In this document: positions 1 through 41,279 of the stretch, in pieces
Numbering within the stretch: the first letter of the stretch is position 1
Layout of the letters: every line of letters begins with the position of its first letter
Source of the DNA: a virus
Strand: one strand, 5' to 3'
Virus record (IMG/VR): IMGVR_UViG_3300045988_151297
Coordinates: 1 to 41,279 of that record
DNA: 41,279 nt
Program-made: the position numbers and the translations under genes
Notes under the pieces: generated by a model
The model's input: only the letters and a program-made list of their open reading frames with translations
Databases searched by the model: none
What the model was told of the DNA's origin: nothing

Positions 1-99
1 AACTAATAAGGTAATAAAACAATAATATCTAGGGGGAGTATTATGACTAAAGATAAATATAAATATATCGAAGGGTTATTAAGAAATTATAAAAAAAAT
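1..99. repeat. 99-bp terminal direct repeat, identical to 41181..41279 (assembly overlap of a circular or circularly permuted genome)
   Basis: Direct comparison of the first and last 99 bases shows identity. The start of the regulator gene (ATG 43) is duplicated at 41223. Confidence 0.95.
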
Positions 100-441
100 A
101 AATCAAGAATTAAAATATTAGAGTTGGGGTTAGTTACTGATGATGATTATGCACTTGGGGCAATAGATTATTCAAAAGATAAAATACAAACTTCCAATAA
201 AAGTGATCTATCTGATGTAATAGTTAAAAGAGAAAAAGAATTAGATAAACTTAAGTATGAGGTAAGCCTAACAGATGCACTCTTAGAAAGTTTGAATAAT
301 AAAGATAGATATATAATTGAAGCCTTTTATATAGAAAATATTAGAATGAATAAAATAGCTGTAAAATTAAATTACTATGAAACTAAAACAGTATGGAGCA
401 ACAAGGATAGAATAATGAATAGCTTAATAGAATTAGTGTAG
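43..441 (+). CDS. Putative late-gene transcriptional activator, RinA/ArpU-like (sigma-70 region-4-like HTH)
   Basis: 132 aa, sited just upstream of the terminase genes. The C-terminal DRYIIEAFYIEN..NKIAVKLNY..TVWSNKDRIM resembles a region-4 HTH of phage late activators. RBS GGGGGAG precedes the ATG. Confidence 0.5.
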   Translation: MTKDKYKYIEGLLRNYKKNKSRIKILELGLVTDDDYALGAIDYSKDKIQTSNKSDLSDVIVKREKELDKLKYEVSLTDALLESLNNKDRYIIEAFYIENIRMNKIAVKLNYYETKTVWSNKDRIMNSLIELV

Positions 442-462
442 GTGTAAAAGCCTACTTTTTTA
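438..462 (+). terminator. Intrinsic terminator after the regulator gene
   Basis: Stem GTAGG/CCTAC (438..442 with 451..455) followed by a T6 run. Confidence 0.55.
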
Positions 463-637
463 TTGCAAAAAACCTTACAAGTGTTGAAATGACTATATTT
501 TAACTATGAAATGACGTTTATTTTACATTTTAGATGTAGTATTATATTAACATAGATATTTTATGATAATTTCATAATTATTCTTAATCTCCTTATTACT
601 TATATTATTTTTAATATTTTTATTTTGATTTTTTATC

Positions 638-667
638 CTAGCATATCAGTTTAAATTGATGTGCTAG
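638..667. other. 11-bp-stem hairpin in the AT-rich leader upstream of terS
   Basis: CTAGCATATCA (638..648) pairs with TGATGTGCTAG (657..667) with one G-U. The loop is GTTTAAAT. Confidence 0.35.
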
Positions 668-691
668 TATTAAAACTCAAAGGTGGTAGAG

Positions 692-841
692 TTGAAGGAG
701 AGAAAAACTAAGGTTAAAACTAAGGTATGGAAGGATGTAGATGAAGTTGTAAAAGCTACTATTGAAATACCTAAAAAGGCACAATGGCTAGTTGAAGTCA
801 TGGAAGAAGTGCCAAAAGGGGAAAAGGCGTCTAATGGATAG
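692..841 (+). CDS. Small hypothetical protein (49 aa) upstream of terS
   Basis: TTG start 5 nt after AAGGTGG, with an alternative GTG at 683. The reading frame is purine-rich and coding-like: KERKTKVKTKVWKDVDEVVKATIEIPKKAQWLVEVMEEVPKGEKASNG. It is below the ORF-track length cut-off. Confidence 0.3.
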   Translation: MKERKTKVKTKVWKDVDEVVKATIEIPKKAQWLVEVMEEVPKGEKASNG

Positions 842-874
842 GCGTCTTTTTATTTTATTTAAGGAGGTGTTGAG

Positions 875-1312
875 GTGAGTAAATTAAATGAAAAACAAAA
901 GGCTTTTGCAAATTATTATATTGAAAGCCTTAATGCGACTGAAAGCTATAAAAGGGCTTACAATGTAGTCAATCAAAGTACAGCAGAAGCAAATGGAAGC
1001 CGACTGCTTAGAAATGCCAAGGTTAAAAACTACATAGATGAAGTTATGAGTGCTAAAGATGAAAGCAGAATAGCTTCACAAGATGAAATATTACAGATAC
1101 TTACTGATATAGCTAGAGGAATTACAGAAGAGGAAGTAGTTCAATTTAGTCAATTGGGGGAAGAGTTAAGAACAACTAGAAAACCAACTATAAAAGATAG
1201 AATGAAAGCTTCTGAATTACTTGGAAAAAGGTATAGAATGTGGGTTGATAAAGTCGAAGCTAATGTTAATCAACAAGTAATATTCGAAGGGGAGGATATG
1301 CTTGAAGATTAA
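875..1312 (+). CDS. terS: Terminase small subunit (Terminase_2 / P27-like)
   Basis: The N-terminus KLNEKQKAFANYYIESLNATESYKRAY is the typical small-terminase HTH signature. GTG start follows AAGGAGGTG. The gene overlaps terL. Confidence 0.9.
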   Translation: MSKLNEKQKAFANYYIESLNATESYKRAYNVVNQSTAEANGSRLLRNAKVKNYIDEVMSAKDESRIASQDEILQILTDIARGITEEEVVQFSQLGEELRTTRKPTIKDRMKASELLGKRYRMWVDKVEANVNQQVIFEGEDMLED

Positions 1313-2549
1313 TTTACCACAAATAGTTGGGAAAGGTTATGCAACTTACTGGAATTATAAAGGAAGATATAGAGTAGTAAAAGGTGGTAGAGGTAGCAAA
1401 AAATCAACTACTACTGCACTATGGATTATTTATAATATGATGAAATATCCATTAGCTAATACTTTGGTAATTAGAAGGGTTTTTAATACTCATAAAGATA
1501 GTACATATACGCAGTTAAAATGGGCATCAAATGTGTTGGGAGTTTCTCATTTATGGAAATTTAGCAAATCACCGTTAGAAGCTACTTATATTCCAACTGG
1601 GCAAAAGATATTATTTAGAGGATTAGATGATCCTATGAGTATAACTTCTATTACTGTTGAACATGGTCATTTGTGTTGGTGTTGGTTTGAAGAAGCTTTC
1701 CAAGTAATGAATGAAGATGATTTTAACAAGGTTGATATGTCTATAAGAGGAGAACTTCCAAAAGGATATTTCAAACAAATAACATTAAGCTTTAACCCTT
1801 GGAGTGAAAAGCACTGGTTAAAAAAGAGGTTCTTTGATGTAAAAGATGAAGATATTTTAGCTATCACAACTAATTATACCTGTAATGAATTTTTAGGAGA
1901 AGATGATAAAAAGCTATTTGAAAAAATGAAGCTAAATAATCCTAGAAGATATAACATAGAAGGTTTAGGTAACTGGGGAATAGCTGAAGGATTAGTTTAT
2001 AGTAACTTTGAAGAGTTAGATTTTAATATTGAAGATATAAAGAAAAGACCAAATGTTAAAAGTGCCTTTGGTTTAGACTTTGGATATACAAATGATCCAA
2101 CTGCTTTTATAGCTTCTTTGGTTGATTTAGATAATAATGAAATATTTATATTTGATGAGCATTATCAGAAAGCTATGAGCAACAAGGATATAGCTAATAT
2201 GATTAAATATAAAGGTTATTCAAAAGAAAGAATAGTTGGAGATAGTTCCGAGCCTAAGTCAATAGATGATATAAAAAGGCAAGGAATTTACAGATTAAAA
2301 GGGGCTAGAAAAGGGAAAGACAGTATATTAAACGGTATTCAATACATACAAGATTTTAAAATATATGTTCATCCTAAATGTGAAAACACACTTATAGAAT
2401 TATCTAACTATGTATGGGATACAAAAGAAGGTAATGTAATTAATAAACCTATTGATGATTATAACCATCTGATGGATGCCCTTAGGTATAGTTTAGAAGA
2501 TATTCGATTAGGTGGAGTTAAATTTAATAGAGATAAATATAACGTATAG
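1302..2549 (+). CDS. terL: Terminase large subunit, PBSX/XtmB-type
   Basis: 415 aa with P-loop GGRGSKKST and a C-terminal nuclease half (GLDFGYTNDPTA ... DDYNHLMDALRY). Confidence 0.95.
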   Translation: MKINLPQIVGKGYATYWNYKGRYRVVKGGRGSKKSTTTALWIIYNMMKYPLANTLVIRRVFNTHKDSTYTQLKWASNVLGVSHLWKFSKSPLEATYIPTGQKILFRGLDDPMSITSITVEHGHLCWCWFEEAFQVMNEDDFNKVDMSIRGELPKGYFKQITLSFNPWSEKHWLKKRFFDVKDEDILAITTNYTCNEFLGEDDKKLFEKMKLNNPRRYNIEGLGNWGIAEGLVYSNFEELDFNIEDIKKRPNVKSAFGLDFGYTNDPTAFIASLVDLDNNEIFIFDEHYQKAMSNKDIANMIKYKGYSKERIVGDSSEPKSIDDIKRQGIYRLKGARKGKDSILNGIQYIQDFKIYVHPKCENTLIELSNYVWDTKEGNVINKPIDDYNHLMDALRYSLEDIRLGGVKFNRDKYNV

Positions 2550-2559
2550 GAGGTGTATT

Positions 2560-3927
2560 ATGAGAAAAATAAAAATAGATAAAGATTATACTTTAACTAA
2601 TGATTTAATACTTGATTTAATAGAAAAACATAGTGAAGAAAAATCAAGATTAGAAAAGCTTCTAAAATATTACAATAATGAAAATGACAAGATAAGTAAT
2701 AGAGTATATAAGAATAAAAATAAGCCACAAAATAGATTATCTCACCCTTACGCTCAATACATAACTGATACTGCGACTGGATATTTATTAGGGAAACCTA
2801 TTGCTTACTCAACAGAAGATAAAAAGCTTTTAGAAGAAATAACTGATATATTTAAGTATAATGATGAAGCTGATAACAATACAACTTTAGCTAAGATGGC
2901 GAGTATATATGGTTACGCTTATGAAATAATGTACATAGATAAATATGCTAATCCTAGATTTAAAGCTGTTGATCCTAGTGAGTTAATAGTTTGTTATGAT
3001 AACACTTTAGACGAAAATATAATATTAGCTATAAGATATTATGATGAAATAGTTAGAGTTAATGATGAAGATGAAACTATTACTAGACTTGAAATATATA
3101 CAAAACCTATTGAAAATGACAAAGGTCAAATAGTTGGTAATGGTAAAATCATAAGAGGAACTATAGAAGATAATAATATAACTTTATCAGATGAAGAAGA
3201 TTGTTATTTTGATGATATACCAGTAAATGTTTATATCAATAATGATGAACTTTATGGGGACTTTGAAAAAGTAATAAGCTTAATAGATGCTTACGACCAA
3301 AGTCAGTCAGATACTGCTAACGATTTTGAACTATTTACTAATTGTATGCTTGTAGTAAATGGTGAATTAATAGATGATGAACAAGCTAAAGACTTAAATG
3401 ACATAAATTTAATACAATTTTTAAATTCTGATAGTGATGCTAAATATCTTATAAAAGATATACAAGATACTGCTTTAGAGAATTATAAGAATAGATTAAA
3501 TGAAGATATACACCGTTTTAGCTTTGTACCCAATATGAGTGATACCGAGTTTTCTTCAAACGCTAGTGGTGTAGCTATGAAATTTAAGCTTATGGGACTT
3601 GAAAACTTAGTAGGAGTTAAGGAAAGTAAATTTAGAAAGGGCTTAATGAGAAGGATAGAGTTGTTATGTGCTTATACTAAAATGAAAAATAATAGCGACT
3701 ATTCTTATTTAGCTATTGAGCCAGTCTTTACTAGAAATACTCCTAATAATGAGTTAGAGTTATCACAAATAATGCAAAACTTAGATGGAATTTTAAGTGA
3801 AGAAACTATAATTGGGATGTCGCCTAGAGTTAGTGATATTCAAGCAGAAATAGAGAAAAAAGAAAAAGAAGCTAATAAGCTTTATGAGGATAATTATTCT
3901 GAATTAGGTGATATAGATGCCGAATAA
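2560..3927 (+). CDS. Portal protein, SPP1 gp6-like
   Basis: 455 aa directly after terL, with ATG 2560 preceded by AGGAGG. The track ORF starts earlier at 2512, without an RBS. Sequence is typical portal type (NRLSHPYAQYITDTATGYLLGKPI). Confidence 0.9.
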   Translation: MRKIKIDKDYTLTNDLILDLIEKHSEEKSRLEKLLKYYNNENDKISNRVYKNKNKPQNRLSHPYAQYITDTATGYLLGKPIAYSTEDKKLLEEITDIFKYNDEADNNTTLAKMASIYGYAYEIMYIDKYANPRFKAVDPSELIVCYDNTLDENIILAIRYYDEIVRVNDEDETITRLEIYTKPIENDKGQIVGNGKIIRGTIEDNNITLSDEEDCYFDDIPVNVYINNDELYGDFEKVISLIDAYDQSQSDTANDFELFTNCMLVVNGELIDDEQAKDLNDINLIQFLNSDSDAKYLIKDIQDTALENYKNRLNEDIHRFSFVPNMSDTEFSSNASGVAMKFKLMGLENLVGVKESKFRKGLMRRIELLCAYTKMKNNSDYSYLAIEPVFTRNTPNNELELSQIMQNLDGILSEETIIGMSPRVSDIQAEIEKKEKEANKLYEDNYSELGDIDAE

Positions 3928-4948
3928 TTTACCTAATGAAGAATATTGGACTAAAAGAGAAACCTATAAACTGAAAAAAGGCTTAAAAGATTTAAAAAAA
4001 ATAGAAAAAGAATTAGTTAATGAATATAAAAAAGCTATGAATGAGATAGGTAAAGAAATTAGTAATTTATTTTATAAATATGCTAAAGATAATAACCTAT
4101 CTTATTCTAATGCAAAAAAATATTTAAACAGTAGCGAATTTAAAGAATTTAAAAGAGATTTAAAGTCTTATATGAAGCTTATAGAAGAAACAGGCGATGA
4201 AGAACTTTTACTTGAGTTAAATACTTTAGCTATGAAAAGCCGTATAAGCCGTTTAGAAGAAATGTTTTATCAGTGCAGTAAATACATCAATGAAGTATAC
4301 GAAAACACTAATAATAGGCTTCAAATAGCTTACAGTAGCACTATAAAAGATAATTATTACCAAACTATATATGATATACATAAAGCTATAGGAGTAGGTG
4401 CTAGTTTTTCATATATTGATAATGATATGATAAAAGAAATATTAGCTTTTCCTTGGAGTGGTAGGCATTATAGTCAAAGGTTATGGAGCAACAGAACCAA
4501 ATTGAAAAATGCTATGGTTGAAGAACTTACTCAAATGCTTATACAAGGCAAAGGAGTAAAAGAAACTTCTAGGGCATTATCTAAAAGACTAGATGCAGAT
4601 TTAAAAAACTGTATAAGGCTTATACATACTGAACATTCATATTTTATGGGAGAAGCTACTGCAAAGGCATATGATGAGTTAGGAGTAGATAAATATCAAT
4701 TCCTTGCTACTTTAGATAATAGGACTTCTGAAATATGTCAAAAGCTAGACGGGAAAGTATTTAATTTAAAAGATAGAGTAGTTGGTGTTAATGCTTCGCC
4801 TATGCATGTTCACTGTCGCTCTTGCGAGATCCCTTATATAGAGGATAACTATTCAACTAGATTTGCAAGAGATAGCAAAGGTAAAAGAATAGAAATAGAT
4901 TCAAGTATGACTTACAAAGAATGGGCTAAAATTTATAAAATAGAGTAA
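3917..4948 (+). CDS. Head morphogenesis / minor capsid protein, SPP1 gp7 / Mu F-like
   Basis: 343 aa after the portal gene. Conserved FPWSGRHYSQRLWSN, TEHSYFMGEA, and C-terminal LDNRTSEICQKLDGKVF and HVHCRSC motifs of the Phage_Mu_F family. Confidence 0.9.
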   Translation: MPNNLPNEEYWTKRETYKLKKGLKDLKKIEKELVNEYKKAMNEIGKEISNLFYKYAKDNNLSYSNAKKYLNSSEFKEFKRDLKSYMKLIEETGDEELLLELNTLAMKSRISRLEEMFYQCSKYINEVYENTNNRLQIAYSSTIKDNYYQTIYDIHKAIGVGASFSYIDNDMIKEILAFPWSGRHYSQRLWSNRTKLKNAMVEELTQMLIQGKGVKETSRALSKRLDADLKNCIRLIHTEHSYFMGEATAKAYDELGVDKYQFLATLDNRTSEICQKLDGKVFNLKDRVVGVNASPMHVHCRSCEIPYIEDNYSTRFARDSKGKRIEIDSSMTYKEWAKIYKIE

Positions 4949-4983
4949 TTGTGATATTTAATTGTTTAAATTTCAATATTTAT

Positions 4984-5015
4984 ACATACTGTATGTGATA
5001 AATATATGTTATAAT
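4984..5015 (+). promoter_or_regulatory. Extended -10 promoter (TGtTATAAT, 5007..5015) with upstream 6-1-6 palindrome ACATACtGTATGT (4984..4996)
   Basis: Read directly from the sequence. It lies 18 nt upstream of ATG 5033, in the gap after the gp7-like gene. Confidence 0.4.
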
Positions 5016-5032
5016 AATATCGAGGTGATTAT

Positions 5033-5311
5033 ATGCTAACATATTATTATTTGCCATTAGATGCAGATGCAGTGGAAATAGAAGTATTAAGGCAATTATA
5101 TAAATATTGTAAAGATAAAAGTTTTATTTGCGAATATTCATTAGCTTCATTGTCTAATAGTTGTGATAAAAGATTGAATATAACAAAAAGAAAAATAGAA
5201 ACTATATTAAAAAACTTTGAAGCTAAAGGATGGATAAAACATATAAATAAAGGTGTTGGAAGAAATAAAAGTATTCTTAAGATAACTTTTAAAGAGAATG
5301 TTAACAATTAA
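5033..5311 (+). CDS. Small winged-helix DNA-binding protein, paralogue of the N-terminal domain of the replisome organiser (32807..33550)
   Basis: 92 aa, aligning by eye to residues about 4..88 of the 247-aa organiser. Shared motif: DKRLN(I/L)T..K..TILK.FE..G(W/Y)IK. RBS GAGGTGA. The gene has its own promoter and terminator. Confidence 0.6.
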   Translation: MLTYYYLPLDADAVEIEVLRQLYKYCKDKSFICEYSLASLSNSCDKRLNITKRKIETILKNFEAKGWIKHINKGVGRNKSILKITFKENVNN

Positions 5312-5334
5312 AATATAGTATTTTCAATGTATTT

Positions 5335-5365
5335 AAGGACTTATTGTGATATAAGTTCTTTTTTA
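5335..5365 (+). terminator. Intrinsic terminator after the wHTH gene
   Basis: AAGGACTTA/TAAGTTCTT stem (one G-U) followed by TTTTT. Confidence 0.6.
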
Positions 5366-5386
5366 TTGAAAAAATATGTGACATTT

Positions 5387-5441
5387 CTAACAACAATCTA
5401 ACAACAATCTAACAACAATCTAACAACAATCTAACAAATAA
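5387..5441. repeat. Tandem 11-bp iterons CTAACAACAAT, 4 full copies plus 1 partial
   Basis: Perfect units at 5387, 5398, 5409 and 5420, with a partial unit at 5431. The period of 11 bp is one helical turn. Confidence 0.95.
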
Positions 5442-5480
5442 AATATAGTATTTGCAACAGATTTAATGATTAATCGTTGC

Positions 5481-5535
5481 ATTTATGTGATATTTATGTG
5501 GTATTTATGTGATATTAGCGTGATATTTCTAACAA
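5481..5535. repeat. Second tandem 11-bp array ATTTATGTGAT (4 copies, degenerating) ending in ATTTCTAACAA
   Basis: Units at 5481, 5492, 5503 and 5514: ATTTATGTGAT / ATTTATGTGGT / ATTTATGTGAT / ATTAGCGTGAT. Confidence 0.9.
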
Positions 5536-5583
5536 TACTATCAATAAGAATAATAAATAATATATTATATATAGTCTTTTTAG

Positions 5584-5617
5584 CTTTTACTAAGTGTTTT
5601 TAGTAAGGGCTTTTTTA
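5584..5617 (+). terminator. Terminator-like hairpin before the scaffold gene
   Basis: CTTTTACTAA/TTAGTAAGGG stem (two G-U) followed by CTTTTTT. Confidence 0.45.
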
Positions 5618-5701
5618 TTGTCTTTTTTACTTGTTATAGACATTAAAGAATAACTCGGAAAACTTAAAAGCCTACTATGGCTATAAACTAGGAGGATCAA
5701 A

Positions 5702-6304
5702 ATGGAAAAAACTAAAAACAACGTTGTTAATAATGAAGTAGATAAAATAGCTTCAGATGTTCATGATAAGCTAATTAAAGGAACAGATGTAGAAGCTAAA
5801 GATGTTAAAACTTTCACTCAAGATGAAGTTGATAAGATGATTTCTAAAAGACTTCAAAGAGAAAGAAAAGATATAGAAGCTAAGATTGAAGCTGAACGAA
5901 AAGAAGCAGAAGAATTAGCTAAATTATCAGAGCAAGAAAAGCAAAAGAAATTATTTGAAAAACAAGTTAGGGAATTTGAAGAAACTAAAAAAGCATTTGA
6001 AGCTGAAAGGTTATTAAATGAAACATCAAAGCAATTAGCTTCTAAAAATTTACCTATAGAATTCGCTCAAATGTTAAAAGGTGAAGATGCTGAAAGCACT
6101 TTTAATAATATAAATGTGTTTGAAGCTAAATTCAATGAAGCCTTAGAAAAGATGGTAACTGAAAGACTAAGAGGGGCGACTCCAAAAGTTGCAACTACAA
6201 GTAATGGAATAACTAAAGAAGAATTTAAGAAAATGTCTTTAGCACAACAAGCAGAACTTGCTAAAAAAGATAAAGATTTATATTTAGAACTATCAAAAAA
6301 TTAA
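5702..6304 (+). CDS. Scaffolding protein (DUF4355-like)
   Basis: 200 aa, coiled-coil and rich in K/E. FTQDEVDKMISKRLQRERKD is the typical scaffold motif. It sits immediately upstream of the capsid gene and follows RBS AGGAGG. Confidence 0.85.
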   Translation: MEKTKNNVVNNEVDKIASDVHDKLIKGTDVEAKDVKTFTQDEVDKMISKRLQRERKDIEAKIEAERKEAEELAKLSEQEKQKKLFEKQVREFEETKKAFEAERLLNETSKQLASKNLPIEFAQMLKGEDAESTFNNINVFEAKFNEALEKMVTERLRGATPKVATTSNGITKEEFKKMSLAQQAELAKKDKDLYLELSKN

Positions 6305-6326
6305 TTAAATTATGAGGTGAAAAATT

Positions 6327-7118
6327 ATGGCATGGAATGAAAACGTAGTATATGATAATTTTGTATTAGAGAATAAATTTAAAGATATATTAAAAACTAA
6401 ATTAGATGCAATAAAATTTATGACTGTTGACACTGACTTACAAGGTGTTGAAGGTATGAAAAAAACTATAAACACTTATACTTATGAAGGTGCAGTAGAA
6501 GCAGTTGCAGAAGGTGCAACTAATACTACAAGAGGTAAAGTTACTTTTGACGATCAAGATTATGATGTTGTAGTTAAGCAACAAGTATTTGACTATACTG
6601 ATGAACAAGCTATGAAAGATGCTAATGTAGTAGAGGTAGGAATAAAAGGTTCAGCTATAGAAATGGTAAACGACTTAAATAATGATTTCTTTACTGAAAT
6701 AGCAAAAACTTCTACAGTACATACACATGAAGGTGCGTTTAACTATGATGTTGTTGTTGATGCAATAGAAAAAATGAACATAGAAGATGAAACTGGATTA
6801 TTCTTATTAGTTGGGAATGATTTAAAAGCAGCTATAAGAAAAGATGCAGATTTTAAAGCTTCAAGACTAGGAGAAATATTATATACTGGTCAAATAGGAG
6901 ACATATGTGGAGTACCAGTTGCATTCTCTAAGAAAGTACCAGCTAATACTGCTTACTTAGCAACTAAAGAAGCAGTAACTTGCTTTGTTAAGAAGCAAAA
7001 TGAAGTTGAACAAGATAGAGATAAGGAAAAGAGAATAAACACTGTTATAACTAGAAAAGTTGCTTTAGTAGCTTTAACAGATGCAACGAAAGCAGTTAAA
7101 ATAACAGTTACACCCTAA
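6327..7118 (+). CDS. Major capsid protein
   Basis: 263 aa in the position after the scaffold gene, with strong RBS GAGGTGA. The sequence is typical of a small HK97-fold capsid family of Firmicutes phages. A terminator lies downstream. Confidence 0.8.
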   Translation: MAWNENVVYDNFVLENKFKDILKTKLDAIKFMTVDTDLQGVEGMKKTINTYTYEGAVEAVAEGATNTTRGKVTFDDQDYDVVVKQQVFDYTDEQAMKDANVVEVGIKGSAIEMVNDLNNDFFTEIAKTSTVHTHEGAFNYDVVVDAIEKMNIEDETGLFLLVGNDLKAAIRKDADFKASRLGEILYTGQIGDICGVPVAFSKKVPANTAYLATKEAVTCFVKKQNEVEQDRDKEKRINTVITRKVALVALTDATKAVKITVTP

Positions 7119-7212
7119 GCAAGACCTAGGCGAAGATCTAGGAGTTGAAAAAGCATCTATAGAAGGTGTTAAGCCTAAAAAAGCTAGAAAAGATAAGAAG
7201 GTAGGGGAATAA
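7117..7212 (+). other. Candidate +1 frameshift extension of the capsid protein (31 codons, no internal start codon)
   Basis: The capsid gene ends ..ACA CCC TAA G. The +1 frame from AAG 7117 stays open to TAA 7210..7212 and encodes KQDLGEDLGVEKASIEGVKPKKARKDKKVGE. A CCTAG/CTAGG hairpin (7125..7142) lies 6 nt downstream of the site. Confidence 0.3.
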
Positions 7213-7229
7213 TTTCTCCTATCTTTTTT
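7198..7229 (+). terminator. Terminator/attenuator after the capsid region
   Basis: An 11-bp stem AAGGTAGGGGA/TCTCCTATCTT (two G-U) followed by a T-run. Confidence 0.5.
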
Positions 7230-7248
7230 CTTTAAGTAGGTGATAATT

Positions 7249-7593
7249 ATGTTAGAAAACATAAAATTAATATTAAATATTACTGATGATTCACAAGATA
7301 ACTTAATATTATTGTATTTAGCTAAGGTTGAAACTATGGTTGTAGATTATTGCAATGTAAATGAGTTAACTGGTGGGCTAGAAAGCTTTATAGAAGATAA
7401 AGTTATATCTATTATGAAGCCTTTAGTAACTGGAGGAACTCAAAACACTGGTGAAATCAAGTCTATAAGCAGAGGGGACACTAAAATAGAATACAACGTT
7501 GGAGAAGCAGTTGTAGCTACTACAAATGGTGCTACTTTAACTTCATCTGATAAAGAATTTTTAAAGCAATATAGAAGGGCTAGGTGCTATTAA
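7249..7593 (+). CDS. Head-tail connector protein (gp6-like, Phage_connect_1)
   Basis: N-terminus MLENIKLILNITDDSQDNLILLYLAKVE..VVDYCN is the typical connector signature. ATG 7249 follows AGGTGA. The track start at 7240 is a GTG. Confidence 0.75.
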   Translation: MLENIKLILNITDDSQDNLILLYLAKVETMVVDYCNVNELTGGLESFIEDKVISIMKPLVTGGTQNTGEIKSISRGDTKIEYNVGEAVVATTNGATLTSSDKEFLKQYRRARCY

Positions 7594-7940
7594 TGACTGA
7601 TATTGAAATATTAGAAAGCACTTACTTTGATAGATGCACTATTAAGAGAAAAGTTAAAACTAAAAATGAAAACACTGGTGTAACTGAAACTGTAGAAAAA
7701 ATAATAGCTGAAAATGTTAAATGTGCTTTATCTAAAAAAGACACTCCTGTAATGACGTCTGATGGAGTTGGCAAGTTAGCTTTTTCACATTTATTATTTT
7801 TAAATCCTAACATTGATATTCAAGAAGGCGATATAGTAGAAGTTACTACAATGGGTAAAATATCTATTTATTTAGCCTCTAAGCCTTTCTATTATTCTTC
7901 TCATATGGAAATTTCATTAAGTTATAAAGAGAGGGCTTAA
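7593..7940 (+). CDS. Head-tail adaptor / head-closure protein
   Basis: 115 aa with TAATG coupling to the upstream gene. Size and position are typical for an SPP1 gp16 / HK97 gp9-like adaptor. Confidence 0.6.
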   Translation: MTDIEILESTYFDRCTIKRKVKTKNENTGVTETVEKIIAENVKCALSKKDTPVMTSDGVGKLAFSHLLFLNPNIDIQEGDIVEVTTMGKISIYLASKPFYYSSHMEISLSYKERA

Positions 7941-7941
7941 A

Positions 7942-8301
7942 ATGGAAATTCAAGGGCTAGATGAATTTGCTAAAACTTTAAATAATGCTAGTAATAATTT
8001 TGAAAAAGAAGCTAATAAAAAGCTAGATATTATTGCTAGTAAACTTTTATCTAAGACTAAGCTAAAAACACCAGTTGACACAGGATTACTTAGGAGAAGT
8101 TGGCAAACTAAAAGACTTAATAATCTTGAAAGAATTGTTTTCAATAACGTGAGATATAGCGGTTTTATAGAGTACGGACACCGAACAAGAGGTGGAAAAT
8201 CTTTTATAGATGGAGTTTATATGCTTGAAAAATCAGTAAAAGAAATAGAATTAGAACTTGATAAAGAATTTTCTATAATGATAGATAATCTTTTCAAGTA
8301 G
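7942..8301 (+). CDS. HK97 gp10-family tail-attachment protein
   Basis: 119 aa with the motif PVDTGLLRRSW characteristic of the gp10 family. Confidence 0.75.
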   Translation: MEIQGLDEFAKTLNNASNNFEKEANKKLDIIASKLLSKTKLKTPVDTGLLRRSWQTKRLNNLERIVFNNVRYSGFIEYGHRTRGGKSFIDGVYMLEKSVKEIELELDKEFSIMIDNLFK

Positions 8302-8314
8302 AAAGTAGGTTAAT

Positions 8315-8743
8315 ATGATAACTTACAAAGATATTTTATTTTCTGCTACTAAAATTTTATCTGATAATTTTAATTGTGATGTAATAGTTAAAAATGAAGA
8401 GGGGACTTTTGAGAATGAATGTTTTTATGTAACTTTAGTACCAGTTACAAGTAAAGCTTCTACTTTAAAAACTAATGAAAAACAATTAATGATTTCAGTA
8501 AAATATTTTGGTGGTAGTAAGCTAGATAATTATGATATAGCAGATAAATTAGAAAGTTTATTTGCTAGAAGTTTAAAAGTTAATGATAGGGTGTTAAATA
8601 TATCTAACGTTGAGCCTAACTTTTTAGCTGATGAAGTTGGTGATATGCTAGATTTTTTAATTTATATAACTTATTTTGATGATATTTACATCGAAAAGAA
8701 AATTTATGACAGTATGAAAAATATTGACATGGAAATTAAATAA
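8315..8743 (+). CDS. Putative tail completion / sheath terminator protein (position-based)
   Basis: 142 aa between the gp10-like and sheath genes. No motif recognised. Confidence 0.35.
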   Translation: MITYKDILFSATKILSDNFNCDVIVKNEEGTFENECFYVTLVPVTSKASTLKTNEKQLMISVKYFGGSKLDNYDIADKLESLFARSLKVNDRVLNISNVEPNFLADEVGDMLDFLIYITYFDDIYIEKKIYDSMKNIDMEIK

Positions 8744-8757
8744 AAAGAGGTGATTAA

Positions 8758-9822
8758 ATGGCTTCAAATATAGGATTACCAAGCATAATTGTTGAGTTTA
8801 AACAAAAAGCTTCTACTGCTATACAAAGAGGAAATACTGGTATAGTTGCTTTAGTGTTAAGAGATACACAAGGGCAAGGACTTTACAACATAAAAGGATC
8901 TTATGATATACCTAGCGAGTTATCAGAAACTAATAAAAAATACATAAACTTAACTTTATTAGGAAATGTTACTGCACCTTCTAAAGTTGTAGCTTATGTT
9001 GTAGGGGCAGAAACACAATTAAAAGATGCTTTAGATTATTTAGAAGCAGTAGATTTTAACTATTTAGTTGTACCTGCTATACAAGAAGAGGAAAAAGAAG
9101 TAGTTAAAACTTTTATAGAAAAAATGAGAAATGATATAAAAGTTAGAGTAAAGGCAGTAATGAATTTAGATGCTGACTATGAAGGAATAATAAACTCAAC
9201 TAATACTGCTACTATGAAAGAAGGAGAAATAAACGTAGACGAGTTTTGTTGCGTAACAGCAGGACTTATAGCAGGAACTCCTTTATCTCAATCGGTAACT
9301 TATGCAGTACCTAAAAATGTATTAGATATACCTTCTCAAACTAAAGCAGAGTCAGAAGCTAAAGTTAAAAAAGGTGAGTTAATACTTGTAAAAGAAATGG
9401 GTAAAATCAGAGTTGCTAGAGGTGTAAATTCATTAGTTTCAACTACTACTGAAAAAGGAGATTTATTCCAAAAGATAAAATTAGTTGATACTATGGACTT
9501 AATACACAATGATATAAGAAAAACTTGTATAGATACTTACATAGGTAAAGTAGCTAACAACTATGATAATAAGTGCGTTTTAATAACTGCAATATCTTCT
9601 TATTTTGAAGAATTAGCAAAAGAACAACTTATAGAAAAAGATTTTAAAGTTGAAATAGATATAGATAAACAAGTTAAATATTTAAAATCTGTAGGTGTTG
9701 ATACTTCTGAAATGAATGAGCAAGAAATAAAAGAAGCTAATACAAAAGATAAAGTATTCTTAATAGCTAATATCAAGTTAGTTGATGCTATGGAAGAAAT
9801 ATCTCTTGAAATAAATTTATAG
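8758..9822 (+). CDS. Contractile tail sheath protein (XkdK-like)
   Basis: 354 aa directly upstream of the tube gene. Sequence is typical of PBSX-like sheath proteins (GLPSIIVEFKQKASTAIQRG..GIVALVL). Confidence 0.9.
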   Translation: MASNIGLPSIIVEFKQKASTAIQRGNTGIVALVLRDTQGQGLYNIKGSYDIPSELSETNKKYINLTLLGNVTAPSKVVAYVVGAETQLKDALDYLEAVDFNYLVVPAIQEEEKEVVKTFIEKMRNDIKVRVKAVMNLDADYEGIINSTNTATMKEGEINVDEFCCVTAGLIAGTPLSQSVTYAVPKNVLDIPSQTKAESEAKVKKGELILVKEMGKIRVARGVNSLVSTTTEKGDLFQKIKLVDTMDLIHNDIRKTCIDTYIGKVANNYDNKCVLITAISSYFEELAKEQLIEKDFKVEIDIDKQVKYLKSVGVDTSEMNEQEIKEANTKDKVFLIANIKLVDAMEEISLEINL

Positions 9823-9835
9823 GAGGTGTTATTCT

Positions 9836-10261
9836 ATGGCTTTTAACGCTAAAAATGCAATAAACGGAACTCATGGTGCGTTATGGATAAATGACAGAGA
9901 AGTTGGAGAAGTTAAGTCTTTCCAAGTTAAAGTTGAGTTTCAAAAAGAAGAAATAAAAATGGCAGGATCAATGGCTACTGATACAAAGTACATGGGTTAT
10001 ACTGTAAAAGGCTCATTATCTTTACACAAAGTAAACTCAAGAATGATACACTTTATATCAGATAGTATAAAAGCAGGTAAAGAGCCTAGATTTACTTTAA
10101 TAGGTAAACTAGCAGATCCGGATGCAGTTGGAGTAGAAAGAATAGTAGTTAAAAATGTTAGCTTTGATGATTTAACATTAATGGATTGGGAAGTTGGTAC
10201 AGTAGGGACTACTGAACATCCATTTACTGCTACTTCTTGGGATGTTTTAGATAGTTTTTAA
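9836..10261 (+). CDS. Tail tube protein (XkdM-like)
   Basis: 141 aa. AINGTHGALWINDREVGEVKSFQVKVEF..KYMGYTVKGSLSLHKVNSRM matches the XkdM-type tube pattern. Confidence 0.85.
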   Translation: MAFNAKNAINGTHGALWINDREVGEVKSFQVKVEFQKEEIKMAGSMATDTKYMGYTVKGSLSLHKVNSRMIHFISDSIKAGKEPRFTLIGKLADPDAVGVERIVVKNVSFDDLTLMDWEVGTVGTTEHPFTATSWDVLDSF

Positions 10262-10281
10262 TATAAATATTTTTTAAAAGG

Positions 10282-10310
10282 CTAGGATATTGCTCCTAGT
10301 CTTTATTTTT
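10282..10310 (+). terminator. Terminator/attenuator after the tube gene
   Basis: CTAGGA/TCCTAG stem followed by TCTTTATTTTT. Confidence 0.5.
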
Positions 10311-10327
10311 ATATACAAAGGAGAATA

Positions 10328-10753
10328 TTGACTATGAGTAATGTAATAGATTTACTTTTAAATGCAGATATAGAACAAATACAAAGACCAAGTAAAGAGG
10401 TTGAAATAAAAAGATTGTCTAACATATTTGGAGAAAAATTCACAGTATTATGTAAGGCTTTAACTTACGATAAATATAGTGAGATACAAGAAAATTGTAT
10501 AGATATAACATCAAAAGAGCCTACATTTGACTTACAAAAGCTTCAAATAGAATTAGTTTTCAACGGTGTTTTCAATGCACAAGATGGAACAAGATTTTTT
10601 TCAAATAAAGAACTTCATAAAAAATTCAAAGTTCCACATGGTAAAGAGTTAATAAAAAGACTGCTTTTAAGTGGGGAAATAAGTGCATTAGCTGATACTA
10701 TAACGGAACTAACTGGATACAAAGGCGATTTAATAGAAGAAGTAAAAAACTAA
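10328..10753 (+). CDS. Tail assembly chaperone (XkdN-like), short form
   Basis: 141 aa between the tube and tape-measure genes. Start is TTG 10328 or ATG 10334. The gene ends at the slippery heptamer. Confidence 0.7.
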   Translation: MTMSNVIDLLLNADIEQIQRPSKEVEIKRLSNIFGEKFTVLCKALTYDKYSEIQENCIDITSKEPTFDLQKLQIELVFNGVFNAQDGTRFFSNKELHKKFKVPHGKELIKRLLLSGEISALADTITELTGYKGDLIEEVKN

Positions 10754-10935
10754 TTAAGACTGATGATAATACTTTCTTAATGTTTTATTTATTTCATAAG
10801 AAAAATATCATTAGTCCAAAAGAATGTTATGAAATTTTAAATTCTATGGATAAAGGTGAAAAAGAAATACTTTTAGCTTTTATCAAACAAGAAATAGAAA
10901 TAGAGCAAAAGAAAAACTCCTTAGGGGAGGTGTAA
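10744..10935 (+). CDS. -1 programmed-frameshift extension of the tail chaperone (long form)
   Basis: Canonical heptamer A_AAA_AAC at 10744..10750 sits just before the stop. The -1 frame is open for 61 codons (LIKTDDNTFLMFYLFHKK...KKNSLGEV) and stops at 10933..10935, 3 nt before the tape-measure ATG. Confidence 0.65.
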   Translation, partial: KKLIKTDDNTFLMFYLFHKKNIISPKECYEILNSMDKGEKEILLAFIKQEIEIEQKKNSLGEV

Positions 10936-10938
10936 TAA

Positions 10939-12597
10939 ATGAGTAGTACAGAAAAAGTATTAAGAGCGAAAATTCAAGCAGTAGATAATTTTACTAAGCC
11001 TATGCAGAAAGTAATATCTCAAACTAAAGCATTTCAAGCTACTGCAAAAGCAGTTAAACCTTTAGTATTAAAAGCTAAAGATATGGCTTCTAAAGTTATA
11101 TCTAAGGTAAAGGCTCAAATAGATAAATTTAAGTCTACTAAGTTTGGTCAGTTTGTTCTTAAAGCTAAAGATATGGCTTCTAAAGTACTTACTAAAGTAA
11201 ATGGTATGTTACGGTCATTTGCAAGTAAAGTTTGGTCGGCTACTGTATCAGTAAAAGATAAAGCTTCTAGTGTATTATCAAGTATTCAAGGGAAACTTAG
11301 TGCATTAGCAGTTGGGGCTACAATAACAGTAGGTGCTAAGACTGGATTTAATGAGTTGGCAAATGAGCAAACACAAAAACTTACTATAAATAGAGTGATC
11401 CAAAATAGTGGGAAATCTAAAGAAGAAGCTAAAAAGGCAACTGATGAATTTTATTCATATCTAGAAGAATATGCAAATAAAACACCGTTTGAAACTTCGG
11501 CAGTAACTCAATTTGGTACTAAGGCAGCTATGATGGCAAAAGGGGATATAGACCAAGCTAAAAACCTTACTGATATGATGGGAAATGTAAAGGCTTTTGT
11601 TGGAGATCTAAGAACTGAAACAGAGGTTGCAGAAGCTTTCTTTAGTGCTAATAATGGGAATATGGAAATGCTTAACAATATGTTAGGTACTCAATATAAA
11701 ACTTTTGAAGAAGCTAAAGAAGGTATTGCCAAAAATCAAGGTGGCTTAGTAAATGAAATGTCTACTACTTTAGGTGGTTTAATGTCTACTATAAGTGGTA
11801 AAGTTAAAAATAGCTTAAAAGGTGTTACTAAAGTATTTGCTGATATGTTAAGTGGCAGTATGAGTGGGATAATAGGTTTTATAGATAGTATATCACCTAA
11901 AATGGTTGCTATGGCTGAAAGTGTAAAAGTAGGGTTTGAAGCTTTTATGAAATCTGAACAAGCTGGTCAATATATGCAAATATTTAAAACTGTATTTGAA
12001 ACTGCTTGGGGAATGATAAAAAGTGTTATAGATGCAGTAAAGCCAGTTATTGAAGCTATATTTAATTTCATAGGAGAACATTCACAAGAAATATCTACAA
12101 TAGTTCAAATGTTTGGGAATATTTGGAGTAGTGTTTGGAAACTTGCAGGAACTCTTTTACAAGGGGCTTGGAGTATATGTGAACCTATACTAAGTACACT
12201 TTTAAAAGCTTTAGCAAAAGTCAGTGGTGCAGTAGAAACTATTTGTAGTGCGTGGAACAAAATGACTGAACTTCTTAAAAAACCTATAAATGCAGTTGTA
12301 AATGTTGCTAAAAAAGGTGCTTCATTTGTAAGTGATAAGCTAGGTCTATCAGAAGGTAGAAACGCATTTGGTAGTGGTAGAATTGCTCGTGATGGAACTG
12401 TAAGAACTTTACATGAAGGGGAAAAAGTTTTAACTAAGAGAGAAACTGATGCCTATTTAAAAGGTCAAAATGCACAAGGTGTAAACATAGTTGTAAATGG
12501 CTTAACAGTAAGAGAAGAAGCAGATATAAATAGAATAGCTAATAAATTAGTTCAAAAGATAAATCAAAGTAAAATGGTATTTGGAGGTAGTTACTAA
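10939..12597 (+). CDS. Tail tape measure protein
   Basis: 552 aa, helical and low in complexity, with internal repeats (LKAKDMASKV twice). It sits in the position after the chaperone pair. Confidence 0.85.
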   Translation: MSSTEKVLRAKIQAVDNFTKPMQKVISQTKAFQATAKAVKPLVLKAKDMASKVISKVKAQIDKFKSTKFGQFVLKAKDMASKVLTKVNGMLRSFASKVWSATVSVKDKASSVLSSIQGKLSALAVGATITVGAKTGFNELANEQTQKLTINRVIQNSGKSKEEAKKATDEFYSYLEEYANKTPFETSAVTQFGTKAAMMAKGDIDQAKNLTDMMGNVKAFVGDLRTETEVAEAFFSANNGNMEMLNNMLGTQYKTFEEAKEGIAKNQGGLVNEMSTTLGGLMSTISGKVKNSLKGVTKVFADMLSGSMSGIIGFIDSISPKMVAMAESVKVGFEAFMKSEQAGQYMQIFKTVFETAWGMIKSVIDAVKPVIEAIFNFIGEHSQEISTIVQMFGNIWSSVWKLAGTLLQGAWSICEPILSTLLKALAKVSGAVETICSAWNKMTELLKKPINAVVNVAKKGASFVSDKLGLSEGRNAFGSGRIARDGTVRTLHEGEKVLTKRETDAYLKGQNAQGVNIVVNGLTVREEADINRIANKLVQKINQSKMVFGGSY

Positions 12598-13256
12598 TGC
12601 TAACTGAAATATGGATTAAGACAAATGAAAAAGCAGTAAGGCTTCCAGTTATACCTAGTGAATTTGAAAGAGTTATTGATGCTAATTATGACACCGAGCG
12701 AGTTATGAAGTTAGGTGACATTGCAATATTTAACGGTAACGGATTAGCACAATTATCTTTATCAAGCTTTTTCCCAAACAAAGAATATAGTTTTAATGAA
12801 TATTCAAACGTTCCAAAGCCTTATGATATGGTTAGATATTTCAAAGAATGGAAAAATAAAAGCACAGTAGTAAGAGTGATATTGACTGGTACTGATATAA
12901 ATCAAGAAATGTATATAACTAATTTTGCTTATGGTGAAAGGGATGGTACTGGGGATGTTTATTATACTATGGATCTATTAGAATATAGACCCATAATTGT
13001 ACCTACTATAACAGAAAATAATTCAAATAATACTCAAAATACAAATAGACCTACTGATACAAATAATAAAAATAATTCTAGTAATAAACAAAAAACACAT
13101 AAGGTTGTAAAAGGTGATTGTCTTTGGGATATTGCACAAAAATATTATGGTAAGGGTAGTTTATATCCTAAAATAAAAGAAGCTAATAAAAGTAAATATC
13201 CTTCACTAGCTAAAAGCAATGTTATATATACAAATATGGAGTTGATAATTCCATGA
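12597..13256 (+). CDS. LysM-domain tail protein (XkdP-like)
   Basis: C-terminal LysM HKVVKGDCLWDIAQKYYGKGSLYPKIKEANK. ATGA-type overlap with the neighbouring genes. Confidence 0.8.
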   Translation: MLTEIWIKTNEKAVRLPVIPSEFERVIDANYDTERVMKLGDIAIFNGNGLAQLSLSSFFPNKEYSFNEYSNVPKPYDMVRYFKEWKNKSTVVRVILTGTDINQEMYITNFAYGERDGTGDVYYTMDLLEYRPIIVPTITENNSNNTQNTNRPTDTNNKNNSSNKQKTHKVVKGDCLWDIAQKYYGKGSLYPKIKEANKSKYPSLAKSNVIYTNMELIIP

Positions 13257-14650
13257 TTAAATTAATATGTCAAAAGGCTACTGGTGAGAAATTAGATATA
13301 ACTAATTTATTAACTACTATAACATGGAGTGGAGATTATAAAAGTTGTGCTAGAAAGTTAGAATTTTCATTGATTAGTAGTGCAAATGATATAAATATTC
13401 CTAATGTAGATATACCTTTAATGAGTGTTATACAATTTTATGAAGATGATAACGAATTATTTAGGGGTTTTGTATATGAAAGAGAAAAATCTAGTGATAA
13501 CAATGTGAGTTTTCTATGCTATGACTATTGTGCAAAGCTTAATGATATAAAAGTATCTTATAATATAAAAAATGAAACAGCTTCAAGTATATATAATAAA
13601 TTTCTTACTGAATATAAGCTAAGCAAAGGTGATATTGCTCAAGCTAACACTAAAATTAAAAAAATATTTTTAGGTGTTACTGCTTATGATATGATAATGA
13701 GTGCATATACAGAAGAAGCTAAAGCAACTGGTAAAAAGTATATGGTATATTCTAAAGGGGATAAGTTTTATTCATCTGAAAAAGGTAATGTAAAGCTTAA
13801 ATTAGCTTTTGAAGAAGGTAAAAATATATTATCAAGTAATTTTAAAGAATCTGTATCGAATATGGTTAATAAAGTGTTAATCGTAGATGAAAATGGAAAT
13901 AAAGTATCAGAAGTTAAAAATGATGAATGGCTTAAGACTTATGGATTATTTCAAGAGGTGTATAAAAAACAAGAAGATAAAGATGCTAATGCAGAAGCTA
14001 AAGCAATGTTAAATGGAGTTGAGCAAACTTGCTCTTTAACTGGCTTTGGTGATACAACTTGTATTACTGGTTATGGAGTTCAAGTTAAAGATACTTATAC
14101 TGGATTAGTAGGTTTATTTTATATAGATAGTGATACTCACACTTGGGAAGGTGGAAAATATACCATAGATTTAGAATTGAATTTTAAAAACATAATGAAT
14201 GAAGTATCGGCAGGGCAAGATGAACAAACTGAAAATAGTTCAACTTCATCAAGTGGTAATAGTTCGAGTAGTTCATCAAATTCTATAGGTGATAAATTAG
14301 TTAGCTTAGCTAAATCAAAGCTTGGTTGCAAATATGTATGGGGTGCAACTGGACCTAATCAATTCGACTGTAGTGGCTTAACGAGTTGGTGTTATAAGCA
14401 AGTTGGAATATCTATTCCTCGTACTTCTTTAGCACAATCTAAGAGTGGGAAAGCAGTTAGTAAATCTAACTTACAACCTGGAGATTTACTATTTTGGAAA
14501 ACTACAAGTGCTGAAGTTGGTCATGTTGGAATGTATGTTGGTAATGGCCAATTTATTCATGCCCCCAATAAATCTAAACCAGTAAAATATGATAGTTTAA
14601 GCAATTCTTATTATTCTTCAAGATTTGTAAGGGCAAGGAGGTATTATTAA
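13253..14650 (+). CDS. XkdQ-like tail/baseplate hub protein fused to a C-terminal NlpC/P60 endopeptidase
   Basis: 465 aa with an S/N-rich linker (SSTSSSGNSSSSSSNS), then CKYVWGATGPNQFDCSGL ... GHVGMYVGNGQFIHAP, which supplies the Cys-His catalytic motifs of NlpC/P60. Confidence 0.85.
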   Translation: MIKLICQKATGEKLDITNLLTTITWSGDYKSCARKLEFSLISSANDINIPNVDIPLMSVIQFYEDDNELFRGFVYEREKSSDNNVSFLCYDYCAKLNDIKVSYNIKNETASSIYNKFLTEYKLSKGDIAQANTKIKKIFLGVTAYDMIMSAYTEEAKATGKKYMVYSKGDKFYSSEKGNVKLKLAFEEGKNILSSNFKESVSNMVNKVLIVDENGNKVSEVKNDEWLKTYGLFQEVYKKQEDKDANAEAKAMLNGVEQTCSLTGFGDTTCITGYGVQVKDTYTGLVGLFYIDSDTHTWEGGKYTIDLELNFKNIMNEVSAGQDEQTENSSTSSSGNSSSSSSNSIGDKLVSLAKSKLGCKYVWGATGPNQFDCSGLTSWCYKQVGISIPRTSLAQSKSGKAVSKSNLQPGDLLFWKTTSAEVGHVGMYVGNGQFIHAPNKSKPVKYDSLSNSYYSSRFVRARRYY

Positions 14651-14651
14651 T

Positions 14652-14957
14652 ATGAAAGATCCATTTTTAGAATTATATAGTTTAATGGGTGAAGCTACTA
14701 AAATTGAAGCTTCTTTTTTTATTGCTAAAATAATATCTCCTTTACCTAATTTAAAAATACAATTAAATGATTTACCACTTGATAAAGATGATTTTTTAAT
14801 CAGTAAAAATTTATTACTATCAAATAATGCTAATATATCAGCTACTGAATGTAGTATTGAACATAATCTAAAAGATGAATTAAAAGTTAATGATAAAGTT
14901 GTTTTATTAAGAATAGATGATAAATTTATAATTTTAAGTAAGGTGGTGAGTATATGA
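14652..14957 (+). CDS. Small baseplate protein (XkdR / DUF2577-like)
   Basis: 101 aa. Order and size match the PBSX module. Confidence 0.5.
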   Translation: MKDPFLELYSLMGEATKIEASFFIAKIISPLPNLKIQLNDLPLDKDDFLISKNLLLSNNANISATECSIEHNLKDELKVNDKVVLLRIDDKFIILSKVVSI

Positions 14958-15376
14958 GTTTATTCCCTTTTATAAGTAATACTGATGATGTAAAAGTTGA
15001 TAATAACTTTCCTTTATATAGAGAAGTAGCTTGGGATTTTAAAAATAATATTCCAATACTTGAAAATGGAGATTTTAAAATAGTTGAAGGTAATAATGCT
15101 ATAAAGGTGTGGGTGTATAAAGCTATATTAACTCCACGCTATAACTATTCGATTTACACTTGGGATTATGGAAGCGAATTACTTGATTTAATAGGTAAAG
15201 CATATACTCCATCACTTACTAAAGAAGAAGCTAAAAGACTTATAAAAGAAGCGCTTGAAATTAATCCTTATATTTTAGAAGTTGAAATAACTAATATAAG
15301 TTTTAAAGATAGTTTATTAAGTACTACTGTAAAAGTAAAGACAATTTACGAGGGTGAGGTGATAGTAAATGTCTAA
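14954..15376 (+). CDS. Baseplate protein (XkdS / DUF2634, gp25/W-like)
   Basis: 140 aa. The motif AIKVWVYKAILTPRYNYSIYTWDYGSEL..LIGK is typical of this family. Confidence 0.65.
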   Translation: MSLFPFISNTDDVKVDNNFPLYREVAWDFKNNIPILENGDFKIVEGNNAIKVWVYKAILTPRYNYSIYTWDYGSELLDLIGKAYTPSLTKEEAKRLIKEALEINPYILEVEITNISFKDSLLSTTVKVKTIYEGEVIVNV

Positions 15377-16403
15377 TACTTATGAAAATATAAAACAAAG
15401 AATACTTGATAATATAAATATAGATATAGACAAAAGAGAAGGTAGCTTTACTTCAAATATGGTTTCTCCTTTATCAGAAGAACTTGCAAAAGCCTATATA
15501 AATATGAGTGATATATTGTCCCTTGGTTTTATAGAAGATAATTTTGATACTTACTTAGATAAAAGAGTATCAGAATTTGGGGTATATAGAAAAGAAGGTG
15601 TAAAAGCTACTGGAGAAATAAAAGTCGAAGGTAAAGAAGGGGCTATAATAACAAATGGTACTCTTATAAAAGCTAATGATTTATATTTTACAGTATTAAA
15701 TGATATAGAACTTCCAACAGATAATATTTTATATGTAGAAGCTAATGAAGTAGGTTATAAATATAATTTACTTGCTAATACTGAATTTGAATTAGTAGAA
15801 AAAAATGACAAGGTAACTAAATTAGTAAATGAAGTTGACTTCTCAAAAGGTGTAGATGTTGAATCTGATGAAGATTTGAGAAAAAGATTTGTTAAAGTTG
15901 TAAATAATCCTAGTACAAGTGGAAACAAAGCACACTATGAAGAATGGGCTTTAGAAGTTGACGGAGTAGGAAGGGCAATAGTTTATCCTTTGCATAATGG
16001 AAATGGTACTGTAAAAGTTATGATAATAGGAAATGATAATAAACCAGTTGCAGAAGAAATAATTAATAATTGTAAGCTTCATATCGAGGGAAATATGCCT
16101 ATAGGTTGCCAATTAACTGTAACTACACCGAGCCTTTTAAATGTGTCTGTAAAGGCTTCTATTGAGTTAAAAGAAGGTTATACTTTAGAAGATATACAAA
16201 CAGACTTTAAAGCTTCTTTAAATGAGCATTTGAAGGATGTAACAACAGAGTTAGTTTATTCTAAAGTGTATGGTTTATTAGTTAATCATAGTGGAGTTGA
16301 AGATATAACTGAATTTACAATAAATGATAATAATATAAATATATCAATATCAGAAGATAAAATAATAAATATATCAGAAGTAACTTTAAGTGAGGTGGTT
16401 TAA
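15369..16403 (+). CDS. Baseplate J-like protein (XkdT-like)
   Basis: 344 aa with N-terminal IKQRILDNI..DKREGSFTSNMVSPLSEELAKAY, typical of Baseplate_J. Confidence 0.85.
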   Translation: MSNTYENIKQRILDNINIDIDKREGSFTSNMVSPLSEELAKAYINMSDILSLGFIEDNFDTYLDKRVSEFGVYRKEGVKATGEIKVEGKEGAIITNGTLIKANDLYFTVLNDIELPTDNILYVEANEVGYKYNLLANTEFELVEKNDKVTKLVNEVDFSKGVDVESDEDLRKRFVKVVNNPSTSGNKAHYEEWALEVDGVGRAIVYPLHNGNGTVKVMIIGNDNKPVAEEIINNCKLHIEGNMPIGCQLTVTTPSLLNVSVKASIELKEGYTLEDIQTDFKASLNEHLKDVTTELVYSKVYGLLVNHSGVEDITEFTINDNNINISISEDKIINISEVTLSEVV

Positions 16404-16934
16404 TTGAATTTAATCAATAAGCTACCTTCTTTTTATGATAATGATATTACTAAGCCTATACAAGATTCTTTTACTGTAGAAGCTAATTCTATAAATGATG
16501 AAGTAGAAAATACTCTTAATCAATTCTTTGTAGACAGTGCAACGTATGGGCTTGATTATTGGGAAAAGATGTTAGGTATATCTAAAAATACTAATGACAT
16601 TCAGACAAGGCGAGAAAATATAAAGGCTAAAATGAGGTCAAGAGGTACTACAAGTATTGAAGTTATAAAAAATATTTGTGAAGCCTATAGTTACGGTGAA
16701 GTAGAAATAGTTGTAGACCATTCAAACTATAGCTTTGAAATTAATTTTATAGGTAGTATAGGAGTACCTAAGGCTTTTGCAGAACTTGATAAAACTATTG
16801 AAGAAATCAAACCTTGTCATTTAGCACATACTTATAGATTTAGGTATAACAACCATGAATATTTAAGTCAATTTACACATGAGCATTTAAGTCAGTTTAC
16901 ACATGATGAATTGAGAAATTCAAAAGAAATATAA
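16404..16934 (+). CDS. Tail protein XkdU / DUF2313 (gpI-like)
   Basis: 176 aa, TTG start. LPSFYDN...NQFFVDSATYGLDYWEKMLGI is the family signature. Confidence 0.8.
   Translation: MNLINKLPSFYDNDITKPIQDSFTVEANSINDEVENTLNQFFVDSATYGLDYWEKMLGISKNTNDIQTRRENIKAKMRSRGTTSIEVIKNICEAYSYGEVEIVVDHSNYSFEINFIGSIGVPKAFAELDKTIEEIKPCHLAHTYRFRYNNHEYLSQFTHEHLSQFTHDELRNSKEI
16854..16910. repeat. 24-bp in-frame tandem duplication (2.3 copies) at the 3' end of the XkdU-like gene
   Basis: CATGAATATTTAAGTCAATTTACA / CATGAGCATTTAAGTCAGTTTACA / CATGATGAA, which encodes HEYLSQFT HEHLSQFT HDE. Confidence 0.9.
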
Positions 16935-16946
16935 AGGGGGTGCTTT

Positions 16947-17711
16947 ATGGGAAAATCAAGATATATAAAAGATGAAAAAGGAGTTACAATGTCAGTAGCT
17001 ACAAGCACTTTAGGACTTGAAAAACCTTTATTAAATGAAAACTATAATATTGATGTTCATAATAGGAATATGGATAAAATAGACGAAGATTTAACTCCTA
17101 TTGATGATAGTTATATTATAGAGTTATTCCAACATGACGGAGATATAAGCAGACCAAAAGATTATTATACTAAAGAAGAATCAGATTTAAAATATGCAAC
17201 TAAGGAAGAAGTTCAAGACAATACTAATTTAGCAAATCAAGCTTTAAATAAGGCTAATGAGGCTTTTCAGCGTGGAGATAATGTTAAAACTCAATTAGTA
17301 GACAAACTTATCTCCGAGGGACTTGATGTGTCTACTAATAATAGTTTTGAGGAATTGATAGAGAATATATCACTAGGTAAAAAATGGGCCAAAGGAACAA
17401 GTGATACTTTCTTAAACAATAGTATCGCTAATTATTATGTATTTAGTATAGATTTAAATAATTTAGGATTTGTTCCTAATACTGTAATAGCTACGACAAC
17501 TTGGAACACTTTATATATACCTATGGTTTTATACTCAAATGAATTAAAAGATATTCCAGCTGGCAAAACTTTGTGTTGTCAGTTTGTAAATAATGAAAAT
17601 AGTTCCAATTCAGGATTTATTTCAATGTATGATTGTATTATAAAAGAAAATATTATGTATCTTATGGGGAATAATTCTGGTAGAACTTACAATTGGATAG
17701 CTTTTGAATAG
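16947..17711 (+). CDS. Tail fibre protein
   Basis: N-terminus TLGLEKPLLNENYNIDVHNRNMDKIDE is the conserved fibre/hyaluronidase-type N-terminal motif. The gene follows the baseplate genes. Confidence 0.7.
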   Translation: MGKSRYIKDEKGVTMSVATSTLGLEKPLLNENYNIDVHNRNMDKIDEDLTPIDDSYIIELFQHDGDISRPKDYYTKEESDLKYATKEEVQDNTNLANQALNKANEAFQRGDNVKTQLVDKLISEGLDVSTNNSFEELIENISLGKKWAKGTSDTFLNNSIANYYVFSIDLNNLGFVPNTVIATTTWNTLYIPMVLYSNELKDIPAGKTLCCQFVNNENSSNSGFISMYDCIIKENIMYLMGNNSGRTYNWIAFE

Positions 17712-17721
17712 AGGTGATAAA

Positions 17722-18108
17722 ATGAAACAAATAGGAACTAAAATTTATTATTGCTTATTAAGTGGTAATGTAATAAAGATAAGAGGCGATATGAGGGGAT
17801 GTGTAAAAGAAACAACTTTTGATGAAGATATAGAAATATATACAGAATTAAAAGAAAGAGATAAAGATAGTATAGGATTATTACAGTTTAGCTATGGTGA
17901 ATATCCTAAACTATCTCAAAATAGTACTGGTGTTATGGTTAATCTTGAAACTAAAGAATTAATATTTAGTTATGAAGAATTACCACAACTACCACAAGAG
18001 CCTACAGAAATTGAAATTATGCAAGATAAAATATCTCAATTAGAAGAAGAAATTAATAAACTTAAAAATTCAATAAATGAAATAAATTTAGCAATATTAA
18101 AAGGCTAG
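17722..18108 (+). CDS. Hypothetical tail-fibre-module protein with C-terminal coiled coil
   Basis: ATG 17722 follows GAGGTGA. The track start at 17704 lacks an RBS. No motif recognised. Confidence 0.4.
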   Translation: MKQIGTKIYYCLLSGNVIKIRGDMRGCVKETTFDEDIEIYTELKERDKDSIGLLQFSYGEYPKLSQNSTGVMVNLETKELIFSYEELPQLPQEPTEIEIMQDKISQLEEEINKLKNSINEINLAILKG

Positions 18109-18130
18109 GACTTACCTAGTCTATTTTAAT
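18105..18130 (+). terminator. Terminator-like hairpin
   Basis: CTAGG/CCTAG stem followed by TCTATTTTAATTT. Confidence 0.4.
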
Positions 18131-18147
18131 TTAATAGGAGGTGTCAT

Positions 18148-18408
18148 ATGGCTAAGTTAGACAAACAAGGCTTAAACACTTTTATAAGAGAATTAGATAA
18201 ACATATAAATACAAAGATAAATAGATTAGATATAACTCCTAAAGCTGAAAAAGTTACTATAGCAGATGAACAAGGATTATTTGAAGCTACTAATGTAGAG
18301 GATGCACTTTTAGAGAACAAAACAAGTATTTTAGAATTGAAAAATGAGGTAAATGGTCAAAAAATTAGAGGGATAGAAATAGCTAATTCCTTAATTAGTA
18401 AGTTATAA
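18148..18408 (+). CDS. Hypothetical tail-fibre-module protein
   Basis: 86 aa after RBS AGGAGGTG. No motif recognised. Confidence 0.4.
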   Translation: MAKLDKQGLNTFIRELDKHINTKINRLDITPKAEKVTIADEQGLFEATNVEDALLENKTSILELKNEVNGQKIRGIEIANSLISKL

Positions 18409-18434
18409 AATTTTAACAGAAATGAGGTGATTTA

Positions 18435-19739
18435 ATGTCGGCAGAATATTTAGGGCAAGTTGCTAATCTTGTAACTTGTGAAGAATTGATTGAACTTACC
18501 AATTTTACTGGTGGATCTTCTAACTCTACAGGCGATATTACTTGGGGTAAAATATTAGAAAATGGGAAAATATATCTAGTTTCACAAGCATTACCTAAAA
18601 GAAATATAAGTTGGTCTACTTTAAATTCACAAGGTCTTATATTTGGGAAAACTATAACTATAGGTAAAGATAAATATATATGTAGGTCTATGACTGGTTT
18701 AAATGATGATAATTCATATGGTGGTGAGTGGTCTAGGTGGGTAATTGATTTATTAATCCCACAAGGAATGGATTTTTCAAATTTAGCAGGAAGGTACAGA
18801 TTTACACAAGACATACTTGATGAAAAAGCTGTTTTGGTAGGATATTATAATAATTCATCTACATATACAACGCTAAATATAAACGATTCATCAACTAACT
18901 ATAGTTGGAATCCCGTATTAGAATTATTGCCAAGGTGTGAATTTTCTATTAATAGTGAGGATTTAGGTAAAATATTTAATCCAGTCTGTATTAAATATGT
19001 TGTACTAGGTGATACTCATACACTTATTGAAAAGATAAACGGAACACAAATACGAACACTAGATAACCAAGTAAGTGGAACAGAATATGTTTTAGATTTA
19101 ACTTCTCAATGGGATAATATAAAATATGGTAAACATAAAATAGAAATAATAGCAATCGATAGCAATGGTTTATCATCTACTGTAGAAATAACATTTAATA
19201 AAATAAAAGAAATAACAAAGCCTATTCCAACTACATCAAGTTTAAAAGAATTTGTAGACCACATAGATAATGTTGATAAGGATGTAGATTATCTTAGATA
19301 TAGTTTAAAAAATAATCTTATTGAAAAAGGTGTAGAATGTAGTGATACTGATAAAATGTCAAGTTTGATTGATAAGGTTGGAGATATAGGGAGTATTTAC
19401 ATTTCAGATAATGAAGTTGTGTCAATACCTGAGCAAATTGCAACAGCTGTTAGTAATCAAACATTGCATTTGTTAAGTTATAAATGTAATGCAAAAGGAA
19501 GTTTAAGGGTATCTTCGGAGTTGTATGGTTATAATTCAAATTCATATTTTAAGATAGAGCATTTATCAGATAATATTGTAGTTAATAGCAAGAAAATAAG
19601 TTCACTTACAACAGCATTTATTTATTATTCTTATGATTTAGATAATATAAAAGTAGGTGATGTTATAAATTTATATTTATATAATAAAACTGGAGATACT
19701 CACGCAAGAAAAACATCAATTAAAGGAGATGTAATATGA
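18435..19739 (+). CDS. Putative distal tail fibre / receptor-binding protein
   Basis: 434 aa after RBS GAGGTGA. It is the last large gene of the tail module. The call is positional only. Confidence 0.45.
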   Translation: MSAEYLGQVANLVTCEELIELTNFTGGSSNSTGDITWGKILENGKIYLVSQALPKRNISWSTLNSQGLIFGKTITIGKDKYICRSMTGLNDDNSYGGEWSRWVIDLLIPQGMDFSNLAGRYRFTQDILDEKAVLVGYYNNSSTYTTLNINDSSTNYSWNPVLELLPRCEFSINSEDLGKIFNPVCIKYVVLGDTHTLIEKINGTQIRTLDNQVSGTEYVLDLTSQWDNIKYGKHKIEIIAIDSNGLSSTVEITFNKIKEITKPIPTTSSLKEFVDHIDNVDKDVDYLRYSLKNNLIEKGVECSDTDKMSSLIDKVGDIGSIYISDNEVVSIPEQIATAVSNQTLHLLSYKCNAKGSLRVSSELYGYNSNSYFKIEHLSDNIVVNSKKISSLTTAFIYYSYDLDNIKVGDVINLYLYNKTGDTHARKTSIKGDVI

Positions 19740-20206
19740 TAAAAAAATTAGAATTCTTAAATGATGAAGATAAAAATAATTTAATAAATCAGAACAAAGA
19801 TATGCATGTCATTGCTATTGAATTTGGTTTAAAACATAATTATATAACTTTTTCAGATACTCCATTACCTGAACCTGAATACGATATATGGGGTACAATT
19901 AAAGAACAAGGAAACAAAATATCCATTTTAGAAGCCGAAAATGAGAAGTTAAAAGTGGAGCAAGAGCAACAAAACGAAGAAATACTTGTAAATATGTTAG
20001 CTAATACTGAAATGTTTGAAATGATTTTAGGTATGATGCCTATGACATTATCAGAAGATAAAACTAAAAATAGTGGAGGTAATTCAATGATCGAAGTATA
20101 TTGTACGCTTATCATAAAAGGAGTTAAGACTATAGAAGATGTCCCTTTAGTTATAAGAGAACAAGTTATAGAAAGATTAAAACAATTAGAAGTACCAGTT
20201 AAGTAG
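19736..20206 (+). CDS. Hypothetical protein (tail-fibre accessory?)
   Basis: 156 aa with an ATGA overlap and a central coiled coil. The C-terminal 40 aa (MIEVYCTLIIKGVKTIEDVPLVIREQV) resemble a small protein often found before lysis genes in Firmicutes phages. This last point is from recollection only. Confidence 0.35.
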   Translation: MIKKLEFLNDEDKNNLINQNKDMHVIAIEFGLKHNYITFSDTPLPEPEYDIWGTIKEQGNKISILEAENEKLKVEQEQQNEEILVNMLANTEMFEMILGMMPMTLSEDKTKNSGGNSMIEVYCTLIIKGVKTIEDVPLVIREQVIERLKQLEVPVK

Positions 20207-20229
20207 AACTTTTAGGAGTTCTTTTTTTA
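20205..20229 (+). terminator. Intrinsic terminator (first of a tandem pair)
   Basis: AGAACT/AGTTCT stem followed by T7. Confidence 0.6.
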
Positions 20230-20230
20230 T

Positions 20231-20260
20231 GGCTAGATTAATTTCTAGCCTTTTATTTTT
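20231..20260 (+). terminator. Intrinsic terminator (second of a tandem pair)
   Basis: GGCTAGA/TCTAGCC stem, loop TTAAT, followed by TTTTATTTTT. Confidence 0.7.
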
Positions 20261-20290
20261 ATTTTAAGGGTGGTGTATTGAGTGGAACAA

Positions 20291-20560
20291 ATGATAAGTA
20301 ATTTAGGTTTTCCTGTAGCTTGTGTATGTGCTTTAGGTGTTTATTTTGTACAAAAAGATAAAGCTTCAAGGGAAGATATAAATAAAATCATAGACAATTT
20401 AAGAGAAGATAATAAATTAGATAGGGAGCTATACAGAGATACAATAGATAAATTTGATAGCAAATTAGATAAATTTGCAATAGCTTTAGAGAGCAATAAT
20501 AATCGTTTAGAATCTATTGAAGATGATGTAAAAAGCATAAAAGAAAGGGTAGGTGTATAG
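20291..20560 (+). CDS. Holin, BhlA/UviB family
   Basis: One N-terminal TM (LGFPVACVCALGVYFV) followed by a charged coiled coil, as in BhlA/UviB. It lies immediately upstream of the endolysin. An alternative GTG start is at 20282. Confidence 0.7.
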   Translation: MISNLGFPVACVCALGVYFVQKDKASREDINKIIDNLREDNKLDRELYRDTIDKFDSKLDKFAIALESNNNRLESIEDDVKSIKERVGV

Positions 20561-20562
20561 AT

Positions 20563-21240
20563 ATGAAAATATTAATATCAGCAGGTCATACTCTTACTGG
20601 TAAAGGTACTGGTGCAGTAGGTTTTATAAATGAAAGCCAAGAAAATAGAGTATTAGCTAAATTCATAGTTGAACATCTTAAAAAACTAGGTTGTGAAACA
20701 GATTATCATGAAGTAAATAGTGGAAGTGATTATATAGAGCAACAAGCTAAAAAAGCTAATTCTAAAAAATATGATTTAGTTGTTCAAATACACTTTAATA
20801 GTTCAGATAATGCAGCTGCTAATGGTACAGAAGTAATATACAGAAGTTCTAAAGGGAAAGTATTTGCTCAAAAAGTTCAAGATAAACTTAAAACTGAATT
20901 TAAAGATAGAAAAATTAAGCATGATATAAATGATTTAAAGCGTGATCTTGGTTGGTTAAGATTAACTAAACCACCTGCAATATTAATAGAAACTTGTTTT
21001 GTATCTAATAGAAGTGATACTGATAAATATACATCTAATAGGGAAAAGATAGCTAAATTAATAGCAGAAGGAATAGCAAATCAAGCTGTATCTGAAAATA
21101 ATAATTCTAGCACTTCATCTACTAATAAAAAACTATATGCAGTTTGTATTGGTGCTTATAGTGATAAATCTGTAGCAGATTCAAAAGTTGAAGAATTAAA
21201 GAAAAAAGGTTATAAAGATACTTATTTAATTCCAAGATAA
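20563..21240 (+). CDS. Endolysin: N-acetylmuramoyl-L-alanine amidase (Amidase_3) with a short C-terminal SPOR-like repeat
   Basis: MKILISAGH..ESQEN..VQIHFNS..LIETCFVSN are Amidase_3 metal and catalytic motifs. An S/N linker is followed by KLYAVCIGAYSDKSVADSKVEELKKKGYKDTYLIPR. Confidence 0.9.
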   Translation: MKILISAGHTLTGKGTGAVGFINESQENRVLAKFIVEHLKKLGCETDYHEVNSGSDYIEQQAKKANSKKYDLVVQIHFNSSDNAAANGTEVIYRSSKGKVFAQKVQDKLKTEFKDRKIKHDINDLKRDLGWLRLTKPPAILIETCFVSNRSDTDKYTSNREKIAKLIAEGIANQAVSENNNSSTSSTNKKLYAVCIGAYSDKSVADSKVEELKKKGYKDTYLIPR

Positions 21241-21376
21241 ATATTTATTTTATTGGTAATATATGTTAAAATATAATTAAAATAACATTACATAAGTAAG
21301 AATATATTATCTTTGCTTTAATCTTATTCTAAATGTTTCTATATTTTTGTAATTATTATGTATTTTGATTCAAAAG

Positions 21377-21407
21377 AAGCTATTGTATTGTTGCGATAGC
21401 TTTTTTT
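21377..21407 (+). terminator. Intrinsic terminator ending the late block
   Basis: AAGCTAT/ATAGCTT stem followed by T7. Confidence 0.65.
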
Positions 21408-21440
21408 ACTTGCTACAATATAAATATATCCAACTTTAAT

Positions 21441-21563
21441 TTGCAATACTCGAGTTGTAGAGTATAAATTCAACAGTTAATCGGCTAAAGATTTCAATAT
21501 CAACAAACAACCATATAAATTCAGTAAAAAGGGAAGCTATGGGGATTTGGGCTTCTTTTTTTA
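21441..21563 (+). ncRNA. Candidate small non-coding RNA unit (promoter, about 90 nt, terminator)
   Basis: TTGCAA (21441..21446), 16 nt, TATAAA (21463..21468). No ORF or RBS follows. It ends in a GAAGC/GCTTC hairpin (extendable with A-U and G-U pairs) plus T8 at 21528..21563. Confidence 0.25.
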
Positions 21564-21580
21564 TGTTTGAAATTAGGCAA

Positions 21581-21608
21581 ATAAAAAAGACTGCTTAAAA
21601 GCAATCTT
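21581..21608 (-). terminator. Terminator of the leftward operon
   Basis: On the minus strand, stem AAGATTGCTT/AAGCAGTCTT (one G-U) is followed by TTTTTTAT. Confidence 0.5.
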
Positions 21609-21724
21609 CTTTATTGACGATATAATTAATAATAAAAGAAAGGAGATACTAAAACATAGCTAAATTTTAGTACATATATATAATTCTATAAAAGTGATTA
21701 AAACCCTCTTTATTCGATGAAATA

Positions 21725-21754
21725 TTGACAAATTTTATTATAAAAAAGTATAAT
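21725..21754 (+). promoter_or_regulatory. Consensus sigma-A-type promoter (TTGACA, 18 nt, TATAAT) with no downstream + strand gene; points antisense into the leftward operon
   Basis: TTGACA at 21725..21730 and TATAAT at 21749..21754. The next + strand ORF (21825) has no RBS and an implausible composition. Confidence 0.45.
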
Positions 21755-21870
21755 TAATTTGTACAATAAGTTTATAATTATTGTCTAGATTTTTGAAATT
21801 CCACAAGAAATCATTACATCCAAATTGAATTCTAACGTTTTAATGGCTTATACTTTCTGTATAGGCTATT

Positions 21871-22044
21871 TTAATTTGACTTACATACCGAGCATCTATC
21901 ATATTCAAATCTTTGATACCTATCACAACATCTACAATATTGAAAATTATTATTATAACTACTATGACTATAAAAATTGTCTTGGTGATTTCTTTTCCAG
22001 TATGAGCCTTTTTCTTCCTTATCTTGATTAAATATATTAAACAT
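21871..22044 (-). CDS. Small Cys-containing protein (57 aa)
   Basis: ATG 22044 follows AAGGGTGG. The track ORF starts at GTG 22056. Sequence ends FQYCRCCDRYQRFEYDRCSVCKSN. Confidence 0.4.
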   Translation of the reverse strand: MFNIFNQDKEEKGSYWKRNHQDNFYSHSSYNNNFQYCRCCDRYQRFEYDRCSVCKSN

Positions 22045-22137
22045 ATAACCGACCACCCTTTAAAATCTAATTTAAAAGGTATTATGGGCATATCTGAATA
22101 TATTTATACATTAAAATGTTTAAATAAAATGATATTT

Positions 22138-22299
22138 TTATTCATATATTTTATCTAATATATCTTCACATATTAAATCACATATTTCTCCTGCTCTTTC
22201 TTGTAGTTCATGTTCAGATACTAATTTACCAATTTCATCTTCCCATCTTATACAAACATAGCCTTCACTATCTAATAAAATCTTACCTAAAACTTCCAT
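22138..22299 (-). CDS. Small acidic hypothetical protein (53 aa)
   Basis: ATG 22299 follows GGAGGAAGG. Protein: MEVLGKILLDSEGYVCIRWEDEIGKLVSEHELQERAGEICDLICEDILDKIYE. It is below the track cut-off. Confidence 0.5.
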   Translation of the reverse strand: MEVLGKILLDSEGYVCIRWEDEIGKLVSEHELQERAGEICDLICEDILDKIYE

Positions 22300-22324
22300 A
22301 CCTTCCTCCAATAAAAGAATTATT

Positions 22325-22618
22325 TTATCTAATGCTATTTAAAATATCTGTTATTTTCCAAACTCCATTTTCCCAAGTTATAAAATCATACTTACCTAAT
22401 TTAACTTTATCATATAAACTATGGTCTTTTATCGGATAACTACCTATAACCCAAGTATCATAACCACTTGTGGTTATGCCATTAGTTTCCTTATCTCTTA
22501 TTGGTAATTCTTTGAATAACTCTACTGTTCCTTTTTCGTGTCTTGCGATGTATTTAAACCCTAAATAATAGGCGTATTTTAATTCAACATATTCTTTATC
22601 TGTCAATTTGATATTCAT
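22325..22618 (-). CDS. Hypothetical protein (97 aa)
   Basis: A track ORF, tightly packed within the leftward operon. No motif recognised. Confidence 0.6.
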   Translation of the reverse strand: MNIKLTDKEYVELKYAYYLGFKYIARHEKGTVELFKELPIRDKETNGITTSGYDTWVIGSYPIKDHSLYDKVKLGKYDFITWENGVWKITDILNSIR

Positions 22619-22652
22619 AATTTAAATCCTTTCTAATAAAAATTATATTTCA

Positions 22653-22796
22653 CTAAAAACACATATCTTTGCATTCACAGTTATAGCAATTATGACCTTC
22701 TTGATTATCACAATGACATTCTTTTTCTTTATCCGCATCCATACCACATTGTACATAACAACACTTACCACATTCTGTATTTAATATCTCACACAT
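22653..22796 (-). CDS. Cysteine-rich micro-protein (47 aa, 11 Cys)
   Basis: ATG 22796 follows GGTGA. Protein: MCEILNTECGKCCYVQCGMDADKEKECHCDNQEGHNCYNCECKDMCF. Confidence 0.5.
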   Translation of the reverse strand: MCEILNTECGKCCYVQCGMDADKEKECHCDNQEGHNCYNCECKDMCF

Positions 22797-22814
22797 TACA
22801 TTCACCACATTAAA

Positions 22815-22991
22815 TTATATTTTATCTTTCTCAATAACTATCTTTCCTTCTGATTCAGTTATTTTTATTTGTCTATCTTCTATGCTAATACCTAACGTTT
22901 CAATAACCCAACTTGGTAATGATAATTTATAAATGTAAGAGTTGGGTCTATCTTTAACCTTTTGTATACTTATATTTCTAATTGCTTCCAT
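22815..22991 (-). CDS. AbrB/MazE/SpoVT-like DNA-binding protein (58 aa)
   Basis: ATG 22991 follows AGGAGGGA. YKLSLPSWVIETLGISIEDRQIKITESEGKIVIEK fits the swapped-hairpin AbrB pattern. It is a paralogue of 36709..36870. Confidence 0.55.
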   Translation of the reverse strand: MEAIRNISIQKVKDRPNSYIYKLSLPSWVIETLGISIEDRQIKITESEGKIVIEKDKI

Positions 22992-23045
22992 AGTCCCTCC
23001 TAATTAATTGGTAAGGGCTTTTTATAGTGAGCCACCAATTTTGTA

Positions 23046-23207
23046 TTAAACTCTTTCTATTCTTGTTATAGTCCATTCTTTATTTTGATTATCCCATTGT
23101 TCAAAATTTTCTCTAGCTTCTTCTTTAGTGTTACAAGTTACTGTGCAGTTGAATTCTTCCCCAATTTTATTTCCTCTTTTTCTGTAATAAATATTATATT
23201 CTCTCAT
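23046..23207 (-). CDS. Small hypothetical protein (53 aa)
   Basis: ATG 23207 follows GGAAGG. Protein: MREYNIYYRKRGNKIGEEFNCTVTCNTKEEARENFEQWDNQNKEWTITRIERV. Confidence 0.5.
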   Translation of the reverse strand: MREYNIYYRKRGNKIGEEFNCTVTCNTKEEARENFEQWDNQNKEWTITRIERV

Positions 23208-23251
23208 TCTTAATACCTTCCTTTTCTCTTTTATTTAACTTTCTTAATTAT

Positions 23252-23280
23252 ATTATATCTCGTTAGTAACTAACAGTCAA
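23252..23280 (-). promoter_or_regulatory. Consensus promoter (TTGACT, 17 nt, TATAAT) with palindromic 13-mer GTTAGTTACTAAC in the spacer
   Basis: Minus strand: -35 at 23275..23280, -10 at 23252..23257, 13-mer at 23262..23274. Confidence 0.6.
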
Positions 23281-23303
23281 TACTTATATTATTGTTTTTA
23301 TTT

Positions 23304-23783
23304 CTATATTGCATTTATATCGTTTAAATGTTGCTCAAAGCTTAAGTGATTAGCATAAACTTCTTTTATAGCTTCTATTCTTCTGTTAAGTCTTTTAAGT
23401 TCTTTTCCTTCTTCTCTTTTGAATATAGCTTGTAATTCACCATTTGTTTCTACTCTTGCATCTTTAGTTGCTCCAAGTTTTTTATTTGCTTTTCTGTCAG
23501 CTATGTATATATACCCATCCATTAAAAAGCAATTACTCGAATGTCTGTTATCAACTAATATTTCTTTTCCGTTCATTATTAAAGTTTTTACTGTTCTTCC
23601 TTCTCCCATTTCAACTTTAACATCTGTTCCTCTACTTGTTCTATATTCTATCATTTTATTTTCTCCTTTTCTTATTAGAGAATGTGCTAATGATAATGCT
23701 AATCTGAAAGTTGCTTTATAGCTATCACCTTTTCTTATTATTTTTTTAGTTATTTCATGTGCTTTCTTCATAACATTTCTCAT
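23304..23783 (-). CDS. Hypothetical protein (159 aa) sharing a 43-aa N-terminal module with 36206..36697
   Basis: ATG 23783 follows AAGGAGG. The N-terminus MKKAHEITKKIIRKGDSYKATFRLALSLAHSLIRKGENKM is near-identical to the paralogue. The C-terminal parts are unrelated. Confidence 0.65.
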   Translation of the reverse strand: MRNVMKKAHEITKKIIRKGDSYKATFRLALSLAHSLIRKGENKMIEYRTSRGTDVKVEMGEGRTVKTLIMNGKEILVDNRHSSNCFLMDGYIYIADRKANKKLGATKDARVETNGELQAIFKREEGKELKRLNRRIEAIKEVYANHLSFEQHLNDINAI

Positions 23784-23820
23784 TTTTACATCCTCCTTAT
23801 TTATTAATTATTATACTTTA

Positions 23821-23849
23821 ATTATATGTTAGTACCTAACAAAAGTCAA
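23821..23849 (-). promoter_or_regulatory. Consensus promoter (TTGACT, 17 nt, TATAAT) with palindromic 13-mer GTTAGGTACTAAC in the spacer
   Basis: Minus strand: -35 at 23844..23849, -10 at 23821..23826, 13-mer at 23828..23840. Confidence 0.6.
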
Positions 23850-23878
23850 GTATATTTCTAAAGTTTTTTATTTATTTT

Positions 23879-24010
23879 TTATTCTTCTATAACTAAAGCA
23901 ATTATTTCTTTGTTTTGATCAATTATAACTTTCTTGCCTTCTACTAAATGCCAATTCCAATAAGCTGGTACTTCTATTATTTTATCATTTTCAAGTAATT
24001 TTATTTTCAT
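23879..24010 (-). CDS. Small hypothetical protein (43 aa), first gene of the leftward arm
   Basis: ATG 24010 follows AAGGAGGAAAA. The track ORF extends to 24070 without an RBS. Confidence 0.45.
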   Translation of the reverse strand: MKIKLLENDKIIEVPAYWNWHLVEGKKVIIDQNKEIIALVIEE

Positions 24011-24069
24011 TTTTCCTCCTTTGTGGTATGAGCTGCTTAACTCTACTAGGTGCTTGTAAAATTTTAACA

Positions 24070-24097
24070 ATTATATTGTATATGAGTTTATCCACAA
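24070..24097 (-). promoter_or_regulatory. Leftward promoter (TTGTGG, 16 nt, TATAAT)
   Basis: Minus strand: -10 at 24070..24075 and -35 at 24092..24097. The -35 overlaps the TGTGGAT repeats. Confidence 0.4.
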
Positions 24098-24114
24098 TAT
24101 CCACATAATCCACA
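24090..24114. repeat. Three direct repeats of ATCCACA (minus strand TGTGGAT) at 9-bp spacing
   Basis: TCCACA at 24091, 24100 and 24109. Confidence 0.85.
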
Positions 24115-24177
24115 AAATAAATAAACCCAAAGCATCATATGATAGTGTGGCTAGACATATTGAAAATGCTTGGATGG

Positions 24178-24259
24178 AAAATTTCTTTCTATCCGGATAG
24201 AAAGTTTTTTTCTATAGCTTAGAAAAATTCTTTTCATCCGGACAGAAAGTTTTTTTACA
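24178..24259. promoter_or_regulatory. Two about 37-bp direct repeats 45 bp apart; the first holds a perfect 20-bp palindrome CTTTCTATCCGGATAGAAAG (24185..24204) followed by T7, and the second copy is degenerate
   Basis: Copy 1 is at 24178..24214 and copy 2 at 24223..24259 (4 mismatches in 34). Each reads as hairpin plus T7 on the + strand, so they may be operators or + strand terminators. Confidence 0.6.
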
Positions 24260-24343
24260 TAAACTAGAATTAATAAACTAGATTAAACAAATTATATTTA
24301 TTTAACTTTTAGAAAAAATAAAAAATAAATTCAAAATAAGAAG

Positions 24344-24372
24344 TTGCAAAATTGGCATACTAATAGTATAAT
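24344..24372 (+). promoter_or_regulatory. Rightward early promoter (TTGCAA, 17 nt, TATAAT)
   Basis: -35 at 24344..24349 and -10 at 24367..24372, 32 nt upstream of ATG 24404. Confidence 0.6.
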
Positions 24373-24403
24373 AATGATATAACTAAATAAGTGAGGTGAT
24401 AAA

Positions 24404-24712
24404 ATGAATGGTGTAATATTTAAAGGTTTTCATGTAAGTAAGGCTCTTGATGGAATTATAAATGATAAAGATTTAAATGGAGATGAAAAAGTTATATTAA
24501 TAACTATAAGTTTTTACCATAAGGGTTTAATAGAAGAAGATCCTGCTATGAGTTTGCCGATGGATAAAATAAGCGAATTAGTTAATTGTTCAAAGTCGAC
24601 TGCAAATAGAATAATGAAAAAATTAATAGAAAAGGGATATTTAGAAAGCATAAAAAAAGGTCAAGGGAAACCTAATATTTATGTATTTAAGGGGTGGAGA
24701 AAATGGCAATAA
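24404..24712 (+). CDS. Winged-helix protein, short RepA_N-like
   Basis: 102 aa. LNGDEKVILITISFY ... ISELVNCSKSTANRIMKKLIEKGYLESIKKGQGKPNIYVF follows the RepA_N-type pattern (...CS..T....ELxExGLI....G.GKPN.IYV). Confidence 0.45.
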   Translation: MNGVIFKGFHVSKALDGIINDKDLNGDEKVILITISFYHKGLIEEDPAMSLPMDKISELVNCSKSTANRIMKKLIEKGYLESIKKGQGKPNIYVFKGWRKWQ

Positions 24713-25446
24713 TTAAAACTAATATAAATGAAGTTGAAGAAGTATTTGCTAAAATGGATTTAGCTTTAATATGTGAAGAAAGATATAATAGTTTAAAACA
24801 ATTCGACTGGGTTGTATATACAATCCTTAAAAATCAAGAAGGTTTATCTAAGAGAAGCTACTTAATGGGGAATAAAAGTTATGTAGATAAATATAATAAT
24901 GTATTTGTAAGGATAAGCCAAAAGAAATTAGCTAAATTATTAAAAACTTCTATACCAACTTTAAGAAATTCACTTAATAGATTAGTAGAAGCTGAATTAT
25001 TAGAAATTCATATAGTGGGGCAAAATGAGTGCAACATAATGTATATTGGGAACCCAGTAAGAACAATAACATTTGGGGAGTATGTTGAAAATATAGGGAA
25101 AGCTTTGGAAGATGAAGATAATGTAAAAGATTTTAAGCCTAGTATAAACGTTGATAATATTAAAGATTTAGATAATAAAAAAGCTTCTACTGTGCCACCA
25201 GTAAAAGCAGATAAAGAAAATATTAAATCTAATAATAGTATACCACAAAACAATAAAAAATATGCTAGTAAAAAAGAGGAAAATAAAGTTTTAAATAACA
25301 AACATAACAATACCGTTAAAAATACTTTTACTGAATATGAAGCTAAAGAGCTTGAAATAAAACTTCAAAAATCTCAATGGGAAAGACTTGGATATTCTCA
25401 ATTTGAAGCAAATTATCCAATAAATAAAGAAATAGGAGATGTATAA
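24703..25446 (+). CDS. RepA_N-like replication-initiator-type protein with K/N-rich C-terminal half
   Basis: FAKMDLALICEERYNSLKQFDWVVYTILKN...VFVRISQKKLAKLLKTSIPTLRNSLNRLVEAELLEIHIVGQNECNIMYIGNP matches the RepA_N N-terminal domain logic. ATG 24703 follows GGTGGAG. The track start is GTG 24694. Confidence 0.5.
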   Translation: MAIIKTNINEVEEVFAKMDLALICEERYNSLKQFDWVVYTILKNQEGLSKRSYLMGNKSYVDKYNNVFVRISQKKLAKLLKTSIPTLRNSLNRLVEAELLEIHIVGQNECNIMYIGNPVRTITFGEYVENIGKALEDEDNVKDFKPSINVDNIKDLDNKKASTVPPVKADKENIKSNNSIPQNNKKYASKKEENKVLNNKHNNTVKNTFTEYEAKELEIKLQKSQWERLGYSQFEANYPINKEIGDV

Positions 25447-25447
25447 A

Positions 25448-25894
25448 ATGAAAAACTTTATAAATGAATTTAGAACTTATTGTGAAACGGTAGAAAATAC
25501 AACTGCACTTGAAAAGATTAAGCAACATTACTTTGATTATATGCTTGATCTTGAAACTTTTGTAGATGATCACATTGAAATAAATTTATCTAAAGCTAGT
25601 AACAAAGATATTATAGATGAAGCTAATAGACTAAGTGTGATTTTGAAATCTTTAATTAAAACTGCTAGTTGTATAAATAATATTGATGCTAGAGATGTTT
25701 ACTTATTATTTTACGAAGATAGTAAATTCCATATAAAAGAAGTATTTGATGAAGTTATGCAATCTTGTTATTCACAACTATATAAAAAAGTATATCCAAA
25801 TGAAATAGATTTATATAAGTATGAGCTAGAAGAAAGTGATTTGCCTAAATGGTACATTGATTTATGCAATATATTAGATAAGTACGGTATATAA
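25448..25894 (+). CDS. Hypothetical protein
   Basis: ATG 25448 lies 9 nt after AGGAG. No motif recognised. Confidence 0.5.
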   Translation: MKNFINEFRTYCETVENTTALEKIKQHYFDYMLDLETFVDDHIEINLSKASNKDIIDEANRLSVILKSLIKTASCINNIDARDVYLLFYEDSKFHIKEVFDEVMQSCYSQLYKKVYPNEIDLYKYELEESDLPKWYIDLCNILDKYGI

Positions 25895-25986
25895 TAAAAC
25901 GATTTAAAGGGCATTGAGAGAGGTTTTAAGCTTCTCTTGATGTAAATATAACAAGGGATAAAATATCAAAATAAGAGGGGATATAA

Positions 25987-26568
25987 TTGAATACAAAAGC
26001 TGAAAGAGCAAGGAAAAAATGGACCAAAGAAGAGGACAATTTCCTGTTTGAAAACTGGGGAAAAGTTAAAGTAGATACTTTATGTAAAAAGCTAGGTAGA
26101 ACGAAAAGAGCAGTAGAAGAAAGGGCTTATAACACTTTAAAGTTAGGGCATCAAGCTCAATGGTACACTTTATTGGAAATTCAATATATGACAGGGATTA
26201 ATAAAGATACTATAAGAAAAAGAATAGTTAAAACTAATTTCAAATGTATGAGAGCAAGAACTAAACAAAAGCCTTATATGTTAGATGAAGTTCAGCTTAA
26301 AAAGTTTCTAAAACAAAATCAAGACTTATGGCATACAAAGAATTTAACTATAAATATTTTTAGCAATGAAAAATGGTATTTAGAAAAAGTTGAAACTGAT
26401 AAATTTAAGACTAATAAATACAATAAAGCTTGGTCAGAGTATGAAGATAATATAATGCTTGATAGATTAAATAGGGGCTTTACTTATGAAGATATAGCTA
26501 AGGAATTAAATAGAACTGTCGAAGGTGTCTTTGGAAGGCATAAATATAAATACAGACTGAAATTGTAG
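25987..26568 (+). CDS. Myb/SANT-like (RsfA-type) DNA-binding protein with two repeats
   Basis: KKWTKEEDNFLFENWGK..LCKKLGRTKRAVEERAY and KAWSEYEDNIMLDRLNRGFTYEDIAKELNRTVEGVFGRHKY are two W..EED..L...G......A..L.RT SANT/Myb repeats. Confidence 0.6.
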   Translation: MNTKAERARKKWTKEEDNFLFENWGKVKVDTLCKKLGRTKRAVEERAYNTLKLGHQAQWYTLLEIQYMTGINKDTIRKRIVKTNFKCMRARTKQKPYMLDEVQLKKFLKQNQDLWHTKNLTINIFSNEKWYLEKVETDKFKTNKYNKAWSEYEDNIMLDRLNRGFTYEDIAKELNRTVEGVFGRHKYKYRLKL

Positions 26569-26582
26569 GGGGATAACTGAAG

Positions 26583-26672
26583 ATGAAGATTATATTAGGG
26601 GTATTAATTTATATTATCGCAGTAGTATTTTTCTATTCATTACTTACAGTAGGGGGAAGATATGATGATTAG
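26583..26672 (+). CDS. Hydrophobic micro-protein (29 aa)
   Basis: MKIILGVLIYIIAVVFFYSLLTVGGRYDD, after RBS GGGGGA. Confidence 0.35.
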   Translation: MKIILGVLIYIIAVVFFYSLLTVGGRYDD

Positions 26673-26832
26673 AATATTTGATGATAATAAGCATATTTGT
26701 GAATGTTGTGATAATGATAGTGTTATACTTATAGATTTTACAGAAGATACTAAACCACATGATTTAGGAAATAGAGTGTATCTTTGTAATGAGCATAAAG
26801 AAAAGTTAATAGATTTATTATTGCCGTTTTAA
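26662..26832 (+). CDS. Zinc-ribbon-like micro-protein (56 aa)
   Basis: CECC ... CNEH. RBS AGGGGGA. Overlaps the preceding micro-ORF. Confidence 0.45.
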   Translation: MMIRIFDDNKHICECCDNDSVILIDFTEDTKPHDLGNRVYLCNEHKEKLIDLLLPF

Positions 26833-26877
26833 ATTTAAATAAAATCAAAATTTTAAAGGAAGTTGGAGAAGGAAGTT

Positions 26878-27039
26878 ATGAAATTTAAAATATATTGCGA
26901 AGAATGTGAGTATACATTTGATAATGAGAGTGAGTTAGAAAGAAAGAATTATATAGGTAGAGATTACGACTTATTATGTTGTCCTTTTTGTAAAAACGAT
27001 TCTGATTTAAGATTAATTGTAGATGAAGAAAGTTGTTAA
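26878..27039 (+). CDS. Zinc-ribbon micro-protein (53 aa)
   Basis: CEEC ... CCPFC. RBS GGAGAAGGAAG. Confidence 0.5.
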   Translation: MKFKIYCEECEYTFDNESELERKNYIGRDYDLLCCPFCKNDSDLRLIVDEESC

Positions 27040-27098
27040 AATAAAACTTTTAAGATGGTTTGGTACCGACATTAATGTCGGGAGCATAGGAGGAAGTT

Positions 27099-27383
27099 AT
27101 GAGTAATAAAAATAATGTACTAACAGTAGAAGTAAAAGCTACTGAAATAGATGAAGTTAAAGATATAAAAATAGGTTGTATTGTTCAAGTATTTGACTAT
27201 TGTAAACAAGATTTGGAAATGTATAAGGTTTTAAATGTTTATGTTCCTAAAGATAATGAAATAGTGTTTAAGTGTAATAAAATGAAATTTAATGGAAAAA
27301 AAGAATTGGTAATGACTAATGATATAAGATTTATTGATGGTAAAGATATTATGAGTATTTATAATAAAATTAATCATGAATAA
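27099..27383 (+). CDS. Hypothetical protein (94 aa)
   Basis: Track ORF after RBS AGGAGGAAG. Confidence 0.55.
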   Translation: MSNKNNVLTVEVKATEIDEVKDIKIGCIVQVFDYCKQDLEMYKVLNVYVPKDNEIVFKCNKMKFNGKKELVMTNDIRFIDGKDIMSIYNKINHE

Positions 27384-27419
27384 AAGTCATTAAAATAAAG
27401 TTTTTAATGGAATATTGCG

Positions 27420-27457
27420 AAGCTATGGAATTAATTTTCTATAGCTTTTTATTTTTT
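27420..27457 (+). terminator. Intrinsic terminator
   Basis: AAGCTAT/ATAGCTT stem followed by TTTTTATTTTTT. Confidence 0.6.
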
Positions 27458-27538
27458 AGTAAACTTATGTATCATTTTCATAACTTATACATATAATAAA
27501 GTAACAAAACGTTATATAAGATATGAGGGGGATTAATT

Positions 27539-27760
27539 ATGAAAATATATACTTTAGAAAATAAAAATGAAATATTAGCTATATTAACTCACAAAGATAA
27601 TATGAGTTATAGAGATTTTAGAAATATATGTTTAGAGGTTAATGAAGAAGCACAAAATGACTTTTACACTTTAAAAGATATATTAATTAACGACTATGAA
27701 TTTGCTCCTGTAGAAGCTTGTGGAGGCTTTGAAGTGGCTAAAAAGAAAGGAAGTTTCTAA
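27539..27760 (+). CDS. Hypothetical protein (73 aa)
   Basis: Track ORF after RBS GAGGGGGA. Confidence 0.55.
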   Translation: MKIYTLENKNEILAILTHKDNMSYRDFRNICLEVNEEAQNDFYTLKDILINDYEFAPVEACGGFEVAKKKGSF

Positions 27761-27819
27761 TGGGTATTGTTGCAGTTACTTATCTAGGATATATAGCTAT
27801 TATAGTAGCTTTAATATGA
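27760..27819 (+). CDS. Hydrophobic micro-ORF (19 aa)
   Basis: TAATG coupling to the upstream gene. Protein MGIVAVTYLGYIAIIVALI. Very short, so uncertain. Confidence 0.2.
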   Translation: MGIVAVTYLGYIAIIVALI

Positions 27820-27838
27820 AGAAATAGGAGGGCTTTAA

Positions 27839-27958
27839 ATGGATTGGTCAAAACAATGTTATCAATGTAACAAATTTACAATAATTGAAGAATATGAAGA
27901 TAGATGGATATGTAAATGCGATATATGTGGAGAAATATTTACAAAATGGAAAAGATAA
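27839..27958 (+). CDS. Zinc-ribbon micro-protein (39 aa)
   Basis: CYQC ... CKCDIC. RBS AGGAGGG. Confidence 0.45.
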   Translation: MDWSKQCYQCNKFTIIEEYEDRWICKCDICGEIFTKWKR

Positions 27959-28079
27959 AAAATAAAGGTGGGGATAATTCCTCACCTACTACTATTACTA
28001 CTAATATTTTTATCATTTTTATATAAATTCTTTATAATATATTTTTCTTATATTGTAGCAGATTTAAAGGGGGTTAGCT

Positions 28080-29015
28080 ATGTTAATTGAAGGTTTATTA
28101 GTTGGGGCAATAGGTGGGTTAATTGCTTATGCTAGTAAAATAGTTTATGAAGCTAATAAATCAAATGATGAAGTTATTGAAATTGAAAATATAGTTAAAT
28201 ATGAATATATACCAGTTGGGGAATGGGAGGATATTGAAATGGAATTAAATAAAGTTAAATATACTTTTATTGAAGGAGAAAAAGAAGGAGTAAAGGCTTT
28301 TATAGGATACGATTTAGAAGGGAATCTAAAAAACTTTGATATGTTAGAAGGTCATACAATGGTTGGAGGTGCTTCTAGGTGGGGAAAATCTAGCTTTTTA
28401 AATGTATTTATAACTAATATAACTAAAACATATACGAGAAATGAAGTTTGTTTTTTAGGTTGTGATTATAAAAAAGCAGATGTTTATTATTTTAGAAATT
28501 ATAACAACTTTTTAGGTATGAGTACAAATAAAAAAGAATTTATGGCTCAAATAAAATGGCTAGAAAAAGAAATGAATAAAAGGGCTGATATATTAGACGA
28601 AGCTAATTGCAGAAATGTAATAAATTATAATAAAAAGCATGATGTAAAAATGAGTTATATAATATTTGTAATAGATGAATTAGTTCAAGTTGTATGTGAT
28701 AGAGAGTGCAAAGAAGTGCTTCATACTGTTATGAGTAAATGTGCATCTTATGGAATTTACTTTTTATTAGCTACTCAAGACTGTACAAAGGAAATAATAG
28801 GTAGATGCAAAATGAATTGTAGCCAGATAATAGGCTTTCATACATTCGATCAAACAGATAGTGATACATTAATTGGTAAAGGCTATAACTTGCAAGATAT
28901 AAATGTAAAAGGTAGATGCAAAATAAAAAATAGTGAAGGTATAGTAGAAACTCAAATATTTTATTTAGAAGAAGATGAAATTGAGGAAATGTTAAAACCT
29001 TATTTGAATAAATAG
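28080..29015 (+). CDS. Membrane-anchored FtsK/SpoIIIE-family P-loop ATPase
   Basis: N-terminal TM LIEGLLVGAIGGLIAYA. Walker A GGASRWGKSS, Walker B IIFVIDELVQV, and the FtsK-type motif FLLATQD. Confidence 0.8.
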   Translation: MLIEGLLVGAIGGLIAYASKIVYEANKSNDEVIEIENIVKYEYIPVGEWEDIEMELNKVKYTFIEGEKEGVKAFIGYDLEGNLKNFDMLEGHTMVGGASRWGKSSFLNVFITNITKTYTRNEVCFLGCDYKKADVYYFRNYNNFLGMSTNKKEFMAQIKWLEKEMNKRADILDEANCRNVINYNKKHDVKMSYIIFVIDELVQVVCDRECKEVLHTVMSKCASYGIYFLLATQDCTKEIIGRCKMNCSQIIGFHTFDQTDSDTLIGKGYNLQDINVKGRCKIKNSEGIVETQIFYLEEDEIEEMLKPYLNK

Positions 29016-29026
29016 GAGGGCTTAAA

Positions 29027-29422
29027 ATGGTTTCATACTGCTATAGATTTAAAGATATTAATGGAAGTATAATTTATATTGGTAAAACTGTAGATATAAA
29101 TAAAAGAATGGCACAACATTTTGGTGGGAAAGGTCATCTTGATAAAAATTGTTATAAATCTGTAGCAGTAATTGAATATCAGAAATATAAGACTGAAAGT
29201 GATGCTTTAATTTATGAAACTTATTATATAACAAAATATTCTCCTAAATATAATAAATTAGGTCAATCAAGAGATAAACCAACGGTCCAGTTAGAAGAAA
29301 AGGAATGGAAAACTTATCAAGTGCTTAAAAAGCAAGTTGAAAAAAGTCCTGCAAGTTGGGGATGCTTAACTTATATATTAATAATTGCTTTAATATATGC
29401 AATATATCAACTATTTGCATAG
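29027..29422 (+). CDS. GIY-YIG nuclease-domain protein with C-terminal transmembrane anchor
   Basis: YCYRF..GSIIYIGKT..NKRMAQH ... ALIYETYYITKYSPKYN supplies the GIY, YIG, Arg, Glu and Asn motifs. C-terminal WGCLTYILIIALIYAIYQLFA. The start lies 11 nt after the FtsK-like gene. Confidence 0.8.
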   Translation: MVSYCYRFKDINGSIIYIGKTVDINKRMAQHFGGKGHLDKNCYKSVAVIEYQKYKTESDALIYETYYITKYSPKYNKLGQSRDKPTVQLEEKEWKTYQVLKKQVEKSPASWGCLTYILIIALIYAIYQLFA

Positions 29423-29432
29423 AGGTGTAAAC

Positions 29433-29603
29433 ATGAACGAGAAAATAAATGAAGCTATAAAAAAGAGTGGATTAAAAAAGAAGTGGATAGCTGCACAGTT
29501 AGATATAACATATAACAGTCTAAGAAGAAAGTTAAAGGGTGAAATTCCTTTTACTAAATTAGAACTAGAAAAAATTTATTCCATCTTAGAGAAATATATT
29601 TAA
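29433..29603 (+). CDS. Small HTH DNA-binding protein (56 aa)
   Basis: ATG 29433 follows GAGGTG. SGLKKKWIAAQLDITYNSLRRKLKGE is HTH-like. Confidence 0.5.
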   Translation: MNEKINEAIKKSGLKKKWIAAQLDITYNSLRRKLKGEIPFTKLELEKIYSILEKYI

Positions 29604-29608
29604 TTATG

Positions 29609-29746
29609 TGTTATAATTATATTACTATATGTAGTATTAAAATCTAAAGAAAAAGGGGGAAACTCCTTTAACACTTTTAACACTAAGATTTTGTAAAATT
29701 TTATTGACTTAAAAAATGTACTTCCTAAACTGGAAGTATATTTTTT
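29609..29746 (+). ncRNA. Candidate small non-coding RNA unit (extended -10 promoter, about 125 nt, terminator)
   Basis: TGtTATAAT at 29609..29617. No ORF or start codon follows. Internal hairpin AAGGGG/CTCCTT and TTAACACT repeated twice. Terminator TACTTCC/GGAAGTA plus T-run at 29719..29746. Confidence 0.25.
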
Positions 29747-29755
29747 ATTTTGTTG

Positions 29756-29784
29756 TTGTACAATATGCACTTAATGAGTATAAT
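29756..29784 (+). promoter_or_regulatory. Promoter (TTGTAC, 17 nt, TATAAT)
   Basis: -35 at 29756..29761 and -10 at 29779..29784, upstream of the XRE gene. Confidence 0.55.
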
Positions 29785-29816
29785 ATTTGTATAATAAAAA
29801 ATACGAGGTGTAAGCA

Positions 29817-30014
29817 ATGAATATAGGAGAAATATTAAAAGAATCTAGAATAGAAAAAGGATTATCAGTAATAGAAGTCGCTAGAATACTAGGCATAGAC
29901 AGAACAACTTATTTTAGGTATGAAAATAATCAAGTTAAAAATATTCCAATACAGAATTTACTTAAATTAATTGACTTGTTGGATATAGACTTAAATGAAA
30001 TAAAAATAAAATAA
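29817..30014 (+). CDS. XRE/Cro-type HTH regulator (65 aa)
   Basis: IGEILKESRIEKGLSVIEVARILGIDRTTYFRYENN is a canonical HTH_3 sequence. The gene is monocistronic between two promoters. Confidence 0.8.
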   Translation: MNIGEILKESRIEKGLSVIEVARILGIDRTTYFRYENNQVKNIPIQNLLKLIDLLDIDLNEIKIK

Positions 30015-30032
30015 TTTTTTTTATAATAAATG

Positions 30033-30062
30033 TTGCATAACATACAACAAATAGGGTATAAT
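30033..30062 (+). promoter_or_regulatory. Promoter (TTGCAT, 18 nt, TATAAT) sharing the box GTTGCATAAC(A/G)TAC with the promoter at 36142
   Basis: -35 at 30033..30038 and -10 at 30057..30062. Confidence 0.55.
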
Positions 30063-30117
30063 ATAAATATAGAAACAAGGGAAAGAGAAAATAAAAAATA
30101 AATAAGAGGTGTTGGGA

Positions 30118-30369
30118 ATGAAAATAAAAATAGATGAAGGATTTAAAGAAGAAGTATACAACGAGTTGCAAGAGAAAAGAAGAGAAGTTGATGAAATGAA
30201 AAATAAATTCATAGAAGGAAAATGCAGTGATTATGCACTTAGTGGGAAAATTGATTTCTATGAAAAAGAAATTAGTTATCTAGAAGGTAGATTAACTACT
30301 TTAGAACTTATAGAAAGTGGATGTTTTTACACAATAGTAAATAATGAAGGGGTTGAAGCTTATGTATAA
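30118..30369 (+). CDS. Hypothetical protein (83 aa)
   Basis: ATG 30118 lies 8 nt after AAGAGG. Confidence 0.5.
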   Translation: MKIKIDEGFKEEVYNELQEKRREVDEMKNKFIEGKCSDYALSGKIDFYEKEISYLEGRLTTLELIESGCFYTIVNNEGVEAYV

Positions 30370-30502
30370 GTTTGATAGTGAAGCTTTTATAAAAGAAATG
30401 GAAAGTCTTGAGGGAGTAGAGGAAACCCCCCTAGACTATGAGGAATTTGAGCAAGAGGAATATGAGAGAATGAGTGAAAGAGATTTAAAAGGAGGTTTAT
30501 AA
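30362..30502 (+). CDS. Highly acidic micro-protein (46 aa)
   Basis: MYKFDSEAFIKEMESLEGVEETPLDYEEFEQEEYERMSERDLKGGL, with 16 of 46 residues D or E. It overlaps the upstream gene. Confidence 0.45.
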   Translation: MYKFDSEAFIKEMESLEGVEETPLDYEEFEQEEYERMSERDLKGGL

Positions 30503-30503
30503 A

Positions 30504-30650
30504 ATGTGTGAAGGGTATTGGGAAACTTGCAAGTGTGAAGATTGTAAAAAGGTTAAAGAATTATTTTCAGATATGAGCTTTTACTGGGATAATGAAGAGG
30601 AAATAAAAGAGATAGAAAGAACAATAGAAAGTATGGGCTATTCAATATAA
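30504..30650 (+). CDS. Small Cys-containing protein (48 aa)
   Basis: MCEGYWETCKCEDCKK..., after RBS AAGGAGG. Confidence 0.45.
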   Translation: MCEGYWETCKCEDCKKVKELFSDMSFYWDNEEEIKEIERTIESMGYSI

Positions 30651-30725
30651 AACAAATGGGGCTAGGTTGGGGACACTCAATACTAGCCCATAAGAGGTGA
30701 AAAGACATTTAAAGGAGGGGATAAA

Positions 30726-30947
30726 ATGGAGGAATTAGAATTTATAAAAAACGAAAGGCTAAAGCTTCAAGAAGAATACTTAAAACAAAGTAAAAACATA
30801 TGGACTAATTTTGAAGGTGTAGAGGCTGATAAGAAGCACAAGAAAGTTTATAACGAATATAGAAACAAGGATTACTTTTTAGAGGGCTTACAGGCTAAAA
30901 TAGAGGATATTTTGAAGGATTTAGAATATTACAAAGAGAATAGATAA
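30726..30947 (+). CDS. Hypothetical coiled-coil protein (73 aa)
   Basis: Track ORF after RBS AGGAGGGG. Confidence 0.55.
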   Translation: MEELEFIKNERLKLQEEYLKQSKNIWTNFEGVEADKKHKKVYNEYRNKDYFLEGLQAKIEDILKDLEYYKENR

Positions 30948-30963
30948 GAGGGAGTACAATAAA

Positions 30964-31068
30964 ATGAGTATAGTTATATTACAAGAGTTTATAAAGGAAT
31001 TTGGAGTAAAAGCAGATAAAAGATTTTTTCATTTAAAACAATACAAAAAAATAAAGGAAGGTAAATAG
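30964..31068 (+). CDS. Micro-ORF (34 aa)
   Basis: ATG follows GAGGGAG. Packed between neighbouring genes. Confidence 0.3.
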   Translation: MSIVILQEFIKEFGVKADKRFFHLKQYKKIKEGK

Positions 31069-31070
31069 GA

Positions 31071-31757
31071 ATGGAGATAAGATTACTAAAAGCTAATGAA
31101 ATAGAGTGTAGAATAGGGACTTTTAAAGAAGGGAAGGGAATTAGCTTATTGCTTTACAAAGATGCTAGGGTTGATATGAGAATACTTGATGAAGTATTTG
31201 GGTTTGACGGTTGGGAAAGAGAACACCAGCTTATAGACGGTAAATTATTTTGCACAGTAAAGGTGTGGAGTGAAAAAAGGAATTGCTGGATAAGTAAGCA
31301 AGATGTAGGAACTGAAAGTAATACAGAAAAAGAAAAAGGGCAAGTATCAGACAGTTTTAAAAGAGCGTGTTTCAACTTGGGAATAGGTAGAGAATTATAT
31401 ACTTCACCTTTTATATGGATACCAGCTTCAATGGGGTATAGTAAATATGAAAAATTTGAAGTTAAAGAAATAGGCTATAATGATGATAGAGAAATAAATA
31501 TGCTAGTTATAGTTGATAGTAAAGGTAAAGAATGTTTTAGATTTGGAGATAAAATCAAATCAACGAGAAGCGAAGTTACAGAAGCTATGGTAAAAGCACT
31601 TTATAAAATAGCTAACGATAAAGGCTATAGTGATGATATGGTTGAAAAAGCTTCTAAAAGAGATTATGGAGATAATGTAATAGATATATCAATGAAAAAT
31701 TATATGACTTTAAAAGCTAAGTTGGAAGGGCTTGAAGCTAAAAAAGTAGGGGCTTAA
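31071..31757 (+). CDS. Rad52/Sak-type single-strand annealing protein
   Basis: ANEIECRIG ... ARVDMRILDEVFG..GWEREH ... VGTESNTEKEKGQVSDSFKRACFNLGIGRELY matches the Rad52/22 family core. Confidence 0.75.
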   Translation: MEIRLLKANEIECRIGTFKEGKGISLLLYKDARVDMRILDEVFGFDGWEREHQLIDGKLFCTVKVWSEKRNCWISKQDVGTESNTEKEKGQVSDSFKRACFNLGIGRELYTSPFIWIPASMGYSKYEKFEVKEIGYNDDREINMLVIVDSKGKECFRFGDKIKSTRSEVTEAMVKALYKIANDKGYSDDMVEKASKRDYGDNVIDISMKNYMTLKAKLEGLEAKKVGA

Positions 31758-31788
31758 TTGCCCTTATTTTTCAGTATAGGGGGAAGGT

Positions 31789-31887
31789 ATGAATTTATTT
31801 AATGATTTAATTTTGATGGTAGCAGGATTTGATTTATTTGTATTGTATTTAATATATAAAGCTATAAGCTTTTACAGAAATAATTAA
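31789..31887 (+). CDS. Hydrophobic micro-protein (32 aa)
   Basis: MNLFNDLILMVAGFDLFVLYLIYKAISFYRNN, after RBS GGGGGAAGG. Confidence 0.35.
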   Translation: MNLFNDLILMVAGFDLFVLYLIYKAISFYRNN

Positions 31888-31898
31888 GGGGGCATAAA

Positions 31899-32513
31899 AT
31901 GGGGGACAAAAAAGGAATTGATATAAAGAAATGTAAGTATAAAATTGTAGTTGATAGTAGAGAGAAAGTTAATAAGCATATACTTAACAGTTTTGAAAAG
32001 GGCTTTGAATATAAAGTATCACATCACGATATGTATAGAGGAAAGAAATCAAAGATAGGAGATCCAATAGAGTATTATATTCAAGAAAAAGGTTTAAAAG
32101 TAGGAGATTATACTATAGCAGTACAGTTGCCAAACAAAGAAGTTATTAATTTTAAAGATAAAGTAGTCATAGAACGTAAAGCAGATTTAAATGAGTTGTG
32201 TTGTAATCTATTTGATAAGAAAGACGAAGAAGGGAAAACAAGATTAGAAAGAGAATTAGAACGAGCAAAAGAACAAGGAATAAAAGTTTATTTAGTAATT
32301 GAAACTACTGATATGCACAGTAAAATATTATCTAGTAAACATTTTAGATACGACAAAGCTTCTAAAGTATCTCCTGCTTCATTTAGTGCTATTCTAATGG
32401 CTTTGTGTAGCAGATACAATATAAATGTATGGTATACAGATAAAGCTAATTCAGGCAGATTGATACATGATTTATTATATTATGAAGCTAGAGAATATTT
32501 AAAAGGACTATAG
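31899..32513 (+). CDS. ERCC4-type (XPF/Mus81-like) nuclease, putative structure-specific resolvase
   Basis: VVDSREK ... GDYTIAV ... VIERKADLNEL matches the ERCC4 motif (VD.RE, GDY, ERK...D). Confidence 0.7.
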   Translation: MGDKKGIDIKKCKYKIVVDSREKVNKHILNSFEKGFEYKVSHHDMYRGKKSKIGDPIEYYIQEKGLKVGDYTIAVQLPNKEVINFKDKVVIERKADLNELCCNLFDKKDEEGKTRLERELERAKEQGIKVYLVIETTDMHSKILSSKHFRYDKASKVSPASFSAILMALCSRYNINVWYTDKANSGRLIHDLLYYEAREYLKGL

Positions 32514-32615
32514 AAATATAGTCTTTTTTGTCGTAATAAAGAGAACGATTACATATAACAAATATCACAAAAAGAGATATTATATATTATATAAAGTTTT
32601 TAAAGGGGGAGGAAT

Positions 32616-32795
32616 ATGAAGGTAAAAGAATATAGGCTTTTAAATGGATATACACAAACTGAAATTGCTAATATTTTAAACATAAAACAAAATAGTTATA
32701 GCAATAAAGAATTAGGGAAAAGGGCTTTTACAATTGAAGAGATAAAATTATTAAAGGAATTGTTTAAAGTTACTTATGAAGATTTGCTAAATTAA
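32616..32795 (+). CDS. XRE-type HTH protein (59 aa)
   Basis: MKVKEYRLLNGYTQTEIANILNIKQNSYSNKELGKRAFTIEEIKLL, after RBS GGGGGAGG. It is below the track cut-off. Confidence 0.65.
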   Translation: MKVKEYRLLNGYTQTEIANILNIKQNSYSNKELGKRAFTIEEIKLLKELFKVTYEDLLN

Positions 32796-32806
32796 GGGGG
32801 TATCAA

Positions 32807-33550
32807 GTGAAAAAATATTTTATAGCATTAGATGAAATGACACTTGAAGAAATAGATATTTGGAGATTATTATGCAGATACTCAAATTATGATACAGATG
32901 TAGCAGGATATACAATTAATCAGTTAGTTGTAAATTCTGACAAGAGATTAAATCTAACTACTCAAAAGGTTAGGACTATATTAAAGAAATTTGAGAAAGA
33001 AGGGTATATTAAGTTTCTTACAAGTGGGAGTAAAGGGAAAGAAAGTACATTGGAGCTAACAATTAAACAACAATTATTCAACAACAATGTAACAAATAAA
33101 AGTGAGCAATTGCAACGAGTTGAGGAGTCAGATAACAGTAATCTAACAACTAAACAACAACAATCTAACAATACTACAAAGAAAAAAGAAAAAGATAATA
33201 ATAATATATATAGTTTAGTTATAGATTATCTTAATAGAAAAGCTTCTACTAATTACAGATCAACTACTAAAAATACTCAAAGTTTTATAAATGCTAGAGT
33301 AAAAGAAGGATATACAGTGGAAGACTTTAAAAAGGTCATTGATAGTAAAAGCAAAGATTGGCTTAATACAGATTTTGAAAAGTATTTAAGGCCAGCAACT
33401 TTATTTGGGACTAAATTTGAAAATTATTTAAATGAAGCAAATAAAAAAGAACCTACTGCAATAGGTTCTGATAAAAATAAAAATATTAAAGTTAATCCTA
33501 GTATATGCAACAATAGAAGAAAATATACACAAGCTTGCGATATTGGGTAG
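32807..33550 (+). CDS. Replisome organiser / replication initiation protein (N-terminal wHTH plus conserved phage C-terminus, DnaD-like)
   Basis: The C-terminal IYSLVIDYLNRKASTNYRSTTKNTQSFINARVKEGYTVEDFKKVIDSK...WLNTDFEKYLRPATLFGTKFENYLNE is the conserved phage C-terminus (Phg_2220_C-type). The gene precedes the primase-helicase. Confidence 0.75.
   Translation: MKKYFIALDEMTLEEIDIWRLLCRYSNYDTDVAGYTINQLVVNSDKRLNLTTQKVRTILKKFEKEGYIKFLTSGSKGKESTLELTIKQQLFNNNVTNKSEQLQRVEESDNSNLTTKQQQSNNTTKKKEKDNNNIYSLVIDYLNRKASTNYRSTTKNTQSFINARVKEGYTVEDFKKVIDSKSKDWLNTDFEKYLRPATLFGTKFENYLNEANKKEPTAIGSDKNKNIKVNPSICNNRRKYTQACDIG
33080..33176. repeat. Iteron-like motifs inside the organiser gene (candidate origin)
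   Basis: 33080..33101 matches 5422..5443 at 21 of 22 positions. 33156..33171 AACAACAATCTAACAA is identical to the iteron junction at 5389..5404. 33164..33176 TCTAACAATACTA is identical to 5528..5540. CTAACAA copies lie at 33143 and 33165, 22 bp apart. Confidence 0.6.
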
Positions 33551-33559
33551 GGGGATATT

Positions 33560-35356
33560 ATGAAAAATATAATTGAAGATATAAAAAGATATATAGATGC
33601 AGAACAAGTTAAAAATAAAATAGCTTTAGATTTAGGTCTTAAATTTAAAAATAATAAATGTTTATGTTTTTTACATTCTGAAAGTAATCCTAGTATGAGT
33701 TTTGACACTAAAAAGAAAAAATTTAAATGTTTTTCGTGTGGCCAAAACTATGACATATTCAATCATTATCAACAATATTATAATTTATCATTCTTGGAAG
33801 CTTTAAAATCAATTGTAAAAGATTTTAATTTAAATATAGATGTAATTATCAATGAAACAGATAGAAAGCCCAAAAAGCCTCCTACGAAGCATGAGAATTA
33901 TAATGATGCAATATTAAATTATTGCAATAAAAGAAGCATATCAAAAGCTACACTAGATTATGTTGGAGTTAAGAGAAATTTTAACAATAAAGATGGAAAT
34001 AGTGTATGTTTTGAATATAGAAATGAATTAGGAGAGCATTTATGTAATAAGTATAGATTTACTTCCAAAAATGCTAATCCTAAAATGAAATTTGAAGAAG
34101 GTACTAATGTAAATACTTTATTTAATATGGATAAGGTAAATATATCAGAGCCTTTGTTGATAACAGAAGGTGAATTTGATTGTTTAAGTGCTATAGAGGC
34201 AGGTTTTAAGAATGCAGTATCAATACCAAGTGGAGTAAATTCAACCAATCAATGGATAACAAACAACTGGACTTTTATAGAACAGTTTGAAGAAATAATT
34301 ATATGGTTTGATAATGATGAAGCAGGAATAAAAGGTGCTAGAGAGGTATTTAATAGGTTGCCTAACAGTAGTGTAAAAATAGTTAGATGTGAGGTAGCTA
34401 ATGATATAAATGAGTTATTGCACAAGTATGGAAAGTTAGCAGTATTAAAACAAATAGAAAAAGCTTCTACACCTACACTAGAAGGTGTTGCAACACTTGA
34501 CATGATAGAAGATTTTGATGTTCACGAAGCAGAAACATTAAAAACTGGTATAGAATATATTGATGATAAGCTTATAGGAATGGTATTTGGTAGTCTTAAT
34601 GTATTAAGTGGTAGAAATGGTAGTGGTAAATCAACTATATTAAATCAAATATATATTGCAGAAGCTATTCATCAAGGGTATAAAACATTCTTATTTAGTG
34701 GGGAGTTAATAGGTGGGAATGTTAAGTATTGGTTGCTTCAAACTTTAGCAAATGAAGAACAATTCGCAGAATATACTGCTAAAGACGGTCATAAATATAA
34801 AAAAGTTACTATTCAAGCAAAAGAAAAAATAATTAACGATATGAAAGATAGATTTTTCTTATATGATAGTGATGATTATAGAATTGAAGCTATAATTGAG
34901 AAAATGACTATACTAGCTAAAAGATATGGAGTAAGAGTATTTGTTATAGATAATCTTATGACTATTGAAAGTAGTGTTAAAGATAAGTATGAAGCTGAAA
35001 CTGATATAGTTAAAAAACTAAAAAACTTTGCTAAAAAATATAATTCAATAGTTCATTTAGTTGCACATCCTCGAAAGTCTATGAATGATGAAATTGAAAA
35101 AGATGATGTTGCAGGAAGTGCTAATATAACTAACTTAGCAGATTATGTAACTACAATATCAAGGGCAAAAGATGAAGAAGTAGAATATGATGCAATACTT
35201 AAAATTTTAAAAAACCGACATACTGGGGTAAACGTAGGTAAAAAGTTAATGTTTAATATAGAGCGTAAAAGGTTTTATAGTGCTGAAACAGAAAAAGAAT
35301 TAAATAAAAGATATTTAGATTTATGGGAGGAAATACAGGGAACATGGGAAGATTAG
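33560..35356 (+). CDS. Bifunctional primase-helicase (CHC2 zinc finger, Toprim, DnaB-like/T7 gp4-like helicase)
   Basis: CLCFLHSESNPSMSF..FKCFSCG zinc finger. Toprim EGEFDCLS ... WFDNDEAG. Walker A GRNGSGKST, Walker B FVIDNL. Confidence 0.9.
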   Translation: MKNIIEDIKRYIDAEQVKNKIALDLGLKFKNNKCLCFLHSESNPSMSFDTKKKKFKCFSCGQNYDIFNHYQQYYNLSFLEALKSIVKDFNLNIDVIINETDRKPKKPPTKHENYNDAILNYCNKRSISKATLDYVGVKRNFNNKDGNSVCFEYRNELGEHLCNKYRFTSKNANPKMKFEEGTNVNTLFNMDKVNISEPLLITEGEFDCLSAIEAGFKNAVSIPSGVNSTNQWITNNWTFIEQFEEIIIWFDNDEAGIKGAREVFNRLPNSSVKIVRCEVANDINELLHKYGKLAVLKQIEKASTPTLEGVATLDMIEDFDVHEAETLKTGIEYIDDKLIGMVFGSLNVLSGRNGSGKSTILNQIYIAEAIHQGYKTFLFSGELIGGNVKYWLLQTLANEEQFAEYTAKDGHKYKKVTIQAKEKIINDMKDRFFLYDSDDYRIEAIIEKMTILAKRYGVRVFVIDNLMTIESSVKDKYEAETDIVKKLKNFAKKYNSIVHLVAHPRKSMNDEIEKDDVAGSANITNLADYVTTISRAKDEEVEYDAILKILKNRHTGVNVGKKLMFNIERKRFYSAETEKELNKRYLDLWEEIQGTWED

Positions 35357-35523
35357 AAAAAAGTCAATGGGGACACGATATAAATAACGAACTTAAATAT
35401 ACATATGAAAAAGCATATAAAGAAGCTGAAGTAAAAAATATAAGTATGAGCAAAGAAGAATTTGACAAATATATAAAAGAATTAGAAATGAAAAATAGAT
35501 GGAAAAATAGGGGGATAAGATGA
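35344..35523 (+). CDS. Hypothetical protein (59 aa)
   Basis: ATG 35344 follows GGGAGGAAA. Overlaps the primase-helicase 3' end. Confidence 0.45.
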   Translation: MGRLEKSQWGHDINNELKYTYEKAYKEAEVKNISMSKEEFDKYIKELEMKNRWKNRGIR

Positions 35524-35720
35524 AAACTTATACAACTGATGAAATGATTATAGTATTAAGTAAAATAGATTTTGATATAACTTTTTTATTAGAAGAAAAT
35601 AGAAATATATATGTATTTAATGATATTTACAGAAATATATGCAAAGGTGAATATAGAAGTGGAGATATAGTTAAATTTAATAAGAATGACTATATAAATA
35701 AAAAATGGGTGATTAAATAA
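35520..35720 (+). CDS. Hypothetical protein (66 aa)
   Basis: Track ORF with ATGA coupling. Confidence 0.5.
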   Translation: MKTYTTDEMIIVLSKIDFDITFLLEENRNIYVFNDIYRNICKGEYRSGDIVKFNKNDYINKKWVIK

Positions 35721-35880
35721 TGAATAAAAAATGTGATAATACAAATTGCATGTATCATAAAACTTGTTTGATAGATAATTATAAGCGTGAGAAAAAATGT
35801 ACAGGGAAATTGAGCGTTAAAAACCCACAACATCCAAATTATCAAGCTATTACGAGGGGTAACGATGAAAAAAAGGAGTA
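35719..35880 (+). CDS. Small Cys-containing protein (53 aa)
   Basis: MNKKCDNTNCMYHKTCLIDNYKREKKCTGK... Overlaps the upstream stop. Below the track cut-off. Confidence 0.4.
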
Positions 35881-35889
35881 GATACACAA

Positions 35890-36099
35890 ATGACAAGTAG
35901 TGTTATTGAAGATAGAGATAAATTAATTAGTGAATATGAAAAACTGATAGATAGGCTTTATAAGGCTGAAAAATGGGCTAATGATAATAATTATTGTTGG
36001 GAGTTTGTAAAGGCTCACAAATACAAAATATGGCACGAGAGAGATAATATAATAAAAGAAATTGAATTTGTGAGGGAGTTACTTGAGTTACCAAATTAG
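35890..36099 (+). CDS. Hypothetical protein (69 aa)
   Basis: Track ORF after RBS AAGGAG. Confidence 0.55.
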   Translation: MTSSVIEDRDKLISEYEKLIDRLYKAEKWANDNNYCWEFVKAHKYKIWHERDNIIKEIEFVRELLELPN

Positions 36100-36120
36100 G
36101 TAACTCTTTTTTATTTTTTT
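36085..36120 (+). terminator. Intrinsic terminator
   Basis: Perfect 8-bp stem GAGTTACC/GGTAACTC followed by TTTTTTATTTTTTTT. Confidence 0.75.
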
Positions 36121-36141
36121 TAAAAAAATATATAAAAATAG

Positions 36142-36171
36142 TTGCATAACGTACGTTAAAATGATTATAAT
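36142..36171 (+). promoter_or_regulatory. Promoter (TTGCAT, 18 nt, TATAAT) with palindrome AACGTACGTT in the spacer
   Basis: -35 at 36142..36147 and -10 at 36166..36171. It shares GTTGCATAAC(A/G)TAC with the promoter at 30033. Confidence 0.6.
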
Positions 36172-36205
36172 ATAAGTATAAATAAAAGAAAAGGAGAAAG
36201 CAAAG

Positions 36206-36697
36206 ATGAAAAATATAATGAAAGAAGCTCACAACTTAACTAAAAAAATAATAAGAAAAGGTGATAGCTATAAAGCTACTTTCAGAATATGTTTATCTTT
36301 TGTTCACTCTGAAATAAGAAAAGGAGAAAATAAAATGGTAGAATTAAAAGGTAGTGAAAAACAAGTAAAATGGGCAAATGATATAAGAGAAAATTTTATT
36401 GTATGTGTTAATTTTGCAAAAGAATTAGTTGATGAGATAGGTGTTACTGAATTCATCCAAGAAGAATTAGAAGATAATGGGTTTAACTCTATTACAGAGG
36501 CTTTTGAAGCAATAGAAAAGCAAGAAAATGCAAGTATAATAATAAAAAAATTAAAAGGGTATGATTTTTTAGGTTTTGTAAAAAGAGAAAAGGCAAAACT
36601 TGAAGCAAACAGAAGAATATTAACCGTTGAAGCAATTCTTGAAGAAAAAGAATGTATAGTTGCAAATATAATAATGAATTTAGCAGATATAAAGTAG
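36206..36697 (+). CDS. Hypothetical protein (163 aa) sharing a 43-aa N-terminal module with 23304..23783
   Basis: MKEAHNLTKKIIRKGDSYKATFRICLSFVHSEIRKGENKM, then an unrelated C-terminal part (GSEKQVKWANDIRENF...). RBS AAGGAGAAAG. Confidence 0.65.
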   Translation: MKNIMKEAHNLTKKIIRKGDSYKATFRICLSFVHSEIRKGENKMVELKGSEKQVKWANDIRENFIVCVNFAKELVDEIGVTEFIQEELEDNGFNSITEAFEAIEKQENASIIIKKLKGYDFLGFVKREKAKLEANRRILTVEAILEEKECIVANIIMNLADIK

Positions 36698-36708
36698 GGG
36701 AGGTTAAA

Positions 36709-36870
36709 ATGAAAAAAACATTAAAAATAAACAAAAATAAAAGTGGGAGTGGAAGTATTAGCAACAGAATAATTCTTCCAACTTTTTGGGTAAAGGAATT
36801 AGGTGTAGAAGATACAATTAAAGCCTATTATGATGAAGAAAATAAAAGAATAATTTTAACTAAGGATTAG
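36709..36870 (+). CDS. AbrB/MazE/SpoVT-like DNA-binding protein (53 aa)
   Basis: ATG 36709 follows GGGGAGG. ISNRIILPTFWVKELGVEDTIKAYYDEENKRIILTK. It is a paralogue of 22815..22991. Confidence 0.55.
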   Translation: MKKTLKINKNKSGSGSISNRIILPTFWVKELGVEDTIKAYYDEENKRIILTKD

Positions 36871-36892
36871 GTTTAAACCTAGTCTTTTTTAT
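36868..36892 (+). terminator. Intrinsic terminator
   Basis: TAGGT/ACCTA stem within the palindrome TAGGTTTAAACCTA, followed by GTCTTTTTT. Confidence 0.5.
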
Positions 36893-36957
36893 TGTCAAAA
36901 TAAGGCGAACGAAAGTTGGAATAAATTTGATATAAACAACATATAATTATAAATTTG

Positions 36958-36966
36958 TGTTATAAT
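36958..36966 (+). promoter_or_regulatory. Extended -10 promoter element (TGtTATAAT)
   Basis: Read directly from the sequence. It lies about 48 nt upstream of the RHH gene start. The -35 is weak. Confidence 0.35.
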
Positions 36967-37013
36967 ATTAATATAATATCAATATGATATTAAGACATCT
37001 AGGAGGTGTTTTA

Positions 37014-37256
37014 TTGAAGAAAAATTTTTTATTAAGAGTAGATGAAGAAATATTTGATAAAGTTAAAGATATTTCAGAAGTTGAAGATAGAAGTATTAAT
37101 TATATGATGTGTAAATTAATTAATAGAGGTTTAAATTGCATTAATTTAAGTGAGGATATTGAAAAAGAAATAGAAGAATATGCAAATAAATCTAGAATGA
37201 ATAAATCAGAATTAATTGAAGTAATTTGGAAAGTATACAAAAAGACTTATAGATAA
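37014..37256 (+). CDS. Ribbon-helix-helix (Arc/CopG-type) protein, apparently a tandem RHH
   Basis: TTG 37014 follows AGGAGGTG. KKNFLLRVDEEIFDKVKDISEVEDRSINYMMCKLINRGL, and a second RHH-like unit INLSEDIEKEIEEYANKSRMNKSELIEVIWKVY. Confidence 0.55.
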   Translation: MKKNFLLRVDEEIFDKVKDISEVEDRSINYMMCKLINRGLNCINLSEDIEKEIEEYANKSRMNKSELIEVIWKVYKKTYR

Positions 37257-37271
37257 AATAGGGGGATTAAT

Positions 37272-37397
37272 ATGCTTGAAGAAGCTAGAGAACTAATGAT
37301 TAAATTTATTGAAGCATATGGCTTTAATGATGAAGTAACGATAGCATCTAGTGTATTAGTAGACAAAATACTGAATAAAGAGGGGGAAATAAAATGA
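37272..37397 (+). CDS. Spo0E-like aspartyl-phosphate phosphatase family micro-protein (41 aa)
   Basis: MLEEARELMIKFIEAYGFNDEVTIASSVLVDKILNKEGEIK fits the Spo0E-family pattern (helix, G-hydrophobic-x-D/H, S-x-x-L-D-x-hydrophobic-I). RBS GGGGGA and ATGA coupling to the next gene. Below the track cut-off. Confidence 0.4.
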   Translation: MLEEARELMIKFIEAYGFNDEVTIASSVLVDKILNKEGEIK

Positions 37398-37588
37398 TTA
37401 ATTTATTAGAAGTAAATTTTAAAGAAAATGGTGAATTAGATGTGTCATTAAATGCACAATTATTATATTTGTTTGAAGATGAAGAGGAATTAATAAGTTT
37501 GGTTGATGTAGATGCTTTACAAAAAGCTTTAATACCATTGGCAAATAAAATATTGGCTAAAGCTAGAGAGGTTAAAATTAATGAATAA
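37394..37588 (+). CDS. Acidic hypothetical protein (64 aa)
   Basis: Track ORF after RBS GAGGGGGA. Confidence 0.55.
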   Translation: MINLLEVNFKENGELDVSLNAQLLYLFEDEEELISLVDVDALQKALIPLANKILAKAREVKINE

Positions 37589-37919
37589 TTGTAGCGTAGC
37601 AGATGTTGTTTACAATCATATAGTTTGCAGTAAAGGTAATGAAGTTGTATCTGTAGAAGTAGATTATGAAGCTAATTTAATTCATATACTTACACAATAT
37701 TTATGTAAAAGTGCAGATAAGACTTTTAAAAGTTTAATAGAGAAAGAAGAAGCAGAAAAGAAAGCTAAATTTAATAGTGTTGTGCTTATGCCATATTTCT
37801 TAAAGGAAAGCAAAAAAAGAGAAAAAGAATTAGGAATACCGATAAAATATTGGTCTGATACTGAACATATGAAGTTTAGAGCATATTTTATGAAAAAGTA
37901 TGAAGGGTTAGTAAAATGA
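37581..37919 (+). CDS. Hypothetical protein (112 aa)
   Basis: Track ORF overlapping the upstream gene. Confidence 0.55.
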   Translation: MNNCSVADVVYNHIVCSKGNEVVSVEVDYEANLIHILTQYLCKSADKTFKSLIEKEEAEKKAKFNSVVLMPYFLKESKKREKELGIPIKYWSDTEHMKFRAYFMKKYEGLVK

Positions 37920-37999
37920 TGAGGTTATTAGTTTTAGGAATAACTTGTTATTTAATGCTTGAACTAGCAATAATATTAGCAGAAAAGGAAGGTAAATAA
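37916..37999 (+). CDS. Hydrophobic micro-protein (27 aa)
   Basis: ATGA coupling. Protein MMRLLVLGITCYLMLELAIILAEKEGK. Confidence 0.3.
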   Translation: MMRLLVLGITCYLMLELAIILAEKEGK

Positions 38000-38001
38000 A
38001 T

Positions 38002-38397
38002 ATGAATAAAATAATAATTAGTGGTCGTTTAGTTAGAGATAGTGAGCTTAGCTATATAGCTTCTACTGCTACACCTAAAATGAGTTTTTCAATAGCAGTA
38101 GAAAGAAATTATCAAAAGGATAAAAATAATAAAAAAGTTGATTTTATAAACTGCGAACAACTTGGGAAGCACGTTGAAAATTTATGTCAGTATGTAACTA
38201 AAGGAAAGCAAATATTAGTTGAAGGTGAGTTAAATATTGATAATTATGAAAAAGACGGTGAGAAAAGAAGCTTCACTAAGGTAAAAGTTGATAGATTAGA
38301 GTTTTTAGGTAGTGCAACTACTGAAAAGAAAAGTAATGCAGACGCTTTAGAATTTGCAGATTTTCAAGAAGTAGATAATGATGAAATACCATTTTAA
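38002..38397 (+). CDS. ssb: Single-stranded DNA-binding protein
   Basis: An OB-fold N-terminus MNKIIISGRLVRDSEL and the acidic tail DNDEIPF. Confidence 0.9.
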   Translation: MNKIIISGRLVRDSELSYIASTATPKMSFSIAVERNYQKDKNNKKVDFINCEQLGKHVENLCQYVTKGKQILVEGELNIDNYEKDGEKRSFTKVKVDRLEFLGSATTEKKSNADALEFADFQEVDNDEIPF

Positions 38398-38414
38398 AAT
38401 ATAGGGGGGATATT

Positions 38415-38753
38415 ATGAAAAAAAGATTATGCGATAGTTGCATACATAGCGAATGTTCAAAAAGTGATAGTCCTATATCAACAATTGTTTTAGGTGGGGT
38501 AACAGTAGATTGCATTGATTACGAGAGTGTAGATAGTGCGAAAGAAGTAAATGTAATAAAACCAAGTCATTACAAAGCAGGAGAATTTGATGTTATAGCG
38601 TTTTGTCAGTTGCACAACATAAATTTTGACTTAGGAAATGTTATAAAATATGTAACTAGAGCAGGTAAAAAAGAGAATAATAGCGAGTTACAAGATTTAA
38701 ATAAAGCTATGGAATATTTAAAAAGAAGAATTGAGTTTATAAAGGGGGAATAA
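38415..38753 (+). CDS. DUF3310-family phage protein
   Basis: KPSHYKAGEFDVIAFCQLHNINFDLGNVIKYVTRAGKK...ELQDLNKAMEYLKRRIE is the DUF3310 core. Confidence 0.75.
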   Translation: MKKRLCDSCIHSECSKSDSPISTIVLGGVTVDCIDYESVDSAKEVNVIKPSHYKAGEFDVIAFCQLHNINFDLGNVIKYVTRAGKKENNSELQDLNKAMEYLKRRIEFIKGE

Positions 38754-38755
38754 TT

Positions 38756-39388
38756 ATGAAAATAACTAATACAGAAGTTTACGGGTTTGCAGCTTCACTT
38801 CGAGGTATGAGAAACCCTATGAATAGTTGGCACTTACAAGATAGTGTCCCTTATTATTGCATGCCTGATATTTTATGGGATGCTACTTTGATAGGAGAAA
38901 GAGATTTAGATTTAGCTAAAAGACTTATAAAAGCCGGTAATGAGCATTGTAAATTTTTAAGACAAATACAAGTTTGGGCAGATTTTGAAATGCCTTTATA
39001 TTGGTGGAGTGAATTTGATACATATAAATTTAATACTAAAAATAGTTGTAGCACAATGCACAAATTATTTAATGCTAAAAAAGAAATTGAATTAGATGAC
39101 TTTGTTTATTCCAAAGAAGATATAAATACATTAAATTTCGTAATAAGGGAATTAAATTCTTTAAGAAAAAGATATTTAGAAACTAAAGATTTTAATTATG
39201 TAATAAGAGGCAAAAGACTTTTACCAACTAGCTTTAAGCAAAAAAGAACAGTAAACACAAATTATGCTGAACTTATAAATATCTATAATCAACGTAAAAA
39301 TCATAGATTAAAAGAAGAATGGCAAGATGTATTTTGTAAATGGTGTGAAGAATTGCCTTATTTTAAACAGTTTTTAGAAGCTAGATAA
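38756..39388 (+). CDS. ThyX-like (flavin-dependent thymidylate synthase fold) protein lacking the RHR signature
   Basis: By-eye alignment to ThyX: ERDLDLAKRLIKAGNEHCKFLRQIQVWADFEMPLYWWSEFDTYKFNTKNSCSTMHKL against ERD..LI.YL.K.GHE.P.EH..F.F....PIF..RQ.FRHRI.S.NE.SGRYSKL. The C-terminal LLPTS...NTNYAELINIYNQRKNHRLKEEWQ aligns with LPL...N.R.L.NF..LR...HAQ.EI. Confidence 0.4.
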   Translation: MKITNTEVYGFAASLRGMRNPMNSWHLQDSVPYYCMPDILWDATLIGERDLDLAKRLIKAGNEHCKFLRQIQVWADFEMPLYWWSEFDTYKFNTKNSCSTMHKLFNAKKEIELDDFVYSKEDINTLNFVIRELNSLRKRYLETKDFNYVIRGKRLLPTSFKQKRTVNTNYAELINIYNQRKNHRLKEEWQDVFCKWCEELPYFKQFLEAR

Positions 39389-39414
39389 TAGCAATAAGGG
39401 GGAGATAACTAAAG

Positions 39415-39876
39415 ATGAAATTATTTGTATCAAAGAAAAAATATGATTTACTTAATAAAGAATATCTTTTACTTAATGATAATTATGAAGAATTGAAAAA
39501 TGCTTATAAAGAGAAGTGTGATAGTATTTTAGATTTAGAATATAAAAATGAAATGCAATACTTTGAAAAAATTGATTTAGAAAATCAAATATCAATATTA
39601 AATCAAGAAGTTGAATTGTATGATAAAACAGTAAAAGATTTAGAAGAAGAAAATGAGAAGCTTAAAAAAGCTAATGAAGAATTAGCAAAGCTTTGGAATG
39701 ATGCTAATAGGAAACTATGGTGTAATAATGAAAGTGCTAGACAATTAAGAAAGTTATCAGAAGATATATTAAATTCACAAAAGATAGATAAAAGCTATCT
39801 ATCAAGCTATATACATGACATATCATTTTATGTGGGTGGTGGAGTAGGTGTTGAACTAAAATCAAAAGATAAATAA
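39415..39876 (+). CDS. Coiled-coil hypothetical protein (153 aa)
   Basis: Track ORF with heptad-rich sequence, after RBS GGGGGAG. Confidence 0.55.
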   Translation: MKLFVSKKKYDLLNKEYLLLNDNYEELKNAYKEKCDSILDLEYKNEMQYFEKIDLENQISILNQEVELYDKTVKDLEEENEKLKKANEELAKLWNDANRKLWCNNESARQLRKLSEDILNSQKIDKSYLSSYIHDISFYVGGGVGVELKSKDK

Positions 39877-39891
39877 AAGGGGAATAAGGGA

Positions 39892-40059
39892 ATGAGAATA
39901 GTAAAAGGGGATAAAGTTAAATATTTAAATTTAGAAGGTGTTGCTATAAGTAATCCATATATGTACATAACAGACATGGAAACTTATATAGATGTTTATT
40001 GTAATGATATAAAAGAAACAATGACATTAAAAATAAATGATTTAGAGAAGGTTGATTAA
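39892..40059 (+). CDS. Small hypothetical protein (55 aa)
   Basis: ATG follows AAGGGGAATAAGGG. Abuts the next gene (TAAATG). Confidence 0.45.
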   Translation: MRIVKGDKVKYLNLEGVAISNPYMYITDMETYIDVYCNDIKETMTLKINDLEKVD

Positions 40060-40311
40060 ATGAATAGAATACATAATTTAGAAATATATAAAAAACTTAG
40101 TGCAGGTGATATGTATATTAAACTTGATGAAGAAGTAGAAGAAGTTGCAGGGGCTATATTAATGAATGATAGAGAAAATCTAACAGAAGAATTACTTGAC
40201 GTTATTCAATGTTGTTATGGTATAGCTTTTACTAAGGGAATAAATTTAGAAGAACATATTAAAGAACATAATGAGAAGTTGTTAAATAGAAATCATAAGT
40301 TTATAGATTAA
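40060..40311 (+). CDS. MazG-like nucleotide pyrophosphohydrolase (small all-alpha NTP-PPase)
   Basis: 83 aa with the acidic metal-binding motifs KLDEEVEEV and TEELLDVI. Confidence 0.6.
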   Translation: MNRIHNLEIYKKLSAGDMYIKLDEEVEEVAGAILMNDRENLTEELLDVIQCCYGIAFTKGINLEEHIKEHNEKLLNRNHKFID

Positions 40312-40344
40312 TGACAATATATGGAAGCTATTTAAATCAATTCT

Positions 40345-40378
40345 AAGGGGTTAGAAATTAAGCCCCTTGTATTTTATA
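40345..40378 (+). terminator. Terminator-like hairpin
   Basis: AAGGGG/CCCCTT stem followed by GTATTTTAT. Confidence 0.4.
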
Positions 40379-40391
40379 AATGGAGGGTAAA

Positions 40392-40619
40392 ATGAAGTTA
40401 ATTGAATTTATAGAAAAAAATATATGTAAAAATTCTCTTATAAGGCTATGGAAGCCTATAGAATGTGGGCATGAAATGATAACTGAAGATGATAGAAAAG
40501 TGTCTATGGAATGGGAAGTGTTAAGAAATGAAAGTTGGATGAATAAATATAGCAATTGCAATGTAATAGGAGTTAAAGATATATATGTAGATGATTTTAT
40601 AGAGAAGCTATTAACATAG
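40392..40619 (+). CDS. Hypothetical protein (75 aa)
   Basis: ATG 40392 follows GGAGGG. The track start is 40380. Confidence 0.5.
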   Translation: MKLIEFIEKNICKNSLIRLWKPIECGHEMITEDDRKVSMEWEVLRNESWMNKYSNCNVIGVKDIYVDDFIEKLLT

Positions 40620-40678
40620 TTATAGATATAAATAAATAATTTTGTAATATTTGGTGTTAAATAAATATCAAGTAAAAA

Positions 40679-40710
40679 GTAGCGATTTCTGAAAGTATTG
40701 AAATTGCTAC
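40679..40710. other. 11-bp-stem hairpin in a non-coding region
   Basis: GTAGCGATTTC (40679..40689) pairs with GAAATTGCTAC (40700..40710), with one G-U. Confidence 0.4.
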
Positions 40711-40751
40711 ATTTCGACAAAGTATACTGTAAATGTATATTTAAAGGACAA

Positions 40752-40802
40752 TTACATAACAAATATTATGTAAATTAAGCTAATATTTTAGATAGATATA
40801 AT
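40752..40802 (+). promoter_or_regulatory. 8-6-8 inverted repeat TTACATAA-N6-TTATGTAA (40752..40773) immediately upstream of a TATAAT (40797..40802)
   Basis: Read directly from the sequence. The -35 is poor (ATTAAG). The element lies upstream of the small ORFs that lead into the late regulator gene. Confidence 0.35.
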
Positions 40803-40824
40803 TTAATTTGGAGGGGGAAATAAT

Positions 40825-40911
40825 ATGAAAAATACTTTAGGTGATTTAAATAATCATTTATTTATGCAATTAGAAAGGCTAAATGATAAAGCTAAGAAAA
40901 GAAGTAAATAA
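40825..40911 (+). CDS. Micro-ORF (28 aa), possibly a truncated gene remnant
   Basis: Strong RBS GGAGGGGGA. Protein MKNTLGDLNNHLFMQLERLNDKAKKRSK. Confidence 0.3.
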   Translation: MKNTLGDLNNHLFMQLERLNDKAKKRSK

Positions 40912-40937
40912 AAACACCACAAAAACGGATAGGAAAA

Positions 40938-41025
40938 TAAAAAACATATTTTAGGTAGTGTAGCACCTATATAGTATCGGCAGACTACACCTTACACCAT
41001 GACCGATACTAAAAAACATATTTTA
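40938..41025. repeat. 16-bp direct repeat TAAAAAACATATTTTA (40938..40953 and 41010..41025) flanking a structured 56-bp segment
   Basis: Exact repeat. The intervening segment has interleaved stems GTGTAG/CTACAC (40958..40963 with 40985..40990) and AGTATCGG/CCGATACT (40973..40980 with 41003..41010). Confidence 0.8.
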
Positions 41026-41038
41026 AACGGAGGAAGTT

Positions 41039-41194
41039 ATGAAGCACAAGTTTTGGATTAGAGTTAGATTTTGTGGAGAAATCATAGATAGATTTTTCTT
41101 AGATTATCCTAAGATGAATTATTTTACAACTAAACATAATATAAAAGATAAAGACATTATTTTTATTAAAACTAGAAAAGAACTAATAAGGTAA
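41039..41194 (+). CDS. Small hypothetical protein (51 aa) spanning the repeat junction
   Basis: ATG follows GGAGGAAG. Protein begins MKHKFWIRVRFCGEIIDRFFLDYPKMNYF... The stop at 41192..41194 is equivalent to 12..14. Confidence 0.45.
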   Translation: MKHKFWIRVRFCGEIIDRFFLDYPKMNYFTTKHNIKDKDIIFIKTRKELIR

Positions 41195-41279
41195 TAAAAC
41201 AATAATATCTAGGGGGAGTATTATGACTAAAGATAAATATAAATATATCGAAGGGTTATTAAGAAATTATAAAAAAAAT
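41181..41279. repeat. Second copy of the 99-bp terminal repeat, containing the duplicated 5' end of the regulator gene (ATG 41223)
   Basis: Identical to 1..99. Confidence 0.95.

Follow-up and report, generated by a model that had tools for sequence, protein, structure and literature searches.

A probable counterpart of SPP1 oriR in the head module of an AT-rich phage, with an added paralogue of the replisome organiser DNA-binding domain and repeats of its own

Between the MuF gene (PF04233) and the scaffold gene (PF14265) of the virus studied here lies a short segment that looks like a second, non-coding copy of the phage's own replication origin. The window, by which we mean the whole stretch of DNA analysed, is 41,279 nucleotides long, and its positions 5366-5620 are in our view the counterpart of oriR of phage SPP1 (a probability of about 0.6), to which a paralogue of the organiser's DNA-binding domain and a separate set of repeats have been added (Table 1). 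A previous sequence-only reading of this DNA had singled out the cassette for its small gene, two repeat arrays and terminator-like hairpins, and every feature that it listed could be found again in the sequence and is non-random. It had also derived the cassette from an origin plus an origin-binding domain, and the homology of the cassette to the organiser's N-terminal domain and internal repeats is indeed there. Among the three roles that it offered, only that of a second origin has, by analogy, a direct precedent: SPP1 oriR, which occupies the syntenic position.

Table 1. Features of the head-module cassette and of the replisome organiser region (positions in the window).
Feature	Position	Strand	Remarks
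Small-gene promoter	4992..5016	+	extended -10 TGTTATAAT at 5008-5016, read from sequence
Private-motif copy TATGTGATAAATA	4992-5004	+	inside promoter spacer; putative auto-operator
92-aa winged-helix gene	5033..5311	+	ORF call
Box copy 1 TAACAATTAAAATATAGTATTTTCAATG	5302..5330	+	overlaps small-gene stop codon; direct repeat with 5432-5457
Terminator T1	5335..5366	+	10-bp stem at 5335-5360, then U-run
Private-motif variant TGTGATATAAG	in T1 loop and 3' arm	+	
Single private site ATGTGACATTT	5376..5386	+	abuts left organiser-iteron block
Array 1, organiser-type iterons TCTAACAACAA	5386..5437	+	left iteron block of the oriR-like element
Box copy 2 TAACAAATAAAATATAGTATTTGCAACAG	5432..5460	+	conserved box at the centre of the origin-like element
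Array 2, private iterons ATTTATGTGAT (repeat TGTGATATTTA)	5481..5528	+	
Right organiser iteron TCTAACAATACTA	5528..5540	+	identical to 33164-33176
AT-rich tract (…AATAATAAATAATATATTATATATAG)	5541..5576	+	candidate DNA-unwinding element
Terminator T2	5582..5620	+	5582-5611 plus T-run; closes the segment
Conserved block TTATTGTCTTTTTTACTTGTTATAGAC	5615..5641	+	upstream of scaffold gene; candidate restart promoter or regulatory site for the capsid operon
Replisome-organiser gene	32807..33550	+	N-terminal wHTH, repeat-encoding linker, PF09524 C-domain
oriL-like region	33055..33215	+	AACAACAAT-type repeats, box, TCTAACAA repeats, AT-rich tract
Primase-helicase gene	33560..35356		follows organiser gene

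Judged by its sequence, the combination of array 1 (repeat unit CTAACAACAAT), the box of about 28 bp, the right iteron, the AT-rich tract and T2 is an oriR-like element. It is colinear with the repeat region inside the organiser gene, with the same order of iterons, box, iterons, CACTATCAAAGAA and AT-rich tract, in an alignment that comprises, besides the window's element and organiser-internal region, head-module elements from five further phages and three further organiser genes. Box copy 2 aligns with 33087-33115 in the organiser gene and with all of the related elements; similarly, the AT-rich tract corresponds in the alignment to the AT-rich stretch that comes after the iterons in the organiser genes and in all related head-module elements. 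The repeats, box and AT-rich stretch of the oriL-like region are conserved within related organiser genes as well. The reported recurrence of the iteron inside the organiser gene (at 21/22, 16/16 and 13/13 identity) was verified, and the eight copies of TCTAACAA in the 41-kb window are divided between the cassette (six) and the organiser gene (two), with none elsewhere. The 11-bp period claimed for both arrays is borne out too, with 4.7 copies and 100% matches in array 1 and 4.4 copies and 83% matches in array 2, the latter being an insertion relative to the minimal elements that lack an ORF. The direct repeat at 5302-5327 and 5432-5457, which had been given as 24 of 26 identical, extends to 46 nt at 80%. 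Cumulative GC skew tracks only the direction of transcription and is uninformative on origins.

The organiser itself is related to G38P of SPP1 through its C-terminal domain, PF09524 being recognised in both (E = 2e-29 in the window, E = 2e-20 in G38P) and the two C-domains being 34% identical (BLASTP, E = 4e-20). The match begins at residue 100 of the window's protein, and BLASTP detects no similarity between the two N-domains. The next gene encodes a 598-aa protein in which a zinc ribbon, Toprim and DnaB_C are fused, and we recognised no G39P-like gene, nor the pairing of a separate loader with a DnaB-type helicase.

In SPP1, oriL lies inside gene 38 and the oriR segment, with its three morons and bracketing transcription signals, interrupts the head genes (PMC6316719). 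Both origins consist of iterons plus an AT-rich DNA-unwinding element (PMC6316719), and G38P is reported to bind the two regions with similar affinity. A fork-stalling role has been proposed for oriR (PMC3485210), although in these SPP1 papers of 2012-2018 the role of oriR is cited as a model and not as a demonstrated fact (PMC6316719, PMC3485210). In the SPP1 sequence we find, between genes 7 and 8, a 71-nt copy of the internal repeats of gene 38 that is roughly 85% identical; oriR lies between gene 7 (MuF-like) and the scaffold gene 11, which is the position of the window's element. The two phages have in common a PF09524 organiser, a primary origin embedded in its gene, a second, colinear and non-coding copy of the iterons and AT-rich tract between the gene-7-like and scaffold genes, and a single-strand annealing protein, a nuclease and an SSB encoded nearby. 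They differ in that neither the iteron sequence nor the N-domain shows detectable similarity, and in that a primase-helicase fusion follows the organiser in place of the G39P loader and G40P helicase of SPP1, so that the replication module is only partly SPP1-like. Moreover, SPP1 has three unrelated moron genes where this phage has an organiser-domain paralogue with an interleaved private array, and the virion module of this phage's relatives includes the sheath gene of a contractile tail.

The transcription signals that bracket the segment agree with this comparison. Both hairpins fold well (T1 at -8.9 kcal/mol, z = -3.0; T2 at -13.4 kcal/mol, z = -4.8), and T2 is the sole terminator-like site to emerge from a terminator scan in which 0.1 were expected; to these are added the small gene's promoter-like element and the conserved block after T2. 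The late operon is thus interrupted by terminators, as the earlier reading had pointed out and as is the case in the SPP1 oriR segment. T2 is kept in the relatives, including those without the ORF, and the block TTATTGTCTTTTTTACTTGTTATAGAC, which occurs once in the window, is conserved in L088, L233, L226, L230 and L266. A search of positions 4800-5800 against Rfam gave no match.

The presence of the same iterons at two distant loci might instead mean copy control by handcuffing in the manner of P1 incA, with organiser bound at the head-module iterons pairing with the origin in the organiser gene to limit initiation and the small protein tuning the pairing. The 11-bp phasing, which places sites on one face of the helix, and the similar affinity of G38P for the two SPP1 regions would suit such a scheme, and helically phased initiator-binding iterons outside the primary origin are indeed what plasmid iteron loci and incA have to offer. 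Nevertheless, a pure control locus such as incA has no unwinding element, whereas the box and AT-rich tract here reproduce the layout of a full origin. Furthermore, a second protein, which has iterons of its own, belongs to this locus, no genes for lysogeny or plasmid maintenance were identified next to the element, and a phage of lytic type gains little by limiting its copy number. We therefore think handcuffing improbable.

According to the sequence-only reading, related head modules have no gene at this position and the cassette is autonomous. The comparison with other phages shows that a gene does occur there and that the cassette is neither autonomous nor a recent insertion peculiar to this genome: such a cassette stands at the same place in at least 16 related metagenomic loci, SPP1 has oriR plus three genes there, and the element has been kept at this position in phages with head proteins that share only 35-47% identity or no detectable similarity. 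Elements without the ORF lie between the MuF and scaffold genes of L233, L230, L220 and L266. The head genes of L220 are unrelated, yet the organiser of that contig is 73% identical to the window's; the element of L266 carries the iteron variant GGGCAAC, as found inside organiser genes of the L009/L011 type. In L088 there is an unrelated palindromic array, with T2 and the conserved block retained, and among the matches listed for this array in viral contigs the only one is the head-module copy in its own contig. Two predictions follow from the oriR reading: the iteron type of the head module should strictly match the type of the organiser, and the initiator gene of L088 (contig 3300045988_148823), or its binding sites, should match GGTACTAAAAATAGTAC. 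The iterons of L009 and of L018 have no exact second copy in their respective 37-kb contigs, and the two-site design may therefore not be general. Beyond these metagenomic relatives, neither the region nor the protein matched any INPHARED phage record by megablast, blastn or tblastn, and a scan of representative genomes with an iteron 18-mer yielded only chance matches, which had no related proteins around them and lay in DNA of unsuitable GC content.

The 92-aa protein is the product of a real gene and a winged-helix paralogue of the organiser's N-domain. The alignment with the organiser N-terminus on which the earlier reading relied holds up at 36% identity over 89 aa (BLASTP, E = 8e-16), full-length organisers are its nearest remote homologues, and a dN/dS of 0.15-0.22 indicates purifying selection. 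An AlphaFold2 model (pLDDT 88) has the order H1-beta-H2-H3 followed by a beta-hairpin wing, and Foldseek and profile comparisons match the DNA-binding domains of CodY, MarR and PadR. The protein is without the PF09524 domain of the organiser, which we take to carry the contacts with helicase and loader, and should therefore be unable to start replication. Two other stand-alone N-domains, P0013 and P0017, were considered as possible parts of the same system and set aside; they occur in other contexts, apparently as split organisers or beside a resolvase.

The small protein falls into three allele classes (A, B and C), each with a private 11-bp repeat. Copies of this repeat occur in the promoter of the gene, within T1 and immediately 5' of each organiser-iteron block; the elements without the ORF lack it and so, one exception aside, do the other allele classes compared. 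The complete cassettes of alleles B and C have the same layout as that in the window. Just upstream of the -10 the allele-specific motif is present in three of three classes, and inside the T1 hairpin it is again present in A, B and C; the junction geometry at 5376-5386 is repeated at 5519-5529, with analogous junctions in B and C. A palindrome, ACATACtGTATGT, had been noted as overlapping the promoter, and it is indeed present at 4985-4997, but it is not conserved in the relatives, where a direct TATGTGAY motif is conserved instead. Down to 38% protein identity the alleles conserve the position, promoter, terminator and stop codon of the gene, and even at that level box copy 1 is kept at its 3' end. 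The two arrays are not targets of one and the same protein: array 1 does not vary and goes with the type of organiser, whereas array 2 covaries with the allele of the small protein. The residues of the recognition helix track the motif: TTQKVRT in the organiser with TCTAACAA, TTKKVRN in the L009-type organiser with GGGCAAC, TKRKIET in allele A with TGTGAYAT, and NKDKL in alleles B and C with TAGACA. In contig 138726 the organiser is 90% identical to the window's and the small protein only 38%, so that the private specificity does not depend on the organiser.

Not every copy of the private motif is allele-specific, since the one at 4950-4960 is also retained in allele-B cassettes. Outside the cassette there is a single exact copy, TGTGATATTT at 32560, which shows no covariation with the allele. 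It lies upstream of the operon of the cro-like and organiser genes and was considered as an operator for the small protein, an idea rejected because the sequence is identical in an allele-B contig.

That the small ORF ends exactly where the organiser's repeat region would begin, in another frame, is what one would expect of a truncated duplicate, and the cassette could on this account be the decaying relic of a partial duplication of the organiser gene with no present function. Perfect iterons, a layout maintained between widely divergent alleles, the covariation of protein and repeats and the purifying selection on the gene all speak against this, and the selection and covariation data largely refute it; we find it hardly credible.

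The homologies, synteny, covariation and purifying selection described above lead us to infer binding and a series of functional steps. The full-length organiser would bind the invariant CTAACAACAAT iterons at both loci, and the head-module copy could be a second origin or, more likely by analogy with SPP1, a tight organiser-DNA roadblock that would stall the fork arriving from the primary origin and thereby bring about the switch from theta to concatemer replication. In this lineage the element has gained a gene for a stand-alone paralogue of the organiser's DNA-binding domain. This protein is predicted to bind the private 11-bp repeat TGTGAYATTTA, to repress its own promoter through the motif copy in the spacer and to occupy sites that lie a fixed distance 5' of each of the two organiser-iteron blocks. 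Its most likely role would be to nucleate, cap or lock the organiser complex at this locus, that is to say, to act as a cis-specific modulator of oriR. A more elaborate version, possible if on the unlikely side, is that the paralogue co-assembles with the organiser on interleaved, in-phase iterons to form a phage-specific, programmable fork barrier that times the theta-to-concatemer switch, its private specificity keeping the control cis-acting in mixed infections.

The 92-aa protein could instead be an ordinary regulator or insulator of transcription in the late head operon, whose resemblance to an origin is only historical and whose repeats are operators controlling read-through or a restart promoter for scaffold and capsid. 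The wHTH fold is a generic one, close to the MarR, PadR and CodY repressors, one copy of the motif overlaps the gene's own promoter, and others are located within T1 and 5' of the conserved block before the scaffold gene. However, T2 stands between the arrays and that block. Phages without the ORF, even L088 with its unrelated array, keep both T2 and the block, and the capsid operon is therefore independent of the 92-aa protein. Plain operators would also leave unexplained the fixed distance of the private sites from both organiser-iteron blocks in all three alleles, and a role confined to transcription thus appears rather unlikely to us.

The earlier reading had raised the further idea of an origin decoy or dominant-negative device directed against co-infecting relatives, in which the truncated N-domain and the arrays would titrate or block organisers or origins belonging to competitors. 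Repeats within organiser genes are familiar as origins in lactococcal temperate phages, where direct repeats in the low-complexity linker of the organiser gene (TP901-1 ORF13, Tuc2009 Rep2009; TIGR01714/TIGR02220) form the origin and additional origin copies of this kind can titrate the replication factors ('Per'). The cassette would then be a natural version of this resistance, whereas Per is an artificial multicopy effect; we know of no natural second copy in the head module, or stand-alone N-domain paralogue, in phages with organisers of the lactococcal type. The small gene, with its own sigma-70-type promoter and terminator, is moron-like, the perfect iterons should be able to bind any organiser of the same type, and alleles with apparently distinct specificities are reminiscent of immunity groups. 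On the other hand, the small protein would be expected to use TGTGAYATTTA and not the organiser's site; its repeat and recognition helix both differ from the organiser's, no binding to the origins of competitors is therefore expected, and a decoy or dominant-negative role is for this reason not favoured. The private motif is confined to its own cassette apart from the copy at 32560, the iteron element exists without the protein in ORF-less elements at the same site, and a decoy present in single copy would titrate the organiser of its own phage just as much. An integrase or lysogeny module was looked for and none was found, so that exclusion expressed from a prophage is unlikely, and there is no match to defence-system models (PADLOC gave none for the 92-aa protein). 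Overall, we give the decoy little credence.

There is some likeness as well to the ParR/parC system of plasmid R1, in which a small autoregulated DNA-binding protein acts with two blocks of 11-bp repeats and repeats that overlap the promoter, an organisation that is putative in the present case. ParR, however, is a ribbon-helix-helix protein while ours has a winged helix, and homology to an origin sets the repeats here apart as well. Neither a ParM nor a ParA partner is present: the small gene is alone between its promoter and T1, and its neighbours are the MuF and scaffold genes.

The pairing of an oriL with an oriR of the SPP1 type was already known; what is added here is a small binder with interleaved repeats of its own. 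For SPP1, the question has been whether oriR serves as another origin or as a protein roadblock that sets off the synthesis of concatemers. The same two-site design, at the same position in the head module, recurs in metagenomic phages that are AT-rich (about 27% GC) and have contractile tails, which argues that the second site has been selected for its function. These phages constitute a natural comparative series, with elements that lack the small gene, three alleles with matching private repeats and a second iteron type, and the small paralogue is a compact case in which a DNA-binding domain and its repeats have diversified together beside an invariant origin. If the fork-barrier reading is true, this protein would represent a new class of accessory origin protein and would provide the first comparative and genetic handle on the function of oriR of the SPP1 type.

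The segment between the MuF-like and scaffold genes is best explained as a second organiser-binding, origin-like element of the SPP1 type, accompanied by a stand-alone paralogue of the origin-binding domain that would regulate its own expression. As a whole it matches the description given in the sequence-only reading: the 92-aa ORF, both terminators, the two arrays and the direct repeat were all recovered (see the table). T2, the second terminator, is the sole terminator-like site in a terminator scan of the region, where 0.1 would be expected. The window has about 27% G+C, and its 99-nt end repeat marks it as the circularly closed assembly of a whole genome of about 41.2 kb (~41.18 kb).

Features of the cassette, its flanks and other loci of the window
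Feature	Coordinates	Strand	Description
End overlap	1-99 / 41181-41279		99 nt, recurring
MuF-like gene	3917..4948		PF04233
Extended -10 element	5008-5016	+	TGTTATAAT; read in sequence, 5' of ORF
Ribosome-binding site	upstream of 5033	+	GAGGTGA; read in sequence
Small-protein gene	5033..5311	+	92 aa
Direct repeat	5302-5327 / 5432-5457		24/26 identical; extends to 46 nt at 80%
T1	5335-5366		hairpin with U-run, -8.9 kcal/mol, z = -3.0
Array 1	5386-5437		11-bp unit TCTAACAACAA, 4.7 perfect copies
Array 2	5481-5528		ATTTATGTGAT, 4.4 copies, 83% matches
T2	5582-5611 plus T-run		-13.4 kcal/mol, z = -4.8
Conserved block	5615-5641		TTATTGTCTTTTTTACTTGTTATAGAC; single copy in window
Scaffold gene	5702..6304		PF14265
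Short repeat	24089-24115		TATCCACAA x3
Long repeat	24172-24269		45 bp x2.1, internal inverted repeats
Third small winged-helix ORF	24404..24712		102 aa
FtsK/SpoIIIE-like ATPase gene	28080..29015		early region
Isolated TGTGATATTT copy	32560-32569	-	5' of cro-like gene
cro-like gene	32616..32795		precedes organiser gene
Organiser gene	32807..33550	+	247 aa

In profile searches the organiser has a C-terminal PF09524/TIGR02220 domain and matches the PHROG "replication initiation protein" families; the gene 3' of it encodes a primase-helicase fusion. The SPP1 organiser G38P carries PF09524 as well, and its alignment with the window organiser covers the C-terminal 130 residues (34% identity, E = 4e-20). 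Low-complexity linkers mirroring the DNA repeats are found in the window organiser gene and in the organisers of relatives. The small protein aligns to residues 4-92 of the organiser with 36% identity (E = 8e-16), and the proposed matches of the cassette within the organiser gene (21/22, 16/16 and 13/13) were all verified. The 8-mer TCTAACAA is present eight times in the window: six copies in the cassette segment, two within the organiser gene and none elsewhere. We aligned ten sequences, namely the window segment, the window organiser-internal region, the head-module elements of five other phages and three other organiser genes. All ten are colinear, running from left iterons through a box of ~28 bp (consensus TAACAAATAAAA-N8-TTKCAAY), a short spacer, right iterons and CACTATCAAAGAA to an AT-rich run that terminates in ATATATAG. 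On this sequence comparison, the repeat segment of the cassette is a copy of the organiser-internal repeat region. In the head-module copies, T2, the conserved block and the scaffold gene follow the AT-rich run; compared with minimal elements in the alignment, array 2 of the window is an insertion.

G38P has been studied by experiment and binds with high affinity to both oriL, which lies within gene 38, and oriR, whose segment breaks the conserved head-gene order, has transcription signals on either side and holds three moron genes (PMC6316719; PMC5737612). In the current model, oriL is the replication start, while oriR-bound G38P stalls the fork and leads to recombination-dependent concatemer synthesis (PMC3485210). 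In the SPP1 record, the MuF-like gene 7 (PF04233) ends at 4728, gene 8 starts at 5064 and gene 11, for the scaffold, is at 6914; between genes 7 and 8 there is a 71-nt stretch ~85% identical to the internal repeats of gene 38. The window has the order MuF-like gene, cassette segment, scaffold gene, so that the oriR and window segments occupy a syntenic place, with a MuF-like gene on the left and a scaffold gene downstream in both.

The element is old, and widely distributed at this position. ORF-less versions lie between MuF and scaffold genes in L233 (MuF 91% and organiser 61% identical to those of the window), in L230 (MuF just 35% identical) and in L220, whose organiser is 73% identical and whose head proteins gave no tblastn match to those of the window. 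The ORF-less element of L266, at the same place and of the same architecture, has GGGCAAC/T iterons, and the GGGCAAC variant also occurs within L009/L011-type organiser genes; there are thus two iteron types, each in organiser genes and in a head-module element. In the contigs of the L009- and L018-type organisers themselves, the internal iterons had no exact second copy. The motif CTAACAA is found downstream in every element whose contig reaches beyond the private array (L219 stops inside it) and never in the promoter (cross-count matrix).

Close homologues of the small protein are few. Those of L001-L007 and L288 are encoded directly 3' of the MuF gene wherever the flanks are on the contig (the contig of L004 starts within an upstream ORF), with the scaffold gene next where the contig reaches it. 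Just 19 proteins, full-length organisers and short proteins, came out of a sensitive search against 1.8 billion representatives. Among the short ones, P0009 and P0011 share 38-39% identity with the window protein and are also encoded directly 3' of MuF, each gene with its own promoter, terminator and 11-bp arrays; complete cassettes of this type are found in L226 and L289-L295. P0013 and P0017 have unrelated genomic contexts. The small gene is under purifying selection, with dN/dS of 0.22 between the window and L001 (dS 0.10), 0.15 between the window and L003 (dS 0.59) and 0.03 within allele B (L218 against L226, dS 0.14); that the cassette is a functionless relic is less well supported. The small protein is modelled as a winged helix-turn-helix (AlphaFold2, pLDDT 88, pTM 0.80) with a recognition helix at residues 52-65 and a wing at 68-84, and Foldseek and profile searches found only generic winged-helix DNA-binding domains.

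Each allele class of the small protein has its private 11-bp repeat: TGTGATATTTA in the window, TGTGACATTTA in L003 and TGTT(A/C)CATTT in L004 (62%-identical protein) for allele A, TAGACAGTTGA for allele B and TAGACAATATA for allele C. In every class this motif lies just 5' of the -10 of the small gene, within the T1 hairpin and, in 1-4 in-phase copies at a fixed junction distance, against the 5' side of both organiser-iteron blocks. According to the cross-count matrix, each private motif is essentially limited to its own class and is not in ORF-less elements; a single copy crosses classes, the one at 4950 immediately 3' of the MuF stop codon, which allele-B cassettes retain as well. In contig 138726, an organiser with 90% identity to that of the window is paired with an allele-B small protein of just 38% identity; the private repeat thus goes with the small protein, and the invariant iteron with the organiser. 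Among four protein types the recognition-helix residues shift in step with the motif: TTQKVRT with TCTAACAA (organiser), TTKKVRN with GGGCAAC (L009-type organiser), TKRKIET with TGTGAY (allele A) and NKDKL with the shared core TAGACA (alleles B and C). Across the window, the private motif is no more frequent overall than expected. The only exact copy of TGTGATATTT outside the cassette is probably not a small-protein operator, its sequence being unchanged in the allele-B contig, and is probably due to chance.

On sequence grounds, we favour a small protein that would bind the private repeat, repress its own promoter and sit beside the organiser on the origin-like element. It lacks PF09524, which we assume to carry the helicase or loader contacts, and on that assumption cannot initiate replication. 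Its putative sites lie, in helical phase, beside both organiser blocks, which points to a direct interplay with the organiser complex that it may nucleate, cap or lock. Its role would most plausibly be to make or time a fork barrier, or to silence firing at the head-module copy; handcuffing copy control by the element is less well supported. So is a decoy or exclusion device: the window has no recognisable integrase, making a prophage-expressed exclusion function unlikely, and the small protein belongs to no defence-system family. The cassette region matched no Rfam family, and neither family libraries nor the papers searched yielded a described counterpart of a small paralogue whose private iterons interleave with those of the organiser.

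A role of the small protein or cassette as late-operon regulator is likewise less well supported than the origin-like element. The block directly 3' of T2 is conserved ahead of the scaffold gene in every relative examined, whether these have the small ORF or not; it could serve the capsid operon as a restart promoter or a regulator site. L088 (IMGVR_UViG_3300045988_148823), a near relative whose scaffold protein matches that of the window at 100% identity, has no cassette; in its place, at 2700-2800, are four palindromic GGTACTAAAAATAGTACGG units, then a terminator and the same block. This contig is not among the organiser or primase-helicase matches listed, and its array may be the cognate site of another type of initiator. 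A NUMOD4-domain (homing-endonuclease-type) gene, not in the window, lies between portal and MuF in L002 (3860-4576) and L003 (3684-4088); the head module attracts mobile genes. Elsewhere in the window, the product of the third small winged-helix ORF weakly resembles replication-initiator and DnaD-like PHROGs in their N-terminal regions (E about 1e-5). Both repeats 5' of this ORF lie with it at a junction of minus-strand and plus-strand genes (24089-24712), which may be a further initiator-like or regulatory locus. The early region also encodes an FtsK/SpoIIIE-like ATPase.

Several metagenomic contigs (L003, L004, L218 and L219) end within or just past the arrays, as would be expected if tandem repeats common to two loci interrupt assembly from short reads. 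Cassettes of this kind are thus probably under-represented among assembled phage genomes. From SPP1, both the two-origin design and its placement in the head module are already known; what is new is that this design is conserved in distant, AT-rich, contractile-tailed phages.

Follow-up and report, generated by a model that had tools for sequence, protein, structure and literature searches.

Two adjacent genes on the plus strand of the window (the whole stretch of 41,279 nt of viral DNA that was analysed) are considered here. The first, at 28080..29015, starts with ATG and encodes an FtsK/SpoIIIE-type P-loop motor protein of 311 residues; the second, at 29027..29422, also starts with ATG and encodes a UvrC-type GIY-YIG nuclease of 131 residues with a predicted tail anchor. 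Between them lies a plus-strand spacer of 11 nt (29016..29026) with a GGAGGG ribosome-binding site. An earlier note on this DNA had reported these open reading frames, their coordinates, the 11-nt spacing and the motifs given below; all are as described when read from the sequence.

At the 27.4% GC of the window, 311 stop-free codons would arise by chance with p of about 1e-14. The assignment of the first protein to the FtsK-type motors, proposed in the note, is borne out by matches to Pfam FtsK_SpoIIIE (PF01580; 1.4e-15) and to PHROG 1358, “FtsK/SpoIIIE-like protein” (1.5e-51). The protein contains a RecA-like alpha/beta motor core with Walker A GGASRWGKSS (residue 96, nt 28365-28394), Walker B VIDELV (residue 197, nt 28668-28685) and sensor-1 LLATQD (residue 229, nt 28764-28781), all on the plus strand. 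Among PDB sequences, it matches FtsK (4e-10) and TcpA (chains 6o1w-6o1z; 7e-8 over residues 65-300). When its AF2 model (pLDDT 80.4) was compared by Foldseek, the FtsK motor (2ius, 6t8b) was the best structural match (E 1.9e-18, TM 0.70-0.72, rmsd 2.2-2.8 Å), the TcpA chains gave TM 0.65 (E 2.9e-16), and EccC/EssC scored lower; TcpA is not favoured over FtsK by either sequence or fold. The protein is a single FtsK_SpoIIIE domain, nearer to FtsK than to VirD4.

True FtsK/SpoIIIE proteins possess a septal domain of four TM helices, a linker and a gamma domain. The 311-residue protein has neither the 4-TM septum-targeting domain nor the long linker, and the gamma winged-helix domain, which reads KOPS/SRS, is absent according to the AF2 model and Pfam: the last helix spans residues 298-308 and the protein ends at 311. 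In FtsK, the sensor-1 strand lies between two arginines (KAR...ATQR); their counterparts in this protein are Ala222 and Asp234, so that the competence of the motor as a ring ATPase is assumed.

The note placed both partners in the membrane, which holds for the nuclease and only in part for the motor. The N-terminal hydrophobic helix of the motor (residues 2-20, nt 28083-28139, plus strand) is borderline: its Kyte-Doolittle value is 1.74 (the usual TM threshold is 1.6), it is glycine-rich and modelled with low confidence, and about 45 residues separate it from the motor core. Close relatives, which align over 90% of the query and share about 90% identity there in the motor, have a non-TM amphipathic “LEPLVD” N-terminus (Kyte-Doolittle 0.9-1.0); N-termini of either kind, TM-like or non-TM, occur among relatives. 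Membrane anchoring is not a conserved property of the ATPase.

The second protein comprises a GIY-YIG catalytic core (residues 3-78, nt 29033-29260), a conserved linker containing W94/Y97 and a C-terminal TM helix (residues 111-131, nt 29357-29419), all on the plus strand. That the core is complete, as the note maintained, follows from the Pfam GIY-YIG match (1.1e-16) and from the residues Y6, Y17, R27, H31, E64 and N76, which align to UvrC and are invariant across 26 homologues; the nuclease is predicted to be catalytically intact. The UvrC N-domain (1yd6) is matched in PDB sequences (6e-9), and Foldseek places the AF2 model (pLDDT 87.9) on 1yd6/1yd5 with rmsd 1.7-2.6 Å. The match to NCBIfam uvrC (1.1e-14) reaches 54 bits, far under the cut-off of 285; the UvrB-interacting, EndoV-like and (HhH)2 domains are absent from the 131-residue protein, and it likewise lacks a DNA-binding domain.

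The C-terminal TM helix proposed in the note is well supported: residues 113-131 have a Kyte-Doolittle value of 2.12, AF2 models a helix at 113-130, and the tail is hydrophobic in 101 of the 104 distinct homologue C-termini, although at least four unrelated sequences serve as tails. Both the catalytic residues and the hydrophobic tail thus appear to be under selection. The predicted tail anchor would hold the nuclease at the membrane on its cytoplasmic side, and the nuclease, judged from these sequences, is probably the invariant membrane anchor of the pair. To our knowledge, a GIY-YIG nuclease anchored in the membrane by its tail has not been described before. The GIY-YIG homologues of Tsamsa-like Bacillus phages and of large Bacillus/Jeotgalibacillus plasmids have only the catalytic domain in common with it; they carry neither the TM tail nor an FtsK neighbour.

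Locus comparison reveals a third conserved member of the cassette, a 73-residue protein encoded at 27539..27760 (plus strand), which has no Pfam, PHROG or PDB match. Among the 14 other loci compared, 11 have both direct FtsK-GIY adjacency and an upstream region, and every one of these carries the gene ahead of the FtsK-like gene (43-94% identity); the sequence of locus L004 begins with the FtsK gene, and the 73-residue gene is missing from L023, L028 and L012. The early genes around it are mosaic among the loci. Next comes a mini-ORF at 27839..27958 (plus strand) with its own GGAGGG site; its 39-residue translation, MDWSKQCYQCNKFTIIEEYEDRWICKCDICGEIFTKWKR, is a zinc ribbon of the CxxC...CxC type. 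It has no Pfam match, L002, L006, L011 and L022 have relatives with this cysteine pattern at the corresponding position, and its membership in the module is uncertain. A promoter-like site, TTATCA-17-TATAAT, is found at 28010..28038 (plus strand); it matches 10 of the 12 consensus positions and is weak, as the whole scan was not enriched over shuffles. The AT-rich DNA around it is conserved in L002, L005, L006 and L016. A hydrophobic ORF of 40 residues at 27968-28090 was considered as a gene and rejected; we read this stretch as a conserved AT-rich promoter region.

Downstream of the nuclease gene, a 56-residue HTH protein of the Fis/BetR type is encoded at 29433..29603 (plus strand; weak Pfam HTH_8/BetR match, about 5e-4; no PDB relative). 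Its start is probably at 29433 rather than at 29397, the start of a 68-residue ORF: a GAGGTG ribosome-binding site precedes the ATG at 29433, and relatives have a 56-residue gene 0-11 nt after the GIY-YIG gene. Of the 14 other GIY-carrying loci compared, 7 have the HTH gene, five of them downstream of the GIY-YIG gene; it lies in L020 directly upstream of the FtsK-like gene, and in L022 about 1.2 kb further downstream. A terminator-like hairpin with a 16-pair stem and a T run (29710..29747, plus strand) would close the FtsK-GIY-HTH unit; a second one lies at 27419-27448, upstream of the 73-residue gene. Six such sites were found and 1.8 were expected.

The note treated the pair as one DNA-handling module and named the lack of synteny in every relative as an observation that would speak against it. 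Synteny strongly supports the module: the GIY-YIG gene directly follows an FtsK-like gene in 19 non-redundant loci, where the FtsK identity is 30-93%. The adjacency holds whether loci are sampled from FtsK, from GIY-YIG (5 of 6 loci, the upstream gene in L042 being cut off by the contig end) or from the primase-helicase (5 of 5 evaluable loci). The GIY-YIG gene is present in every relative examined and is the more conserved partner. The pair is also linked in two unrelated backbones: in L023, it is two genes apart among four FtsK-like genes; in CP124686.1, a circular 35.4-kb phage-plasmid of Paraclostridium bifermentans, it is divergent, beside a string of FtsK, Replic_Relax-like and ParM genes. 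The FtsK-like genes of mycobacteriophage Bobby and Listeria phage LIS04 stand beside neither GIY-YIG nor Replic_Relax. The alignment of distant members (A2) contained no stretch conserved enough for a scan of the collection. We consider the pairing to be effectively obligatory, and the FtsK-GIY cassette is conserved and co-transcribed. Where the note suggested co-translation, the data show co-transcription of closely spaced genes (gaps of -1 to 49 nt in relatives).

The window is a circular assembly and represents a complete 41,180-bp genome with the full gene set of a myovirus. The recombination and replication genes share one strand with the cassette, which heads a block encoding a Rad52/ERF-type annealing protein, an ERCC4 nuclease, a DnaD-like initiator, a primase-helicase and SSB; the initiator/helicase set of the phage is full, and iterons are present. 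None of the window ORFs scanned is an integrase or partition gene, the 41-kb genome has no T4SS gene or recognised relaxase, and no oriT was identified in the window; a T4SS helper, if any, would have to act in trans. A RepA_N-like protein is encoded 2.6 kb upstream of the cassette; since it scores 28.6 bits, under the Pfam cut-off of 30, a plasmid lifestyle is unproven.

Contigs related to the window phage are free-standing (40-49 kb), and the hosts given for them are spore-forming clostridia. The phage is a non-integrating myovirus of gut clostridia (Peptostreptococcaceae/Clostridia). It appears to have no close sequenced relative: a megablast of the locus against GenBank phages gave zero matches, 25 kb of the window matched among plasmids only by a 55-nt baseplate fragment in 32-36-kb plasmids of C. 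difficile, and the closest TerL proteins, from Bacillus and Staphylococcus phages, are 55-66% identical. A pattern-based and therefore insensitive scan of species-representative genomes gave only four short MAG contigs and no integrated prophage copy.

The note knew of no described function for such a pairing. A precedent does exist: an FtsK-like gene with a nuclease-fold Replic_Relax gene behind it is a recurrent annotated cassette in phages, phage-plasmids and plasmids of Bacillota, and an operon of FtsK-like and Replic_Relax(-caspase-like) genes is reported in Bacillus phages and phage-plasmids (Pascal, 268TH007, PK2, phi18-2, RBClin15; PMC11526630). In the loci compared, Replic_Relax follows the FtsK-like gene in Pascal, 268TH007, PK2, phi18-2, pBM500, pBac41 and L012; it is absent from the window. 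Replic_Relax has been described as a PD-(D/E)XK family with links to the replication and the relaxation of plasmids (PMC3424549) and classed as a MOBC relaxase (PMC5357655). Against PDB, its profile gives only a winged-helix match, so that the nuclease fold rests on the D...E-V-Q motif and on PMC3424549. Both partners, GIY-YIG and Replic_Relax-like, co-occur in two loci, L023 and CP124686.1. The 188-residue protein of L023 is probably Replic_Relax; it has no Pfam match and no BLAST match to the Bacillus Replic_Relax proteins, and the link is transitive only, through the 150-residue protein of CP124686.1 (3.9e-10) to Replic_Relax of PK2 (3.5e-5; both pairwise E-values).

Since Bacillus phages and plasmids have Replic_Relax behind the FtsK-like gene, the window pair may be read as a variant of a TcpA-like cassette of the coupling-protein/relaxase type. 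Synteny and the literature suggest a variant, specific to this lineage, of the FtsK-like + Replic_Relax cassette of Bacillota phages, phage-plasmids and plasmids, with GIY-YIG in the relaxase slot. On mobilisable elements, FtsK-related TcpA proteins are coupling proteins whose genes lie upstream of the relaxase gene (PMC5357655). In the window, the motor gene likewise lies upstream of the nuclease gene; GIY-YIG is not a recognised relaxase class. Owing to the TcpA-type coupling and MOBC readings on mobilisable elements, our best guess, a tentative one that may well be wrong, is a coupling-protein/nickase module, which would act at the membrane on the phage genome in its episomal or replicative form and prepare it for translocation, i.e., for cell exit or partition. 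This reading was not among the possible roles listed in the note. The FtsK-like ring would engage double-stranded phage DNA and hand it to the membrane-tethered nuclease, which would nick it; the nuclease, together with the N-terminal segment of the motor, be it hydrophobic or amphipathic, would hold the complex at the membrane.

Several observations stand against a coupling-protein/nickase module. T4SS, oriT and recognised relaxases are all missing from the window; a protein held by a tail anchor would be unable to accompany the DNA, and we know of no GIY-YIG enzyme that acts as a relaxase; the motor is no closer to TcpA than to FtsK. Furthermore, the FtsK/Replic_Relax cassette is also found in integrase-bearing phages (268TH007, phi18-2, pBac41) and in Bacillus podophages of uncertain lifestyle; therefore a role in general lytic DNA metabolism is equally possible. 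In phage Fah, FtsK is a delayed-early gene (PMC4113786). A bolder version of the module is rather improbable in our opinion: the tail-anchored GIY-YIG protein would represent a new class of non-covalent, donor-retained relaxase/nickase, which, with the TcpA-like protein, would allow a complete tailed-phage genome, maintained as an episome, to pass from cell to cell by the conjugation pore that an ICE or plasmid in the same host provides. If this were true, the phage would spread both as virions and by conjugation.

Septal or forespore segregation, the first role listed in the note, is an unlikely alternative. Here the motor would clear or pump the non-integrated genome across septa of division or sporulation in place of a partition system, while the nuclease would resolve trapped or multimeric DNA. 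The FtsK motor is indeed the best structural match, integrase and partition genes are missing from the window, one gene string of the Paraclostridium phage-plasmid unites FtsK-like and Replic_Relax-like genes with ParM, and the named hosts of related contigs form spores; the same idea was floated for Bacillus phages (PMC4113786, PMC11526630), where translocation across the septum or into the forespore is an old speculation (PMC4113786, PMC3853050). It is weakened by the missing 4-TM domain, linker and gamma domain, which target and direct true FtsK/SpoIIIE. Of the two partners, the nuclease is the more conserved, although partition has no obvious need for one; phage FtsK-like genes are common in non-sporulating hosts too (Mycobacterium, Listeria, Staphylococcus, Ralstonia), and integrating phages carry the FtsK/Replic_Relax cassette. 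Exclusion or defence at the membrane, also proposed in the note, where a tethered nuclease fed by the motor would destroy the entering DNA of a superinfecting phage or a conjugative element, we regard as unlikely. A nuclease at the inner membrane face is well placed for this purpose, a HerA/FtsK-family ATPase with a nuclease is a known defence architecture, and the fold search gave SIR2-HerA and HerA-NurA as distant matches. However, the cassette belongs to the core early replication/recombination genes on the same strand and is not a variable moron, and a mechanism to discriminate self from non-self is not evident. PADLOC gave weak generic ATPase-domain matches (SspH, mad8), nuclease matches at E of at least 4e-4 and no HerA-effector assignment, and thus lends no support to an exclusion role. 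We think a lysogenic-conversion or defence gene less likely than the coupling-protein/nickase module.

A role as a replication or recombination helper appears quite unlikely: the nuclease would nick to start rolling-circle or recombination-dependent replication at the membrane, and the motor would remodel or feed the template. The position of the cassette at the head of the recombination/replication block and the delayed-early FtsK of phage Fah (PMC4113786) are consistent with it, as is the link of Replic_Relax to plasmid replication besides relaxation (PMC3424549). Nevertheless, the phage already has a full initiator/helicase set and iterons, and a membrane anchor on a replication nickase has no explanation. 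FtsK-type motors, moreover, move along duplex DNA and do not unwind it. Finally, the nuclease could be a free-standing homing endonuclease that landed beside an unrelated ATPase gene; selfish GIY-YIG genes are frequent in phages, and relatives of the window phage carry separate Seg-like GIY-YIG genes. This is almost certainly not the case: the presence of the gene in every relative examined, beside an FtsK-like gene and in unrelated backbones as well, effectively refutes it; besides, the nuclease is UvrC-like rather than Seg-like and has a TM tail where homing enzymes have a DNA-binding domain.

FtsK/SpoIIIE homologues are often noted in phages of Gram-positive bacteria and are among their least understood genes; the published roles that we know of (sporulation, segregation, DNA injection) are all speculative. 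The motor is almost invariably accompanied by a nuclease-fold partner; this may be either Replic_Relax or the tail-anchored GIY-YIG, one taking the place of the other, and the linkage remains tight. A vague FtsK annotation would thereby become a defined two-protein machine, for which interaction, nicking and membrane location are predicted. A coupling-protein/nickase module would tie the phage FtsK-like genes to the coupling-protein/relaxase logic of conjugation, and some clostridial or Bacillus phages or phage-plasmids are possibly mobilisable.

Among known systems, UvrC/Cho share the fold and the catalytic residues with the nuclease, which is 30% identical to residues 18-92 of B. caldotenax UvrC; only the 80-residue catalytic domain is common, and the nuclease has the conserved linker and the TM tail instead of the rest. 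HerA-NurA and the HerA-effector systems (SIR2-HerA, DUF4297-HerA) likewise combine a ring ATPase of the FtsK-HerA superfamily with a nuclease; however, their fold similarity to the motor is only distant (E about 1e-6, TM about 0.5), the nuclease fold differs, and membrane tethering is not their feature. With cellular FtsK/SpoIIIE, the likeness lies in the RecA-like motor core, the FtsK motor being the closest structure; the match of the 28080 protein extends over about 56% of the motor domain of FtsK, and the protein is devoid of the 4-TM N-terminal domain, linker and gamma domain, and has Asp234 in place of the arginine of ATQR.

The TcpA/relaxase systems of Firmicutes plasmids, ICEs and IMEs (e.g., TcpA of pCW3; PMC5357655) also have a single-PF01580 protein of about 300-450 residues encoded immediately upstream of a nicking enzyme. 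An N-terminal hydrophobic segment is frequent in such proteins, and the window motor has one borderline helix. The window partner, however, belongs to none of the PD-(D/E)XK, HUH and Rep_trans relaxases but is a membrane-anchored GIY-YIG protein, and it is a whole tailed-phage genome, without T4SS or an identified oriT, that carries the pair. The FtsK-Replic_Relax operon of Bacillus phages and phage-plasmids differs in that its motor is only about 23-28% identical to the window motor and is followed by Replic_Relax, not by the tail-anchored GIY-YIG. It resembles the window pair in its location, where the lysis genes end and the early region opens, in the gene order with overlapping or tight spacing, and in the N-terminal hydrophobic helix of some homologues, which in Pascal is MLEFILPVAVGGLAVAFG.

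The module of an FtsK-like motor and a GIY-YIG nuclease is real, and its support exceeds what could be known to the earlier note, which had the sequence alone to go by. The FtsK-like ORF (28080-29015, plus strand, 311 aa) carries GGASRWGKSS at residue 96, VIDELV at residue 197 and LLATQD at residue 229, and is followed after 11 nt by the GIY-YIG ORF (29027-29422, plus strand, 131 aa); both ORFs, the spacing and the three ATPase motifs are as first described. A GGAGGG site precedes the second start. The chance probability of a 311-codon open frame is about 1e-14 at the genome GC content of 27.4%. The domain calls made at that stage proved solid: the Pfam E-values are 1.4e-15 for FtsK_SpoIIIE and 1.1e-16 for GIY-YIG, and the FtsK-like protein matches PHROGs family 1358, “FtsK/SpoIIIE-like protein”, at 1.5e-51.

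In a sequence scan, positions 28010-28038 resemble a promoter and positions 29710-29747 form a strong terminator-like hairpin, both on the plus strand; on this weak evidence, they would bracket a unit of the FtsK-like gene, the GIY-YIG gene and a 56-aa HTH gene. The start of the latter is most likely at 29433, within a 68-aa ORF (29397-29603, plus strand) that overlaps the end of the GIY-YIG gene, because this start has the ribosome-binding site GAGGTG and agrees with the 56-aa gene found there in relatives. Between the 73-aa gene (27539-27760) and the FtsK-like gene lies a mini-gene for a 39-aa zinc ribbon, preceded by its own ribosome-binding site (27839-27958, plus strand) and just below the 40-aa threshold of the ORF listing; relatives sharing its Cys pattern are present in several related loci. 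A very hydrophobic 40-aa ORF (27968-28090) runs into the beginning of the FtsK-like gene. The AT-rich DNA under it is conserved in relatives and includes the promoter-like site; a regulatory stretch is more probable than a gene, a small membrane peptide being the less favoured option.

The AlphaFold2 model of the FtsK-like protein, built on 42 homologues, has a mean pLDDT of 80.4 (above 85 over most of residues 70-305). Its best PDB fold matches are the FtsK motor (2ius, 6t8b/g/o; E down to 1.9e-18, TM 0.70-0.72, rmsd 2.2-3.4 A) and then TcpA, the pCW3 coupling protein (E 2.9e-16, TM 0.65, rmsd about 3.5 A); EccC/EssC ATPase domains match with weaker E and lower TM, and VirB4, HerA and viral packaging ATPases with far weaker E. 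The PDB sequence search gives the same ranking. The protein is the motor core only, with about 65 residues ahead of the motor; the gamma domain is absent by Pfam and in the model, since the chain stops at residue 311 directly after the last motor helix.

The description of the ATPase as membrane-anchored is only partly true. Residues 2-20 of the window protein form a Gly-rich hydrophobic helix with a Kyte-Doolittle value of 1.74, just above the conventional 1.6 for a transmembrane helix, and model confidence is low there. The N-terminus is modular among relatives: there are three unrelated transmembrane-like versions, and several lineages have instead an amphipathic segment with an “LEPLVD”-type motif (Kyte-Doolittle 0.9-1.0). 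One relative of the latter kind has about 90% motor identity in an alignment covering 90% of the query. The FtsK arginines on either side of the sensor-1 strand (KAR...ATQR) correspond to Ala222 and Asp234 in the window protein, which is a caveat on its predicted ATPase competence; the first of the two arginines is retained in seven of the more distant family members, and the invariant R168 and R279 might be stand-ins.

The 131-aa GIY-YIG protein aligns with the UvrC N-terminal domain (1yd6, 6e-9), and its model (pLDDT 87.9) fits UvrC GIY-YIG domains with an rmsd of 1.7-2.6 A. In 26 homologues with identities as low as 54%, the residues corresponding to the UvrC catalytic set (Y6, Y17, R27, E64 and N76, plus H31) do not vary, which argues for an active enzyme. 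The linker is also conserved, with W94 and Y97 invariant. UvrC or Cho itself was considered and rejected: NCBIfam uvrC scores 54 bits versus a cut-off of 285, and additional domains are absent. The C-terminal transmembrane helix proposed earlier stands: the model has a helix at residues 113-130, the segment has a Kyte-Doolittle value of 2.12, and 101 of 104 distinct homologue C-termini are hydrophobic above the threshold, using at least four unrelated tail sequences. Hydrophobicity kept while the sequence is not conserved is the pattern expected of a genuine tail anchor. With basic residues ahead of the helix and no more than a few residues beyond it, the catalytic domain should face the cytoplasm.

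Despite the highly mosaic early region in this phage group, the 73-aa, FtsK-like and GIY-YIG genes stay together. A tail-anchored GIY-YIG gene lies immediately 3' of the FtsK-like gene in 19 non-redundant loci (spacing -1 to 49 nt), where the FtsK proteins are 30-93% identical to that of the window. Three different contigs among them (L017, L018 and L019) belong to Romboutsia sp. MAG SMAG_U15893, which suggests several such phages within one host population. Sampling through the primase-helicase, not FtsK, gave the pair in 5/5 evaluable loci; of the contexts sampled through GIY homologues, 5/6 had a full-length FtsK-like gene immediately 5' of the GIY gene, the upstream gene of the sixth (L042) being cut by the contig end. 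The synteny in relatives on which the earlier note staked its proposal is thus observed, and the two closely spaced genes are effectively obligatorily linked.

The linkage reaches unrelated backbones. In a Logan contig (L023; SRR29026042_953, 1-5296), a tail-anchored GIY-YIG gene and a probable Replic_Relax-like gene, for a nuclease-fold partner, are situated among four FtsK-like P-loop genes (505, 232, 276 and 431 aa), a larger form of the cassette. The circular 35.4-kb record CP124686.1, labelled a “plasmid” of a Paraclostridium bifermentans isolate, encodes ParM and lysin besides an HK97-type head and a tape measure, and to judge from these genes is plainly a phage-plasmid. At 5654-8841, its FtsK-like gene is the first in the string FtsK-like/Replic_Relax-like/ParM and has a GIY-tail gene (49.5% identical) as its divergent neighbour; no window ORF other than the GIY-YIG gene matches this record at E<=1e-5. 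The annotations there are “nucleotide excision repair endonuclease” for the GIY-YIG gene and “hypothetical” for the Replic_Relax-like one. Such persistent linkage rules out, in our opinion, a free-standing homing endonuclease beside an unrelated ATPase gene, to which we give almost no credence. Further GIY-YIG genes without a transmembrane tail occur in related loci (L008 2439-2846, minus strand; L001 5492-6454; L002 5645-6394; L036 11480-12184); in L001 and L002 the annotation is Seg-like or simply GIY-YIG, and the copies in L008 and L036/L037 are likewise untailed. Sporadic in distribution, these are probably homing endonucleases, unlike the fixed tail-anchored gene.

The first and last 99 nt of the window (1-99 and 41181-41279) are an exact direct repeat, so the window represents a complete genome of 41,180 bp assembled as a circle. 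Among its genes are those for terminase, portal, capsid, sheath, tape measure, baseplate and amidase; the structural genes and amidase are followed by a short minus-strand block and a plus-strand early region with a wHTH protein, a RepA_N-like protein, the cassette, HTH regulators, Rad52-type and ERCC4 proteins and, further on, a DnaD-like initiator, primase-helicase and SSB. For the wHTH and RepA_N-like genes (24404-25446, plus strand), RepA_N scores 28.6 bits, just under the cut-off of 30; in relatives L020 and L041, a clear RepA_N gene lies close to the cassette. With this sub-threshold score, the wHTH and RepA_N-like proteins on the one hand and the separate DnaD-like initiator and primase-helicase on the other would constitute two replication systems, a trait of phage-plasmids. 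The window ORFs that were scanned yielded no integrase, recombinase, ParA or ParM. Related contigs are free-standing (40-49 kb), with MAG names Paraclostridium, Romboutsia, Peptostreptococcaceae and Clostridium.

Several repeats were also observed. The 11-nt iterons (CTAACAACAAT) form two clusters (5376-5458 and 33056-33203): one is inside the DnaD-like initiator gene, which is typical of an origin, and the second, between genes of the head-gene region, may be another origin, a centromere-like site or a packaging site. A 167-nt inverted repeat with 81% identity (23645-23811 and 36178-36344) represents the paralogous 5' ends of ORFs 23304-23783 (minus strand) and 36206-36697 (plus strand). Two tandem 45-nt units (24177-24266), each with the palindrome TTTCTATCCGGATAGAAA, lie shortly before the wHTH and RepA_N-like genes and look like operator or iteron sites. 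In a megablast search with 25 kb of the window, the sole nucleotide-level match to any plasmid record is 55 nt of the baseplate J gene (15914-15968), 94.5% identical to 32-36-kb Clostridioides difficile plasmids, likely phage-plasmids.

The pair appears to encode two intact enzymes, the nuclease being tethered to the membrane via its predicted tail anchor. The motor ring would bind duplex DNA and hand it to the nuclease, which itself lacks a DNA-binding domain and would nick the DNA, as UvrC-type domains do; the complex would act at the cytoplasmic face of the membrane. A coupling-protein/nickase module that processes the phage genome, episomal or replicative, ahead of its translocation is the reading that we rank first, although as a whole we hold it tentatively, at somewhat under even chances: T4SS and oriT are absent, we know of no GIY-YIG enzyme acting as a relaxase, and the Replic_Relax version of the cassette is also found in integrating phages. 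In our own ranking, septal or forespore segregation follows and is doubtful; the roles ascribed to phage FtsK homologues so far (sporulation, segregation, DNA injection) are speculative (PMC4113786, PMC3853050). Exclusion of incoming DNA, third, we consider unlikely, and a replication nick, fourth, rather improbable; the homing endonuclease comes last.

The pairing is not an isolated oddity. A Replic_Relax (PF13814) gene follows, and usually overlaps, the FtsK-like gene in Bacillus phages (Pascal, 268TH007, PK2, phi18-2), plasmids (pBM500, pBac41) and the IMG/VR contig L012. MOBC relaxases such as pAD1 TraX are described as restriction-endonuclease-like. Replic_Relax belongs to the PD-(D/E)XK nuclease superfamily, is tied to plasmid replication and relaxation (PMC3424549) and is classed as a MOBC relaxase (PMC5357655); in mobilisable elements of Firmicutes, the gene of an FtsK-related TcpA coupling protein lies a short distance 5' of the relaxase gene (PMC5357655), and an “FtsK/SpoIIIE-replication-relaxation-caspase operon” is reported for a Bacillus phage-plasmid (PMC11526630). 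A literature search for the FtsK/GIY-YIG pairing found no paper. Sequence comparison detects no Replic_Relax homologue in the window, where the same slot is filled by the GIY-YIG gene; the pair occupies the place taken elsewhere by a coupling-protein-like motor and a relaxase-class nuclease. The cassette is recurrent but experimentally untouched, and the window version is a variant of it, with its novelty in the tail-anchored GIY-YIG partner.
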